Source of the DNA: Candidatus Stahliibacteriota bacterium
Lineage (GTDB): Bacteria > Hydrothermota > UBA3072
Assembly (NCBI GenBank): GCA_004377355.1
Contig: SOIB01000007.1
Span: forward strand, 1 to 31,055
Direction: 5' to 3'
DNA: 31,055 bases
Made by a program: the position numbers and the translations under genes. Shown here piece after piece: positions 1 to 31,055 of this stretch (position 1 is the stretch's first letter; each line of letters begins with the position of its first letter). The notes below the pieces were generated by a model, which was not told the origin of the DNA, made no database searches, and saw nothing but the letters and a program-made list of their open reading frames with translations.

Positions 1-17
1 GAAACCTTTAAAATTAT

Positions 18-130
18 TCTTTGCGAACTTTACAAGAGATTAAAAGTGTAGGGAGTTGTATAATCCAAAATAAAATGTTGTTTCTCTTTGCTGTCTTTGC
101 GAACTTTGCAAGAGATTAAAAGGGTAGGGA
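18..130. repeat. Two copies of a 37-bp direct repeat (18-54 and 94-130; consensus TCTTTGCGAACTTTRCAAGAGATTAAAAGKGTAGGGA, 35/37 identical) separated by a 39-bp non-repeated spacer. The 76-bp period gives CRISPR-like repeat/spacer geometry at the window edge.
   Basis: Read directly: TCTTTGCGAACTTTACAAGAGATTAAAAGTGTAGGGA at 18-54 and TCTTTGCGAACTTTGCAAGAGATTAAAAGGGTAGGGA at 94-130. The flanks do not match. Only two units are visible because the window starts at 1. Confidence 0.35.
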
Positions 131-136
131 TGGAGA

Positions 137-1003
137 TTACTCAAATAATGCGTGGACAAAATCTTTTGCTTTAAATGGTATCAAATCTTTAACATCCTCA
201 CCAATTCCCAGGAAACGGATTGGTATACCGAGTTCTTCCACTATTGTAATCACAATGCCGCCTTTAGCTGTTCCATCGAGCTTTGCAATATCAATACCTG
301 TAATCCCAACGGTATCATTAAAATTCCGCGCCTGTTGTATAGTGTTCTTACCGATATTAGCATCAACTACAAGTATTGTTTCATGGGGTAGGTCTTCCCT
401 CTTTTTTGAGAGAACCCTCTTAATTTTCTTCATCTCCTCCATAAGATTCATCTTTGTATGAAGTCTACCTGCAGTATCAATTAAGAGATAATCCATACCC
501 CGTGCGATAGCTGCATCTACAGCATCAAATGCAACTGATGCAGGATCTGCTCCATAATGCGATTCCACAACATCTGCACCAATCCTTTTCCCCCAATGTC
601 TTAGCTGTTCAACTGCTCCTGTTCTATATGTATCGGCAGAAGCAAAGATTACCTTATTCCCTTCTTTTTCAAGTATATATCCCCTTTTGCCTATAGTTGT
701 TGTCTTTCCAACACCATTCACACCTACATATAACTCTACAAAAGGAGGATTTCCATCTATGGTTTTACTTATATGTTTGTTAAGAAAGTTAATAAGTTCT
801 TTTTGAAGTTCTGAATAATAATCTGTTGGTTCTACTTTCTCTAAAGCATCAATCAATCTTTCTACTGACCGAAGACCAAGATCTGCTTGTATCAAAATAT
901 CTTCAATATCATTTAAAAGATCTGGATCCCGCTTACTAATTAGATTTCGTATCTTCTTGCTAAAGCTACTTCTTGCCCTCTTCAGAGCCCCGTGAAGACC
1001 CAT
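137..1003 (-). CDS. ftsY: Signal recognition particle receptor FtsY (short NG-domain form)
   Basis: SRP GTPase G1 P-loop GVNGVGKTTT, DTAGR motif and a C-terminal GIDIAKLDGTAKGG-type motif. An N domain is present, no M domain, 288 aa, so FtsY rather than Ffh. Confidence 0.85.
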   Translation of the reverse strand: MGLHGALKRARSSFSKKIRNLISKRDPDLLNDIEDILIQADLGLRSVERLIDALEKVEPTDYYSELQKELINFLNKHISKTIDGNPPFVELYVGVNGVGKTTTIGKRGYILEKEGNKVIFASADTYRTGAVEQLRHWGKRIGADVVESHYGADPASVAFDAVDAAIARGMDYLLIDTAGRLHTKMNLMEEMKKIKRVLSKKREDLPHETILVVDANIGKNTIQQARNFNDTVGITGIDIAKLDGTAKGGIVITIVEELGIPIRFLGIGEDVKDLIPFKAKDFVHALFE

Positions 1004-1919
1004 ACTCCGTAATCTCTCTTTCTAGTCTCCTTATTTTCTCGGCTAGTGAAGTTATTGCCTCTGTTATAAAACCTACAGTAAATAATACCAACCCTGAAAC
1101 AACTAAAAGTATAACTAGGTATAGGATTGGTCGGTATCCATGTAGAAACACAAATCGTTGAATAATCCCATATACACCTGTAATGAAACCCAGTATGATA
1201 AGCACTATCCCTATTGTACCGAAGAATAGTAGGGGTTTTTTTAGAAGGGAAATCTGCATCTTTACAGACAGAAGATCCATCACCCCTATCACTACCCTAC
1301 CTTTCCCTCTATATTTAGACTCTCCATATAAACGGGAGCGTAATTTTACCTTTACTTCAGAAATGGTAAAACCTTTATTCACAGCAAGGGCAACAATATA
1401 ACGGTGCCAATCTTTTCGAAAATCTATTTCTTCCAGGACCTTACTTTTAACCGCCTTGATAGCATTCTGGTCATGAATAGTAATATGAAATAGGTGTCGA
1501 GAAATCCAATTATAAACAGCTGATACAAATACCTTCTGGTAATGTCCATGCTTCCATCCAGTTACTATATCAAAACCTTTTTCCATTTCACCCAGTAGTG
1601 AGGGAATGTCATGTGCATCAAATTGGAGGTCTGCATCCATTAGTACTAATATCGGAGAATCAGAATGTCGGAAACCTGTAAGTATTGCCTCAGTTTTACC
1701 AAGATTCATTCGATGTCGGATAACTCTTAAGTATCTGTATTTTCGCGCCAAGTTGATAGCATCTTCATAAGTTCCATCAGTACTACCGTCATCCACCAGG
1801 ATAACCTCATAATTTCTCCTATCCCCATTAATCATATCCTGTATCTCTTCCATAAGTGGAGATATATTTTCTTTCTCATTATAAGCGGGGATAACTATTG
1901 TAACCTTTTCCTGAGCCAT
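966..1919 (-). CDS. Family-2 glycosyltransferase, Dpm1-like polyprenyl-phosphate glycosyltransferase with two C-terminal TM helices
   Basis: N-terminal GT-A signature IVIPAYNEKENI...VILVDDGSTDGT and a DAD-type motif (MDADLQ). Hydrophobic C-terminal segments. Overlaps the ftsY start by 38 nt on the same strand, suggesting co-transcription. Confidence 0.75.
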   Translation of the reverse strand: MAQEKVTIVIPAYNEKENISPLMEEIQDMINGDRRNYEVILVDDGSTDGTYEDAINLARKYRYLRVIRHRMNLGKTEAILTGFRHSDSPILVLMDADLQFDAHDIPSLLGEMEKGFDIVTGWKHGHYQKVFVSAVYNWISRHLFHITIHDQNAIKAVKSKVLEEIDFRKDWHRYIVALAVNKGFTISEVKVKLRSRLYGESKYRGKGRVVIGVMDLLSVKMQISLLKKPLLFFGTIGIVLIILGFITGVYGIIQRFVFLHGYRPILYLVILLVVSGLVLFTVGFITEAITSLAEKIRRLEREITEYGSSRGSEEGKK

Positions 1920-2026
1920 TATATGACCTTATCTAATCTTTTAAGTAATACTATTATTTTAAGTACACACAAAGATTTCACTATTAGCATTTGATCACTT
2001 TCTTGTATAATAATTCAGAAATGGAT

Positions 2027-3154
2027 TCATTGAGGAACCAATTTTAAAAACCTCTTTTTCCCGAGTCGTAGTATTACTTCATTCTTAATGGATATATTTA
2101 ATGAAAAATCGTTAATTTTTTCACCATCGATTCGAAGAGCCCCTTGTTCGATCAATCTTCTTGCTTCTCCTCTGGACTTAACCAGACCAGCATTATCAAG
2201 CACTTCAACTATCCAGATCTCCTTATCTTTTTTTATAAAAAATTCTTCTATATCCCTAGGTGCCTCTTCTCTGGAAAATACCCTTATAAATTCTGCTCTC
2301 TCCCTTTTTGCACTCCTATCAGAATGATATTGCCTCACGATTCCTTCGGCAAGCTCAAGTTTCAAATCCATAGGGTTTTCTCCGCTTTTCAATCTCTTCT
2401 TAACATTTTTTAAGAGTTCATCATAATAATCCAGACAGAGTTCATAGTAGCGAAGTATTAATTTATCAGGAATCGACATCACCTTTCCAAACTGCTCCCT
2501 GGATGACTCTTCGATACCAATAAAATTATTAAAGGATTTACTCATTTTCTTCACACCATCTAACCCTTCAAGTAACGGCATTAGAAAGACTACCTGCGGG
2601 TCCAGTCCAAAACTCCTCTGAAGGTCTCTACCTAAAAGATGGTTCCATCTCTGATCTGTTCCACCTAATTCTACATCGGCCTTGACAGCAACTGAATCAT
2701 ATGCCTGAAACATTGGGTACAATAATTCATGCAGAGCAATTGGATTCTCGGCTTTAAATCTTTCATTAAAATCATCCCTTTCTAAGAGTCTTGCAACTGT
2801 AATCTGTGAGGTAAGTCTTATGATATCAGATGGATCAAGTTTTGAGAGCCATTCTGAATTATATCGGAGTTCCGTCTTTCCTTTATCTAAGATCTTAAAT
2901 ATCTGTCTCGTGTATCCCTTCATATTCTCTCTTATTTGTTCTTCACTAAGCGATACTCTTGTCTTCGATCTACCTGAAGGGTCTCCAATCCTTGCTGTAA
3001 AATCACCAACGATAAGAACAGCTATATGTCCTACATCCTGAAATTGCCTGAGTTTTCTTAAGACTACAGCAAAACCAAGATGGATTTCAGGGGCTGTCGG
3101 GTCAATACCCAGTTTTACTCTTAGAGGGCGCTCTTCCTTTAGTTTTTCCTTCAA
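2027..3154 (-). CDS. tyrS: Tyrosine--tRNA ligase
   Basis: Class-I aaRS HIGH motif (PTAPEIHLGF) and KMSKS motif (KMSKS present). C-terminal S4-like RNA-binding segment (RRLIEQGALRIDGEKI). The track start is TTG, so the true start is uncertain. Confidence 0.8.
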   Translation of the reverse strand: MKEKLKEERPLRVKLGIDPTAPEIHLGFAVVLRKLRQFQDVGHIAVLIVGDFTARIGDPSGRSKTRVSLSEEQIRENMKGYTRQIFKILDKGKTELRYNSEWLSKLDPSDIIRLTSQITVARLLERDDFNERFKAENPIALHELLYPMFQAYDSVAVKADVELGGTDQRWNHLLGRDLQRSFGLDPQVVFLMPLLEGLDGVKKMSKSFNNFIGIEESSREQFGKVMSIPDKLILRYYELCLDYYDELLKNVKKRLKSGENPMDLKLELAEGIVRQYHSDRSAKRERAEFIRVFSREEAPRDIEEFFIKKDKEIWIVEVLDNAGLVKSRGEARRLIEQGALRIDGEKINDFSLNISIKNEVILRLGKKRFLKLVPQ

Positions 3155-3210
3155 TTCTTCTTCAGGAATGACTGATTCTGCTCCGATTATTAATCTTGCT
3201 AAATCTGAAT

Positions 3211-4125
3211 CTATTTTTGCCCTCCCGTTGGGATATTAAGAAGTGGAGTGAGTTTCTGATCAAAGGGAGTAATTATTACAGTATTATTGGGTGAATTAAC
3301 GAGTTGTTGTAGAGTCTTAATATAATACCACTGCAGATAACTGCTTGAAAGGGATTTTGATATAATACGGTTCGCTGCTGATATTCCCTCTGCTTCAAGC
3401 TTTTTCCGCTCCACTTCTCTGCTCTCTTTCTGCAGGATAAACACCATCCTTTCTGCTTCCTGTTTTGATGCCATCTTCTCATCTATTTTTTCTTGAACCA
3501 TTTCCGGCAATTGAACATTCCTCATTAAGACCTTCTCTACTTCAATATTCCTTCCGGTAAGAGCCCTTTTTAAACCCTGCTCGATGGAAATACCTATTTC
3601 CTCTCTTCTCTCTGTATATATGTCAGCTACTTCATAACCAGCGATCATATTCCTGATAACGGTTTTTATAGCAGGTCGGACAATCTTTTCCACATAATTA
3701 GGTCCAATATCACGATAAACTAGTGCTGCTCCTTCGGACTTAAGACGATACCACACTGTCACATCTAGTTTAACCGTGAGACCCTCTGATGTAAGCGCCG
3801 AAATGGCATCGTCTCCTCGAATAATCCCTTCCCTGGCTTTACCACTCATTGTATAACTTTCTGTTCGAACACTCATCTTTTCAATTGAAGCAAAAGGATT
3901 AATCAGGTGGATTCCACTCATCAGAGTTTTCTCCTTGACCCTACCGAAGAGAACAACAACTCCAACTTGCCCGGGACCTACGAGACGAACCATGGAAGCA
4001 ATCAGAAAGATAAAGGACAGAAATAAAATGCCAACGGGGGCTAGCCTGGTTCGTCTCTTAATCTCTGGGGTAAGCCACATCATTATTCCAATTATCAGGG
4101 TTACAATAAATAAAAATATTAACAT
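3211..4125 (-). CDS. SPFH/band-7 (prohibitin/HflC-like) membrane protein
   Basis: N-terminal TM helix followed by a band-7 core (VGPGQVGVVVLFGRV... pattern) and a C-terminal coiled-coil region. Confidence 0.7.
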   Translation of the reverse strand: MLIFLFIVTLIIGIMMWLTPEIKRRTRLAPVGILFLSFIFLIASMVRLVGPGQVGVVVLFGRVKEKTLMSGIHLINPFASIEKMSVRTESYTMSGKAREGIIRGDDAISALTSEGLTVKLDVTVWYRLKSEGAALVYRDIGPNYVEKIVRPAIKTVIRNMIAGYEVADIYTERREEIGISIEQGLKRALTGRNIEVEKVLMRNVQLPEMVQEKIDEKMASKQEAERMVFILQKESREVERKKLEAEGISAANRIISKSLSSSYLQWYYIKTLQQLVNSPNNTVIITPFDQKLTPLLNIPTGGQK

Positions 4126-4142
4126 TTATCCTCCTTAATTTA

Positions 4143-4218
4143 AGGTAGCGGCGCAGGGACTCGAACCCCGGACACGTGGATTATGATTCCACTGCTCTAA
4201 CCAACTGAGCTACGCCGC
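4143..4218 (-). tRNA. tRNA with anticodon CAT. Met elongator, or Ile2 if lysidinylated; not distinguishable by eye.
   Basis: The minus strand reads GGCGGCG-TA-GCTC-AGTTGGTTA-GAGC-A-GTGGA-ATCATAA-TCCAC-GTGTC-CGGGG-TTCGAGT-CCCTG-CGCCGCT-ACC. Clean cloverleaf, GTTCGAGTC T-loop, 7-nt anticodon loop with CAT at positions 34-36. CC is encoded but the terminal A is not. Confidence 0.85.
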
Positions 4219-4228
4219 CATTGTTAAG

Positions 4229-4256
4229 AAATATATTTAATCCCCTTGGATTGTCA
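4229..4256 (-). promoter_or_regulatory. Sigma70-like promoter for the tRNA: TTGACA, 16-nt spacer, TATATT. Predicted TSS about 4 nt upstream of the mature 5' end.
   Basis: Minus-strand TTGACA is the reverse complement of 4251-4256. TATATT is the reverse complement of 4229-4234. Confidence 0.5.
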
Positions 4257-4303
4257 AGTTTTTTGTTTGGTCTTTATTCTTGCGATATAAGTATATTAAA
4301 TAG

Positions 4304-4332
4304 TTGACATACAAGGTGAAGTAAGATACAAT
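4304..4332 (+). promoter_or_regulatory. Consensus sigma70 promoter: TTGACA (4304-4309), 17-nt spacer, TACAAT (4327-4332). Predicted TSS coincides with the ATG at 4339, i.e. leaderless.
   Basis: Read directly. Perfect -35, 17-bp spacer, 5/6 match at -10. The ATG lies 6 nt after the -10. Confidence 0.6.
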
Positions 4333-4338
4333 ATTCCT

Positions 4339-4629
4339 ATGCTATGGTGCATTATATTATTGTTGGTTAGGGTTGAAGGGGAAGAGGTTATTCATAATGA
4401 AGATAAATTTGATGAAGAATGGTGGGAAGCATATATGGAATCACTTTATTCAGATACACTTCCCATTGATTCAACTATAGACACTTCTAAAGTAATTGAT
4501 GCACAGGACAAAGAAGATGACAATAGGAATATCAGGAGAGGGTTTTTTAAATCTGGTATCCAAATTGCAGCTCTTTTTATTTTTCTAATCGTTATATTAG
4601 TTTATATTAGAAGAAGCGTCAGGCTCTAA
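4339..4629 (+). CDS. Small hypothetical membrane protein with an acidic central region and a C-terminal TM helix
   Basis: ORF directly downstream of the strong promoter. Hydrophobic N-terminus, D/E-rich middle, and a C-terminal IQIAALFIFLIVILVYI helix. No recognisable family. Confidence 0.4.
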   Translation: MLWCIILLLVRVEGEEVIHNEDKFDEEWWEAYMESLYSDTLPIDSTIDTSKVIDAQDKEDDNRNIRRGFFKSGIQIAALFIFLIVILVYIRRSVRL

Positions 4630-4647
4630 ATACAGATTTAGAGCCTG
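4620..4647. terminator. Perfect 12-bp stem / 4-nt loop hairpin (CAGGCTCTAAAT-ACAG-ATTTAGAGCCTG) between convergent genes; putative bidirectional terminator
   Basis: Inverted repeat read directly. Overlaps the stop codon of the 4339-4629 ORF and lies 49 nt downstream of the minus-strand gene ending at 4696. There is no strong U-tract on either strand. Confidence 0.5.
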
Positions 4648-4695
4648 ATTACATTACACACAACAAAAAATATTTTCACTTATAAAGAATTACAA

Positions 4696-5070
4696 TCATT
4701 CAATCCAAATTTTTATTTTTTCACCATCCTCATCAATATCAATTATTGTAAAAGGAATATCATACAATTCATCATCCACAGACTTTAATATCTCCTCAAT
4801 ATCGATATCGTATTCCCCCAGTTTCTCACTGGCTTCGGTGGAAAACTTTGATACTAATTTCCCACCCACTTTCATCAATTTTGTAGCAATAACAGTTGGA
4901 ATTTTCACGTTTACCTTCCTCTCACCCCCACTCTCTACCTCTATCCTGAAGAATCTACCCTCCCCTTTATCGGTCTTTTTCTCAATTGTGTCTAAAAGCC
5001 TATACGCCTCATCAGCATTAATCTTTCCCTCTTCGAGCATCTTTAGTATTCGCTCTTTTTCGCCTGTCAC
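4696..5070 (-). CDS. SHOCT-like-motif protein: N-terminal ERILKMLEEGKINADEAYRLL helix plus a small C-terminal beta-rich domain. Fourth gene of the DUF2089/Toastrack operon.
   Basis: Shares its N-terminal ~22-aa motif with the three upstream genes. Overlaps the upstream gene by 4 nt (translational coupling). Confidence 0.55.
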   Translation of the reverse strand: MTGEKERILKMLEEGKINADEAYRLLDTIEKKTDKGEGRFFRIEVESGGERKVNVKIPTVIATKLMKVGGKLVSKFSTEASEKLGEYDIDIEEILKSVDDELYDIPFTIIDIDEDGEKIKIWIE

Positions 5071-5312
5071 ATTTCCTCCATTTCATTCATCGCTTCATTA
5101 AAATCAATCTCCTTATTTTCAAGTTTCTTCAATATCTTTTTAACTTTTTTACCATCCTTTTTTCGCCTCTTTCTCATGTGATCCCATATTATATATAGAC
5201 CAAACACCAGAAGTAGAAATGGCCAATCTCTACCCCAGTTGAAACCACCACCATATAAGTTAAGCAACCATATACCTGCACCAAGTACAAGACAGATTAA
5301 TCCAAATACCAT
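5067..5312 (-). CDS. Small two-TM membrane protein with a basic linker and a C-terminal SHOCT-like helix (KKILKKLENKEIDFNEAMNEM)
   Basis: Two hydrophobic helices (LICLVLGAGIWLL; FLLLVFGLYIIW), then a K/R-rich stretch, then the shared motif at the C-terminus. Confidence 0.5.
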   Translation of the reverse strand: MVFGLICLVLGAGIWLLNLYGGGFNWGRDWPFLLLVFGLYIIWDHMRKRRKKDGKKVKKILKKLENKEIDFNEAMNEMEEM

Positions 5313-5410
5313 TATTCCTCCTTTTTACCACAAAAACATCACCTGCTATCAGCTTTCATCTTATATACACTTCGCATTTTTCATTTTGCATTGAAGCGAA
5401 GCTTCTGTGG

Positions 5411-6100
5411 TTAAATTTCATCTGATTCTTTTTTCTTTTTCAATTCAATAGAAGATAATTTTGCATCAATCTTTACCAACCCTTCATCTTTTCCAACAAC
5501 ACCTTTTACACCTTCATCAGATTCATTCAATCCCAGGTTCTGTGAGATTGAGCCCAAAGAATTTACAATATTAAAACTCATGTTCACTGGATGAGAAAAA
5601 GAAAGAGTAAGACTTCCCATTCTCACATTCGCATCAATATCCAGAGGCTCTTTTACATAAAGTTCAGTATTACTCATCTTGCTTTCCAATTTAAGAGGAA
5701 CATCTAAAATACCATTGAGGTCACCAGCTTTAAGGTTAATATGAAGTGAGGAATTAGCTGGAACATCCACTGTCATTGAACCGAAGATTCCAACTTTAGT
5801 TTTTTCCCCCTCTTCATTTAAAGAAAACCTTCCATCGCCATAGACTCTGAACACAGAATCAGAAGATTCTTTAAGGGTAAGACTTGAGGCATTAACATTA
5901 ATTAAAACTTTATCTGCCTTAAACTCTTCTCTTATTTTTCCGATTTTAGTTCCTTCAAACGAAAAAGCATGCACAATTCTATCCACAAATCCGATCCCAT
6001 CCTTTTCCTTTGATAAAGCTTCAAGCAATCTCACAGCCTCATCAGCAGAGATTTTTCCATTTTCTAACATCCTGAGGATACGCATTTTTTCATCATTCAT
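5411..6100 (-). CDS. Toastrack/DUF4097-like (LiaG/YvlB-like) beta-rich protein with an N-terminal SHOCT-like helix (MRILRMLENGKISADEAVRLLEAL)
   Basis: N-terminal motif followed by ~190 aa of repetitive beta-strand-like sequence (VLINVNASSLTLK..., SLHINLKAGDLNG..., VRMGSLTLSF...). This is typical of DUF4097/Toastrack domains. No TM segment. Confidence 0.5.
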   Translation of the reverse strand: MNDEKMRILRMLENGKISADEAVRLLEALSKEKDGIGFVDRIVHAFSFEGTKIGKIREEFKADKVLINVNASSLTLKESSDSVFRVYGDGRFSLNEEGEKTKVGIFGSMTVDVPANSSLHINLKAGDLNGILDVPLKLESKMSNTELYVKEPLDIDANVRMGSLTLSFSHPVNMSFNIVNSLGSISQNLGLNESDEGVKGVVGKDEGLVKIDAKLSSIELKKKKESDEI

Positions 6101-6464
6101 TCTTATTGCCTCCCTTCTTTTCTAACTTTCTAAGAGCTTCTTCAACGTCTATAAGCCCCATCTCCAATTCAGAGATAATGTCATCCTTTTCACATTCAGA
6201 AGGAGGAAACCCAAGAGCCATCCTTACCTCTTCAAGACGAGCCCTCACAGTTGGATATGATAGATCAAGAATTTCCCCTATCTTTTTAAGATTTCCTCTA
6301 ACCCTTATGAATAGACGGATAAACTCCCATTGCTCTTCTGATACAAGAATGCCTCCCCACTTAAAAGAACCACTAACAATAGCATCACAATCGCTACACT
6401 TAAATTCGGATATTTTTATATCCCCACCACAAAAAGGACAACGTTCTGGTAATTTCATATTCAT
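6093..6464 (-). CDS. DUF2089-type regulator: N-terminal zinc ribbon (CPFCGG...CSDC) plus a sigma-70-region-4-like HTH, with a C-terminal SHOCT-like helix (IISELEMGLIDVEEALRKLEKK)
   Basis: Four Cys in CxxC...CxxC spacing at the N-terminus. HTH-like segment LKKIGEILDLSYPTVRARLEEV. Overlaps the next gene by 8 nt. Confidence 0.55.
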   Translation of the reverse strand: MNMKLPERCPFCGGDIKISEFKCSDCDAIVSGSFKWGGILVSEEQWEFIRLFIRVRGNLKKIGEILDLSYPTVRARLEEVRMALGFPPSECEKDDIISELEMGLIDVEEALRKLEKKGGNKNE

Positions 6465-6499
6465 ATTAATATTTATATATATAATATTAATTTTGTCAA
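6465..6499 (-). promoter_or_regulatory. Promoter of the DUF2089 operon: TTGACA (reverse complement of 6494-6499), 17 nt, ATAAAT (reverse complement of 6471-6476), 6 nt, then ATG. Leaderless arrangement.
   Basis: Read directly on the minus strand: cTTGACAaaattaatattatatatATAAATattaatATG. Confidence 0.5.
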
Positions 6500-6685
6500 G
6501 GTATTAATTAATAAAATTTATTTTTTATTTATATTATTTAAATATTATTAATATTACATTAAATATTATTAAACTTTCTGTATGAGTTTTTTAGTTCAAA
6601 AAATGGGCTATGGAGTTTAAATATTTGATTTCAATAATCAGGTTGTTAATTTTCAGAATTTTAAAAGGATATTATTCTCTATGTC

Positions 6686-6714
6686 TTGACAAAATAATTC
6701 AGCGCACCTAAACT
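6686..6714 (+). promoter_or_regulatory. Divergent promoter for the 6720 gene: TTGACA (6686-6691), 17 nt, TAAACT (6709-6714), 5 nt, then ATG. Leaderless arrangement.
   Basis: Read directly. Confidence 0.45.
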
Positions 6715-6719
6715 TAAGT

Positions 6720-8042
6720 ATGCAATCAATAATTCTATTTTTAACCGCAACGCTATCTGTTTTACTCCCCGAAGGAGTAGATATAAATGAGGAAATAATT
6801 AGAAGGAAAGAGGTTACTCTTCCTTATGGTGTTTTACCATTATATAACGAAGAAAATGGTATCACCTTATCTCTATATTCTATAATAGATACTGTTAAAT
6901 ACATTCAATTTAGTCCTATTGTGCAATATCAAAAAAATAGGTGGGGTTTCACTGTTGCCCCACTTGGACGCAAAGGAGACGCACATATTTATCCAACTCG
7001 AGAGGAATTTGGAGCCTATGCTGACATTTTACGTGGCTCTATATTTTATAGGACCAACAATTTAATAATATCTTTCGGGAAGGATATCTTCTTAATAGGA
7101 AGTTCCTTTGAACATAACCCTCTCCTATCTCCCAATATTCCCTTAAATTATGCACGATTTATTTATACCAATGATAAATTTTCATTTACGCACTTCTTAG
7201 CAAGGCTTGATGACTATACCGGACGAGAGAAGATATGGGCAGGTGGTTCTACAGCTGATACTGCTACTTTCCAGCGATATTTAGGTATACATCGCCTCGA
7301 ATTTAAACCAAGGAAGTGGTTTGCAATTTCTTTCAGTGAAGTAATGCTAATTGGTGGAGAATATTCAGGTTTTCCCTTCGAGCTACTATCCCCTGTTACC
7401 ATCTATTATATAGAACAATTCAATCAGAAAAAAAATGTAAACATACTATGGAATATTGACTCGAAAGCAGTATGGAAAGATTTCCTCTTCTATTTTGACC
7501 TATTTATAGATGACTTTCAGCTTGAGGCGGATCCCTGGAATGAGCCAAATCATATGGGAATATATTTTGGCATACAGAGGATTGACCTTTTTAAAGAAGG
7601 GTCATTACTATTACTCTCATACAACATTATGAGTAGATGGTCTTATAGTAACATTATTGTATGGCAGAGGTATATTGATAAAGATTTCTCATTGGGGACA
7701 CCTCTCGGGAATGATTATGATCGGTTCTATATGCAGGCACTCTATCCAATATCTTCTTTTAAAACCGGATTTGAATTCTCTTTCACGCGTAAAGGAGAGA
7801 ATTCAATTAATAATCCATGGCCAGTTAATACTGATTCCATTGCTACACCAGCGAATCAATTTAACAACACAAATTTCCTATCTGGAACAATTGAAAAAAG
7901 ATTGAGTATTTCCTCCATCCTTAAGTATAGAGACTTATTCACACTAAAAGTTGGATTATATCACATTCAGAATTACCAACATCAAGAGGGCACCACTAAA
8001 ACAGAACCACTACTTGAGCTTAAAATTAAATACCATATATAG
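6720..8042 (+). CDS. Hypothetical secreted, aromatic-rich protein. It is possibly an outer-membrane beta-barrel or a capsule/exopolysaccharide-assembly (Wzi-like) protein.
   Basis: N-terminal signal-peptide-like segment (MQSIILFLTATLSVLL). High Y/W/F content with alternating hydrophobic patterns. No catalytic motif recognised. Confidence 0.35.
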   Translation: MQSIILFLTATLSVLLPEGVDINEEIIRRKEVTLPYGVLPLYNEENGITLSLYSIIDTVKYIQFSPIVQYQKNRWGFTVAPLGRKGDAHIYPTREEFGAYADILRGSIFYRTNNLIISFGKDIFLIGSSFEHNPLLSPNIPLNYARFIYTNDKFSFTHFLARLDDYTGREKIWAGGSTADTATFQRYLGIHRLEFKPRKWFAISFSEVMLIGGEYSGFPFELLSPVTIYYIEQFNQKKNVNILWNIDSKAVWKDFLFYFDLFIDDFQLEADPWNEPNHMGIYFGIQRIDLFKEGSLLLLSYNIMSRWSYSNIIVWQRYIDKDFSLGTPLGNDYDRFYMQALYPISSFKTGFEFSFTRKGENSINNPWPVNTDSIATPANQFNNTNFLSGTIEKRLSISSILKYRDLFTLKVGLYHIQNYQHQEGTTKTEPLLELKIKYHI

Positions 8043-8126
8043 GTATTGGGTTTTAGGTCTTGGGTTTTAAATTCTTATATTGGGAAGTGGGGAACTAATA
8101 CCCAATGCCTAACACCTAAAACCTAA
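8043..8126. repeat. Inverted pair of a G/T-rich TTAGG-type heptamer repeat element. Left arm 8043-8068 is GTATTGGGTTTTAGGTCTTGGGTTTT. Right arm 8097-8126 is the inverted copy. It could fold into an imperfect long hairpin between convergent genes.
   Basis: Reverse complement of the right arm is TTAGGTTTTAGGTGTTAGGCATTGGGTATT. It shares a perfect 10-mer GGTTTTAGGT with the left arm, plus flanking near-matches. The same family occurs again at 13886-13923. Confidence 0.5.
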
Positions 8127-9098
8127 TCACCGGATTAACAATTTTTCACAAAGAAACTTATCCATAGGTTCAACTGTTATTATATTAAAATCTGGTAATT
8201 GGACCTTGACTGATCCATTCCCTGCGTATCTTGCAAGGATTCTTGCAGCAAGAATTAAATCATCTTCTTCTGAAATTTCAACCTGTCCATTAAAACCTTC
8301 AAAACACATAAAGAGCTTGCCAGAAGGACCTTTTACATCAAGAAGTTCAAAAAGAGCAGATCCATACTTCCTTAGTATCTCTCCCTCCCTTTGGTTTCTA
8401 CTTACTATAAATATAGACTCATTCAAACGGAAATGGCGTCCAATTAACATAAGATTTATAAGTGATTCATCAATACCACATTCTTTTATTGCTATATATA
8501 GACGCTTAGAAATAACTTCACTGGTTAAAAGACAACCACCTCCGGGGGAACCATATTCGGTTATACCAAATTTTCTTGTCAATTCTATTTGAACCTCTCT
8601 ACTCCTACCTGAAACACCATAGAGTTTATCTCGGTCTATAATATCCACTCTTTCAGGCCATGTAGGCTTTAGTAACTTTGCTGAAAGAGGTCTGAGTGTA
8701 ATATCACCAAGTTCTGTTAATTTATCTACATTATTGAGATTTTCTTTTGTCTGAGATTTTGGTCTTTGTCCAAGAACCTCCCCTGTAATAAGAAAACCCC
8801 CCCCTATCTCATTCATATAACTGTACGCTTCTTTTATCATTAAAGCATGACAATCAACACAGGGGTTAATCCCCTTTCCATATCCATATTGTGGATGGAG
8901 TAAAATTTCAAAATGTTTGTGGGAGATATCTATAGTTATGAAATCTAAATTATTTGCTGTAGCATTTTTACGAGCCTTTTCATCATCAAAGAAATGACTT
9001 ATAAATGAAACAGGAATTACATCAATACCTTGGGACTCTACTATCCTGACAGATAGTAACGAATCCAGTCCTCCCGAAAAGAGAGCTACTGCTTTCAT
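8127..9098 (-). CDS. PP-loop ATP pyrophosphatase, a LarE/ThiI/MnmA-like sulfurtransferase or adenylyltransferase
   Basis: N-terminal SGGLDS PP-loop (AVALFSGGLDS). NPCVDCH segment resembling the MnmA NPC..C motif. C-terminal GGGCLLTS resembling the LarE/ThiI catalytic Cys region. Confidence 0.55.
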   Translation of the reverse strand: MKAVALFSGGLDSLLSVRIVESQGIDVIPVSFISHFFDDEKARKNATANNLDFITIDISHKHFEILLHPQYGYGKGINPCVDCHALMIKEAYSYMNEIGGGFLITGEVLGQRPKSQTKENLNNVDKLTELGDITLRPLSAKLLKPTWPERVDIIDRDKLYGVSGRSREVQIELTRKFGITEYGSPGGGCLLTSEVISKRLYIAIKECGIDESLINLMLIGRHFRLNESIFIVSRNQREGEILRKYGSALFELLDVKGPSGKLFMCFEGFNGQVEISEEDDLILAARILARYAGNGSVKVQLPDFNIITVEPMDKFLCEKLLIR

Positions 9099-9730
9099 TC
9101 TGATAGGACATCAATCACTATTCTACGGTTTCTATCTCTCCCCTCTGCAGTTGCATTAGGCGTAATTGGGTGATACTCTCCATAGGCAATAGCTGCAAGA
9201 CGTTTAGGGTCAATACCTACTTCGGAAATCAGATATTTAACAACATTGATGGCTCTCTTTGCTGATAAATCCCAGTTTGTGGGATATTCTTTCCTGAGGC
9301 TACCAGCGATTTGTGTATTATCAGTATGTCCTTCTATGATAATCTTTCTATCTTCAATCTCTTTTATTATACTGGCAATCTTAAACAACATCTCCTTGCC
9401 ATCTTTACTCAGTTCAACACTACCTGGAGGAAATAGCTTTTTCCCGGGAAGAGTAATAGAAATTTCTTCTCTAACCTGTTCCACTTCTATACCATCAATC
9501 ATATCCCTTAAATCCTCTGCAACATAATTCTCGGTTGGTAGTTCTACACTTATGGAATCTTCCCTGGGTGCATCTCTCCGTAACTCATTTACAACTGATA
9601 TTAAAGTTCTGTTTTCTTCTTTATATTCAAGGAGTTCTGATTTTAATGGATAATAATCTTTGATATAGAAATATCCAAAACCTACTAACAATAATGAGAT
9701 AATTACAATATAAGCTATGTCTCTTCTCAT
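9095..9730 (-). CDS. OmpA/MotB-domain membrane protein (peptidoglycan-binding)
   Basis: N-terminal TM helix. C-terminal OmpA_C signature (NWDLSAKRAINVVKYL...GRDRNRRIVIDV). 4-nt overlap with the downstream PP-loop gene. Confidence 0.7.
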   Translation of the reverse strand: MRRDIAYIVIISLLLVGFGYFYIKDYYPLKSELLEYKEENRTLISVVNELRRDAPREDSISVELPTENYVAEDLRDMIDGIEVEQVREEISITLPGKKLFPPGSVELSKDGKEMLFKIASIIKEIEDRKIIIEGHTDNTQIAGSLRKEYPTNWDLSAKRAINVVKYLISEVGIDPKRLAAIAYGEYHPITPNATAEGRDRNRRIVIDVLSE

Positions 9731-9738
9731 CCTTCCTC

Positions 9739-11793
9739 CTAAAAGTCAAACTTGTCAATCATCTCGATGGTTCTATTTTCAGGTTCAAGTGCTTTCCCAT
9801 GAAGAGTGCATTTCCTTTTAGGTGCATCTTCTTGAACAAATATCTCCCTTCTAACGTTAGAGCACTCCGGAGTTGCTAGTTCTCCACTCTCAGCACATAC
9901 ATACCTGTAAACAATACCTTCTGGTTCCTGGAACTGAAAATCTTCATATTCTTTTGCTGAGTCAATCAATGCTTCCATAAATCTAGTCCAAATAGGCAAG
10001 GCAACTCCTGCCCCTGAAGCATGATTCCCAATTCTCTTTGGGTAATCATATCCAACCCATACACCAACAGTAACTTCTGGAGTAAAACCAATAAACCACC
10101 CATCAGTAAAGTTGTCTGTAGTCCCCGTTTTACCTGCAGCAGGTAGTTTGAAACCCATAAGTCGTGCACTGTAGGCTGTCCCTTCGTTAAATACACTCTG
10201 TAACATATTAACCATTATATAAGCTGTTTGCTCAGAAAGGACTCTCTCCTTCACAATTCTATTCTCATACACAACATTCCCGTATCTATCCTCTACCTTT
10301 AGTATAAATATTGGTTCGACCTTTTCACCCAGATTTGCCAGTGTAGTATAGCCTCTTACCATTTCAAGTAGTGTCACACTAGATGTTCCTAATGGTATAG
10401 AAAGAACTGGATCAAGATAACTACCTATACCCATTAAATGAGCATAATCAACAACTGTGAAAGGTCCAACTTCCTGACCAAGTCTTATTGATGCACCGTT
10501 ACGGGATTTACTCAATGCTGTTCTCAATGTAATCTTACCCATAAATGTACTATCATAATTTCCAGGTGCATATGGTTCTCCTTGAATTTCTTTAATTACT
10601 GGAAGGTCGAATACAAAATCTGAAGGTGCGAACCCATTATCAATAGCTGCTGTATAGAGAAAAGGTTTAAAAGCGGAACCCGCCTGTCTTTTTGCCTGGG
10701 TTGCTCTGTTATACATACTGCACCTAAAATCTCTTCCTCCAACAAGACTCAATATATATCCTGTTGTGGGCTCTAGAACTACCATAGCACCTTGTATATA
10801 GGGAATATTCTCTGGATAAATTAAAGAATCAGGTATGGAATCCTTAGGGGTAAGATGCCAATATTTCTCAACCCTATCAAGTCCCCATTCCATAAGACTA
10901 TCAGCTAGTATCTGCATTCCTTTATCCATTGCAACATATACCTTATACCCACCCCACATCCTATAAGCACTTCCAAATAAAGAGTTCATTTGTTTCTTTA
11001 CTTCATATATATAATATGGACCAATTGAATTCCTACTATGATTATCCACTACAAATAAGGACTCGGAAATTGCAAAATCTAATTGTTCTTTACCGATATA
11101 ACCTTCGGATTTTAATTCTCTAAGGACAAAGTTTCTCCTTCTCACAAACCTTTCGTAATTGTTATATGGAGAATACCGTCCAGGCGATGCAAAGAGTCCT
11201 ATTAATGCAGCCGCTTCTGAAAGGGAAAGAGAATCCGGTGTCTTATCAAAATAATATTCGGATGCAGCTCCAACACCATAATTACCATATCCAATATATA
11301 CCTCGTTTATATACATCTCAAGTATCTTATCCTTTGGATAATAACGCTCTAATAAGAGAGCAAGGTATATCTCCTTCAATTTCCGAACCATAGTCTTTTT
11401 TAGATGTAGGAAAATACTTCTTGAAAGCTGTTGGGTAATGGTACTTGCTCCCTGAACATAACTACGCCTTACTATATTTAGCCATGCAACTTTTAGTATT
11501 CTTCGTAGATTTATTCCCCTGTGATTATAAAATTCTTTATCTTCGACTGCAATAGCTGCATTAGCTATATAATCTGGTATTAAATCAAGTTTTACTGGAA
11601 TACGTCGTTGCTGATATACTTCATCAATTAGATCCCCATTTCTATCATATATTCTAGTTGTAAGAAGTGGCTCATAATACTCTACACTCTCTATATCTGG
11701 TATTTCACTAATTATCCATAGATTCACTCCAAGAAGGGAACCAAGAATAAAAAAGATTATAGATAAGATTATAAAATTCTTAATCATAAGCAA
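9739..11793 (-). CDS. Class A penicillin-binding protein (bifunctional glycosyltransferase/transpeptidase, PBP1A-like)
   Basis: N-terminal TM. GT51 motifs (EDKEFYNHRGIN, GASTITQQL). Transpeptidase SxxK (SAFKPF), SxN-type and KTGT motifs. Confidence 0.85.
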   Translation of the reverse strand: MLMIKNFIILSIIFFILGSLLGVNLWIISEIPDIESVEYYEPLLTTRIYDRNGDLIDEVYQQRRIPVKLDLIPDYIANAAIAVEDKEFYNHRGINLRRILKVAWLNIVRRSYVQGASTITQQLSRSIFLHLKKTMVRKLKEIYLALLLERYYPKDKILEMYINEVYIGYGNYGVGAASEYYFDKTPDSLSLSEAAALIGLFASPGRYSPYNNYERFVRRRNFVLRELKSEGYIGKEQLDFAISESLFVVDNHSRNSIGPYYIYEVKKQMNSLFGSAYRMWGGYKVYVAMDKGMQILADSLMEWGLDRVEKYWHLTPKDSIPDSLIYPENIPYIQGAMVVLEPTTGYILSLVGGRDFRCSMYNRATQAKRQAGSAFKPFLYTAAIDNGFAPSDFVFDLPVIKEIQGEPYAPGNYDSTFMGKITLRTALSKSRNGASIRLGQEVGPFTVVDYAHLMGIGSYLDPVLSIPLGTSSVTLLEMVRGYTTLANLGEKVEPIFILKVEDRYGNVVYENRIVKERVLSEQTAYIMVNMLQSVFNEGTAYSARLMGFKLPAAGKTGTTDNFTDGWFIGFTPEVTVGVWVGYDYPKRIGNHASGAGVALPIWTRFMEALIDSAKEYEDFQFQEPEGIVYRYVCAESGELATPECSNVRREIFVQEDAPKRKCTLHGKALEPENRTIEMIDKFDF

Positions 11794-13100
11794 AAATATC
11801 GGGTAAATTCAATGGAAGATGGTTTATTCTCTACTTCCCAAAACTCTCTTTTTTTCTTATCGACCCACATATCAATAAGCCATTTGGGAAATATACCATC
11901 TCTAATCAGAAATTCCTTATCCCTTTCTAATGCATTAATTGATTCTAATAAGTTATGTGGTAATTTCCCATCTTTTTTCTCCTTATATTCCTTCTTATCT
12001 TTCATCTGTTTTAAACCATCCAATCCCGCAAGAAGAATTGCAGAAATAGCGAAATATGGATTGCATGTAGCGTCAGGCAGACGGTATTCAAGATCAATAT
12101 CTTCTTCTTCAAAATAATCAGGAATTCTGATTGCGGATTCTCTGCTACCCACAATATAAGAAAGTTTTTGTGGAGCTTCAAAACCAGAATTAAGTCTTTT
12201 ATAAGAGTTTGTTGTGGAATTAGTAAAAGCAGATATTGCTTTACTGTGTCTTAAAATACCTTCAGAAAACAATCTCAAGGTTAAAGAGATGTTTTCTCTG
12301 TCTTTAGCATCGTAGAAGATTGATTTATTATTCCATTTTAAAAGTATATGGAAATGCATTCCACTGCCTGGTTCATCATAAATAGGCTTTGGCATAAATG
12401 TAGCCACCATATTGTAAGAACTTGCGAGTCTTTTAACAAAATATTTACTTAAGAATATATTCTCCGCTGCTCTTAGGGGATCAGATCTCGCTATTTCAAT
12501 CTCCTGTTGTCCAAATCTTCCAACTTCGTGATGCCCATATTTCACCTCTATACCTGCTTCCTTAAATACTCTCATTAAACTTATTCTAAAATCTTTCTGT
12601 GTATCAAAAGGATAATCCGCATGGTAACCATTATATCCAGAAAAACCATCACGAATTCGAATATCAACAGTTGAGTACAGAGAAGTGCTTTCGAAATAAC
12701 ATTCATCAAAAATATAGAATTCCAATTCAGGTAATATCTCAATCTCATCAGCTATTCCTTTTTCTTTTATAAGAGAAACTGTTTTCTTTAACATTCTTCG
12801 TGGATCTCCATCAAATTCTTCACCTGTCTTTGAAGAAAATAATTCTCCAAAAAGAATCATAGTTGGAGTTTCTGAAAATGTGTCAATATAATAACGAACA
12901 AGGTCGACTTTAACAACCATGTCGCTTTTTTCCCGATTTTTAAGACCAAGTGATGAACCATCCACACCTATACCCCTCTTAATAAAATAATCTATCTTCT
13001 CAGCAGGAAAGCTTATACTGCGGGATCTCCCATCTAAAGGAGTATAACGAATATCAATGAATTCTATCTTTCTATCTGAAATTACCTTTCTTATATCCAT
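11784..13100 (-). CDS. glnA: Glutamine synthetase family protein (type I-like)
   Basis: GS beta-grasp N-terminus with the DGSS motif. Catalytic KP...GSGMHFHILL and ESAIRIP motifs. The track start is TTG at 13106. The ATG at 13100 is preferred here because a TTGACT-16-TAATAT promoter places the TSS at that ATG. Confidence 0.75.
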   Translation of the reverse strand: MDIRKVISDRKIEFIDIRYTPLDGRSRSISFPAEKIDYFIKRGIGVDGSSLGLKNREKSDMVVKVDLVRYYIDTFSETPTMILFGELFSSKTGEEFDGDPRRMLKKTVSLIKEKGIADEIEILPELEFYIFDECYFESTSLYSTVDIRIRDGFSGYNGYHADYPFDTQKDFRISLMRVFKEAGIEVKYGHHEVGRFGQQEIEIARSDPLRAAENIFLSKYFVKRLASSYNMVATFMPKPIYDEPGSGMHFHILLKWNNKSIFYDAKDRENISLTLRLFSEGILRHSKAISAFTNSTTNSYKRLNSGFEAPQKLSYIVGSRESAIRIPDYFEEEDIDLEYRLPDATCNPYFAISAILLAGLDGLKQMKDKKEYKEKKDGKLPHNLLESINALERDKEFLIRDGIFPKWLIDMWVDKKKREFWEVENKPSSIEFTRYFCL

Positions 13101-13105
13101 ATTCA

Positions 13106-13133
13106 ATATTAATATTCCTTACCCTAAAGTCAA
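13106..13133 (-). promoter_or_regulatory. Promoter for glnA-like gene: TTGACT (reverse complement of 13128-13133), 16 nt, TAATAT (reverse complement of 13106-13111), 5 nt, then ATG. Leaderless arrangement.
   Basis: Read directly on the minus strand: TTGACTttagggtaaggaatatTAATATtgaatATG. Confidence 0.5.
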
Positions 13134-13158
13134 GGATACGCGGACTTGAGCCACTTCT

Positions 13159-13710
13159 CTATTTATCTTTCGTTCTATTCTTTAATTTCAAATCTTTTGA
13201 CTTCAAATTAAAAGGTAATTTCTCACTTTTAATTTTCGTACCTAACACAATGGTTCCAATCCTATTTGTCTTTAGCTGAGTCTTTAGAAATGACTCTTGT
13301 TCTTTTGCACGCATAACAGTCTGTTCAAATAACATGACAATCCCATACTCCTTTAAGACTCTATTTACCTCCTTATAAACCACTAATAAATCCGACCCAA
13401 ATTGTTGTAACCATGAAGTTGAATAGTAGAATAAGACACCATCTACTGATTCATTTATAAAAGGAAGCTCGTTTATATCTGCCTTCATTGGATGTATGTT
13501 ACCTGCCTTATCATGCTCTATTTCTCCACGTTCTAAAGACTTTAATAACTTCTCCTTGAATTCTTCCATCCTCTGATATTTATCAATAGGAAAGACAGAA
13601 CACCCTATTGACGCTAAAGTCAAGGAAGGTTCAATATTATCCCATGAACCTACATCAACAATAACATCACCTCTGCTAAAAAACTGATCCATAGAGAATT
13701 CATTAAACAT
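13159..13710 (-). CDS. Hypothetical protein with a degenerate class-I SAM-methyltransferase-like fold
   Basis: VIVDVGSWDN resembles MTase motif I (vLDvGcGtG) with a degraded glycine loop. VDGVLFYY...RVLKEYGIVMLFE resembles motifs II/III. The C-terminus is basic and low-complexity. Confidence 0.35.
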   Translation of the reverse strand: MFNEFSMDQFFSRGDVIVDVGSWDNIEPSLTLASIGCSVFPIDKYQRMEEFKEKLLKSLERGEIEHDKAGNIHPMKADINELPFINESVDGVLFYYSTSWLQQFGSDLLVVYKEVNRVLKEYGIVMLFEQTVMRAKEQESFLKTQLKTNRIGTIVLGTKIKSEKLPFNLKSKDLKLKNRTKDK

Positions 13711-14281
13711 CTTTCTTGCAGAATAGAAATTTAATTTTTATTGTCAAGGGATGGATGGGTTGGACGGTTAGTCAGTTGGTGTATTGGTCAGAAATTATTT
13801 CGATAATTTAATATCTGTGTTTATCTGCGTCCAATTTAGGATTATGGATTAGATAATATAAGGTTCAATGATTCAAGTGCAAGATTTTAGGTCTTAGGTC
13901 TTGGGTATTAGGTCTTAGGGTTTATTTTTTATCTGTGTCCATCTGCGTACATCCGCGGTAAATTAATTGAAAGGTGGGATGGGTAAAACACTTGAAACCT
14001 TGAACCCTTTAGTTATTATATCTGCGTGTATCTGCGGTTGATTTTGGTTCTGAGTTAGGGGTTTGGAGTACTGGGTTGGGATTTAGTATTTGGGAATTGG
14101 GATTCAGACAAACCAACAACCCAACTATTCTCCCGTCCTCCGTCTTCTGCCCTCGGTCTCCGTCTTTAACCCATTTACCCATCTACTTATTAACCAATTC
14201 ACTCAATTCTACATAAATGCGAAAATTTCACCCTTGACTTTTCAATTATTTTCTCTTATTGTCAACTAAAAAGGAGGTAAA
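13711..14281. promoter_or_regulatory. Long (~570 bp) divergent intergenic region with modular repeats. It has three clusters of tandem, helically phased 10-bp ATCTGYGTNN repeats (13813-13832 x2, 13931-13960 x3, 14020-14039 x2). It also has a TTAGG-type heptamer array (13886-13923) and GGG-tract G/T-rich blocks. It is GT-rich on the left of ~14107 and CA-rich on the right. Both flanking promoters sit at its edges.
   Basis: Read directly. The left promoter has its -35 TTGACA as the reverse complement of 13742-13747, for the 13710 gene. The right promoter TTGACT 14235-14240 / TATTGT 14258-14263 plus the SD AGGAGG 14273-14278 serve the 14282 gene. Confidence 0.6.
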
Positions 14282-15472
14282 ATGGCTCTTGAATATATGT
14301 GGAAGGATGTATTCCAAGGAGTAAGGTTAGGATTTTCTCCCAAGAAAATCTGGGTGGCAGCTAAAGGGCTTCTTATGGGAACAATAGGTTATTCTATCCT
14401 TGCTTACCTTTCATTGATGGCTTCTGGCTGGAATATCCAAAAAATATGGCTGGAATTCAGGTATATCCCGTTTCCATTCTTCCAGGGAAACCTTACATGG
14501 TTTGGATGGATTATATGGGCTATTGCTGGTCTCTGGGTACTATACTTCTACTTCATAACTATGACAGCAATCTCTAAGATAACATATGAGCAATTAAGAG
14601 GAGACGAATTTTACGAGTCTAAAGAAGCCTGGACTTTTGCTCATAAAAACTGGAAGGGAACCTTCCTTTCTCCCATATATCTTATCTTCTTTATTGCCGC
14701 CCTAATATTAACAGGATTGATATTAGGCCTTGTCGGAAGGATACCAACTGTAGGACAAATCCTTATCGGATTATCTGCAGTTCCGATATTCGCCGGGGCA
14801 TTATTTGTTGTATATTTAACAATTGTTGTTGGTGTTATACTAATCAGTGCTCCAGCTATTGTAGCAACTACAGAGAGTGATACCTTTGATACACTCTTTG
14901 AGGGATTCTCACTGATAAACGATCAAACCTGGAGATATATTCTCTGGGAAGTTATCCTTTTGATCACGACTTTTATTGGGATAATTATATTCGCCTGGCT
15001 ATTTAAGTATGCACTATCTTTAACACACAATACACTAATAGTGTGGGCTGGCCCAAGAAACTGGTGGAATATAATGTGGCATAATGCAAACTGGTATTTA
15101 CATATCCCTTGGCTTCCAATCTGGATTGCAAAATGGTATCCAACATTCTTCGTACCCACAGAGTTTATATCTGCCGGCTCAGAAACCCTTGCTCAATATC
15201 CTGGGGCTGCTACAACCTTTGGTGGATTCCTTTTGGGACTTTCCTTCTATATGGTAATATTCATAATCATCGGATACGGAATATCAACTCATGCTGCTGG
15301 TCAAACTTTAATTTACACAATTCTCGTCAAGATAAAAGATGAAAAGGACTTACTGGTGAAAGAAGAGAAATTATTTGAAGCTGAAATCGAGGAGAAAGAA
15401 GAAGAGGTAGAGGTAGGAAAAAAAGAGAAGAAACAAAGAAGAAAAGAAGAAAACAAAGAAGTAAAGCAATAG
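14282..15472 (+). CDS. Hypothetical polytopic membrane protein (about 8-10 TM helices, W/Y-rich loops) with a highly charged K/E-rich low-complexity C-terminal tail
   Basis: Multiple long hydrophobic segments. Tail is KDEKDLLVKEEKLFEAEIEEKEEEVEVGKKEKKQRRKEENKEVKQ. Strong SD (AGGAGG) 4 nt upstream. Confidence 0.5.
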   Translation: MALEYMWKDVFQGVRLGFSPKKIWVAAKGLLMGTIGYSILAYLSLMASGWNIQKIWLEFRYIPFPFFQGNLTWFGWIIWAIAGLWVLYFYFITMTAISKITYEQLRGDEFYESKEAWTFAHKNWKGTFLSPIYLIFFIAALILTGLILGLVGRIPTVGQILIGLSAVPIFAGALFVVYLTIVVGVILISAPAIVATTESDTFDTLFEGFSLINDQTWRYILWEVILLITTFIGIIIFAWLFKYALSLTHNTLIVWAGPRNWWNIMWHNANWYLHIPWLPIWIAKWYPTFFVPTEFISAGSETLAQYPGAATTFGGFLLGLSFYMVIFIIIGYGISTHAAGQTLIYTILVKIKDEKDLLVKEEKLFEAEIEEKEEEVEVGKKEKKQRRKEENKEVKQ

Positions 15473-15502
15473 ATAAAAATAAAAGATCTCTAACTGAAAA
15501 TA

Positions 15503-15534
15503 AAAACGCCCTTTCTTGTGAAAGGGCGTTTTTA
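15503..15534 (+). terminator. Rho-independent terminator: AAAAACGCCCTTTC-TTGT-GAAAGGGCGTTTTT
   Basis: Perfect 10-bp GC-containing stem, 4-nt loop, T-tract. It is flanked by an A-tract, so it may work bidirectionally. Confidence 0.85.
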
Positions 15535-15608
15535 TAAAATGAAACGGCGTCAATAAAACCTTGACTATTAAACAATCTTTTATAGATTAGTAAAAAAGGG
15601 AGGTTTTA

Positions 15609-17645
15609 ATTAAAAGTATTATATTCTTTTTCATAATATTATTTCTTTTAATATTTAATTGTGATAGAGGAGAAAAATTCACGTATGAAGGAAATATAGG
15701 GGGAACTTTAATTGTTTCCCTTATGAATGAACCCACCACACTTAACCCTCTTTATCCATCATTTTCTGGTCTTTCCCCTGTTTCAGAAAAAATATTTAAT
15801 CCATTACATGATCAGAAACCAGATGGTAAAGTAAGAACTTGTTTAGCTCAATCATGGGTATATTCAGAGGATCTAAAATCTATTACATATACAATACGAA
15901 AAGATGCAAGTTGGCATGATGGCACACCAGTAACCGCAAAAGACATTGTATTCACTTTTAAACAGATTAAGGACCCCAAGAATAACTCACCAGTCTCTCA
16001 AAGATTGCGATATATTAAAAACGTAAAAGCAATTGGAGAAAGAGAAGTTAGGTTTGTATTTGATAAAGTATATGCAGATGAATTAATCCATTCAAACATA
16101 CTAATCATCCCAAAACATATTGTAGAGAAGGATAAAAATAATCTCCAAATGAGTAACTTCAGTTTCAGCCCAACCGGGAATGGTCCTTACAAGCTTAATG
16201 AATGGAGACAGGGAGAATGGATCGAGTTAGTTGCAAACAATGATTATTTCAGAGGACGACCTCTACTTGATAGAATAGTTTTCTATTTCCCACACTCTTT
16301 GGAAGAACTATTGGATGAAATCAATTTAGGAAATATAGACATAGCATTTGATCTACCTCCAGAGAAATATGACACTATAAAAGGATACAGTACCATAGTA
16401 TCTTCAGGTAGAGCTTATACGTATATTGGCTGGAATCTCAAGCGATTTCAAGATAGAAATTTAAGAAAAGCCTTCAGCATGGCTATTGATCGTGAAGGTA
16501 TTATATCTTCTATACTTAAAGGTTATGGACGTTTATTAAATTGTCCAATAACACATGAGCATTGGGCATTTAACCCTGACATAAAGGGGATCAAACACAA
16601 CGAACAAAAAGCAAAAGAGTTATTAGAAGAACTAGGATATTCAAAGAAAAGCTGGCAACAATACTATCCGGATCTCCGAGTAGAAATTCTGGTAGAAAGT
16701 GGAAATCCCATTCGCAAGGAAGTAGCTTTTTATATTATGTCTGATTTGCGTTCAATAGGGGTTAATACGCTCGTTACGGAACTTAGAGGGTCACAATTGA
16801 TTGATCGTTTATTCAATCGCAATTTTGATGCATATATTCTTGGATGGAGTGTGGACAAAGCCTTTAACCCTCTTCTAATCTGGAGTCCTAACGGTATATA
16901 TAATTTTGTTGGTTATAAAAATAAGAAAGCTCACGATTTAATGAGAAAAGCGCTGTTTTCTCTTGATAGAAAAAAGGCCAAAAAAGCGTGGCATGAATTC
17001 CAGGAAATTATTGCAAAAGATCTTCCTTACACCTTCCTCTATACACCACAGAAGATAACTCTGGTCAAGGAGAATGTAGCAGGAATGAAGCATGAGGATA
17101 AAAGACCAATTTTATCATACCTTGACGAACTGTACTTTAAGAAAGTCCCATCAACTACATTAAATCTTGCATCCCTTGGAACACACTATAAAGAAACACA
17201 AATAGGAAGTGAACAAAGAAAAGCAGAGATAACTACACCACAACAAACACTAACACCTACTGAAGAAATACTGGAAGCAGTAACCTCCACTACTACAATT
17301 GAAGAAGAGAGATCAACAGAAACACCAACTGAAGAAGTAACTACACCTATAGTGGAAAAGAAGGGACCAATTATTCCCCCAATAATAATCTATTATCCTC
17401 CTAAAAGAGATTATCCTGAAAATGCAAGAAAACTTGATGTTCGAGGACAGGTCTTTATAAAAGTTTACATCTCAAAAGAAGGTATAGTTGATAAAGCAGA
17501 TATTGTAAAAGGACTTTTCCCTTCTTGCGATTCAGCAGCTTTATCGGATGCGTATAAATGTAGATTTGATCCTGCAACTCAGGATGGAGAACCTGTAGCG
17601 GATTCACAGACCCTTCCTTTCCGTTTCCCGCCCGGAGGGTGGTAG
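15609..17645 (+). CDS. Family-5 (OppA/DppA-like) ABC substrate-binding lipoprotein fused through a T/E/P-rich linker to a C-terminal TonB_C domain. The true N-terminus likely lies upstream of the track ATG at 15723, starting at a non-canonical ATT at 15609.
   Basis: SBP_bac_5 core throughout. The in-frame upstream sequence encodes a lipoprotein-type signal peptide plus the hallmark GGTLIVSLMNEPTTLNPL motif, and has no ATG/GTG/TTG. An ATT lies 6 nt after a perfect GGGAGG SD (15597-15602). The C-terminus is PIIPPIIIYYPP plus YPENARKLDVRGQVFIKVYISKEGIVDKADIVKG...PFRFP, a TonB_C pattern. Confidence 0.6.
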   Translation: MKSIIFFFIILFLLIFNCDRGEKFTYEGNIGGTLIVSLMNEPTTLNPLYPSFSGLSPVSEKIFNPLHDQKPDGKVRTCLAQSWVYSEDLKSITYTIRKDASWHDGTPVTAKDIVFTFKQIKDPKNNSPVSQRLRYIKNVKAIGEREVRFVFDKVYADELIHSNILIIPKHIVEKDKNNLQMSNFSFSPTGNGPYKLNEWRQGEWIELVANNDYFRGRPLLDRIVFYFPHSLEELLDEINLGNIDIAFDLPPEKYDTIKGYSTIVSSGRAYTYIGWNLKRFQDRNLRKAFSMAIDREGIISSILKGYGRLLNCPITHEHWAFNPDIKGIKHNEQKAKELLEELGYSKKSWQQYYPDLRVEILVESGNPIRKEVAFYIMSDLRSIGVNTLVTELRGSQLIDRLFNRNFDAYILGWSVDKAFNPLLIWSPNGIYNFVGYKNKKAHDLMRKALFSLDRKKAKKAWHEFQEIIAKDLPYTFLYTPQKITLVKENVAGMKHEDKRPILSYLDELYFKKVPSTTLNLASLGTHYKETQIGSEQRKAEITTPQQTLTPTEEILEAVTSTTTIEEERSTETPTEEVTTPIVEKKGPIIPPIIIYYPPKRDYPENARKLDVRGQVFIKVYISKEGIVDKADIVKGLFPSCDSAALSDAYKCRFDPATQDGEPVADSQTLPFRFPPGGW

Positions 17646-17651
17646 TCTTTA

Positions 17652-18215
17652 ATGAATGTAAAATTTATAGAAAAACGAACTATGATGGGTGAGGAAGAAA
17701 TGCACTGGGCATTAAGACGTATATCCCATCAGGTGATAGAAGACAACCCACGACTTAAAAAAATTTGTATAATTGGAATTCGAAAAAGAGGAGATATATT
17801 AGCCAAACGAATTGCAGAAATACTTAGTGAGCTGACTTCCTGGGATGTAAATATTGGTGTCCTCGATATAACCCTTTACAGAGACGACCTCACAACCTAT
17901 GGACCTAAACCATTAATTGGTCCTACATATTTCCCATGTCCAATAGATGAATTGCCTGTTTTACTTGTAGACGATGTAATACATACAGGTAGAACAATCA
18001 GAGCTGCCCTCGATGAAATTATGGATTATGGTCGTCCTTCTGCAGTAAAACTTGCAGTGATGGTAAACAGGAGCGGAAGAGAACTGCCTATAATGCCCGA
18101 TTATTTTGGAACTTCTATAGATCTCACAGAAGGCGAAGAAGTTCGAGTTAACATTTTGGAAACGGACGGGCAAGACTCTGTAAAAATAGTAGAGGTAAAA
18201 ATTGATAATGAATAG
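17652..18215 (+). CDS. pyrR: PyrR, bifunctional pyrimidine operon regulator / uracil phosphoribosyltransferase
   Basis: Type-I PRTase PRPP motif VLLVDDVIHTGRT. Size and overall pattern match PyrR. Starts 6 nt after the upstream gene. Confidence 0.8.
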   Translation: MNVKFIEKRTMMGEEEMHWALRRISHQVIEDNPRLKKICIIGIRKRGDILAKRIAEILSELTSWDVNIGVLDITLYRDDLTTYGPKPLIGPTYFPCPIDELPVLLVDDVIHTGRTIRAALDEIMDYGRPSAVKLAVMVNRSGRELPIMPDYFGTSIDLTEGEEVRVNILETDGQDSVKIVEVKIDNE

Positions 18216-19143
18216 GAAAGACCTTTTAGGAATTGAAGATTTAAGCAAAGAAGAAATTGAGGAGATTTTAAAGGTAGCAAAGTCTATGGAAGAGATTCTA
18301 GAGCGACCTATCAAAATTGCACCTACGCTACGAGGAATAACTGTAGCAAATCTATTCTTCGAGCCAAGTACCCGAACCTTGAATTCTTTTACTCTAGCAG
18401 AAAAAAGGCTTTCTGCAGACTCTATTAACCTCGTATCATCTTCCTCAAGTGTTCTCAAGGGAGAAACATTACTTGACACTGCTAAGAATATTCAAGCGAT
18501 GGAAGTGGATATAATTGTCATACGGCATTCCATACCAGGAGCTCCTCATTTTTTAGCAGAGAGATTAGATGCTTCTGTTATAAATGCAGGAGATGGAGCA
18601 CATGAACATCCAACACAAGCCTTATCAGACCTTATGACAATACGAAAAAAGTTTTCTAAAATTAAAGATCTAAAAGTAGCTATTGTGGGCGACATTGAAC
18701 ACTCTCGAGTTGCACGTTCACTTATTATAGGCTTGAATAAGATGGGCGCAAAGGTTTTTGTATGCGGTCCACCTACTTTAATACCAAAATGGATGGATAT
18801 ATTTGACGTTACAATTAAATATAACTTAGAGGAAATTTTACCAGACAAGGACATTTTATATATTCTAAGAGTACAAAAGGAAAGGCAGGAGGAAAGTCTC
18901 CTTCCTTCAATGAGAGAATACATAAAATACTATAGTCTCACCTACGAAAGATTAAGGAAGTTTGCTTCTTCAAAAGTCATTATAATGCATCCAGGACCAA
19001 TTAACAGAGGGATCGAGATTGAATCGCGTGTAGCAGATTCTGAATATTCACTCATTTTAGACCAGGTAATATCGGGCGTGGCAGTTAGGATGAGTATTCT
19101 CTACCTTTTAAGCAGGAAAAAAATCGATGAAAATAGCAATTAA
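18202..19143 (+). CDS. pyrB: Aspartate carbamoyltransferase catalytic subunit
   Basis: STRTR-like (EPSTRTLNSF), HPTQAL and HPGP (MHPGPINRG) motifs. Overlaps pyrR by 14 nt. Confidence 0.85.
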   Translation: MIMNRKDLLGIEDLSKEEIEEILKVAKSMEEILERPIKIAPTLRGITVANLFFEPSTRTLNSFTLAEKRLSADSINLVSSSSSVLKGETLLDTAKNIQAMEVDIIVIRHSIPGAPHFLAERLDASVINAGDGAHEHPTQALSDLMTIRKKFSKIKDLKVAIVGDIEHSRVARSLIIGLNKMGAKVFVCGPPTLIPKWMDIFDVTIKYNLEEILPDKDILYILRVQKERQEESLLPSMREYIKYYSLTYERLRKFASSKVIIMHPGPINRGIEIESRVADSEYSLILDQVISGVAVRMSILYLLSRKKIDENSN

Positions 19144-20419
19144 AGGTGCTCACCTTCTTGATCCAAAGAATAACGTAGACGAAATTGGTAATATTTATAT
19201 TGAAAATGGTATAGTTATAGGTAAATCATCACGTAAGACGCAAGATGTGAAAATAGATGCCAGTGGTCTATATCTAATACCTGGATTAGTAGATATTCAC
19301 TCACATTTTCGTGAGCCAGGCAAAGAAGACGCTGAAACAATAGAAAGTGGATCTCGTGCCGCTCTTAAAGGAGGGTATACAACGGTTTGTGTAATGCCAA
19401 ATACAGAGCCACCGATTGATAATGAAGGAGTAGCAAGATTCATAAAGGAAAAAGCAATAGAGAATAAAAAATGTCGAATTTTTCCAGTTGGAACTATAAC
19501 TAAAGGAAGAGAAGGTAGGGAACTATCAGAGATGGGACATCTCTATGAAGCTGGTTGTGTGGCTTTCAGCGATGATGGTAACTGTGTAATGAACCCTGCA
19601 GTGCTACGAAGAGCTCTGGAATATTCCCTTTTCTTAGAAGTCCCTATTATAGAGCATCCTGAAGATATGTTATTATCCAAAAATGGTCAAATAAATGAAG
19701 GTATAATATCAACAAAACTCGGATTAAAAGGTATACCTGATATATCTGAAGCATCTATAGTAGCAAGAGATATACTTCTTTCCAAATTTACAGAGGGGAG
19801 ACTTCATCTTGCTCATATTTCATCAGAGGAGTCTGTAAGTATAATAAAATATGGAAAGAGTAAGAGTATTAGGGTTACGGCAGAAGTTACACCACATCAT
19901 CTTCTCTTAACTGAAGAAGAAGTTTTAAGTTTTGACACCAATAAAAAGATGAAACCACCACTTAGAACTAAATCAGATAGAGATGCCCTGCAGAAAGCGT
20001 TGAAAGAAGGAATTATTGATTCAGTAGCTACAGACCATGCTCCACATCCTGATTATGAAAAAGAACTCGAGTACTCTCTTGCTCCTTTTGGCGTAATTGG
20101 TTTGGAAACTGCATTTAGTGCATTATACACCAAACTTATCCTTCCCGGCACCTTAAGTTTTAAGCAATTAATTCTATGTATGACAGATAAACCTGCACAG
20201 ATACTCGCTCTTCCGGTTGGCGAGATAAAAAAAGGAGGAACTGCAGATTTTACCCTTCTTGACCTTGGGAGCGAATGGGAGGTTGACCCAGATAATTTTG
20301 AATCAAAATCAAAAAATTCTCCTTTCATTGGATGGAAACTAAAAGGAGTCATAAAAGCAACTATAGTTAATGGCTTTCTACCTTATAGAGAAGGTGAATT
20401 CCTGAGGGAGGAAAAGTGA
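19127..20419 (+). CDS. pyrC: Dihydroorotase (class I, about 430 aa)
   Basis: Metal-binding DIHSHFREPG and DHAPH motifs. Overlaps pyrB by 17 nt. Confidence 0.8.
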   Translation: MKIAIKGAHLLDPKNNVDEIGNIYIENGIVIGKSSRKTQDVKIDASGLYLIPGLVDIHSHFREPGKEDAETIESGSRAALKGGYTTVCVMPNTEPPIDNEGVARFIKEKAIENKKCRIFPVGTITKGREGRELSEMGHLYEAGCVAFSDDGNCVMNPAVLRRALEYSLFLEVPIIEHPEDMLLSKNGQINEGIISTKLGLKGIPDISEASIVARDILLSKFTEGRLHLAHISSEESVSIIKYGKSKSIRVTAEVTPHHLLLTEEEVLSFDTNKKMKPPLRTKSDRDALQKALKEGIIDSVATDHAPHPDYEKELEYSLAPFGVIGLETAFSALYTKLILPGTLSFKQLILCMTDKPAQILALPVGEIKKGGTADFTLLDLGSEWEVDPDNFESKSKNSPFIGWKLKGVIKATIVNGFLPYREGEFLREEK

Positions 20420-22920
20420 CTGCTTCGTTTGATATCTTCGATTTAGAAACAGCTGCAGTCATGGGAAGTAAATTTCTCTTCTCCTTAAAGGAAGGAGCCG
20501 GTGAGAGTGAACTCTACGAAACATCAAAACAGACACTATCTCGTTATTTTGAACTCAGAGGCTTAGATACAAAGAAATTGGACTTCTTCTTAGAACACAA
20601 ATGTAAGTTTATTATGGAACTAAATAAAGAAGAAAGAGCTTACCTCCGTGATATGTTTACTCGTCTTGAAGAAAATAAAATAAATAAAGAAGACATCAAA
20701 TTTTTTAATAGCCTAACTGAAAATATCTTAGAAAAGGGTTCTCACTATTTTCCTCTACTATTATCTTTAATAATGAAAATTTTTCCATCTGAATTGGTAA
20801 GTGGGGTAAAGAAATCCTTCGAAGTAGGGAAAAGATTAAGCGGATTGCTAAATGATATTTTAAAAAGTAAAGAATTGGATAATTTCACCATTTTGTTTTT
20901 AAAAGAACCTCTTCCAATTGGAATTCCACTCACAAACACCTCATTAGATGACTTCAAAAAATTTCTTACTCCTTATGGTTTTACTCCCGACCTATTAAAA
21001 CAAATTCATAATATTTTAAGAGCTAATTTTACCCAAAGAGAGAGTGGAGATATAATTTCTCTTCTTAAGAACACAGATATATCGGGTTTGGATGATTTAC
21101 GTAACTTTAACTTTTATAGCTTTTTCATACCAGAAGATGATACCTTAGTAAGAATTGCAAAAATAGTATCTGATAAAGCATCCAAAGTGAAGCAAAGATT
21201 AATGCAGAAAGATATGGAACTTGATATGAAAGATGTAAAAGTCCGAGAAGAAACCCACCAACTCCTTCGGAAAAATGTAGAAAAATTACAATCACTAATA
21301 GATGTGAAAAAGGGTAATCTTCAAGAGATTTTGAGTAATACTCAGGAACAATTTACTGCGCTTGAAAAAGCGATAAAACTACATATAAGACATATCCAGG
21401 CGCATGAACATGCTTCTAAATCGCTAAAAAAAGCCATCGATGAGAATAAGATACTACTCAGCATAAATCTAGAAGATATAAAGAATTTCTTTCCCACTCC
21501 TCCCCTCTGGGAAATAGAAAGACTAATAAAGGAATTCTGGCATGAATTACCATACCTCGAAATTATTGATCCTGCATGTGAAAGAAAAATAATTAAGCTT
21601 CTAAAAAAAGAAGAACGGTTATCCTCTGATAAAAAATTATTTTTACAGCTCGCACATACGGAGAGAAGAGGATTCTCTCCTGATATCGAAAGAGTAATCT
21701 TAAATTATAGAAAGGTCTTAGAAGAAATCTTTGAACCTTTATACATCCGTGAAGTAATAAATCGTATGATTGAAATCTGGCCTCCTAACGTTGATTTTGG
21801 AAATCCTAAATCAATAATTGTTACAACTAGAAAACTCCATCTTGCAGGTCTGGATTTACTACCAAAAGGACACTTTTACAGATTCGGAATTAAAGGTAAT
21901 ATAGAGCCCACTATTGATAGAAAGCTGTTAGAAAAAAGAGAACAAATATCAACCTTTCTAAGAAAAGGATTCTCAACCCTTGTTTCAGTTTTAATATATG
22001 ATATTCGTGGCTCGAGTTTTATGGCACATCGCCTTCGGAATGCTAAGAAGGAAAGGTCTATTCGTAATAAATTCCAATCTACTATGCTTGACACAGCCAC
22101 AAGGGGTTCGTCGTTTATACTCAAAGATACAGGTGATGGAGGAATCTTGTGGTTTGGTGGCAATTCTAACAAACTCTACAGGAATATCTATAAGTGTCGG
22201 GAGAGTGAATCAGGGGCAATCTTACGTTCTTCAACTGCTTTTGAAGATGAATTCATACTAACGCCACACCCAAAGAGCGCAGAGATGGCTATTAATGCAG
22301 CATTAAATTTAGTGCAAACGGCCGAGGATTTCGTCACAGAAAATTATATGAACTACAGAGATTGGTTTGAAGAAATAACAGAGAAAGAAGTCTTTCACGA
22401 TGGCATTACCTACGCGTTACTACCTCCTAAATTCAAATCGTTATTCAGGCTTGGTATAGGGATAGCAAGTGGACAACCTGGAAAAGACATTATATTCTCC
22501 CCTAATGCATTTGGGGATCCCGATCTTACGGGAAATATTGTGGACGAATCCGCTCTATTTTCATCCGGGAGGAGTCCTGAACGTTCTGTAATTCTAATAG
22601 ACCATTGTACACTAATAAATCTACTACTCAACTCAGATCAATATCTATTGATTCTTCCCCTAACTAAGGAAGACTCTGACGAGGTAGTTATTGATAAACT
22701 CCTTACCATTCTTAAAAGAGAAGAATCTGAACAGGAATTCATATTCGATGATTTTACTGTATCACCTGTGGGTCTCTATTATATTGACTATAAAGATAAG
22801 GAAAAGAGTATAGAGTTCAAACTTTGGAAGAATTTAAAATTGGAATTCAATGATAAAGGGGACTTATCTAGCAAAAGGGGTCGTGTAAAAATACTCTATG
22901 AAGTCTTAGTTAAGGAATAG
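20416..22920 (+). CDS. Large hypothetical protein (834 aa). It has a ~500-aa alpha-helical N-terminal region of unknown function plus a divergent class-III nucleotidyl-cyclase (CHD/palm) domain around aa 520-715.
   Basis: The C-terminal region matches cyclase hallmarks. LVSVLIYDIRGSSFMA matches vtvlFaDIvGFTal with the metal Asp. ILKDTGDGGILWFG matches iKtiGDaymavfG with the second Asp. AEMAINAALNL and FRLGIGIASGQPG...GNIVDESALFSSG match rvGIhtG...GdtVNlAsRl, but the canonical Arg is missing. GTG start overlaps the pyrC stop (GTGA). Confidence 0.45.
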   Translation: MTASFDIFDLETAAVMGSKFLFSLKEGAGESELYETSKQTLSRYFELRGLDTKKLDFFLEHKCKFIMELNKEERAYLRDMFTRLEENKINKEDIKFFNSLTENILEKGSHYFPLLLSLIMKIFPSELVSGVKKSFEVGKRLSGLLNDILKSKELDNFTILFLKEPLPIGIPLTNTSLDDFKKFLTPYGFTPDLLKQIHNILRANFTQRESGDIISLLKNTDISGLDDLRNFNFYSFFIPEDDTLVRIAKIVSDKASKVKQRLMQKDMELDMKDVKVREETHQLLRKNVEKLQSLIDVKKGNLQEILSNTQEQFTALEKAIKLHIRHIQAHEHASKSLKKAIDENKILLSINLEDIKNFFPTPPLWEIERLIKEFWHELPYLEIIDPACERKIIKLLKKEERLSSDKKLFLQLAHTERRGFSPDIERVILNYRKVLEEIFEPLYIREVINRMIEIWPPNVDFGNPKSIIVTTRKLHLAGLDLLPKGHFYRFGIKGNIEPTIDRKLLEKREQISTFLRKGFSTLVSVLIYDIRGSSFMAHRLRNAKKERSIRNKFQSTMLDTATRGSSFILKDTGDGGILWFGGNSNKLYRNIYKCRESESGAILRSSTAFEDEFILTPHPKSAEMAINAALNLVQTAEDFVTENYMNYRDWFEEITEKEVFHDGITYALLPPKFKSLFRLGIGIASGQPGKDIIFSPNAFGDPDLTGNIVDESALFSSGRSPERSVILIDHCTLINLLLNSDQYLLILPLTKEDSDEVVIDKLLTILKREESEQEFIFDDFTVSPVGLYYIDYKDKEKSIEFKLWKNLKLEFNDKGDLSSKRGRVKILYEVLVKE

Positions 22921-22921
22921 A

Positions 22922-24469
22922 ATGAAAAATAGAATAAAAGAATTCGAAGAAATAATAAAAGCAATTAACTCAGAAAAAATTAATATCGATGAAGTTCTTC
23001 GCCTAATAATGGATAATATATCAAAATTAATTAGCGCTAAAGCGTGGTCACTTCTCCTGTTAGATAAAAAAAATAGAGCACTTGTTTTTAAGGTAGTTAT
23101 TGGCGAAAAAAATGAGGAATTAACTGGAAAAAGGATGCCAATGGACAAAGGAGTGGTGGGATGGGTAGTGAAAAATAAAAAGTCAGTAATTGTATCTGAA
23201 CCTTATCAAGATAAGCGATTTTTCAAAGATATTGACAAAAATACAGGTTTTATAACAGAGAATATTCTAGCAATTCCTTTAATCAATAAAGGCAGGATAC
23301 TTGGAGTCATTGAAGCAATTAACAAAGTTGATGGAACTAATTTCGACCAAAAAGATTTGAAATCAGTTTGCAATTTTGCTGAACATGCAGCTATTGCTCT
23401 TGAAAATGCAAGTCTTGTCCAGAGCTTACAAAATAAAGTGAGATATTTAACACTTATTTCAAATATCAATAAAAATATAACCTCTATTCTTGACCTTGAA
23501 ACTCTACTAAAGAAGAGCACAAAATTAATCCAGAAGACATTTGATTACTATTATGTTGGAATAGGACTTTTTGAAAATGATAAAATTATTTTAAAGGGAT
23601 TCTCTGCTGCTAAAAATATTAAGCCTGTCCGGACCTTAATAAATAAAGGCGAGGGACTTGTCGGAAAAGTTATGAATGATATGAAAAGGATTATAATTCT
23701 GGATTCCGAAAAAGAACTGGATTTTTGTGAAGGTATTAAAGGTGTCAAGAGCGAGATGGTAATTCCAATCAAAAGAGAAACTAATTTTTTGGGTATTATT
23801 GATATTGGCTCACCAGAGAAATATGCTTTTTCAGTAGAAGAAGCAGATATCGTAAGTGAAGTATCACACCAATTAGCTATTGCTGTAGAGAATGCGAAAC
23901 TTTACCAGAAAATAAGACTTGCAGCAATTACTGATGATCTAACAGGTTTATATAATTCAAGATTTTGCAATAAAAAACTACCTGGAATTGTTAATAAATG
24001 GCGAAAGGAAGGTAAAGTTGGCTCCCTAGTATTTATGGATATTGATCATTTTAAAAATATAAACGATTCTTACAACCATTTAATAGGAAGTAAATTATTA
24101 CATTTGGTGGCAAGAAGAATAAAGGAAGTATTGGATGAAGGTAAAATAGGAATAAGATATGGAGGCGATGAATATATAATCCTAATGGAAGATATGGAAT
24201 TAGAAAAGGCAATTGATTTTACCAAAGAAATTAAAAATCTAATTTCGTCGCGACCATATACAATTGGTGATAATTCTGGTGAAATAAAATGCAACGTAAA
24301 AGCCAGCTTTGGAATAGCAAGTTTCCCAGATGTAACAACAGACCCTCAGGAATTACTCCGTCTCGCAGACCTTGCAATGTATTATGTAAAAGCCAACGGT
24401 AGGGATAATATAGCTTATATGGACAAAAACGCTGATATTCAACTTCTTAATGAGCAAACAAATCCTTAA
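22922..24469 (+). CDS. GAF-GAF-GGDEF diguanylate cyclase (active-site variant GGDEY)
   Basis: Two GAF-like modules (..GVVGWVVKNKKSVIV..; ..GEGLVGKVMNDMKRIIIL..). GGDEF domain with DDLTGLYNSRF, DIDHFKNIND and RYGGDEYIILM. Starts 1 nt after the upstream stop. Confidence 0.8.
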   Translation: MKNRIKEFEEIIKAINSEKINIDEVLRLIMDNISKLISAKAWSLLLLDKKNRALVFKVVIGEKNEELTGKRMPMDKGVVGWVVKNKKSVIVSEPYQDKRFFKDIDKNTGFITENILAIPLINKGRILGVIEAINKVDGTNFDQKDLKSVCNFAEHAAIALENASLVQSLQNKVRYLTLISNINKNITSILDLETLLKKSTKLIQKTFDYYYVGIGLFENDKIILKGFSAAKNIKPVRTLINKGEGLVGKVMNDMKRIIILDSEKELDFCEGIKGVKSEMVIPIKRETNFLGIIDIGSPEKYAFSVEEADIVSEVSHQLAIAVENAKLYQKIRLAAITDDLTGLYNSRFCNKKLPGIVNKWRKEGKVGSLVFMDIDHFKNINDSYNHLIGSKLLHLVARRIKEVLDEGKIGIRYGGDEYIILMEDMELEKAIDFTKEIKNLISSRPYTIGDNSGEIKCNVKASFGIASFPDVTTDPQELLRLADLAMYYVKANGRDNIAYMDKNADIQLLNEQTNP

Positions 24470-26018
24470 AATACATCCTGGCATAAAATACCCTGTAACA
24501 CTTTCAAAAATAGACAATCAGTATGCTTCACTGGGAGAAAAAGTCCCTCCTGGAGGAAAGATTGAAATTCTTGATATAAGGAACACAGAAGGAAGAAGGA
24601 CCTATGAAAGAACCCTTGTATTTCTCCTGGATTATATAGCTAAAAGAAAAGGTGTTACTATCAAGATTGAGCATTCTTTTGGAGATGCTTTATATGGCAG
24701 GTTTTTAAAGGGTTCATTAAACTTAAAATCAGCAAAAAAAGAAATTAAGGATTTGATTAAAGCGGATAAAATGATAGAAAGATTAATGTTGCCTAAATTA
24801 GAGGCTTTGCGTTTCTTAAAGGGAAGAGAAGATGACTTTAACATATTAAAATATCTTTCCCGAACATATATCCCTGTGTATAAATTAAACAATTTCGCAG
24901 CGTATTTTGCTGGTCCTTTATTACCAAAAACTGGATTATTAAAAATATTTAACCTGATTAAGATAAAAGATGGATTCTTATTCATCTTGCCAACACAAAA
25001 AGACCCTGATACTTTAGGAAAAATTGAAAAAAGAGAACAATTACTTAAAACATATCGAGAAGCAGAAAAAGAAGTAGAGATATTAAAAGTGTGGGATGTT
25101 GCACATTTGAATGAATATGTTGTCTCTGGAAGGATATCAGAAATAGTGAAGTTAGCAGAGGCAATTCATACAGAAAAATTTACCAATATTTGTGAAGATA
25201 TATTAAGTAAAAAAGATGGAATAAAAATGATACTTATTGCAGGACCTTCTTCTTCCGGAAAAACAACATTTTCAAAAAGACTGGGTATTCACCTTAAATT
25301 GCATGGATTCTTTCCTCTTTATATATCACTTGATGATTACTTCCTGGAAAGAGACAAAACCCCATTATATAAAGATGGTTCTCCATTCTTTGACACTATA
25401 GAGGCAATTGATGTGAACCTATTCAGAAAACATATCTCACAGATTTTAAAAGGCGAAGAAGTAAAAGCATTAACATTCAATTTCAAAAAGGGAAGAAAGG
25501 AATGGAATGGCAAGACATTCAAACTTGAGTCCAACACAATTCTGATAGTTGAAGGAATACATGCCTTTAACCCAGAACTTCTAAAAGATTTAGAAATTAA
25601 TACTTTTCGAATCTATGTCAGTGCCCTTACACAATTAAATATAAACAGGGTAAACCGTATCCCCACTCGTGATGTTCGCTTACTCAGGAGGATATTCAGA
25701 GATACCCGTTTCAGAGGATATCCTGCCAATGAGACATTAAGACGATGGGAATCTGTTAAAGAGGGAGAAGAAAGATTTATCTTTCCACACCAAGAAAGAG
25801 CAGACATAATGTTTAACTCTTCTTTAGTATATGAACTCGCAGTTCTAAAAGGATTCCTCGAAACACCACTTCGTTGCGTTGATATAACTTCTCCTTATTA
25901 CTGTGAAGCTCTCCGTTTACTAAATTTCTTGGACCATTTTCTTGACATAAGAGAGGAAGAAATTCCACAAACTTCAATACTACGGGAATTCATTGGTGGT
26001 AGTACATTTTACTATTAA
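24450..26018 (+). CDS. Uridine kinase/phosphoribulokinase-family P-loop nucleoside kinase with a ~240-aa N-terminal extension
   Basis: Walker A LIAGPSSSGKTTFSKRLG followed by the Udk-like LYISLDDYF. Overlaps the GGDEF gene by 20 nt. Confidence 0.65.
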   Translation: MSKQILKIHPGIKYPVTLSKIDNQYASLGEKVPPGGKIEILDIRNTEGRRTYERTLVFLLDYIAKRKGVTIKIEHSFGDALYGRFLKGSLNLKSAKKEIKDLIKADKMIERLMLPKLEALRFLKGREDDFNILKYLSRTYIPVYKLNNFAAYFAGPLLPKTGLLKIFNLIKIKDGFLFILPTQKDPDTLGKIEKREQLLKTYREAEKEVEILKVWDVAHLNEYVVSGRISEIVKLAEAIHTEKFTNICEDILSKKDGIKMILIAGPSSSGKTTFSKRLGIHLKLHGFFPLYISLDDYFLERDKTPLYKDGSPFFDTIEAIDVNLFRKHISQILKGEEVKALTFNFKKGRKEWNGKTFKLESNTILIVEGIHAFNPELLKDLEINTFRIYVSALTQLNINRVNRIPTRDVRLLRRIFRDTRFRGYPANETLRRWESVKEGEERFIFPHQERADIMFNSSLVYELAVLKGFLETPLRCVDITSPYYCEALRLLNFLDHFLDIREEEIPQTSILREFIGGSTFYY

Positions 26019-26132
26019 TAAGAAACAGAATTAGGATTTTATTTAAAAAACTTTAGAAGAATCTCCAATTACTTTTTTCAATCTTGATTCCTTTTGAAAT
26101 TGTATATCACTTGACTAGAACACCGTAAACTC

Positions 26133-26160
26133 TTGACTTCTCTTATAGTGTTAGTATTAT
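26133..26160 (+). promoter_or_regulatory. Promoter: TTGACT (26133-26138), 16 nt, TATTAT (26155-26160), 7 nt, then ATG 26168. Leaderless arrangement.
   Basis: Read directly. Confidence 0.45.
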
Positions 26161-26167
26161 CTATTGC

Positions 26168-27079
26168 ATGAGAAAAGATTTGATAATTTTGTTCATTTTT
26201 TTCATTCCAATTCATTTATTTACACAAGAGACAAGTTGGGAAGAAGGAGATATCGCTATTGTCCAGTGGGAAAAAACATCTTTTTTTGATAGCATAAGGG
26301 ATAGTATTATAGAAGGAATCTCAGTTAAGATAGATGAATATCACCTTAAAGGAAAAATTGAAAAAATATTCGAAATCTTAAGAAAAGTATCTAAAAAGGA
26401 TTACCGTCTGGTAATAATGATAGGAGCCCAGATTATCACTCCCATTTTACAATATCTACCTGAAAATCATATAATTATAATCGGATCATCAATAGAACTT
26501 GACGCACTTCATAAAAAATTCCCTAACATTACAGGTGTATATTCCTTTGTTTCACCTGAAGTACAATATAGAACGATAATCCAACTGAAAAATGATGTAA
26601 AAAATATAGGAGTAATATACAACTCATTACATTCACGTATACAAATAAAAATGCTTGAAAGCGCAATCACTGATACCGCGATTAGCCTTACAAAGAATGC
26701 AGTTTCCAATCCAAGGGAAATAGCTACAGCATTGCATTTCATGAAGGATATAGATATCTTATGGGTGCCAACTGATCCAATTTATAGAGATAAGAAAGCA
26801 ATTAAGTCGATAATAGATTTTTCCTTAGAAAACAAAATCCCTGTATTTTCTCCATCAATAGAATTTGTTCAAAGGGGAGCCCTTGCCTCACAATTACCCA
26901 AGGGCATTTCACTTGAGATCTTATCTATTTTAGCGTCTCTCGAAAAGGGTGAGGATATTACAGATGTACTACCTCGTTTTCCGGGAGAGCGTCTTGCTCT
27001 CAATATAAATACAGCAGAGCTTCTAGGTATAGAAATATCACCAGATCTTAGGTTAACTTCTATAGAGGTATATGAATAA
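26168..27079 (+). CDS. Periplasmic binding-protein-like component (PF04392/COG2984, 'ABC-type uncharacterized transport system, periplasmic component'), probably a signalling-associated sensor protein
   Basis: Signal peptide. Type-I PBP-like alternating beta-alpha pattern (IAIVQ..., HIIIIGSS..., IGVIYNS..., ILWVPTD..., IPVFS...). No permease or ATPase genes adjacent; followed by an MCP. Confidence 0.5.
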   Translation: MRKDLIILFIFFIPIHLFTQETSWEEGDIAIVQWEKTSFFDSIRDSIIEGISVKIDEYHLKGKIEKIFEILRKVSKKDYRLVIMIGAQIITPILQYLPENHIIIIGSSIELDALHKKFPNITGVYSFVSPEVQYRTIIQLKNDVKNIGVIYNSLHSRIQIKMLESAITDTAISLTKNAVSNPREIATALHFMKDIDILWVPTDPIYRDKKAIKSIIDFSLENKIPVFSPSIEFVQRGALASQLPKGISLEILSILASLEKGEDITDVLPRFPGERLALNINTAELLGIEISPDLRLTSIEVYE

Positions 27080-27319
27080 ATCTAAATATTCATAAATGCA
27101 TCTATATTTAATCATAATTGTAATTCCTTCATTGAATTCTACTTTAAACTTAAGATCGCTAATAAATTACGTGAAAGTCTTATGCTATTGACATAAAGTT
27201 TTAATCTCATAACCTTTAATTATATTAGAATTTATTGGGATAAGTATCTTAATTCTTATCCCATCAAAATATAATAGGAAAAGGAGCAATGAGAATATAC
27301 CTCTAAAAGGAGGTTCTAA

Positions 27320-28975
27320 ATGATAAAATTAAACACTCTGAGAGGAAGAATATCCATTCTGTTATTAATTAGTTTAACTGGAATAACTATTCTGATTGGT
27401 AGCATATCTTTTTTTTCAACACGTTCCAACTTCAGAACTATTTTAGAGGAAAGAGCAGCCACTATTATAGAAGCTGTAGGACCTACATTAGAACTCGGTC
27501 TATATGCGGAAAATCTTGCATTATTGGAGCCTCCCATAAAAGGTCTTCTTGCACAAAGAGATATTATATATAGTTCTGCTTATAATCTTTCAGGATTTAA
27601 TCTAATAAGAAGGAGTGAAATTGATTTTGATTTTGAATTAGATAAGAAACTTTTAGAAAAAGTTAAACAGGGTGAATTTATTAGTCAATTAAGGAAAATC
27701 CAGGGACAATCATTTCTTGATTGCATAGGTCCAGTTTATCCTCTGGAAATTACAGGGCAAAAGGAACCAATCGGAATACTGCGACTTGGAATTTCGCTTG
27801 CAGTGATATCATCTGCAATGCAAAGACTGACTTTAATTCTTAGTATCTCTCTTATTGCTGCTCTTTTAATAGTAAGTTTAGTAACAACAAGAATGCTTAT
27901 AATGCTTTTCAGACCTCTCTATGATTTAAAAGAAAACCTAAAACAAATATCGGAAGGGAAAGTAAATTTGGGAGTACGATTATCAGAAGATACATTAACT
28001 ACTGAAACCAATGAACTGGCGTCCTCCTTTAACAGATTTGTCCAATCCATGCAAGAAAACAGGGATTTTACCAAGGAAGTTTCAGAACGGATGTCAGCAC
28101 AAGCAGAGGAGTTAGCTGCTTCATCTGAGCAAATGAGTGCCTCATATGAAGAAATTTCATCCACCATGCAACAGGTAGCCCTAGCCTCTGACAAGCAAGC
28201 TGCAGAGTCACAGACTGCCTCTGAAATGGCACAAAAAGCACTCCGTGTTGTGCGACAATCTTTGGATAGCGCCCAGGAAACGCTAAAATCTTCAGATACT
28301 ATTTCTCTGCTATCCCAGAAGGGTGAAGAATCAGCAAAAGAAGTTCGGTTAGCAATGGACAATGTAACCAACATCACACATGAATTAGAAGGTGTTATCC
28401 AACAAATTCAAAAACGTTCTGAAGAGATATCAAATATTATTGAAACAGTAAGTGAAATAAGTAAAAGGACAAACGTGCTTTCTCTTAACGCAACAATAGA
28501 AGCCTCAAAAGCAGGAGAATCTGGTAGGGGTTTTGCTGTTGTTGCAGAAGAGGTTCGTAAGCTAGCAACCCAATCTGCTGAATCTGCCAGAAAGATTTCT
28601 GAAATACTGGGTGAGATAACAAGTGTTATTGATTCATTGATTATAAAAACCCAAGAAACTATTAAAGAAGTAAATCATGGTAAGGAAACCTCCTTAAAAT
28701 CAGCGGATTTCTTAAAAAATATTGCAGATGAGATAAGCCACATAACAAAGAGAATAAAAGAAATAACGATAATAAACAAACAGGGAGAAGAGGAAGTAAA
28801 TACTATCAATGAAGCTATTGAAAATATAGCAGCTATAGCAGAAGAGAATGCTGCATCATCAGAAGAGGTCTCTGCCGCAATACAGCAATTATCAGCATCT
28901 ATTCAAGAGTTATCTGCAACCTCTCAGGAAACCGCGCAAATAGCTGAAAACCTTCTTAAATTAACAAGAGAATAA
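27320..28975 (+). CDS. Methyl-accepting chemotaxis protein (TM-sensor-TM-HAMP-MCP signalling domain)
   Basis: Two TM segments flanking a ~150-aa periplasmic region. Highly conserved MCP signature RTNVLSLNATIEASKAGESGRGFAVVAEEVRKLA. SD AAGGAGG upstream. Confidence 0.85.
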   Translation: MIKLNTLRGRISILLLISLTGITILIGSISFFSTRSNFRTILEERAATIIEAVGPTLELGLYAENLALLEPPIKGLLAQRDIIYSSAYNLSGFNLIRRSEIDFDFELDKKLLEKVKQGEFISQLRKIQGQSFLDCIGPVYPLEITGQKEPIGILRLGISLAVISSAMQRLTLILSISLIAALLIVSLVTTRMLIMLFRPLYDLKENLKQISEGKVNLGVRLSEDTLTTETNELASSFNRFVQSMQENRDFTKEVSERMSAQAEELAASSEQMSASYEEISSTMQQVALASDKQAAESQTASEMAQKALRVVRQSLDSAQETLKSSDTISLLSQKGEESAKEVRLAMDNVTNITHELEGVIQQIQKRSEEISNIIETVSEISKRTNVLSLNATIEASKAGESGRGFAVVAEEVRKLATQSAESARKISEILGEITSVIDSLIIKTQETIKEVNHGKETSLKSADFLKNIADEISHITKRIKEITIINKQGEEEVNTINEAIENIAAIAEENAASSEEVSAAIQQLSASIQELSATSQETAQIAENLLKLTRE

Positions 28976-30168
28976 TGAATAATCTAATCGGATTCATATA
29001 TATTCTTATTTCAAGCCTATTTATTTATTTCGTTATTATACGCTTACTAAAACATTTGAAGACGGGAAGATTTAGAATATTAAGATATTCATTATTCCCA
29101 CTATTACTCATTCTGTTCAGCTTACTTTTCAGTAAATTTGGGTTGTTTGAACAAATCTACCGAGGATTACTTATCTTTTTCTCATCGTATTCGCTGATTT
29201 TCCTATTCTTACTTTCAATAATGATAAACATCCGTGGAGAGAAAAGTAACTGGCGTAATATCCTCGCTATTGGAATTCCAATACTCATCATCGCTCTTCT
29301 GCATATACTTGGAGTAATTACACCTGTCTTAAATTTTATCAAGAGACCATTAATAACTATTGCAGATACTCATATAAGTTTATTGGATGTATTTTTTGCT
29401 TTTATAATATTTTATTTATCAATTAGATACTCCCAGAGTATAAAGGAGTTGCTGGAAAAAAGATTGCAGAGATTCCCTGCTATGGACCTGGGAAGGATAA
29501 ATATTACTTCAATGATAGTTCGATATTTAATAATCATTATCGGAATATTCATAGCATTGTCCATTGTTGGCATCGACCTCACTACCTTAAAGGTATTAAT
29601 TGGTGCACTCGGAGTTGGTATAGGATTTGGATTACAACACATGGTAAATAACCTCTTGAGTGGATTTATTATTCTCACGGATAAATCCATTGTTGTAAAT
29701 GATTTGATAGAAGTTGATGGATTGCTCGGATTGGTTGAGGCTATAGGACTCAGGGCTACTATAATAAGAACCTTCAACAATATAGAAGTAATAGTTCCAA
29801 ATTCAGAACTTGTTTATAATAAGGTAACCAATTATACGCATTCTGATAATTTAATAAGAATAGACATTCCAATTGGCATCTCTTATTCATCAGACCCAAA
29901 CAGAGTGAAAGAAGTGCTAATTAAGGCACTTTCTCACCTGGAAAACAGAGTGGAAGAACCCCCCATTGATGTTTTCTTTACTAATTTTGGAGAGAGTTCC
30001 CTTGACTTTACAGTACTTATCTGGACGGATCAACCTCTTAAGAAAAAGAGAATTGAAAGTGAAGCACGATTCGCAATATGGAAAGCATTGAAAGAAAACG
30101 ACATTGAAATACCATTTCCTCAACATGATATACACATTAAAAATAAGGAATCAGAAGTTAACTCTTAA
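28975..30168 (+). CDS. MscS-family mechanosensitive channel with extra N-terminal TM helices
   Basis: MscS pore-helix/beta-domain signature LIGALGVGIGFGLQHMVNNLLSGFIILTDKSIVVNDLIEVDGLLGLVEAIGLRATIIRTFNN. Start overlaps the MCP stop (TAATG). Confidence 0.8.
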   Translation: MNNLIGFIYILISSLFIYFVIIRLLKHLKTGRFRILRYSLFPLLLILFSLLFSKFGLFEQIYRGLLIFFSSYSLIFLFLLSIMINIRGEKSNWRNILAIGIPILIIALLHILGVITPVLNFIKRPLITIADTHISLLDVFFAFIIFYLSIRYSQSIKELLEKRLQRFPAMDLGRINITSMIVRYLIIIIGIFIALSIVGIDLTTLKVLIGALGVGIGFGLQHMVNNLLSGFIILTDKSIVVNDLIEVDGLLGLVEAIGLRATIIRTFNNIEVIVPNSELVYNKVTNYTHSDNLIRIDIPIGISYSSDPNRVKEVLIKALSHLENRVEEPPIDVFFTNFGESSLDFTVLIWTDQPLKKKRIESEARFAIWKALKENDIEIPFPQHDIHIKNKESEVNS

Positions 30169-30177
30169 GTTCATTAT

Positions 30178-30786
30178 CTAAAAAGACGAAAAGGCAGATT
30201 CTGCCTTATTCATTTCCCCTACAATCTTCTCCCATACCCTGCGTGATTCCTTTCTTAATTCCTTGATACTTCCGTTATTTTCAATCATAAAATCTGCGTA
30301 TTTTTTTGCTTCCTCAGGATTCATCTGGGATTTTAATTTCCCATTAATAGTCTCACCAGAAATCCCTAATCTTTTCAGCCTGGATTTTATAAAATGAGGT
30401 CTTGAAACTACGAGTATAGTATAATCAAACCAATCCTTTATAGCCCATTCATAAATTAATGCAGCATCAACAATAACAATATCCTTATCAATTTTACCAA
30501 TGGCTTCTTTTAGCATTTTGAGCAAAACGGGGTGAACTATCTCATTTAACTGCTGTAACTTCTCTATATCTTTAAATACAATATCTCCCAATCTTTTTCT
30601 ATCTACTTCTTCATCCCTTATTATCTCATTCCCAAACACTTCCTTTATTTTTCTAATGATATCGCGATTTTGAAGAACTGTCCATCCAATACTATCAGCA
30701 GATATTACGAATCCACCCCATTCTCCAAAGAAGTCAGCAATTAAACTCTTTCCAGTACCAGTATTTCCAGTAATACCTATAATCAT
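30178..30786 (-). CDS. coaE: Dephospho-CoA kinase
   Basis: N-terminal P-loop IIGITGNTGTGKS. About 200 aa. Typical CoaE pattern (ALIYEW..., NGSIKEL). Confidence 0.8.
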   Translation of the reverse strand: MIIGITGNTGTGKSLIADFFGEWGGFVISADSIGWTVLQNRDIIRKIKEVFGNEIIRDEEVDRKRLGDIVFKDIEKLQQLNEIVHPVLLKMLKEAIGKIDKDIVIVDAALIYEWAIKDWFDYTILVVSRPHFIKSRLKRLGISGETINGKLKSQMNPEEAKKYADFMIENNGSIKELRKESRRVWEKIVGEMNKAESAFSSF

Positions 30787-30791
30787 AGTTT

Positions 30792-30819
30792 ATTATATTA
30801 ATCAACTCTATTATTGCAA
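30792..30819 (-). promoter_or_regulatory. coaE promoter: TTGCAA (30814-30819), 16 nt, TATAAT (reverse complement of 30792-30797), 5 nt, then ATG. Leaderless arrangement. The -35 lies inside a TTGCAAG-N7-CTTGCAA palindrome (30814-30834).
   Basis: Read on the minus strand: cTTGCAAtaatagagttgattaaTATAATaaactATG. Confidence 0.45.
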
Positions 30820-31018
30820 GCATTTCTCTTGCAAAGATGCAGAAAAGTATATTAGTCTTTAGTCTATATATGTTGTGCCAAAATTAAATATCATACCATT
30901 GGATAGAAAGAAGGCTGTATCCCTCAAAAAGCCGTGGTTGATTTCGAAAGCAAAGGAAATCACCACTCCCGCTCTCGGGCTCGCTCTCCTTGAAATGCAA
31001 GCATTCCAAGGAACCATG

Positions 31019-31045
31019 CCCGCTCGCCCTGCGAGAGGGCTTTTT
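31019..31045 (+). terminator. Rho-independent terminator: CCCGCTCGC-CCT-GCGAGAGGG-C-TTTTT. It follows a ~100-bp GC-rich, structured-looking segment in otherwise AT-rich DNA.
   Basis: 9-bp stem with one mismatch, 3-nt loop, T5 tract. No + strand ORF upstream in the track, so the terminated transcript is probably a small RNA or an attenuated leader. Confidence 0.55.
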
Positions 31046-31055
31046 AAGGAACACA

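Follow-up and report, generated by a model that had tools for sequence, protein, structure and literature searches.

Why would every protein encoded by a four-gene operon carry the same short helical domain, and could this domain link a transcription factor to its partners? The question is raised by four consecutive genes, here called g1 to g4, that occupy positions 6464-4696 on the minus strand according to the open reading frames of the window, the 31,055-nt stretch of DNA that was analysed as a whole. g1 (6093..6464) encodes a DUF2089 transcription factor of 123 aa recognised by PF22747 and PF09862, and g2 (5411..6100) a 229-aa protein with a SHOCT-like and a Toastrack domain, assigned from PF22746, its fold and its homologues. 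They are followed by g3 (5067..5312), encoding a predicted LiaI/LiaF-type 2-TM hairpin of 81 aa with a SHOCT-like tail, and by g4 (4696..5070), which starts with GTG and encodes 124 aa comprising a SHOCT-like domain and an orphan alpha/beta domain.

Operon layout, promoter and neighbouring genes

A first reading made from the sequence alone (the sequence-only reading) had regarded all four genes as translationally coupled. This agrees with the overlaps between g1 and g2 (8 nt) and between g3 and g4 (4 nt), but not with the 98-nt gap that separates g2 from g3 in the window (5313..5410, minus strand), the 3′ end of which is the Shine-Dalgarno sequence of g3 (AAGGAGG). This spacer was rejected as a structured element, as its RNA fold was marginal (z = -1.9) and it is missing from the relatives examined: in the orthologous loci L001, L004 and L005, g2 and g3 abut. 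Downstream of g4, the consensus scan detected a terminator-like hairpin with a 13-bp stem and a weak T-run (4619..4648, minus strand). It starts 48 nt past the g4 stop codon, is common to a convergent 96-aa ORF and probably marks the end of the operon.

The promoter of g1 (6465..6499, minus strand) consists of TTGACA (6499-6494), 16 nt, TATAAA (6477-6472) and 7 nt before the ATG at 6464. Since a Shine-Dalgarno sequence is missing before g1, the g1 mRNA is likely to be leaderless, as had been suggested. L001, L004 and L005 have both hexamers unchanged and at the same distance from the ATG, and the equivalent in L006-L009 reads CTTGACAA-17-TATATT-6-ATG. While the geometry is conserved in orthologous loci, it is also common in the window, where five other genes share it. 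The consensus promoter scan left the g1 promoter unflagged owing to its T6 rule. Further upstream, repeats at 6538-6570 had been proposed as an operator. Two exact copies of AATAATATTTAA (6538-6549 and 6559-6570, minus strand, 21 nt apart) are indeed present ~75-105 nt upstream of the g1 start, but they are only partly conserved in an alignment of four genomes, in which the spacer is ~90% A+T. Allowing one mismatch, AATAATATTTAA gave five matches in the window against 2.07 expected, and the repeat search reported no direct-repeat family.

The divergent gene, described before as coding for a secreted protein, encodes a Wzi-like outer-membrane protein (6720-8042, or 6685..8042 with its promoter, plus strand; PF14052, E = 1.3e-12). 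Its promoter is also of the leaderless type (TTGACA-17-TAAACT-5-ATG), and the 11-mer CTTGACAAAAT in its -35 region is identical to that of g1; the two sites correspond to an 11-nt perfect inverted repeat (6490-6500/6685-6695). CTTGACAAA is found in the window at these two promoters only. The adjacency of the operon and the Wzi-like gene is conserved in L001, L004 and L091-L093, and in the same loci a gene for an SPFH/Band-7 membrane protein lies downstream of the module. Its counterpart in the window (3211..4125, minus strand; PF01145, E = 1.5e-34) belongs to a separate transcription unit, and in nine unrelated metagenome loci a Band-7 gene is located directly upstream of g1-g4. A Pfam scan of the 25 window ORFs of at least 150 aa revealed no PspA, PspF, histidine kinase, response regulator or sigma/anti-sigma pair; two of these ORFs (14282-15472 and 20416-22920) had no Pfam match of any kind. 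In the relative L001, an ECF sigma gene lies on the opposite strand at a distance of ~5 kb and does not belong to the cluster.

The SHOCT-like domain and the four proteins that carry it

Each of the four proteins contains a single, in-register copy of the motif phi-xx-phi-[EK]-x-[GKN]-x-[IL]-xxx-[EN]-A-x-xx-phi, at residue 97 of g1, 9 of g2, 61 of g3 and 9 of g4. It belongs to a two-helix SHOCT-like domain of ~25 residues that is C-terminal in g1 and g3 and N-terminal in g2 and g4. In the Pfam scan, PF22746 (SHOCT-like_DUF2089-C; gathering cut-off 27 bits) was exceeded by g2 (45.9 bits, E = 3e-12) and g4 (34.2 bits), whereas g1 stayed below it (12.2 bits) and g3 gave no match. We then searched all six-frame ORFs of the window of at least 35 aa with an HMM built from g2/g4-type N-termini only. 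The four matches obtained were g2, g4 and the C-termini of g3 and g1, the latter two being weak (domain i-E-values of 2.3 and 7.0, calculated over 5723 ORFs of the window and the compared loci). In profile-profile comparisons of orthologue alignments against the g2/g4 profile (hhalign), the C-terminus of g3 reached a probability of 95.8% (score 36.6) and that of g1 94.9% (score 34.7), while 150 column shuffles gave a mean score of 9 and maxima of 22 for g3 and 18 (17.9) for g1. Orthologues of the g1 and g3 type copies show weak or faint Pfam matches to PF22746, and the copies are clearer in the distant operons L087, L088 and L083. Because the profile scores far exceed those of the shuffled columns, the four proteins appear to share one real SHOCT-like domain, and the possibility of a generic low-complexity coiled coil, raised together with the first description of the motif, is contradicted.

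The tags are not all alike. The mean BLOSUM62 score between the g2 and g4 tags was 71.7, compared to 37-43 whenever g1 or g3 was part of the pair, showing that g2 and g4 carry one near-identical subtype and that g1 and g3 represent two others. With mean net charges of -2.2 to +0.9 (g1 at -2.2), the tag cores are neutral to acidic, and F, W and Y are almost absent from them. In the AF2 models of g2 and g4, the tag consists of two amphipathic helices.

Regarding the individual proteins, the assignment of g1 to the DUF2089 Zn-ribbon/HTH proteins was confirmed by two Pfam families, both above their cut-offs. The zinc ribbon (C9, C12, C23 and C26) scored 34.3 bits with PF22747 (cut-off 27.6) and the HTH (residues 42-86) 68.3 bits with PF09862 (cut-off 33.4); the latter has weak similarity to GerE and sigma-r4, and the SHOCT-like domain follows at ~93-118. 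In ten g1 orthologues, down to 33% identity, the four cysteines, L100, G103 and I105 are invariant, and the D and E-A after I105 are nearly so (at least 90%). A search for a solved DUF2089 structure returned none, only weak GerE/LysR HTH matches. By its domains, g1 is a Zn-ribbon and HTH protein, with DNA binding assumed from the HTH.

For g2, a direct assignment to Toastrack failed: no DUF4097 match was found at E <= 1 in Pfam, and NCBIfam gave no Toastrack assignment either. Its identity instead comes from a profile search, transitive matches and the fold. When 1.8 billion representatives were searched with a g2-family profile, 25 of 35 distant full-length homologues matched DUF4097 (PF13349; best E 6e-21). 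The AF2 model of g2 (pLDDT 90.2) shows a SHOCT-like domain (3-33), a disordered linker (34-48) and a Toastrack beta-helix (~50-222), and its top Foldseek match in the PDB was 4QRK (E = 1e-8, probability 1.00), followed by 4OPW, 3LYC and 4YGU. Among these, 4QRK and 4OPW are listed as Toastrack reference structures in Table S2 of Ravi et al. 2024 (PMC11237479). Lacking both a signal peptide and TM segments, g2 is predicted to reside in the cytoplasm. The fold and the transitive homology support a cytoplasmic Toastrack scaffold, as had been proposed.

The g3 protein has TM segments at ~2-19 and 31-44 and a loop with the motif NWGRDWP, followed by a polybasic region next to the membrane and by a SHOCT-like domain at ~57-81. 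It scored 25.8 bits with PF22570 and 16 bits with PF18917, for both of which the cut-off is 27, but its orthologues are above the cut-off (38 bits in L060; precomputed as PF18917 in L083 and L088) and share a W-x-L-N...NWGRDWP motif. The 2-TM anchor recognised earlier is supported by these scores as a hairpin of the LiaI/LiaF type, the tail of which is predicted to be cytoplasmic from the positive-inside rule. A reading of the locus as a defence or toxin-antitoxin system was rejected, since the only match to the PADLOC defence-system models was a weak one between g3 and 'control protein' (E = 0.005).

In g4, the SHOCT-like domain (residues 4-32) is followed by an orphan alpha/beta domain at ~38-124, which we call g4c and in which P58 is invariant and the C-terminal Glu nearly invariant. 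The model predicts a beta-hairpin, four helices and a second beta-hairpin, so that the former label of a small beta protein does not apply; a fold match for this model was sought and none was found. One g4c hairpin resembles a beta-helix rung, and a homologue of g4 matched the Toastrack HMM with E ~0.015. A degenerate Toastrack rung was nevertheless ruled out by an hhalign probability of 0.1%.

Conservation of the gene set across lineages

Loci with this gene set were found in WOR-3, Deinococcota, Coprothermobacterota and numerous metagenome contigs, with the genes arranged in at least four ways. The order g1-g2-g3-g4 is that of WOR-3/Stahlbacteria, g1-g4-g3-g2 is found in L088, L105 and L108, and ~50 of 73 loci, mostly from Deinococcota, contain g2-g4-g1 (in 46, the order is exactly this). 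Synteny in related genomes, on which the sequence-only reading had made its proposal depend, was thus found, and it extends to distant genomes as a gene set kept in several orders. Both this set and the placement of the tag are conserved across phyla despite the shuffling. The idea that the Deinococcota DUF2089 genes lie in an unrelated dnaJ context was ruled out, as their partners are located upstream in the form g2-g4-g1. The same trio is present in genomes of Thermus, Meiothermus and the Deinococcus group, some of them from cultured strains.

Among the complete g4-anchored loci, g1 adjoins g4 in 38 of 39. Toastrack and TM anchor are each present in about one third of those from metagenomes, and in more than half of the complete g4-anchored loci neither was detected, a count in which anchors may be missed because the g3 HMM used for their detection is narrow. 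This suggests that the link to the membrane is not universal. Across lineages, the constant core of the module is DUF2089 and g4, to which Toastrack and TM anchor are frequent additions. The earlier emphasis on Toastrack and anchor was therefore misplaced, with g4 being the constant partner of the regulator.

Proposed mechanism, alternatives and comparison with known systems

In the most likely reading, to which we give an even chance, the operon is centred on its DUF2089 transcription factor, belongs to the partner-domain repertoire of Psp and Lia systems and controls its regulator by docking of the tags. The SHOCT-like hairpins would pair with each other, for example an N-type with a C-type tag into a four-helix bundle. 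The ever-present g4 would bind the tail of the regulator and set its activity, and the Toastrack protein g2, having a tag of the same subtype as g4, would compete for the tail of the regulator or that of the anchor g3. Through such partner switching, transcription would respond to the state of the cytoplasmic membrane. Likely targets would be the leaderless operon itself and possibly the divergent Wzi-like gene, since it has the same extended -35 box as g1. The signal may be envelope or membrane stress, as indicated by the Lia-type domains and by the genes that recur nearby, which encode SPFH/Band-7 and outer-membrane proteins and, in Deinococcota, include dnaJ. A Toastrack protein as interaction hub has a precedent in B. 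subtilis YvlB (SHOCT-like and Toastrack), which showed two-hybrid contacts with PspA, LiaH and its operon partners (PMC9239133). The first proposal, in which the membrane protein sequesters the regulator, cannot be a general mechanism because many loci have no anchor. More tentative is the specific form of tag docking, in which heterotypic tags of two or more compatibility classes (an N-terminal one in g2 and g4; C-terminal ones in regulator and anchor) would control the Zn-ribbon regulator by partner switching among g4 as a small constant sensor, Toastrack and the anchor; we regard it as possible.

Among the points that count against tag docking are the loci with no detected anchor or Toastrack and the absence of PspA, a sigma/anti-sigma pair and a two-component system from the scanned ORFs of the window; two further points lead to other explanations. 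Membrane anchoring is what Ravi et al. 2024 (PMC11237479) predict for the SHOCT-like class, and the hairpins might thus be independent peripheral membrane anchors, the co-localisation of which assembles a complex on the Toastrack surface. This would fit the amphipathic, bihelical tag helices of the AF2 models and the common membrane-associated neighbours (Band-7, LiaI/LiaF-TM). However, typical membrane-targeting helices are cationic, whereas the tag cores are neutral or acidic with scarce F, W and Y, and a membrane tag would be redundant on the integral membrane protein g3, which together disfavour lipid binding as the role of the tag. A membrane-bound DNA-binding regulator would moreover need a release mechanism, and anchoring supplies none, making this explanation unlikely in our view. 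The other point is that classical SHOCT did not self-oligomerise in the one experiment performed, which concerned a different subfamily and homotypic binding only; binding to non-self partners was proposed instead (PMC3581485). Accordingly, the four tagged proteins could be clients of a common hub encoded outside the operon, such as a PspA/ESCRT-III-like protein, an SPFH/Band-7 oligomer, RNA polymerase or nucleic acid. Band-7 is the most frequent fusion partner of classical SHOCT (PMC3581485), Band-7 genes recur beside the module, and the YvlB contacts PspA and LiaH are encoded elsewhere (PMC9239133). Yet no SHOCT-like domain was found in the Band-7 protein of the window and no PspA among its scanned ORFs, and the operonic linkage, complementary placement and distinct subtypes are explained more simply by mutual binding, so that we consider such a hub improbable.

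That short charged amphipathic helices resemble each other here by chance or through their composition, and that the adjacency of the genes has no functional meaning, could be argued from g1 and g3 falling under the PF22746 threshold in this genome. Against this stand the profile scores above every shuffle, the motif residues that stay invariant down to 33% identity and the recurrence of the same four gene types and tag placement, in different orders, in distant lineages. We regard this explanation as already refuted and hardly credible.

The families concerned (DUF2089, SHOCT-like, g4c and Toastrack) are widespread. In the literature searched, we found no functional study of DUF2089, SHOCT-like domains or the g4c domain, and the function of Toastrack is known only from interaction data (YvlB) and the genetics of LiaX and LiaF. 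With the same small tag on every component, in fixed placement and distinct subtypes, the role of SHOCT-like domains becomes directly testable, and attention shifts from Toastrack to the small g4 as the invariant partner of the regulator. The carriers in Thermus, Meiothermus and the Deinococcus group allow experiments independent of the uncultured WOR-3. If partner switching is true, it would add a kinase- and sigma-free route to the Psp/Lia envelope stress responses; if the tag is heterotypic, it would represent a widespread coupling of membrane and transcription and a first defined function for SHOCT-like, DUF2089 and g4c.

Like the present locus, the classical Lia system (liaIH-liaGFSR) has a LiaI/LiaF-type TM module and Toastrack, through which Lia controls a transcription factor. 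In Lia, which responds to membrane perturbation, Toastrack sits in the C-terminus of LiaF and in LiaG. LiaF fuses the TM module to Toastrack and acts on a histidine kinase and response regulator, and the effector is the PspA-like LiaH. Here, in contrast, TM module and Toastrack reside on two proteins with at most the shared tag to connect them, a one-component Zn-ribbon HTH protein takes the place of the regulator, and a PspA homologue was not found in the 31 kb. We therefore do not file the locus as a Lia or Psp system. The architecture of g2 (SHOCT-like and Toastrack) is that of YvlB (B. subtilis yvlABCD) and LiaX (Enterococcus liaXYZ), which are also encoded with small membrane proteins and implicated in envelope stress signalling and protein-protein interaction. 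Whereas g2 is accompanied by a DUF2089 regulator, those proteins have as partners the LiaFSR two-component system and membrane proteins of the PspC-domain and holin-like types. LiaX is also much larger (NCBIfam model length 512) and reported to be surface-exposed and released, while g2 is predicted to be cytoplasmic; the NCBIfam LiaX model matched weakly and only within residues 3-34 of g2 and 4-37 of g4.

Closest are the contexts described computationally by Ravi et al. 2024 (PMC11237479), which include a DUF2089-SHOCT-like gene followed by a SHOCT-like+X gene as well as SHOCT-like+Toastrack proteins. The sequence-only reading had called the module uncharacterised. The domain is already a Pfam family, and the pair and the SHOCT-like+Toastrack architecture are already in that paper, but no DUF2089 experiment was found in the literature searched. 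The ZnR-HTH-SHOCT-like architecture of g1, the adjacent SHOCT-like+X gene (X probably being the g4c domain), the presence of Toastrack and LiaI-LiaF-TM as associated domains and a proposed role from membrane signal to transcription all agree with those contexts. The four-gene context described there consists of a sigma factor, an anti-sigma ZnF-HEAT protein, a TM-Toastrack protein and DUF2089, whereas g1-g4 include neither a sigma factor nor a zf-HC2/HEAT anti-sigma receptor. Toastrack is membrane-anchored in those contexts, but here it is soluble with a SHOCT-like N-terminus, and g3, the anchor, forms an 81-aa 2-TM protein apart from Toastrack, with a SHOCT-like tail of its own. In the accessible text, we found no statement on a tag in every member, on its fixed N- or C-terminal placement, on the subtypes, or on the constant core of DUF2089 and g4. 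Finally, classical SHOCT (PF09851; Eberhardt et al. 2013) is likewise a short bihelical amphipathic terminal module on many unrelated domains, frequently in company with Band-7/SPFH proteins. Pfam lists it as a family separate from PF22746, and it is mainly C-terminal, and its one tested example did not oligomerise, whereas here the tag is present on every member of the operon.

Organisation and products of the operon

A block of four open reading frames spans positions 4696-6464 of the window, on the minus strand throughout. It consists of g1 (6464..6093, 123 aa), g2 (6100..5411, 229 aa), g3 (5312..5067, 81 aa) and g4 (5070..4696, 124 aa, GTG start). All four genes had been described as translationally coupled from the sequence alone, which is right in part only: there are overlaps of 8 nt between g1 and g2 and of 4 nt between g3 and g4, but a 98-nt spacer (5313-5410, minus strand) lies between g2 and g3, and its 3′ end is a strong Shine-Dalgarno sequence for g3. 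This insertion was not found in the relatives examined, where g2 and g3 abut. Within the spacer, we noted a possible long-range stem (CCACAGAAGCUUCGC ... GUGAUGUUUUUGUGG; z = -1.9). A terminator-like hairpin lies 3′ of g4 (4648..4619, minus strand). Judging by the names that near-identical proteins and loci carry, the source belongs to candidate division WOR-3 / Stahlbacteria.

The sequence-only reading had named the products, in gene order, as a DUF2089 Zn-ribbon/HTH regulator, a Toastrack protein, a 2-TM anchor and a small beta protein, and the first three of these assignments held. g1 scored above the gathering scores of both DUF2089 models in Pfam, the zinc ribbon (PF22747) and the HTH (PF09862), and its four cysteines are invariant across orthologues with identity as low as 33%. 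For g2, the only direct Pfam match was the SHOCT-like domain PF22746 (E = 3e-12). When 1.8 billion representative proteins were searched with a profile, 25 of the 35 full-length relatives retrieved matched DUF4097/Toastrack. In the AlphaFold2 model of g2 (pLDDT 90.2), two N-terminal helices are followed by a disordered linker and a beta-helix. The PDB entry that matched this model best was 4QRK (E = 1e-8), ahead of 3LYC, 4OPW and 4YGU. Both 4QRK and 4OPW are listed as Toastrack reference structures by Ravi et al. 2024 (PMC11237479). With 25.8 bits, g3 fell slightly under the LiaF-TM threshold of 27, while its orthologues exceeded that for LiaI-LiaF-like_TM1 and share with it a W-x-L-N...NWGRDWP hairpin motif. 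The polybasic stretch after TM2 suggests, by the positive-inside rule, a cytoplasmic C-terminal tail. The N-terminus of g4 is PF22746 (E = 2e-8), and no Pfam family was found in a Pfam scan for the remaining domain. Since its predicted model (pLDDT 70.6) consists of a beta-hairpin, four helices and a second beta-hairpin, g4 is not all-beta.

A SHOCT-like domain in all four proteins

A strict pattern of the SHOCT-like domain (the tag) matched once in each of the four proteins, in register. When an HMM built from g2/g4-type N-termini alone was searched against the six-frame ORFs of the window, its matches were confined to g2 and g4 plus weak ones at the C-terminal ends of g3 and g1. When the orthologue alignments of g3 and g1 were compared profile to profile with g2/g4, the results were 95.8% for g3 and 94.9% for g1, with scores of 36.6 and 34.7, respectively, far above 150 column shuffles (mean 9, never >22). 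Judged by these patterns and profiles, the common motif is a real domain; the original four-gene observation is solid and had been read correctly. Tag placement is constant, being C-terminal in the regulator and the anchor and N-terminal in the Toastrack protein and g4. In 12 operons, the g2 and g4 tags resemble each other (mean BLOSUM62 71.7) about as closely as tags within each family (75-78), whereas those of g1 and g3 form separate, more divergent classes (37-43). The tags of the anchor and the regulator are readily recognisable in distant operons, such as L088 (L numbers denote homologous loci), where the anchor has KEKILKELEEGKINVEEALKKLKEVG and the regulator VSEILDKLEKGEITADEAIKLLKEK.

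Gene neighbourhoods and promoters

Synteny of the gene set was borne out in WOR-3 relatives and in distant lineages, with the gene order shuffled. In a DUF2089-anchored survey of 80 loci from species-representative genomes, WOR-3/Stahlbacteria loci retained g1-g2-g3-g4 (for example L005, at 67% identity). In the more distant WOR-3 loci L006-L008 (g1 identity 53-55%), a gene for a ~690-aa protein lies between g1 and g2; the L006 copy (4788-6851) matches DUF5916, and a C-terminal fragment resembling this protein is found in L087 (2-730). The g2-g4-g1 set was present in ~50 of 73 mostly Deinococcota loci (L010-L082, including Trueperaceae, Thermus, Meiothermus and Deinococcus), 46/73 in this exact order. 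A ~385-aa gene is common downstream of it; in the locus checked, L014, this is dnaJ (1426-2574), a possible sign of a connection with heat stress or proteostasis. A Coprothermobacterota locus has the order g1-g4-g3, and L088, on a 111-kb metagenome contig, carries the complete quartet as g1-g4-g3-g2. A g4-anchored survey covered 80 metagenome loci, 39 of which had at least 1.5 kb on each side of g4. Among these 39, DUF2089 adjoined g4 in 38, against 13 with Toastrack, 14 with the anchor and 10 with all four genes. The constant core is therefore the regulator plus g4, with Toastrack frequent and the anchor in a subset of loci.

An SPFH/Band-7 gene adjoins the module in two positions in unrelated lineages: downstream in WOR-3, as in the window (3211-4125, minus strand), and immediately upstream, in the order Band7-g1-g4, in nine unrelated loci (L115, L122, L123, L125, L127, L129, L131, L136 and L142). 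The Band-7 protein of the window lacks the SHOCT-like tag; for classical SHOCT domains, Band-7 is the commonest fusion partner (Eberhardt 2013, PMC3581485). Between this gene and g4, a 96-aa ORF (4339-4629, plus strand) converges on the operon. Its product is acidic towards the N-terminus, carries a TM helix at the C-terminus and matches no Pfam family; the promoter (TTGACA-17-TACAAT-6-ATG) is near-perfect in its leaderless geometry. Conservation in L091 (E = 1e-59) and, at a length of 116 aa, in L001 and L092 makes it probable that the ORF is a genuine gene.

Predicted outer-membrane proteins recur beside g1, in L006-L008, in L087 and, as a Wzi-like protein (6720-8042) encoded divergently from g1, in the window and its close relatives. 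Elsewhere in the window, a 640-aa protein (15723-17645, plus strand) unusually fuses SBP_bac_5 (family-5 extracellular solute-binding) to a C-terminal TonB_C. A diguanylate cyclase gene of GAF-GGDEF type (22922-24469) follows directly on an 834-aa ORF (20416-22920, plus strand); neither this ORF nor a 396-aa one (14282-15472, plus strand) matched a Pfam family at E <= 1e-5.

The g1 promoter comprises TTGACA (6499-6494), 16 nt, TATAAA (6477-6472) and 7 nt before the ATG at 6464 (minus strand). g1 has no Shine-Dalgarno sequence at its start, while g2, g3 and g4 each have one. In three other genomes neither the hexamers nor their distance from the ATG varies, and equivalent geometry occurs in loci at 53-55% protein identity, which argues strongly for a leaderless g1 mRNA. 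The proposed leaderless, divergent promoter thus holds up in relatives but is not distinctive, because five other window genes, including the divergent Wzi-like gene, have the same geometry: a sigma-70-type -35/-10 pair precedes the starts of the genes at 4339, 6464, 6720, 13100, 13710 and 26168 by 5-9 nt. In this WOR-3 lineage, many mRNAs may be leaderless. An identical 11-mer, CTTGACAAAAT, is present in the -35 region of both divergent promoters, that of g1 and that of the Wzi-like gene, and the two copies form a perfect 11-nt inverted repeat (6490-6500 and 6685-6695). CTTGACAAA has only two sites in the 31-kb window, both at the divergent promoters, and CTTGACAA(A) is kept at the g1 promoters of the distant loci L006-L009 and L088. 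The shared 11-mer may be a control site, a candidate lead to co-regulation and nothing more. Recognition of -35 boxes is the task of sigma region 4, to which the DUF2089 HTH bears weak similarity. The two AATAATATTTAA copies match exactly, but they lie in a spacer of ~90% A+T and are conserved only in part.

Possible mechanism and relation to known systems

We infer that the tags would dock on one another, and that docked g4, together with Toastrack and the anchor where present, would control the regulator. The stimulus may be envelope or membrane stress, as the Lia-type domains and neighbours suggest. A caution for docking comes from the single published test, in which one classical SHOCT domain did not self-associate (PMC3581485). 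In the published alternative, the tags anchor proteins directly to the membrane (Ravi et al. 2024, PMC11237479). Against this stand the neutral to acidic tag cores, nearly free of aromatic residues, and the tag on g3, itself an integral membrane protein; in addition, the anchor was not detected in over half of the complete g4-anchored loci. We favour tag-to-tag docking as the putative means of regulator control.

The kind of system is known computationally: PF22746 is already a Pfam family, and Ravi et al. 2024 (PMC11237479) divide DUF2089 into ZnR, HTH and SHOCT-like parts, propose Lia-like signalling and record both the SHOCT-like+Toastrack architecture (YvlB) and "DUF2089 -> SHOCT-like+X". 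In the available text of that paper we found no four-gene set in which a tagged 2-TM anchor is a protein of its own, no rule of a tag in every member and no g4 as constant partner. The literature mentioning DUF2089 contained no experimental characterisation, only listings of short proteins (89 and 98 aa) in leaderless-bacteriocin clusters of Enterococcus/Bacillus, beside small membrane proteins (PMC7332713, PMC10707071); these may lack the SHOCT-like tail. Whereas the context of Ravi et al. has a sigma/anti-sigma core, the g1-g4 operon has none. Lia and Psp systems have PspA and two-component parts, but Pfam scans of the 25 window ORFs of at least 150 aa revealed neither, and the operon therefore stands outside both systems.

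Follow-up and report, generated by a model that had tools for sequence, protein, structure and literature searches.

In TonB-dependent transport, a loaded outer-membrane TonB-dependent transporter (TBDT) exposes its Ton box, and TonB pairs an edge β-strand with it. The route that takes cargo released from a TBDT to its binding protein in the periplasm is a long-standing, unsettled question, and to our knowledge the only hints of such a transfer are contacts of TonB with FhuD and with BtuF, seen in vitro with the Escherichia coli proteins. For E. coli, direct interaction of TonB with FhuD and with BtuF has been reported (Carter 2006 and James 2009, as cited in PMC3813593); this sets a precedent for a physical link between the periplasmic region of TonB and a binding protein, which is proposed to be placed near the transporter in this way, although the contact is noncovalent, transient, and debated. 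In the protein described here, by contrast, a binding protein and a TonB domain form one polypeptide, and the TonB part is without a motor. TonB_C is found as a portable module on other non-TonB proteins, including MxcH-type TBDTs (with an N-terminal TonB_C), but none of the other fusions that we examined (BlaR1/M56 peptidase-TonB_C, FG-GAP-TonB_C, and tandem TonB_C arrays) carries a solute-binding domain. The functions of these other fusions are poorly known.

The window analyzed here is the whole stretch of 31,055 nucleotides, in which an uninterrupted gene on the forward strand (positions 15609 to 17645) encodes a 678-residue protein made up, in order, of a lipoprotein signal peptide, a family 5 solute-binding protein (SBP) domain, a Thr/Glu/Pro spacer, and a TonB C-terminal domain (CTD) (Table 1). 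An earlier note on this DNA had quoted a translation that we reproduced from the open reading frame at 15723 to 17645 (+), including PIIPPIIIYYPP and YPENARKLDVRGQVFIKVYISKEGIVDKADIVKG...LPFRFP. The true start of the gene, however, lies upstream of the first ATG, and the in-frame 5′ sequence encodes the lipoprotein signal peptide IKSIIFFFIILFLLIFNC, which bears out the label "lipoprotein" given in that note. The start codon is an ATT located 5 nt past GGGAGG; relatives have ATG at the same position, and the same ATT is present in an independent JGI assembly (L092). We concluded that the public 640-residue gene call is N-terminally truncated. The lipobox cysteine, Cys18, is invariant among 84 aligned fusion proteins, and in nearly all members of the family positions −3 to −1 before it resemble a lipobox. 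Farther upstream, the CCTTGACTA core of a promoter-like site is repeated 5′ of the fusion gene in relatives, and a terminator-like hairpin stands between the fusion gene and the membrane-protein gene that precedes it.

Table 1. Features of the fusion gene and its upstream region (positions are those of the window)
Feature	Position	Strand	Remarks
Polytopic membrane protein of 396 aa	14282..15472	+	No Pfam family; CTL/SLC44/CysZ-like fold
Strong G+C-rich hairpin, bidirectional, intrinsic-terminator-like	15500..15535	.	16-pair stem, 6 GC pairs; T-runs on both sides
Promoter-like site TTGACT-16-TAGATT	15561..15588	+	Consensus match
Shine-Dalgarno GGGAGG and noncanonical ATT start (15609-15611)	15598..15611	+	Relatives have GGAGGTTTTAATG at the equivalent site
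Lipoprotein signal peptide	15609..15662	+	Ends in lipobox Cys18 (codon 15660-15662)
Complete family 5 (OppA/AppA-type) solute-binding domain, aa 29-536	15693..17216	+	Pfam, phmmer, Foldseek, AlphaFold
Low-complexity Thr/Glu/Pro spacer, aa 537-589	17217..17375	+	About 55 residues in the window copy
Conserved spacer motif PTEEILEAVT	17256..17285	+	E552 and L555 nearly invariant; predicted helical, pLDDT about 70
TonB C-terminal domain, aa 590-678, and stop codon	17376..17645	+	Pfam, TIGR01352, PDB, AlphaFold

The SBP_bac_5 domain is complete, as the earlier note had stated (Pfam E=4.3e-76, 256.9 bits, above the curated cutoff), and its AlphaFold model has a pLDDT mostly above 90. Its closest characterized relative is Bacillus subtilis AppA, a component of a peptide importer (PDB 1XOC; phmmer E=1e-64, Foldseek E=8e-48), and target-normalized TM-scores against AppA, NikZ, and CtaP were 0.78 to 0.87 (Foldseek). 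The protein shares with AppA/OppA-type SBPs the two-lobed fold, the lipoprotein signal, and an AppA-like "DKR/PKR" segment, and it differs from them in the 150-residue spacer plus TonB domain added at its C terminus. The ligand may accordingly be peptide-like, a reading for which the similarity to AppA is the evidence. The alternative of a nickel-type binding protein, also raised in the earlier note, draws on the NikZ family (Campylobacter jejuni NikZ, 4OET/4OEU; CcNikZ-II, 8EFZ), NikZ being the second-best structural relative (E about 1e-45), and in one clade the fusion gene adjoins nikR and larC/larB/larE-like genes and is preceded by a conserved promoter element holding an AATTA-N11-TAATT inverted repeat, which might be a NikR operator. 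The nickel ligands of CjNikZ are His26 of the v-loop and His480/His481 of the HH-prong (bioRxiv 10.1101/2022.10.03.510666); the window protein has S/G and "DKR," respectively, at these positions. Because neither the window protein nor its family has the NikZ ligands, we consider nickel binding unlikely.

The C-terminal segment scored as TonB_C, as had been proposed from the letters (Pfam E=2e-12, 47.8 bits against a cutoff of 24.6), and NCBIfam TIGR01352 tonB_Cterm gave 33.7 bits against a cutoff of 27.1; its sequence matches in the PDB were TonB chains only. Conserved in this domain are the YP motif (Y602, P603) and a terminal edge β-strand (aa 665 to 673), and the predicted topology, strand-helix-strand-strand-helix-strand (AlphaFold pLDDT 72 to 92), is the same as that of TonB from E. 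coli and Pseudomonas aeruginosa (PDB 2GSK and 6I97), where an E/P/K-rich spacer likewise precedes the domain. Across the family, conservation of the TonB domain equals or exceeds that of the SBP domain: distant pairs with 25 to 35% identity in the SBP domain have 41.6% identity in the CTD. An exhaustive HMMER search with the CTD was dominated by multirepeat TonB_C proteins and returned no stand-alone TonB near the window CTD. The T/E/P-rich linker of the earlier note was found as well, with interdomain residues 528 to 590 being 24% T, 21% E, and 10% P. Family wide, the spacer is 68 to 102 residues long and rich in E, P, T, A, and K (16% E, 14.5% P), and its E/P/K/T-rich composition bears some resemblance to that of TonB's own periplasm-spanning region. 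The window spacer, with its 10% Pro, is predicted to be disordered (AlphaFold pLDDT below 50 at 538 to 547 and 561 to 587) rather than to form a polyproline rod.

A hydrophobic N terminus, an E/P/K-rich spacer, and a TonB_C domain, together with the public annotation "TonB family protein," might be taken to indicate a true energy-transducing TonB variant, in which an uncleaved N-terminal segment would serve as a membrane anchor coupled to ExbBD. We regard this as very unlikely. An N-terminal TonB-type transmembrane helix was not found: the lipoprotein signal peptide, with its invariant cysteine, leads directly into the SBP domain, there is no other hydrophobic helix in the protein, and a 500-residue globular domain lies between anchor and spacer. 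In TonB, the D-box, a strand motif that binds ExbD and in which hydrophobic residues alternate with polar ones, is found beside the membrane anchor (PMC10907165). Inspection of the spacer revealed no conserved D-box-like motif, PTEEILEAVT being predicted helical and showing no alternation, and coupling to ExbD through a D-box was rejected. Moreover, genomes with the fusion have genes for ordinary TonB proteins as well. Thus, with a lipid anchor on a 500-residue binding domain and with neither the ExbB/ExbD membrane helix nor a recognizable D-box, the fusion protein is not expected to be coupled to the proton motive force, and we infer that it is no energy transducer.

The same architecture was sought in other genomes and was recovered in 93 protein clusters (90% identity) from 69 distinct loci, conserved down to about 30% identity. 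All of the carriers are WOR-3/Stahlbacteria-type metagenome-assembled genomes, a few of them labeled Cloacimonadota or TA06. Complete WOR-3 chromosomes with the fusion include CP070686, CP070795, CP070802, CP070834, and CP070664. WOR-3 bacteria are diderm, and a cultured isolate, strain sy37 (NBRC 116057), exists (PMC12285271). The earlier note had pointed to a frameshift or assembly error as a possible source of the fusion; this explanation is refuted and has practically no chance of being right, since the continuous reading frame recurs in these clusters and loci, which come from many independent projects, and since an identical protein was obtained from an independent assembly. The only frameshift that we encountered has the opposite effect, splitting the fusion in one relative (L075). 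Public databases name the proteins either "TonB family protein" or "peptide/nickel substrate-binding protein," and literature searches, both for this architecture and for WOR-3 in combination with TonB, yielded no reports. We concluded that the domain fusion is real and conserved and that it is a novel, uncharacterized combination of known parts.

TBDT and ExbBD genes, for which the earlier note had recommended a search of the contig, were sought across the 31-kb window and none was found, nor was a canonical TonB or an Opp permease found there. Ties to the Ton system emerged in other members of the family. Directly upstream of the fusion in eight species is a gene for a canonical TonB, with a membrane helix, a Pro-rich linker, and TonB_C, and the CTD of this adjacent TonB is 60 to 72% identical to the fusion CTD of its own clade, as against a median of 26 to 31% for all other fusion CTDs. 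Among pairs of fusion proteins with 55 to 70% SBP identity, CTD identity is normally 66.6 ± 6.4%, whereas in pairs within the same SBP range that have one member from the TonB-adjacent clade it is 33.9 ± 2.5%. Because the CTDs of this clade depart from SBP-matched pairs and match the neighboring TonB, we concluded, from sequence identities, that in one clade the fusion and a real TonB have undergone an exchange of the CTD. This exchange argues that the two CTDs would be interchangeable in target recognition. In a second clade (clade 2), a BtuB-like TBDT with the Ton box LPEIVVTAKR is divergently adjacent to the fusion wherever the upstream region is visible; a seeded search of 1.13 Mb of fusion-gene flanks found no TBDT beyond those of clade 2. 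At a further locus (L030), an ExbB-ExbD-TonB/TolA cluster is located about 7 kb from the fusion. The CTD exchange, the adjacent TBDT, and the ExbBD cluster lend indirect support to a link between the fusion and TonB-dependent transport, and the conservation of the TonB domain noted above is a further tie to the Ton system.

The closest unfused relatives are located in classical oppABCDF-type operons, unlike the fusion, for which no Opp-type permease gene (OppBCDF) was found within 10 kb at any of the 69 loci. This search used seeds from the operon of an unfused relative, the seeds having been verified with Pfam; all 12 of its 12 matches fell in nonfusion loci. In most clades the gene context of the fusion is not conserved, being variable and mostly housekeeping. 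Around the fusion in the window are genes for PBP1, an OmpA-family protein, and a Wzi-like protein, and in L011 an M23 peptidase gene precedes the fusion by 12 nt. Such surroundings would fit a protein with no relation to TBDTs that serves as an anchor or scaffold in the envelope, a housekeeping cell envelope factor of WOR-3 in which the CTD would bind peptidoglycan or an envelope protein by strand addition, as in TolA-TolB, and the SBP-like domain would bind murein peptides or serve as a chaperone or structural module. The phylum-wide presence of the fusion, the lack of an ABC permease partner, the appearance of the murein tripeptide binder MppA among the structural relatives (Foldseek), and the occurrence of TonB_C in many non-TonB proteins are all in its favor; since TonB_C is promiscuous across proteins, its presence is no proof of Ton-box binding. 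We nevertheless consider an anchor or scaffold role unlikely, because the CTD exchange with canonical TonB and, in another clade, the neighboring TBDT are specific pointers to the Ton system, Pfam assigns the CTD to TonB_C and not to the TolA-type TonB_2, and the nearest characterized SBP relative is a component of a peptide importer, not MppA.

Our leading hypothesis is a hand-off from the TBDT to the binding domain, and we give about an even chance to the proposal that the fusion is a motorless tether that docks its peptide-binding module onto Ton boxes under outer-membrane transporters for substrate capture. The protein would be a periplasmic lipoprotein of three modules, an AppA/OppA-like peptide-binding domain, a flexible spacer that, at 70 to 100 residues, would be long enough to span much of the periplasm, and a genuine TonB CTD. 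With no TonB membrane helix, and hence presumably no coupling to the ExbBD motor, it could not energize transport; the TonB domain would be a passive docking module whose edge β-strand, by the known mechanism of TonB, would pair with the Ton box of a loaded TBDT. Docking would concentrate the binding domain beneath TBDTs, where oligopeptide-like cargo could be caught on entering the periplasm. Since the gene has no linked Opp permease, the next recipient of the cargo would be either a permease whose gene lies elsewhere or a membrane protein that is not of the ABC type.

Over-produced periplasmic TonB fragments reportedly inhibit transport in E. coli, and a motorless TonB domain competes with TonB for Ton boxes, so that simple docking could be counterproductive. 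The same competition might instead be the function: in a feedback gate, the motorless TonB domain would throttle import by competing for Ton boxes, with the occupancy of the binding domain setting the availability of the CTD. The dominant-negative effect of free TonB periplasmic fragments in E. coli and the absence of motor-coupling elements from the protein are consistent with such a gate, and the conserved, predicted helical spacer motif (E552, L555) could act in an intramolecular switch, but a gate of this kind goes beyond what is needed to account for the data, a phylum-wide constitutive inhibitor would be unusual, and we think the idea improbable.

For delivery from a docked binding domain, one candidate is the polytopic membrane protein of about 400 residues whose gene precedes the fusion in the window. 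The two genes are neighbors in 4 of 11 clades. Shared tyrS/PRK synteny suggests an ancestral gene order. The varying orientation of the genes in these few clades, the terminator-like hairpin between them in the window, and their location on different contigs in one genome (L019/L093) speak against an obligate partner, and we regard the membrane protein as a possible partner, put forward tentatively. A trans-envelope uptake route of WOR-3 that is independent of ABC transporters, leading from a BtuB-like TBDT through the docked lipoprotein to this phylum-specific CTL/SLC44/CysZ-like protein, is a long shot; if true, it would represent a new class of binding protein-dependent secondary transporter and direct genetic proof of hand-off from a TBDT to a binding protein.

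Each of the public annotations overlooks half of the protein, and counts of TonB genes in WOR-3 genomes would be inflated by a protein that is probably unable to transduce energy. A phylum-wide covalent joining of a binding protein to a TonB docking domain would be a natural "Rosetta stone" for the link between TBDTs and binding proteins, and it offers a simple, testable system with just three components, a CTD, a Ton-box peptide, and a binding domain.

The earlier note had read the gene as a family-5 solute-binding domain (SBP) joined through a linker to a TonB C-terminal domain (CTD), and every string it quoted lies in the open reading frame that begins at the first ATG. Pfam matched both domains (SBP_bac_5, E=4.3e-76; TonB_C, E=2e-12, 47.8 bits against a cut-off of 24.6), and the NCBIfam tonB_Cterm model likewise scored above its cut-off (33.7 versus 27.1 bits). 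Searching ~5.8 billion proteins, clustered at 90% identity, and requiring both Pfam domains, we found the same architecture in 93 clusters (675-753 aa, identity down to 29%) with the source labels WOR-3, Stahlbacteria, TA06, and one Cloacimonadota; the window is itself a contig of a 'Candidatus Stahlbacteria' MAG. With one genome taken per GTDB species, 326 stretches held relatives, and our own HMMs identified 69 distinct full-length fusions in the best 80 of these loci plus earlier ones. Unfused relatives came from Planctomycetota and Acidobacteriota. Thus, the fusion is confirmed: it is not a frameshift or assembly artefact, and it is limited to one lineage. At locus L075, from a WOR-3 MAG, a frameshift leaves the SBP in one ORF and the spacer and CTD in another; either pseudogenization or a sequencing error would explain the split. 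The CTD is under at least as much constraint as the binding domain: CTD identity was 41.6% in pairs with SBP identity of 25-35%.

The public gene call (640 aa), which starts at the first ATG, is missing the signal peptide. Extending the frame 5' as far as the stop codon (15591-15593) adds KREVLIKSIIFFFIILFLLIFNCDRGEKFTYEGNIGGTLIVSL, a lipoprotein-type signal peptide whose cysteine is invariant among 84 aligned fusion homologues. In that alignment, every relative begins with Met at the exact position of an ATT codon in the window; at the DNA level, the start region reads GGAGGTTTTAATG in relatives versus GGAGGTTTTAATT in the window, and the ATT recurs in an independent JGI assembly, made from a near-identical strain. 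The upstream lipoprotein signal, the Met of the relatives, and the ATT in a second assembly argue that the true product is probably ~678 aa, made from a non-canonical ATT start codon, and that the public call is N-terminally short.

The AlphaFold2 model built from an 84-sequence alignment (mean pLDDT, 86.5) shows a confident two-lobed binding protein (residues ~29-536), then stretches of pLDDT <50 (538-547 and 561-587) around a short helix (551-559, pLDDT ~70), and a CTD (590-678, pLDDT 72-92) in strand-helix-strand-strand-helix-strand order. TonB chains were the only PDB matches to the CTD sequence, with the YP motif aligned. The spacer (24% Thr, 21% Glu, and 10% Pro in the window) is 68-102 residues long across the family, with a high content of E, P, T, A, and K, recalling the periplasm-spanning region of TonB itself. 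Its single conserved motif is PTEEILEAVT, in which E552 and L555 are nearly invariant.

Whereas an energy-transducing TonB has a membrane helix for the ExbB/ExbD motor and a D-box (PMC10907165), the fusion has a predicted cleavable lipoprotein signal at its N terminus and no such helix, and no D-box-like motif was found in it. Lacking these two defining features, the fusion is very unlikely to be an energy-transducing TonB, and the name 'TonB family protein' is misleading here. An exhaustive search for CTD-related proteins returned, among others, tandem TonB_C arrays and M56 peptidase-TonB_C and FG-GAP-TonB_C proteins, in which TonB_C is a portable module, as in the fusion. Because the domain is portable among unrelated proteins, its presence by itself is no proof of Ton-box binding.

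Evidence for a link between the fusion and the Ton system comes from three independent observations: CTD exchange, an adjacent TonB-dependent transporter (TBDT), and a nearby motor cluster. In eight species, a canonical 200-aa TonB, which begins with a membrane helix and continues with a PPPPVRP linker and TonB_C, is encoded directly 5' of the fusion. Its CTD is 60-72% identical to the fusion CTD of its own clade versus a median of 26-31% to all other fusion CTDs. For fusion pairs with SBP identity of 55-70%, CTD identity is normally 66.6 +/- 6.4% (n=354), whereas it is 33.9 +/- 2.5% (n=40) when one member belongs to the TonB-adjacent clade. These identities indicate that the CTD was swapped once between the paralogous contexts of canonical TonB and the fusion, at the base of this clade. 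That the fusion stayed under selection after the exchange argues that both CTDs share the same kind of target. In clade 2, another group of fusion loci, the divergently adjacent TBDT carries the N-terminal textbook Ton box LPEIVVTAKR; among NCBIfam models the vitamin B12 receptor matches it best, yet far below cut-off. Three-round jackhmmer with this TBDT as the single seed, which very divergent receptors may escape, found no further TBDTs in 1.13 Mb of fusion-gene flanks. At locus L030, ExbB(206)-ExbD(134)-TonB/TolA(227) lies ~7 kb from the fusion, so genomes with the fusion have an ordinary Ton or Tol motor, which the fusion supplements and does not replace.

The fusion is not a standard ABC-operon SBP. 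Its unfused relatives sit in classical operons of SBP, OppB, OppC, OppD, and OppF (Pfam-verified). Seeding searches with the four Opp proteins of these operons, we found OppB and OppC homologues 12 times each, every one in a non-fusion locus, whereas the 69 fusion genes had none within ~10 kb; the scarce ABC ATPases near fusions lack the oligo_HPY domain, and the window holds no permease. The WOR-3 bacterium first brought into culture is diderm, with yeast extract as sole growth substrate and 'few' ABC transporters (PMC12285271).

The nearest relative of the binding domain is the oligopeptide binder AppA of B. subtilis (phmmer E=1e-64; Foldseek E=8e-48), followed by the nickel binders NikZ and CcNikZ-II and then CtaP. 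NikZ binds nickel through v-loop His26 and the His480/His481 'HH-prong' (bioRxiv 10.1101/2022.10.03.510666); these ligands are absent from the window protein and its family, both of which have a DKR segment similar to the PKR segment of AppA. Of the 'peptide- or nickel-type' ligand first proposed, these residues favor the peptide and disfavor nickel, making a peptide-like ligand the more likely.

In the window, the strong hairpin 5' of the fusion looks like a bidirectional intrinsic terminator separating it from a membrane-protein gene. That protein matched no Pfam or NCBIfam family; its family (322 matches) comes from WOR-3-type sources only and neighbors the fusion gene in four of 11 clades, and the nearest folds to its confident AlphaFold model are choline-transporter-like PNS1/CTL1 and CysZ. 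Downstream, pyrR follows the fusion stop after 6 nt and precedes overlapping pyrB and pyrC; four clades have pyrR at +1 or +3, and cotranscription with the pyrimidine genes is possible. An 834-aa ORF with no Pfam domain has a conserved counterpart of 838 aa in the 73%-identical relative L003, where it likewise lies between pyrC and a GAF-GGDEF gene. In the TonB-adjacent clade, nikR (RHH_1 + NikR_C) lies directly 3' of the fusion, with larC/larB/larE-like genes after it, and a promoter block, CCCTTGACTAATTATATATTTTTCTTAATTTTA, containing AATTA-N11-TAATT, is sharply conserved 5' of it in an otherwise unconserved spacer; a nickel regulon link is possible but hypothetical. Intergenic spacers around these TonB and fusion genes carry dense short tandem heptamer-like repeats followed by their own reverse complements, e.g., GTGTTAGTGGGTTGGTGTGTT...AACAGCCCAACCGACTAACC, giving long imperfect hairpins whose repeat units differ between species.

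Coordinates of features in the window and in loci of relatives (L handles)
Feature	Location	Strand	Remarks
tRNA-Met (CAT)	window 4144-4219	-	sole Rfam or ARAGORN match in window
Polytopic membrane protein, 396 aa	window 14282-15472
Terminator-like hairpin	window 15500-15535		perfect 16-bp, G+C-rich, A-runs and T-runs flanking
Promoter-like site	window 15561-15588		5' of fusion gene
SD GGGAGG + ATT start	window 15598-15611	+	GGGAGG 5 nt before ATT (15609); relatives ATG
ORF from first ATG, 640 aa	window 15723-17645	+
Fusion stop and pyrR	window 17643-18215
834-aa ORF	window 20416-22920
BtuB-like TBDT, 650 aa	L006 1366-3327	-	divergently adjacent to fusion; also L026-L028, L089 (clade 2)
Canonical TonB + fusion	L007 6182-9334		likewise L008, L015-L019, L022
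Heptamer-like repeats	L007 6785-7255, 9335-9500		similar in L008, L016, L018, L019
nikR + larC/larB/larE-like genes	L007 9503-12924; L008 7636-11104
Fusion split by frameshift	L075 8409-10398

We propose with moderate confidence that the fusion is a lipid-anchored, motor-less tether that docks on Ton boxes and captures cargo. Through strand addition, its CTD would bind the Ton boxes exposed by loaded TBDTs, and the long spacer would place the peptide-binding domain beneath the transporter, where it could catch the cargo. Reported interactions of TonB with FhuD and with BtuF, as cited in PMC3813593, had raised the idea of a scaffold, with which the tether model agrees. We infer each step from TonB-like CTD to Ton-box binding to cargo hand-off, and the hand-off from TBDT to binding protein that the earlier note had envisaged is partly supported.

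The main objection is that free TonB fragments in the periplasm of E. coli have a dominant-negative effect. A regulatory role, in which the fusion may act as a gate, or a role as an envelope anchor is therefore possible, although less probable. In the literature searched, we found no characterization of the fusion protein. Taken together, the fusion is a new combination of already known parts, and the protein is worth experimental follow-up.

Follow-up and report, generated by a model that had tools for sequence, protein, structure and literature searches.

Signalling from a cyclic mononucleotide via a GAF domain to a cyclic dinucleotide has been described for Lcd1 from Leptospira interrogans, a cAMP-activated GAF-GGDEF diguanylate cyclase (PMC8846402), the cAMP-binding GAF domain of which is found in PDB entry 5W10 (PMC11800159). 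GacB from Myxococcus xanthus, a GAF-Hypr-GGDEF enzyme, is also activated by cAMP (bioRxiv 10.1101/600031). In Hypr enzymes the base-recognising Asp is replaced by Ser or Thr, Ser348 of GacA from Geobacter corresponding to Asp344 of PleD (PMC6456294). A cGAMP-producing Hypr enzyme is recognised by three features in combination: Ser348, GGDEF rather than GGEEF, and a cross-dimer residue that is not Arg (PMC6456294). The preference for GGDEF over GGEEF when Ser is present is the "Goldilocks" requirement; the cross-dimer Arg, which is found in 94% of diguanylate cyclases, is replaced in Hypr enzymes by Tyr, Ser, Ala or Gln. Motifs of the form [G/A/S]G[D/E]E[F/Y] count as active (PMC6456294).

The DNA analysed here (the window) is a stretch of 31,055 nucleotides from a Candidatus Stahliibacteriota bacterium (GCA_004377355.1 SOIB01000007.1:1-31055), which at positions 15609-26018 carries seven co-directional genes on the + strand (Table 1), one of them for a GAF-GAF-GGDEF protein. 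In the ORF listing, which gives the spans in Table 1 except that the first frame is counted from its ATG at 15723, the genes are separated in order by a gap of 6 nt, overlaps of 14, 17 and 4 nt, a gap of 1 nt and an overlap of 20 nt, in full agreement with a preliminary description of the locus. That a single strong terminator precedes the block was also borne out. It is a hairpin whose stem is preceded by an A-run and followed by a T-run, and which is therefore bidirectional; it closes an upstream gene for a 396-aa protein and is the sole strong terminator-like site. Within the block, said to be free of terminators, weak terminator-like sites are no commoner than in shuffled sequence (10 found, 8.2 expected), and none is convincing.

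Table 1. Features of the seven-gene string and of the hairpin preceding it (positions in the window).
Feature	Position	Strand	Remarks
Strong palindromic hairpin, terminator-like	15500..15535	.	16-bp stem, A-run 5', T-run 3'
SBP_bac_5 + TonB_C lipoprotein	15609..17645	+	Pfam/NCBIfam; domains joined by Thr/Glu/Pro-rich linker, TonB_C C-terminal
pyrR, bifunctional pyr regulator/uracil phosphoribosyltransferase family	17652..18215	+	NCBIfam NF003549, 191 bits (cut-off 138)
pyrB, aspartate carbamoyltransferase catalytic subunit	18202..19143	+	NF002032, 388 bits (cut-off 263)
pyrC, dihydroorotase	19127..20419	+	TIGR00857, 412 bits (cut-off 279)
834-aa soluble protein (group A)	20416..22920	+	Helical N-half, cyclase-homology domain, small beta-rich C-terminal subdomain
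Cyclase-homology domain of the 834-aa protein	21973..22650	+	Approximately residues 520-745, divergent class III
GAF-GAF-GGDEF protein, 515 aa	22922..24469	+	Motif RYGGDEY
GAF-A, candidate cyclic-nucleotide sensor	22982..23404	+	Residues 21-161; best PDB match 5w10
GGDEF catalytic domain	23924..24406	+	Residues 335-495; Pfam PF00990, 1.8e-34
Long-form nucleoside (uridine) kinase, 522 aa	24450..26018	+	PRK/Udk domain residues 261-457, P-loop GPSSSGKTT

Among the 83 related loci examined (from WOR-3, Stahlbacteria, Cloacimonadota, TA06 and Edwardsbacteria, all sequences being from MAGs) the only genes of the string that stay together are those for the 834-aa protein and the GAF-GAF-GGDEF protein. 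A GGDE[YF] gene lies directly downstream of the group A gene in 52 of 53 evaluable loci, down to approximately 28% identity. Within 10 kb of the pair most related genomes carry neither pyr genes nor a gene for a Udk-like kinase, and the neighbourhoods are entirely different: one pair is flanked by RuvX/YceG together with CBS and Na/H exchangers, another by PmbA and a Ser/Thr kinase. The pyrRBC and kinase genes are linked to the pair only in genomes whose 834-aa protein shares at least 38% identity with that of the window, and these belong to one WOR-3 subclade; inside this subclade the pyr linkage is stable across 38-98% identity and is more than a fleeting accident. Separate loci for the pyr and the signalling genes, which according to the preliminary description would argue that the linkage is incidental, are thus found in most relatives but not in this subclade: the synteny of the pair is conserved, that with the pyr and kinase genes holds in one subclade, and elsewhere the string breaks.

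With slightly more confidence than doubt we lean towards reading the string as a one-lineage composite, the coupled core of which would be the cyclase-homology gene and the GAF-GAF-GGDEY gene, forming a relay from a cNMP to a cyclic dinucleotide. The two genes would be an ancient, functionally coupled pair that in one WOR-3 subclade came between an ordinary pyrR-pyrB-pyrC operon and the gene of a long-form nucleoside kinase with a housekeeping role; in this genome setting nearly all neighbouring genes abut or overlap. The group A protein, with its N-terminal helical and coiled-coil region as putative input module, would cyclise a purine nucleotide, its Lys570/Asp703 pair making cAMP the likeliest product, and would do so probably as a heterodimer with a single group B paralog encoded elsewhere or in tandem. 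Binding of the cyclic mononucleotide to the cNMP-type GAF-A would switch on the GGDEY domain, which is predicted to synthesize 3',3'-cGAMP or a mixture of purine cyclic dinucleotides rather than c-di-GMP alone because it has Ser for Asp344, Ser for Arg300 and Asp in GGDEx. Of this model, the order of the genes with its conservation, the fold, the pattern of residues and the likeness of GAF-A to cNMP-binding GAF domains are observations, whereas catalysis, both products, the A/B heterodimer and activation through the GAF domain are inferred.

The nearest sequence relatives of GAF-A are cAMP- or cGMP-binding GAF domains: in the PDB those of Lcd1 (5w10, 2.8e-24) and CyaB2 (1ykd, 2.2e-20), followed by GAF domains of PDE5, PDE6, PDE10 and PDE2 (1e-17 to 1e-20). 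A string spotted by eye, NKVDGTNFDQKDL, is in part like NKx(n)Fx3D(E). In the GGDEF domain, aligned to PleD, Ser is found both at the position of Asp344 ('NDSYNHLIGS' versus 'NDTFGHDIGD' in PleD) and at that of Arg300 ('GLYNSRF' versus 'GLHNRRY'), and the RxxD I-site is absent from the window protein, which in all three features departs from a canonical diguanylate cyclase. It instead combines Ser for Asp344 with the Asp of GGDEx (not GGEEF) and a replaced cross-dimer Arg. The term c-di-GMP synthase initially given to the protein is doubtful, since the domain carries both Hypr (cGAMP-type) signature substitutions.

The same pattern is seen in the linked family: at the cross-dimer position, after the Asn of 'LTGLxN', Arg does not occur, the residues found being S, A, T, V, I and Y. 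The position of Asp344 is Ser in the linked partners of WOR-3 and Gly in those of Cloacimonadota and Edwardsbacteria; for Gly at this position we know of no characterised example. The 53 linked genes in which the motif was read have GGDEY (50) or GGDEF (3). At the position of the Asn in 'IND' of PleD, which we take to be the second base contact, GGDEY domains have Asn or Asp. More distant linked homologs have kept the I-site (e.g. 'RERD...RYGGDEY'), and the unlinked GGDEF genes at the same loci are canonical (NR, GD, GGEEF).

The window protein resembles Lcd1 in that a cNMP-type GAF domain is located N-terminal to a GGDEF domain, and the logic proposed here is the same. Lcd1, however, has only one GAF domain and belongs to the canonical c-di-GMP synthases, whereas here there are two GAF domains and a GGDEY motif with Hypr substitutions. 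Operon linkage of Lcd1 to a dedicated cyclase has to our knowledge not been reported; here a dedicated cyclase-like gene is immediately upstream (52/53 evaluable loci). With GacA and GacB the protein has in common Ser at GacA-348, the Asp of GGDEx and a cross-dimer residue other than Arg, and with GacB, in which activation is by cAMP, also the GAF-GGDEF architecture. It differs from both in having GGDEY rather than GGDEF, tandem GAF domains and no I-site, in that some of its relatives have Gly instead of Ser, and in its occurrence in WOR-3 and FCB candidate phyla rather than in Deltaproteobacteria. New here is the genetic coupling with a cyclase gene; the product is predicted from sequence.

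In the 834-aa protein the N-terminal half is all-helical and is predicted to include a long coiled coil (approximately residues 241-348). The protein matched no family in Pfam or NCBIfam, had no match to Guanylate_cyc (PF00211) even at E ≤ 10, and no cyclases were among its HMMER matches in the PDB or its matches in a search of 1.84 billion proteins. The residue register was taken from hhalign against the C1/C2 domains of AC5, AC8 and AC9; because this profile-profile match is weak by sequence (probability 8%, pairwise E 0.0011), the register rests on fold similarity and motif agreement. In it the two metal-binding Asp of class III cyclases, at the end of beta1 and in the beta2-beta3 hairpin, are Asp529 and Asp574; Lys570 corresponds to the Lys of 'KTIG' in C2 and Asp703 to the Asp of 'YDIWG'. 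When Lys plus Asp/Thr is taken to indicate ATP and Glu plus Cys/Ser to indicate GTP, this pair is of the adenine type. In place of the transition-state Asn and Arg of helix alpha4 (VNxAxR) the protein has Asp710 and Leu714.

The homologs fall into two paralog groups, A and B, exactly one of each being present in 48 of 61 assemblies, an indirect hint of a dimer with composite active sites as in class III cyclases. Site-lining positions distinguish them: position 710 is variable in group A (D/N/A/S/G/H), in which some orthologs thus retain the canonical transition-state Asn, and is invariantly Arg in group B; position 678 is Arg in group A (Arg678 in the window protein) and Gln in group B. These proteins are a previously unrecognised adenylate-cyclase-like family. 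From class III cyclases such as CyaB from P. aeruginosa (3r5g), CyaC from Spirulina (1wc1) and mammalian AC C1/C2 the 834-aa protein differs in that PF00211 and PDB HMMER do not detect it, in two insertions (approximately residues 584-620 and 644-676), in the replaced transition-state Asn and Arg, and in a 500-residue helical N-terminal region and a C-terminal beta subdomain without known relatives.

Cyclase activity is not assured, since both transition-state residues are replaced and Arg is absent from position 714 throughout the family. The 834-aa protein could be a non-catalytic, nucleotide-binding pseudo-cyclase which as sensor or scaffold contacts the GGDEF enzyme without a diffusible cNMP; this we consider unlikely. 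Pseudo-enzymes usually lose metal-binding and substrate residues, whereas Asp529, Asp574, Lys570 and Asp703 are conserved in both paralog groups, in all 111 members covering these columns. Also against it are the group A orthologs that retain the Asn and the invariant Arg710 of group B, which is one helical turn from position 714 and could, in a heterodimer, make up for the lost charge. The resemblance of GAF-A to cNMP-binding GAF domains suggests a small-molecule signal.

As to the genes around the proposed relay pair, the pyr genes resemble a Bacillus-type pyr operon with PyrR attenuation in their order pyrR-pyrB-pyrC, in their overlapping frames and in a PyrR equivalog scoring above the curated cut-off. 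They differ in that signalling genes rather than carA/B, pyrD/F/E follow pyrC, in that pyrR begins 6 nt after the gene of the SBP-TonB_C lipoprotein, and in that an Rfam search found no PyrR-binding RNA upstream of the regulated genes at the gathering threshold; the sole sub-threshold match to RF00515 (22.7 bits versus 54) coincides with the terminator hairpin and has the wrong orientation. The lipoprotein gene likely starts with ATT at 15609 rather than with the first ATG, since an in-frame lipoprotein signal peptide with the lipobox LIFNC and the ribosome-binding site GGGAGG support the earlier start. In the closer relatives L002-L005, L013, L015, L059 and L062 this gene precedes pyrR; in L001 and L006-L012 it is absent from this place.

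The kinase at the other end of the string is a widespread housekeeping enzyme with at least 7998 homologs at E ≤ 1e-10. The best 120 of these that were listed, from Clostridia (Clostridium), Thermotogae (Kosmotoga), Caldisericia and WOR-3, are nearly all full-length (41-50% identity across 96-100% of the length), and several are named 'nucleoside kinase'. Like the long-form family (approximately 520-560 aa) it has a PRK/Udk domain with P-loop behind an N-terminal extension, for which (approximately 240 aa) no family match was found. In other WOR-3 genomes the gene adjoins mutL in an hpf-hprK-mutL-kinase string.

The preliminary description had the pyr and signalling genes transcriptionally welded together, possibly as one pyrimidine-linked signalling circuit. 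In a circuit of this kind co-transcription of all seven genes under the control of PyrR would couple second-messenger output to the supply of pyrimidines, or the messenger would itself regulate their synthesis and salvage. Such a circuit we hold to be distinctly unlikely, even though pyrimidine synthesis genes and a pyrimidine salvage kinase bracket the pair, the junctions overlap without a convincing terminator between them, and the order pyrR-pyrB-pyrC-(PmbA)-cyclase-GGDEF-kinase has been kept in approximately 20 species-level genomes while the outer flanks changed (cyclase identity 38-98%). Most genomes that have the pair have it without the pyr genes or the kinase, and in sister lineages (L015, L059, L062, L087 and L088) pyrC and the 834-aa gene are separated by PmbA. 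The kinase has its housekeeping distribution and its place next to mutL, PyrR-binding RNA was not detected with Rfam, and the Lys/Asp pair of the cyclase is of the adenine type, not a pyrimidine signature. Tight packing is moreover usual in the window, 6 of the 11 same-strand junctions outside the block being overlaps or gaps of at most 8 nt; the gene of a PBP1-type protein (9739-11793) overlaps glnA (11784-13106) by 10 nt, the MCP and MscS genes overlap by 1 nt, and a mixed string of 12 genes occurs in the related locus L085. Overlap alone is therefore weak evidence for functional coupling. Because the linkage is stable inside the one subclade, the pyr and signalling genes may nevertheless be co-transcribed there.

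A very improbable variant is that the A and B proteins and the GAF-GAF-GGDEY protein form a new relay of uncultivated FCB-group phyla which in the pyr-linked WOR-3 subclade is tied to pyrimidines. The Ser/Gly and Asn/Asp base-recognition residues or the atypical cyclase site would then admit UTP or CTP, and a cyclic nucleotide or dinucleotide containing a pyrimidine would be made from substrate supplied by the pyr operon and the nucleoside kinase. A Pycsar-like system, earlier entertained as a pyrimidine cyclase in its substrate-supply operon, which would be an anti-phage system with the downstream genes as effectors, was rejected as having next to no likelihood: PADLOC gave no meaningful match for the cyclase, GGDEF, kinase and SBP proteins, no effector (a cNMP-binding domain fused to TM or TIR) is among the neighbours in the window and its relatives, where the cyclase gene is next to pyrC (in relatives PmbA or the group B paralog) and the GAF-GAF-GGDEF gene, the Lys570/Asp703 pair is of the adenine type, and the context is vertically inherited and housekeeping.

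For the annotation of such compact genomes the string is a caution that overlap of co-directional pyr genes, kinase, valS and rplQ does not imply a shared function. If the proposed relay holds, cross-talk from a cNMP to a cyclic dinucleotide, so far known only biochemically from Lcd1 and GacB, would here be genetically hard-wired. The 834-aa protein would then represent a new, highly divergent class III cyclase-like family, restricted to WOR-3, Stahlbacteria, Cloacimonadota, TA06 and Edwardsbacteria and invisible to Pfam, NCBIfam and HMMER, the A/B paralog pairs of which recall the C1/C2 asymmetry in animal adenylyl cyclases. Hypr-type (cGAMP-producing) GGDEF enzymes would extend beyond the few lineages in which they are characterised (Geobacter, Myxococcus, Bdellovibrio) into uncultivated phyla, and the GGDEY domains with Ser (or Gly) would be a natural series for probing the "Goldilocks" and cross-dimer rules.

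The seven plus-strand genes of the string (table below) are packed as tightly as the preliminary description had stated: by ORF calling, 6 nt separate the first two genes, the next three junctions overlap by 14, 17 and 4 nt, 1 nt separates the 834-aa gene from the GAF-GAF-GGDEF gene, and the latter overlaps the kinase gene by 20 nt. Six of the seven gene labels were upheld by Pfam and NCBIfam; the remaining one is that of the 834-aa protein, for which Pfam, NCBIfam and PADLOC gave zero matches even at E<=10. The ATT chosen previously is also the most likely start of the first gene, the frame opening with the signal peptide of a lipoprotein (IKSIIFFFIILFLLIFNC) and GGGAGG lying 5 nt upstream; the earliest canonical start codon there is ATG 15723. 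No strong terminator was found inside the string, the sole strong terminator-like element being the hairpin ahead of it, and the weak candidates within (10 observed, 8.2 expected) occur at chance frequency.

Features of the seven-gene string and of the hairpin preceding it
Feature	Position	Strand	Basis or remarks
Terminator-like hairpin	15500-15535		16-bp stem, A-run before, T-run after; bidirectional
SBP_bac_5 + TonB_C lipoprotein gene	15609-17645	+	family scans; likely ATT start
pyrR	string gene 2	+	NF003549, 191 bits (cut-off 138)
Aspartate carbamoyltransferase	string gene 3	+	family scans (Pfam, NCBIfam)
Dihydroorotase	string gene 4	+	family scans (Pfam, NCBIfam)
834-aa protein, group A	20416-22920	+	
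GAF-GAF-GGDEF	string gene 6; 22922-24469	+	family scans (Pfam, NCBIfam)
522-aa kinase	string gene 7	+	PRK/Udk kinase domain at residues 261-457 (Pfam, NCBIfam)

The first gene encodes an unusual fusion of an SBP_bac_5 (oligopeptide/nickel-type) domain, a Thr/Glu/Pro-rich linker and TonB_C, with an apparent ATT start; it is found upstream of pyrR, with 42-74% identity, at the related loci L002-L005, L013, L015, L059 and L062, that is in part of a WOR-3 subclade only. A 396-aa ORF (14282-15472) without a match in Pfam or NCBIfam ends at the hairpin and has the same position in L003-L005 and L013 (78-86% identity).

The packing is less special than it appears because unrelated genes in the window abut or overlap likewise. 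Outside the string, 6 of the 11 same-strand junctions are overlaps or gaps of at most 8 nt between unrelated genes; for example, the genes for a PBP1-type transglycosylase/transpeptidase and for glnA (9739-13106, minus strand) overlap by 10 nt, and those for a methyl-accepting chemotaxis protein and an MscS channel (27320-30168, plus strand) by 1 nt. In one related genome twelve mixed housekeeping genes are equally tightly packed. Overlap is the default packing in the source genome of the window.

A word-index search with the 834-aa protein yielded 15 homologs (51-98% identity, all of about 838 aa and all metagenomic), and searching 1.84 billion cluster representatives exhaustively with a HMMER profile yielded 49, among which there were no ordinary cyclases. 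Scanning one genome per species gave 80 loci, all from MAGs of WOR-3, Stahlbacteria, Cloacimonadota, TA06 and Edwardsbacteria, which were compared with the window by tblastn with its seven proteins and by ORF calling. In 52 of the 53 loci whose contig permits the check, the next gene downstream of the 834-aa-type gene encodes a GAF-GGDEF protein, down to a cyclase identity of about 28%. The outer flanks of this pair are unrelated to one another: in WOR-3 bin77 they are RuvX/YceG upstream and CBS plus Na/H exchangers downstream, and in Cloacimonadota PmbA upstream and a Ser/Thr kinase downstream, with no pyr genes. Upstream pyrR-pyrB-pyrC and the downstream Udk-like kinase occur solely in loci whose cyclase shares at least 38% identity with that of the window (L001-L018, L059, L062, L087, L088), and in the deeper branches of this subclade a PmbA gene is inserted between pyrC and the cyclase gene. 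Of the seven-gene synteny only the pair is thus generally conserved, the pyr genes and the kinase being joined to it in one subclade. Since the pair persists alone, the pyr genes and kinase join it in one subclade and the kinase also sits elsewhere, the string is a composite: an ancient signalling module of two genes stands beside a pyr operon, a lipoprotein gene and the gene for a housekeeping kinase.

The gene immediately before group A belongs to the PmbA/TldD family in L015 (8632-10005), L059 (8674-10002), L062 (8667-9986), L087 (2688-4037) and L020 (8073-9419), that is in Cloacimonadota as well as in the deeper WOR-3 lineages with pyr linkage; the window has no such gene there. PmbA/TldD genes may be a third kind of gene that recurs beside the module.

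Searching PDB sequences with a HMMER profile of the 834-aa family gave only coiled-coil noise, e.g., vimentin. The full-length AlphaFold model (16 sequences) was poor (pLDDT 52.7) and was left out of the fold search; in this model the N-terminal half is all-helical and includes a pair of long helices (about residues 241-348). The C-terminal fragment was modelled successfully with a 44-sequence alignment. A membrane-bound cyclase was rejected, there being no transmembrane segment (maximum 19-residue hydropathy 1.46). Profile-profile alignment with the C1/C2 sequences of AC5, AC8 and AC9 was weak (probability 8%) and still yielded the register expected from the motifs. In this weak alignment YDIRGSS pairs with FADIVGFT, making D529 the first metal Asp, and LKDTGDGG with VKTIGDAV, by which the specificity Lys is K570 and the other metal Asp is D574; the pairing of RLGIGIASG with RVRIGIHTG places R678, and PDLTGNIVDESAL with YDIWGNTVNVASR makes D703 the C2 Asp and puts D710 and L714 at the positions of the transition-state Asn and Arg, respectively. 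Of the 112 family members taken from the loci, 111 cover the columns of D529, K570, D574 and D703, and every one of these 111 has all four residues; Arg is never found at 714.

The family consists of two clearly separate paralog groups. Group A, to which the window protein belongs, is always GGDEF-adjacent and has Arg or Lys at 678, while its position 710 varies (Asp, Asn, Ala, Ser, Gly, His). In group B position 678 is Gln and position 710 is Arg without exception. In 28 loci the B gene is directly upstream of A; in 21 it is flanked by rplQ and valS where the ribosomal alpha operon ends. Of 61 assemblies, 48 carry a single A and a single B gene. This 1:1 pairing and the complementary differences at site-lining positions suggest a heterodimer like C1/C2, with one competent and one degenerate site. 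A group B gene was sought in the window and none was found.

The rplQ-B-valS arrangement is common to WOR-3 and Cloacimonadota. It is seen in L060 (B at 9149-11368, after rpsM-rpsK-rpsD-rpoA-rplQ), in L058, L063-L065, L067, L068, L075, L077 and L083, and in the Cloacimonadota loci L041, L042, L049, L050, L055 and L057. In L059 and L062, B-valS lies immediately upstream of the SBP-TonB_C-pyrRBC-PmbA-A-GGDEY string. L066 contains a lone 667-aa family member (8891-10894) with the mixed signature Arg678 and Arg710; next to it downstream are genes for a KaiC-like ATPase and an LptF/G permease, and neither a GGDEF gene nor valS. A mobile or defence-island origin was rejected on the conserved housekeeping neighbourhoods and the one copy per genome.

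The GGDEF protein of the window has the motif RYGGDEY, lacks the RxxD I-site and, in the HMMER alignment with PleD (PDB 1w25), has Ser at the position of the guanine-recognising Asp344 ('NDSYNHLIGS' versus 'NDTFGHDIGD') and at that of Arg300 ('GLYNSRF' versus 'GLHNRRY'). The cyclase-linked GGDEF genes examined have GGDEY in all but 3 of 53 (GGDEF); the residue in place of Asp344 is Ser or Gly, and the cross-dimer residue is never Arg. Canonical residues (NR, GD, GGEEF) are found in two GGDEF genes of these loci that are not linked to a cyclase gene. Many distant cyclase-linked genes have Asp ('VDDNYGH') aligned to the Asn of PleD 'IND', the second base-contacting position. In distant WOR-3 and Stahlbacteria partners, such genes including L056 13155-14546 and L047 11719-13113, the RxxD I-site is retained, five residues ahead of GGDEY (e.g., 'RERDIAVRYGGDEY'); it has been lost from the pyr-linked clade, window included.

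According to work on Geobacter GacA, Ser at the Asp344-equivalent position is the signature of the hybrid promiscuous (Hypr) GGDEF enzymes making 3',3'-cGAMP; this Ser is functional only with GGDEF, not with GGEEF, and Tyr, Ser, Ala or Gln instead of the cross-dimer Arg, which 94% of diguanylate cyclases have, turns the enzyme towards cGAMP as product (PMC6456294). Because the window protein has all three of these sequence features, its previous label 'c-di-GMP synthase' is probably wrong. Its first GAF domain, GAF-A (residues 21-161), is nearest among PDB sequences to cyclic-nucleotide-binding GAFs, the best match being 5w10, the GAF of Lcd1 (PMC11800159), followed by those of CyaB2 (1ykd), PDE5, PDE6, PDE10 and PDE2. 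The Lcd1 GAF binds cAMP, Lcd1 being a cAMP-activated diguanylate cyclase (review PMC8846402), and GacB of Myxococcus is a cAMP-activated GAF-Hypr-GGDEF enzyme (bioRxiv 10.1101/600031).

The analysis shows how the genes are paired, the fold, the pattern of residues and the resemblance of the GAF domain; catalysis, both products and the heterodimer are inferred. In the most likely mechanism, input via the helical N-terminal region of the cyclase-homology protein, which may be active as an A/B heterodimer, would probably lead to synthesis of cAMP; cAMP would bind to GAF-A of the neighbouring enzyme and activate its Hypr-like GGDEY domain, with cGAMP or mixed purine cyclic dinucleotides as the putative output. 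The chief alternative, suggested by the missing transition-state Asn and Arg, is a cyclase-like protein that senses nucleotides without catalysis; the conservation of all four metal-binding and base-binding residues in both paralogs speaks against it.

A dedicated pyrimidine-linked circuit of all seven genes, as proposed in the preliminary description, is improbable. The pyr linkage is real and stable within one WOR-3 subclade, so co-transcription of the pyr genes with the pair is possible there, but most genomes carrying the pair have it without pyr genes; moreover, PmbA breaks the pyrC-cyclase junction in sister lineages, a PyrR RNA site was not detected, and overlap between unrelated genes is widespread in these genomes. 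The pyrimidine-signalling framing of the seven genes is largely incidental. The kinase, too, is a housekeeping enzyme: its long-form 'nucleoside kinase' family has at least 7998 matches, several so named, those listed including homologs from Clostridium, Kosmotoga and Caldisericia with 41-50% identity over nearly the full length, and in other WOR-3 genomes it lies in a hpf-hprK-mutL-kinase-rsmB string devoid of pyr or signalling genes. Its N-terminal extension (residues 1-240, window 24450-25170) has no Pfam, NCBIfam or PDB sequence match; this stretch of about 240 residues lies inside the near-full-length alignments (96-100% of the query) with the homologs that were listed for Clostridia, Thermotogae, Caldisericia and WOR-3.

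Rfam, at gathering and permissive thresholds, revealed neither a PyrR element nor another riboswitch in or before the string. A PyrR-site candidate at 15499-15620 (minus strand; 22.7 bits, gathering threshold 54, E 4.6) is almost certainly spurious, since it coincides in part with the terminator hairpin and is not on the strand of pyrR. The weak hairpin at 17628-17642, just ahead of pyrR, does not resemble a PyrR site.

The suggested Pycsar-like system fails the tests that define one, the specificity pair being of the adenine type, the gene vertically inherited in single copy amid housekeeping genes, and an effector and a PADLOC match lacking.

Literature searches for WOR-3 with adenylate cyclase and GGDEF found nothing, and those linking pyrR or pyrimidine to diguanylate cyclases found, by title and abstract, nothing on such a gene arrangement. 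Cross-talk from cAMP via GAF to GGDEF domains and Hypr GGDEFs are already known. New are a cyclase-homology family undetectable by sequence profiles, its A/B paralog pairing and its strict operonic coupling to a distinct GGDEY/Hypr-like clade, all of them in uncultivated phyla of the FCB group.
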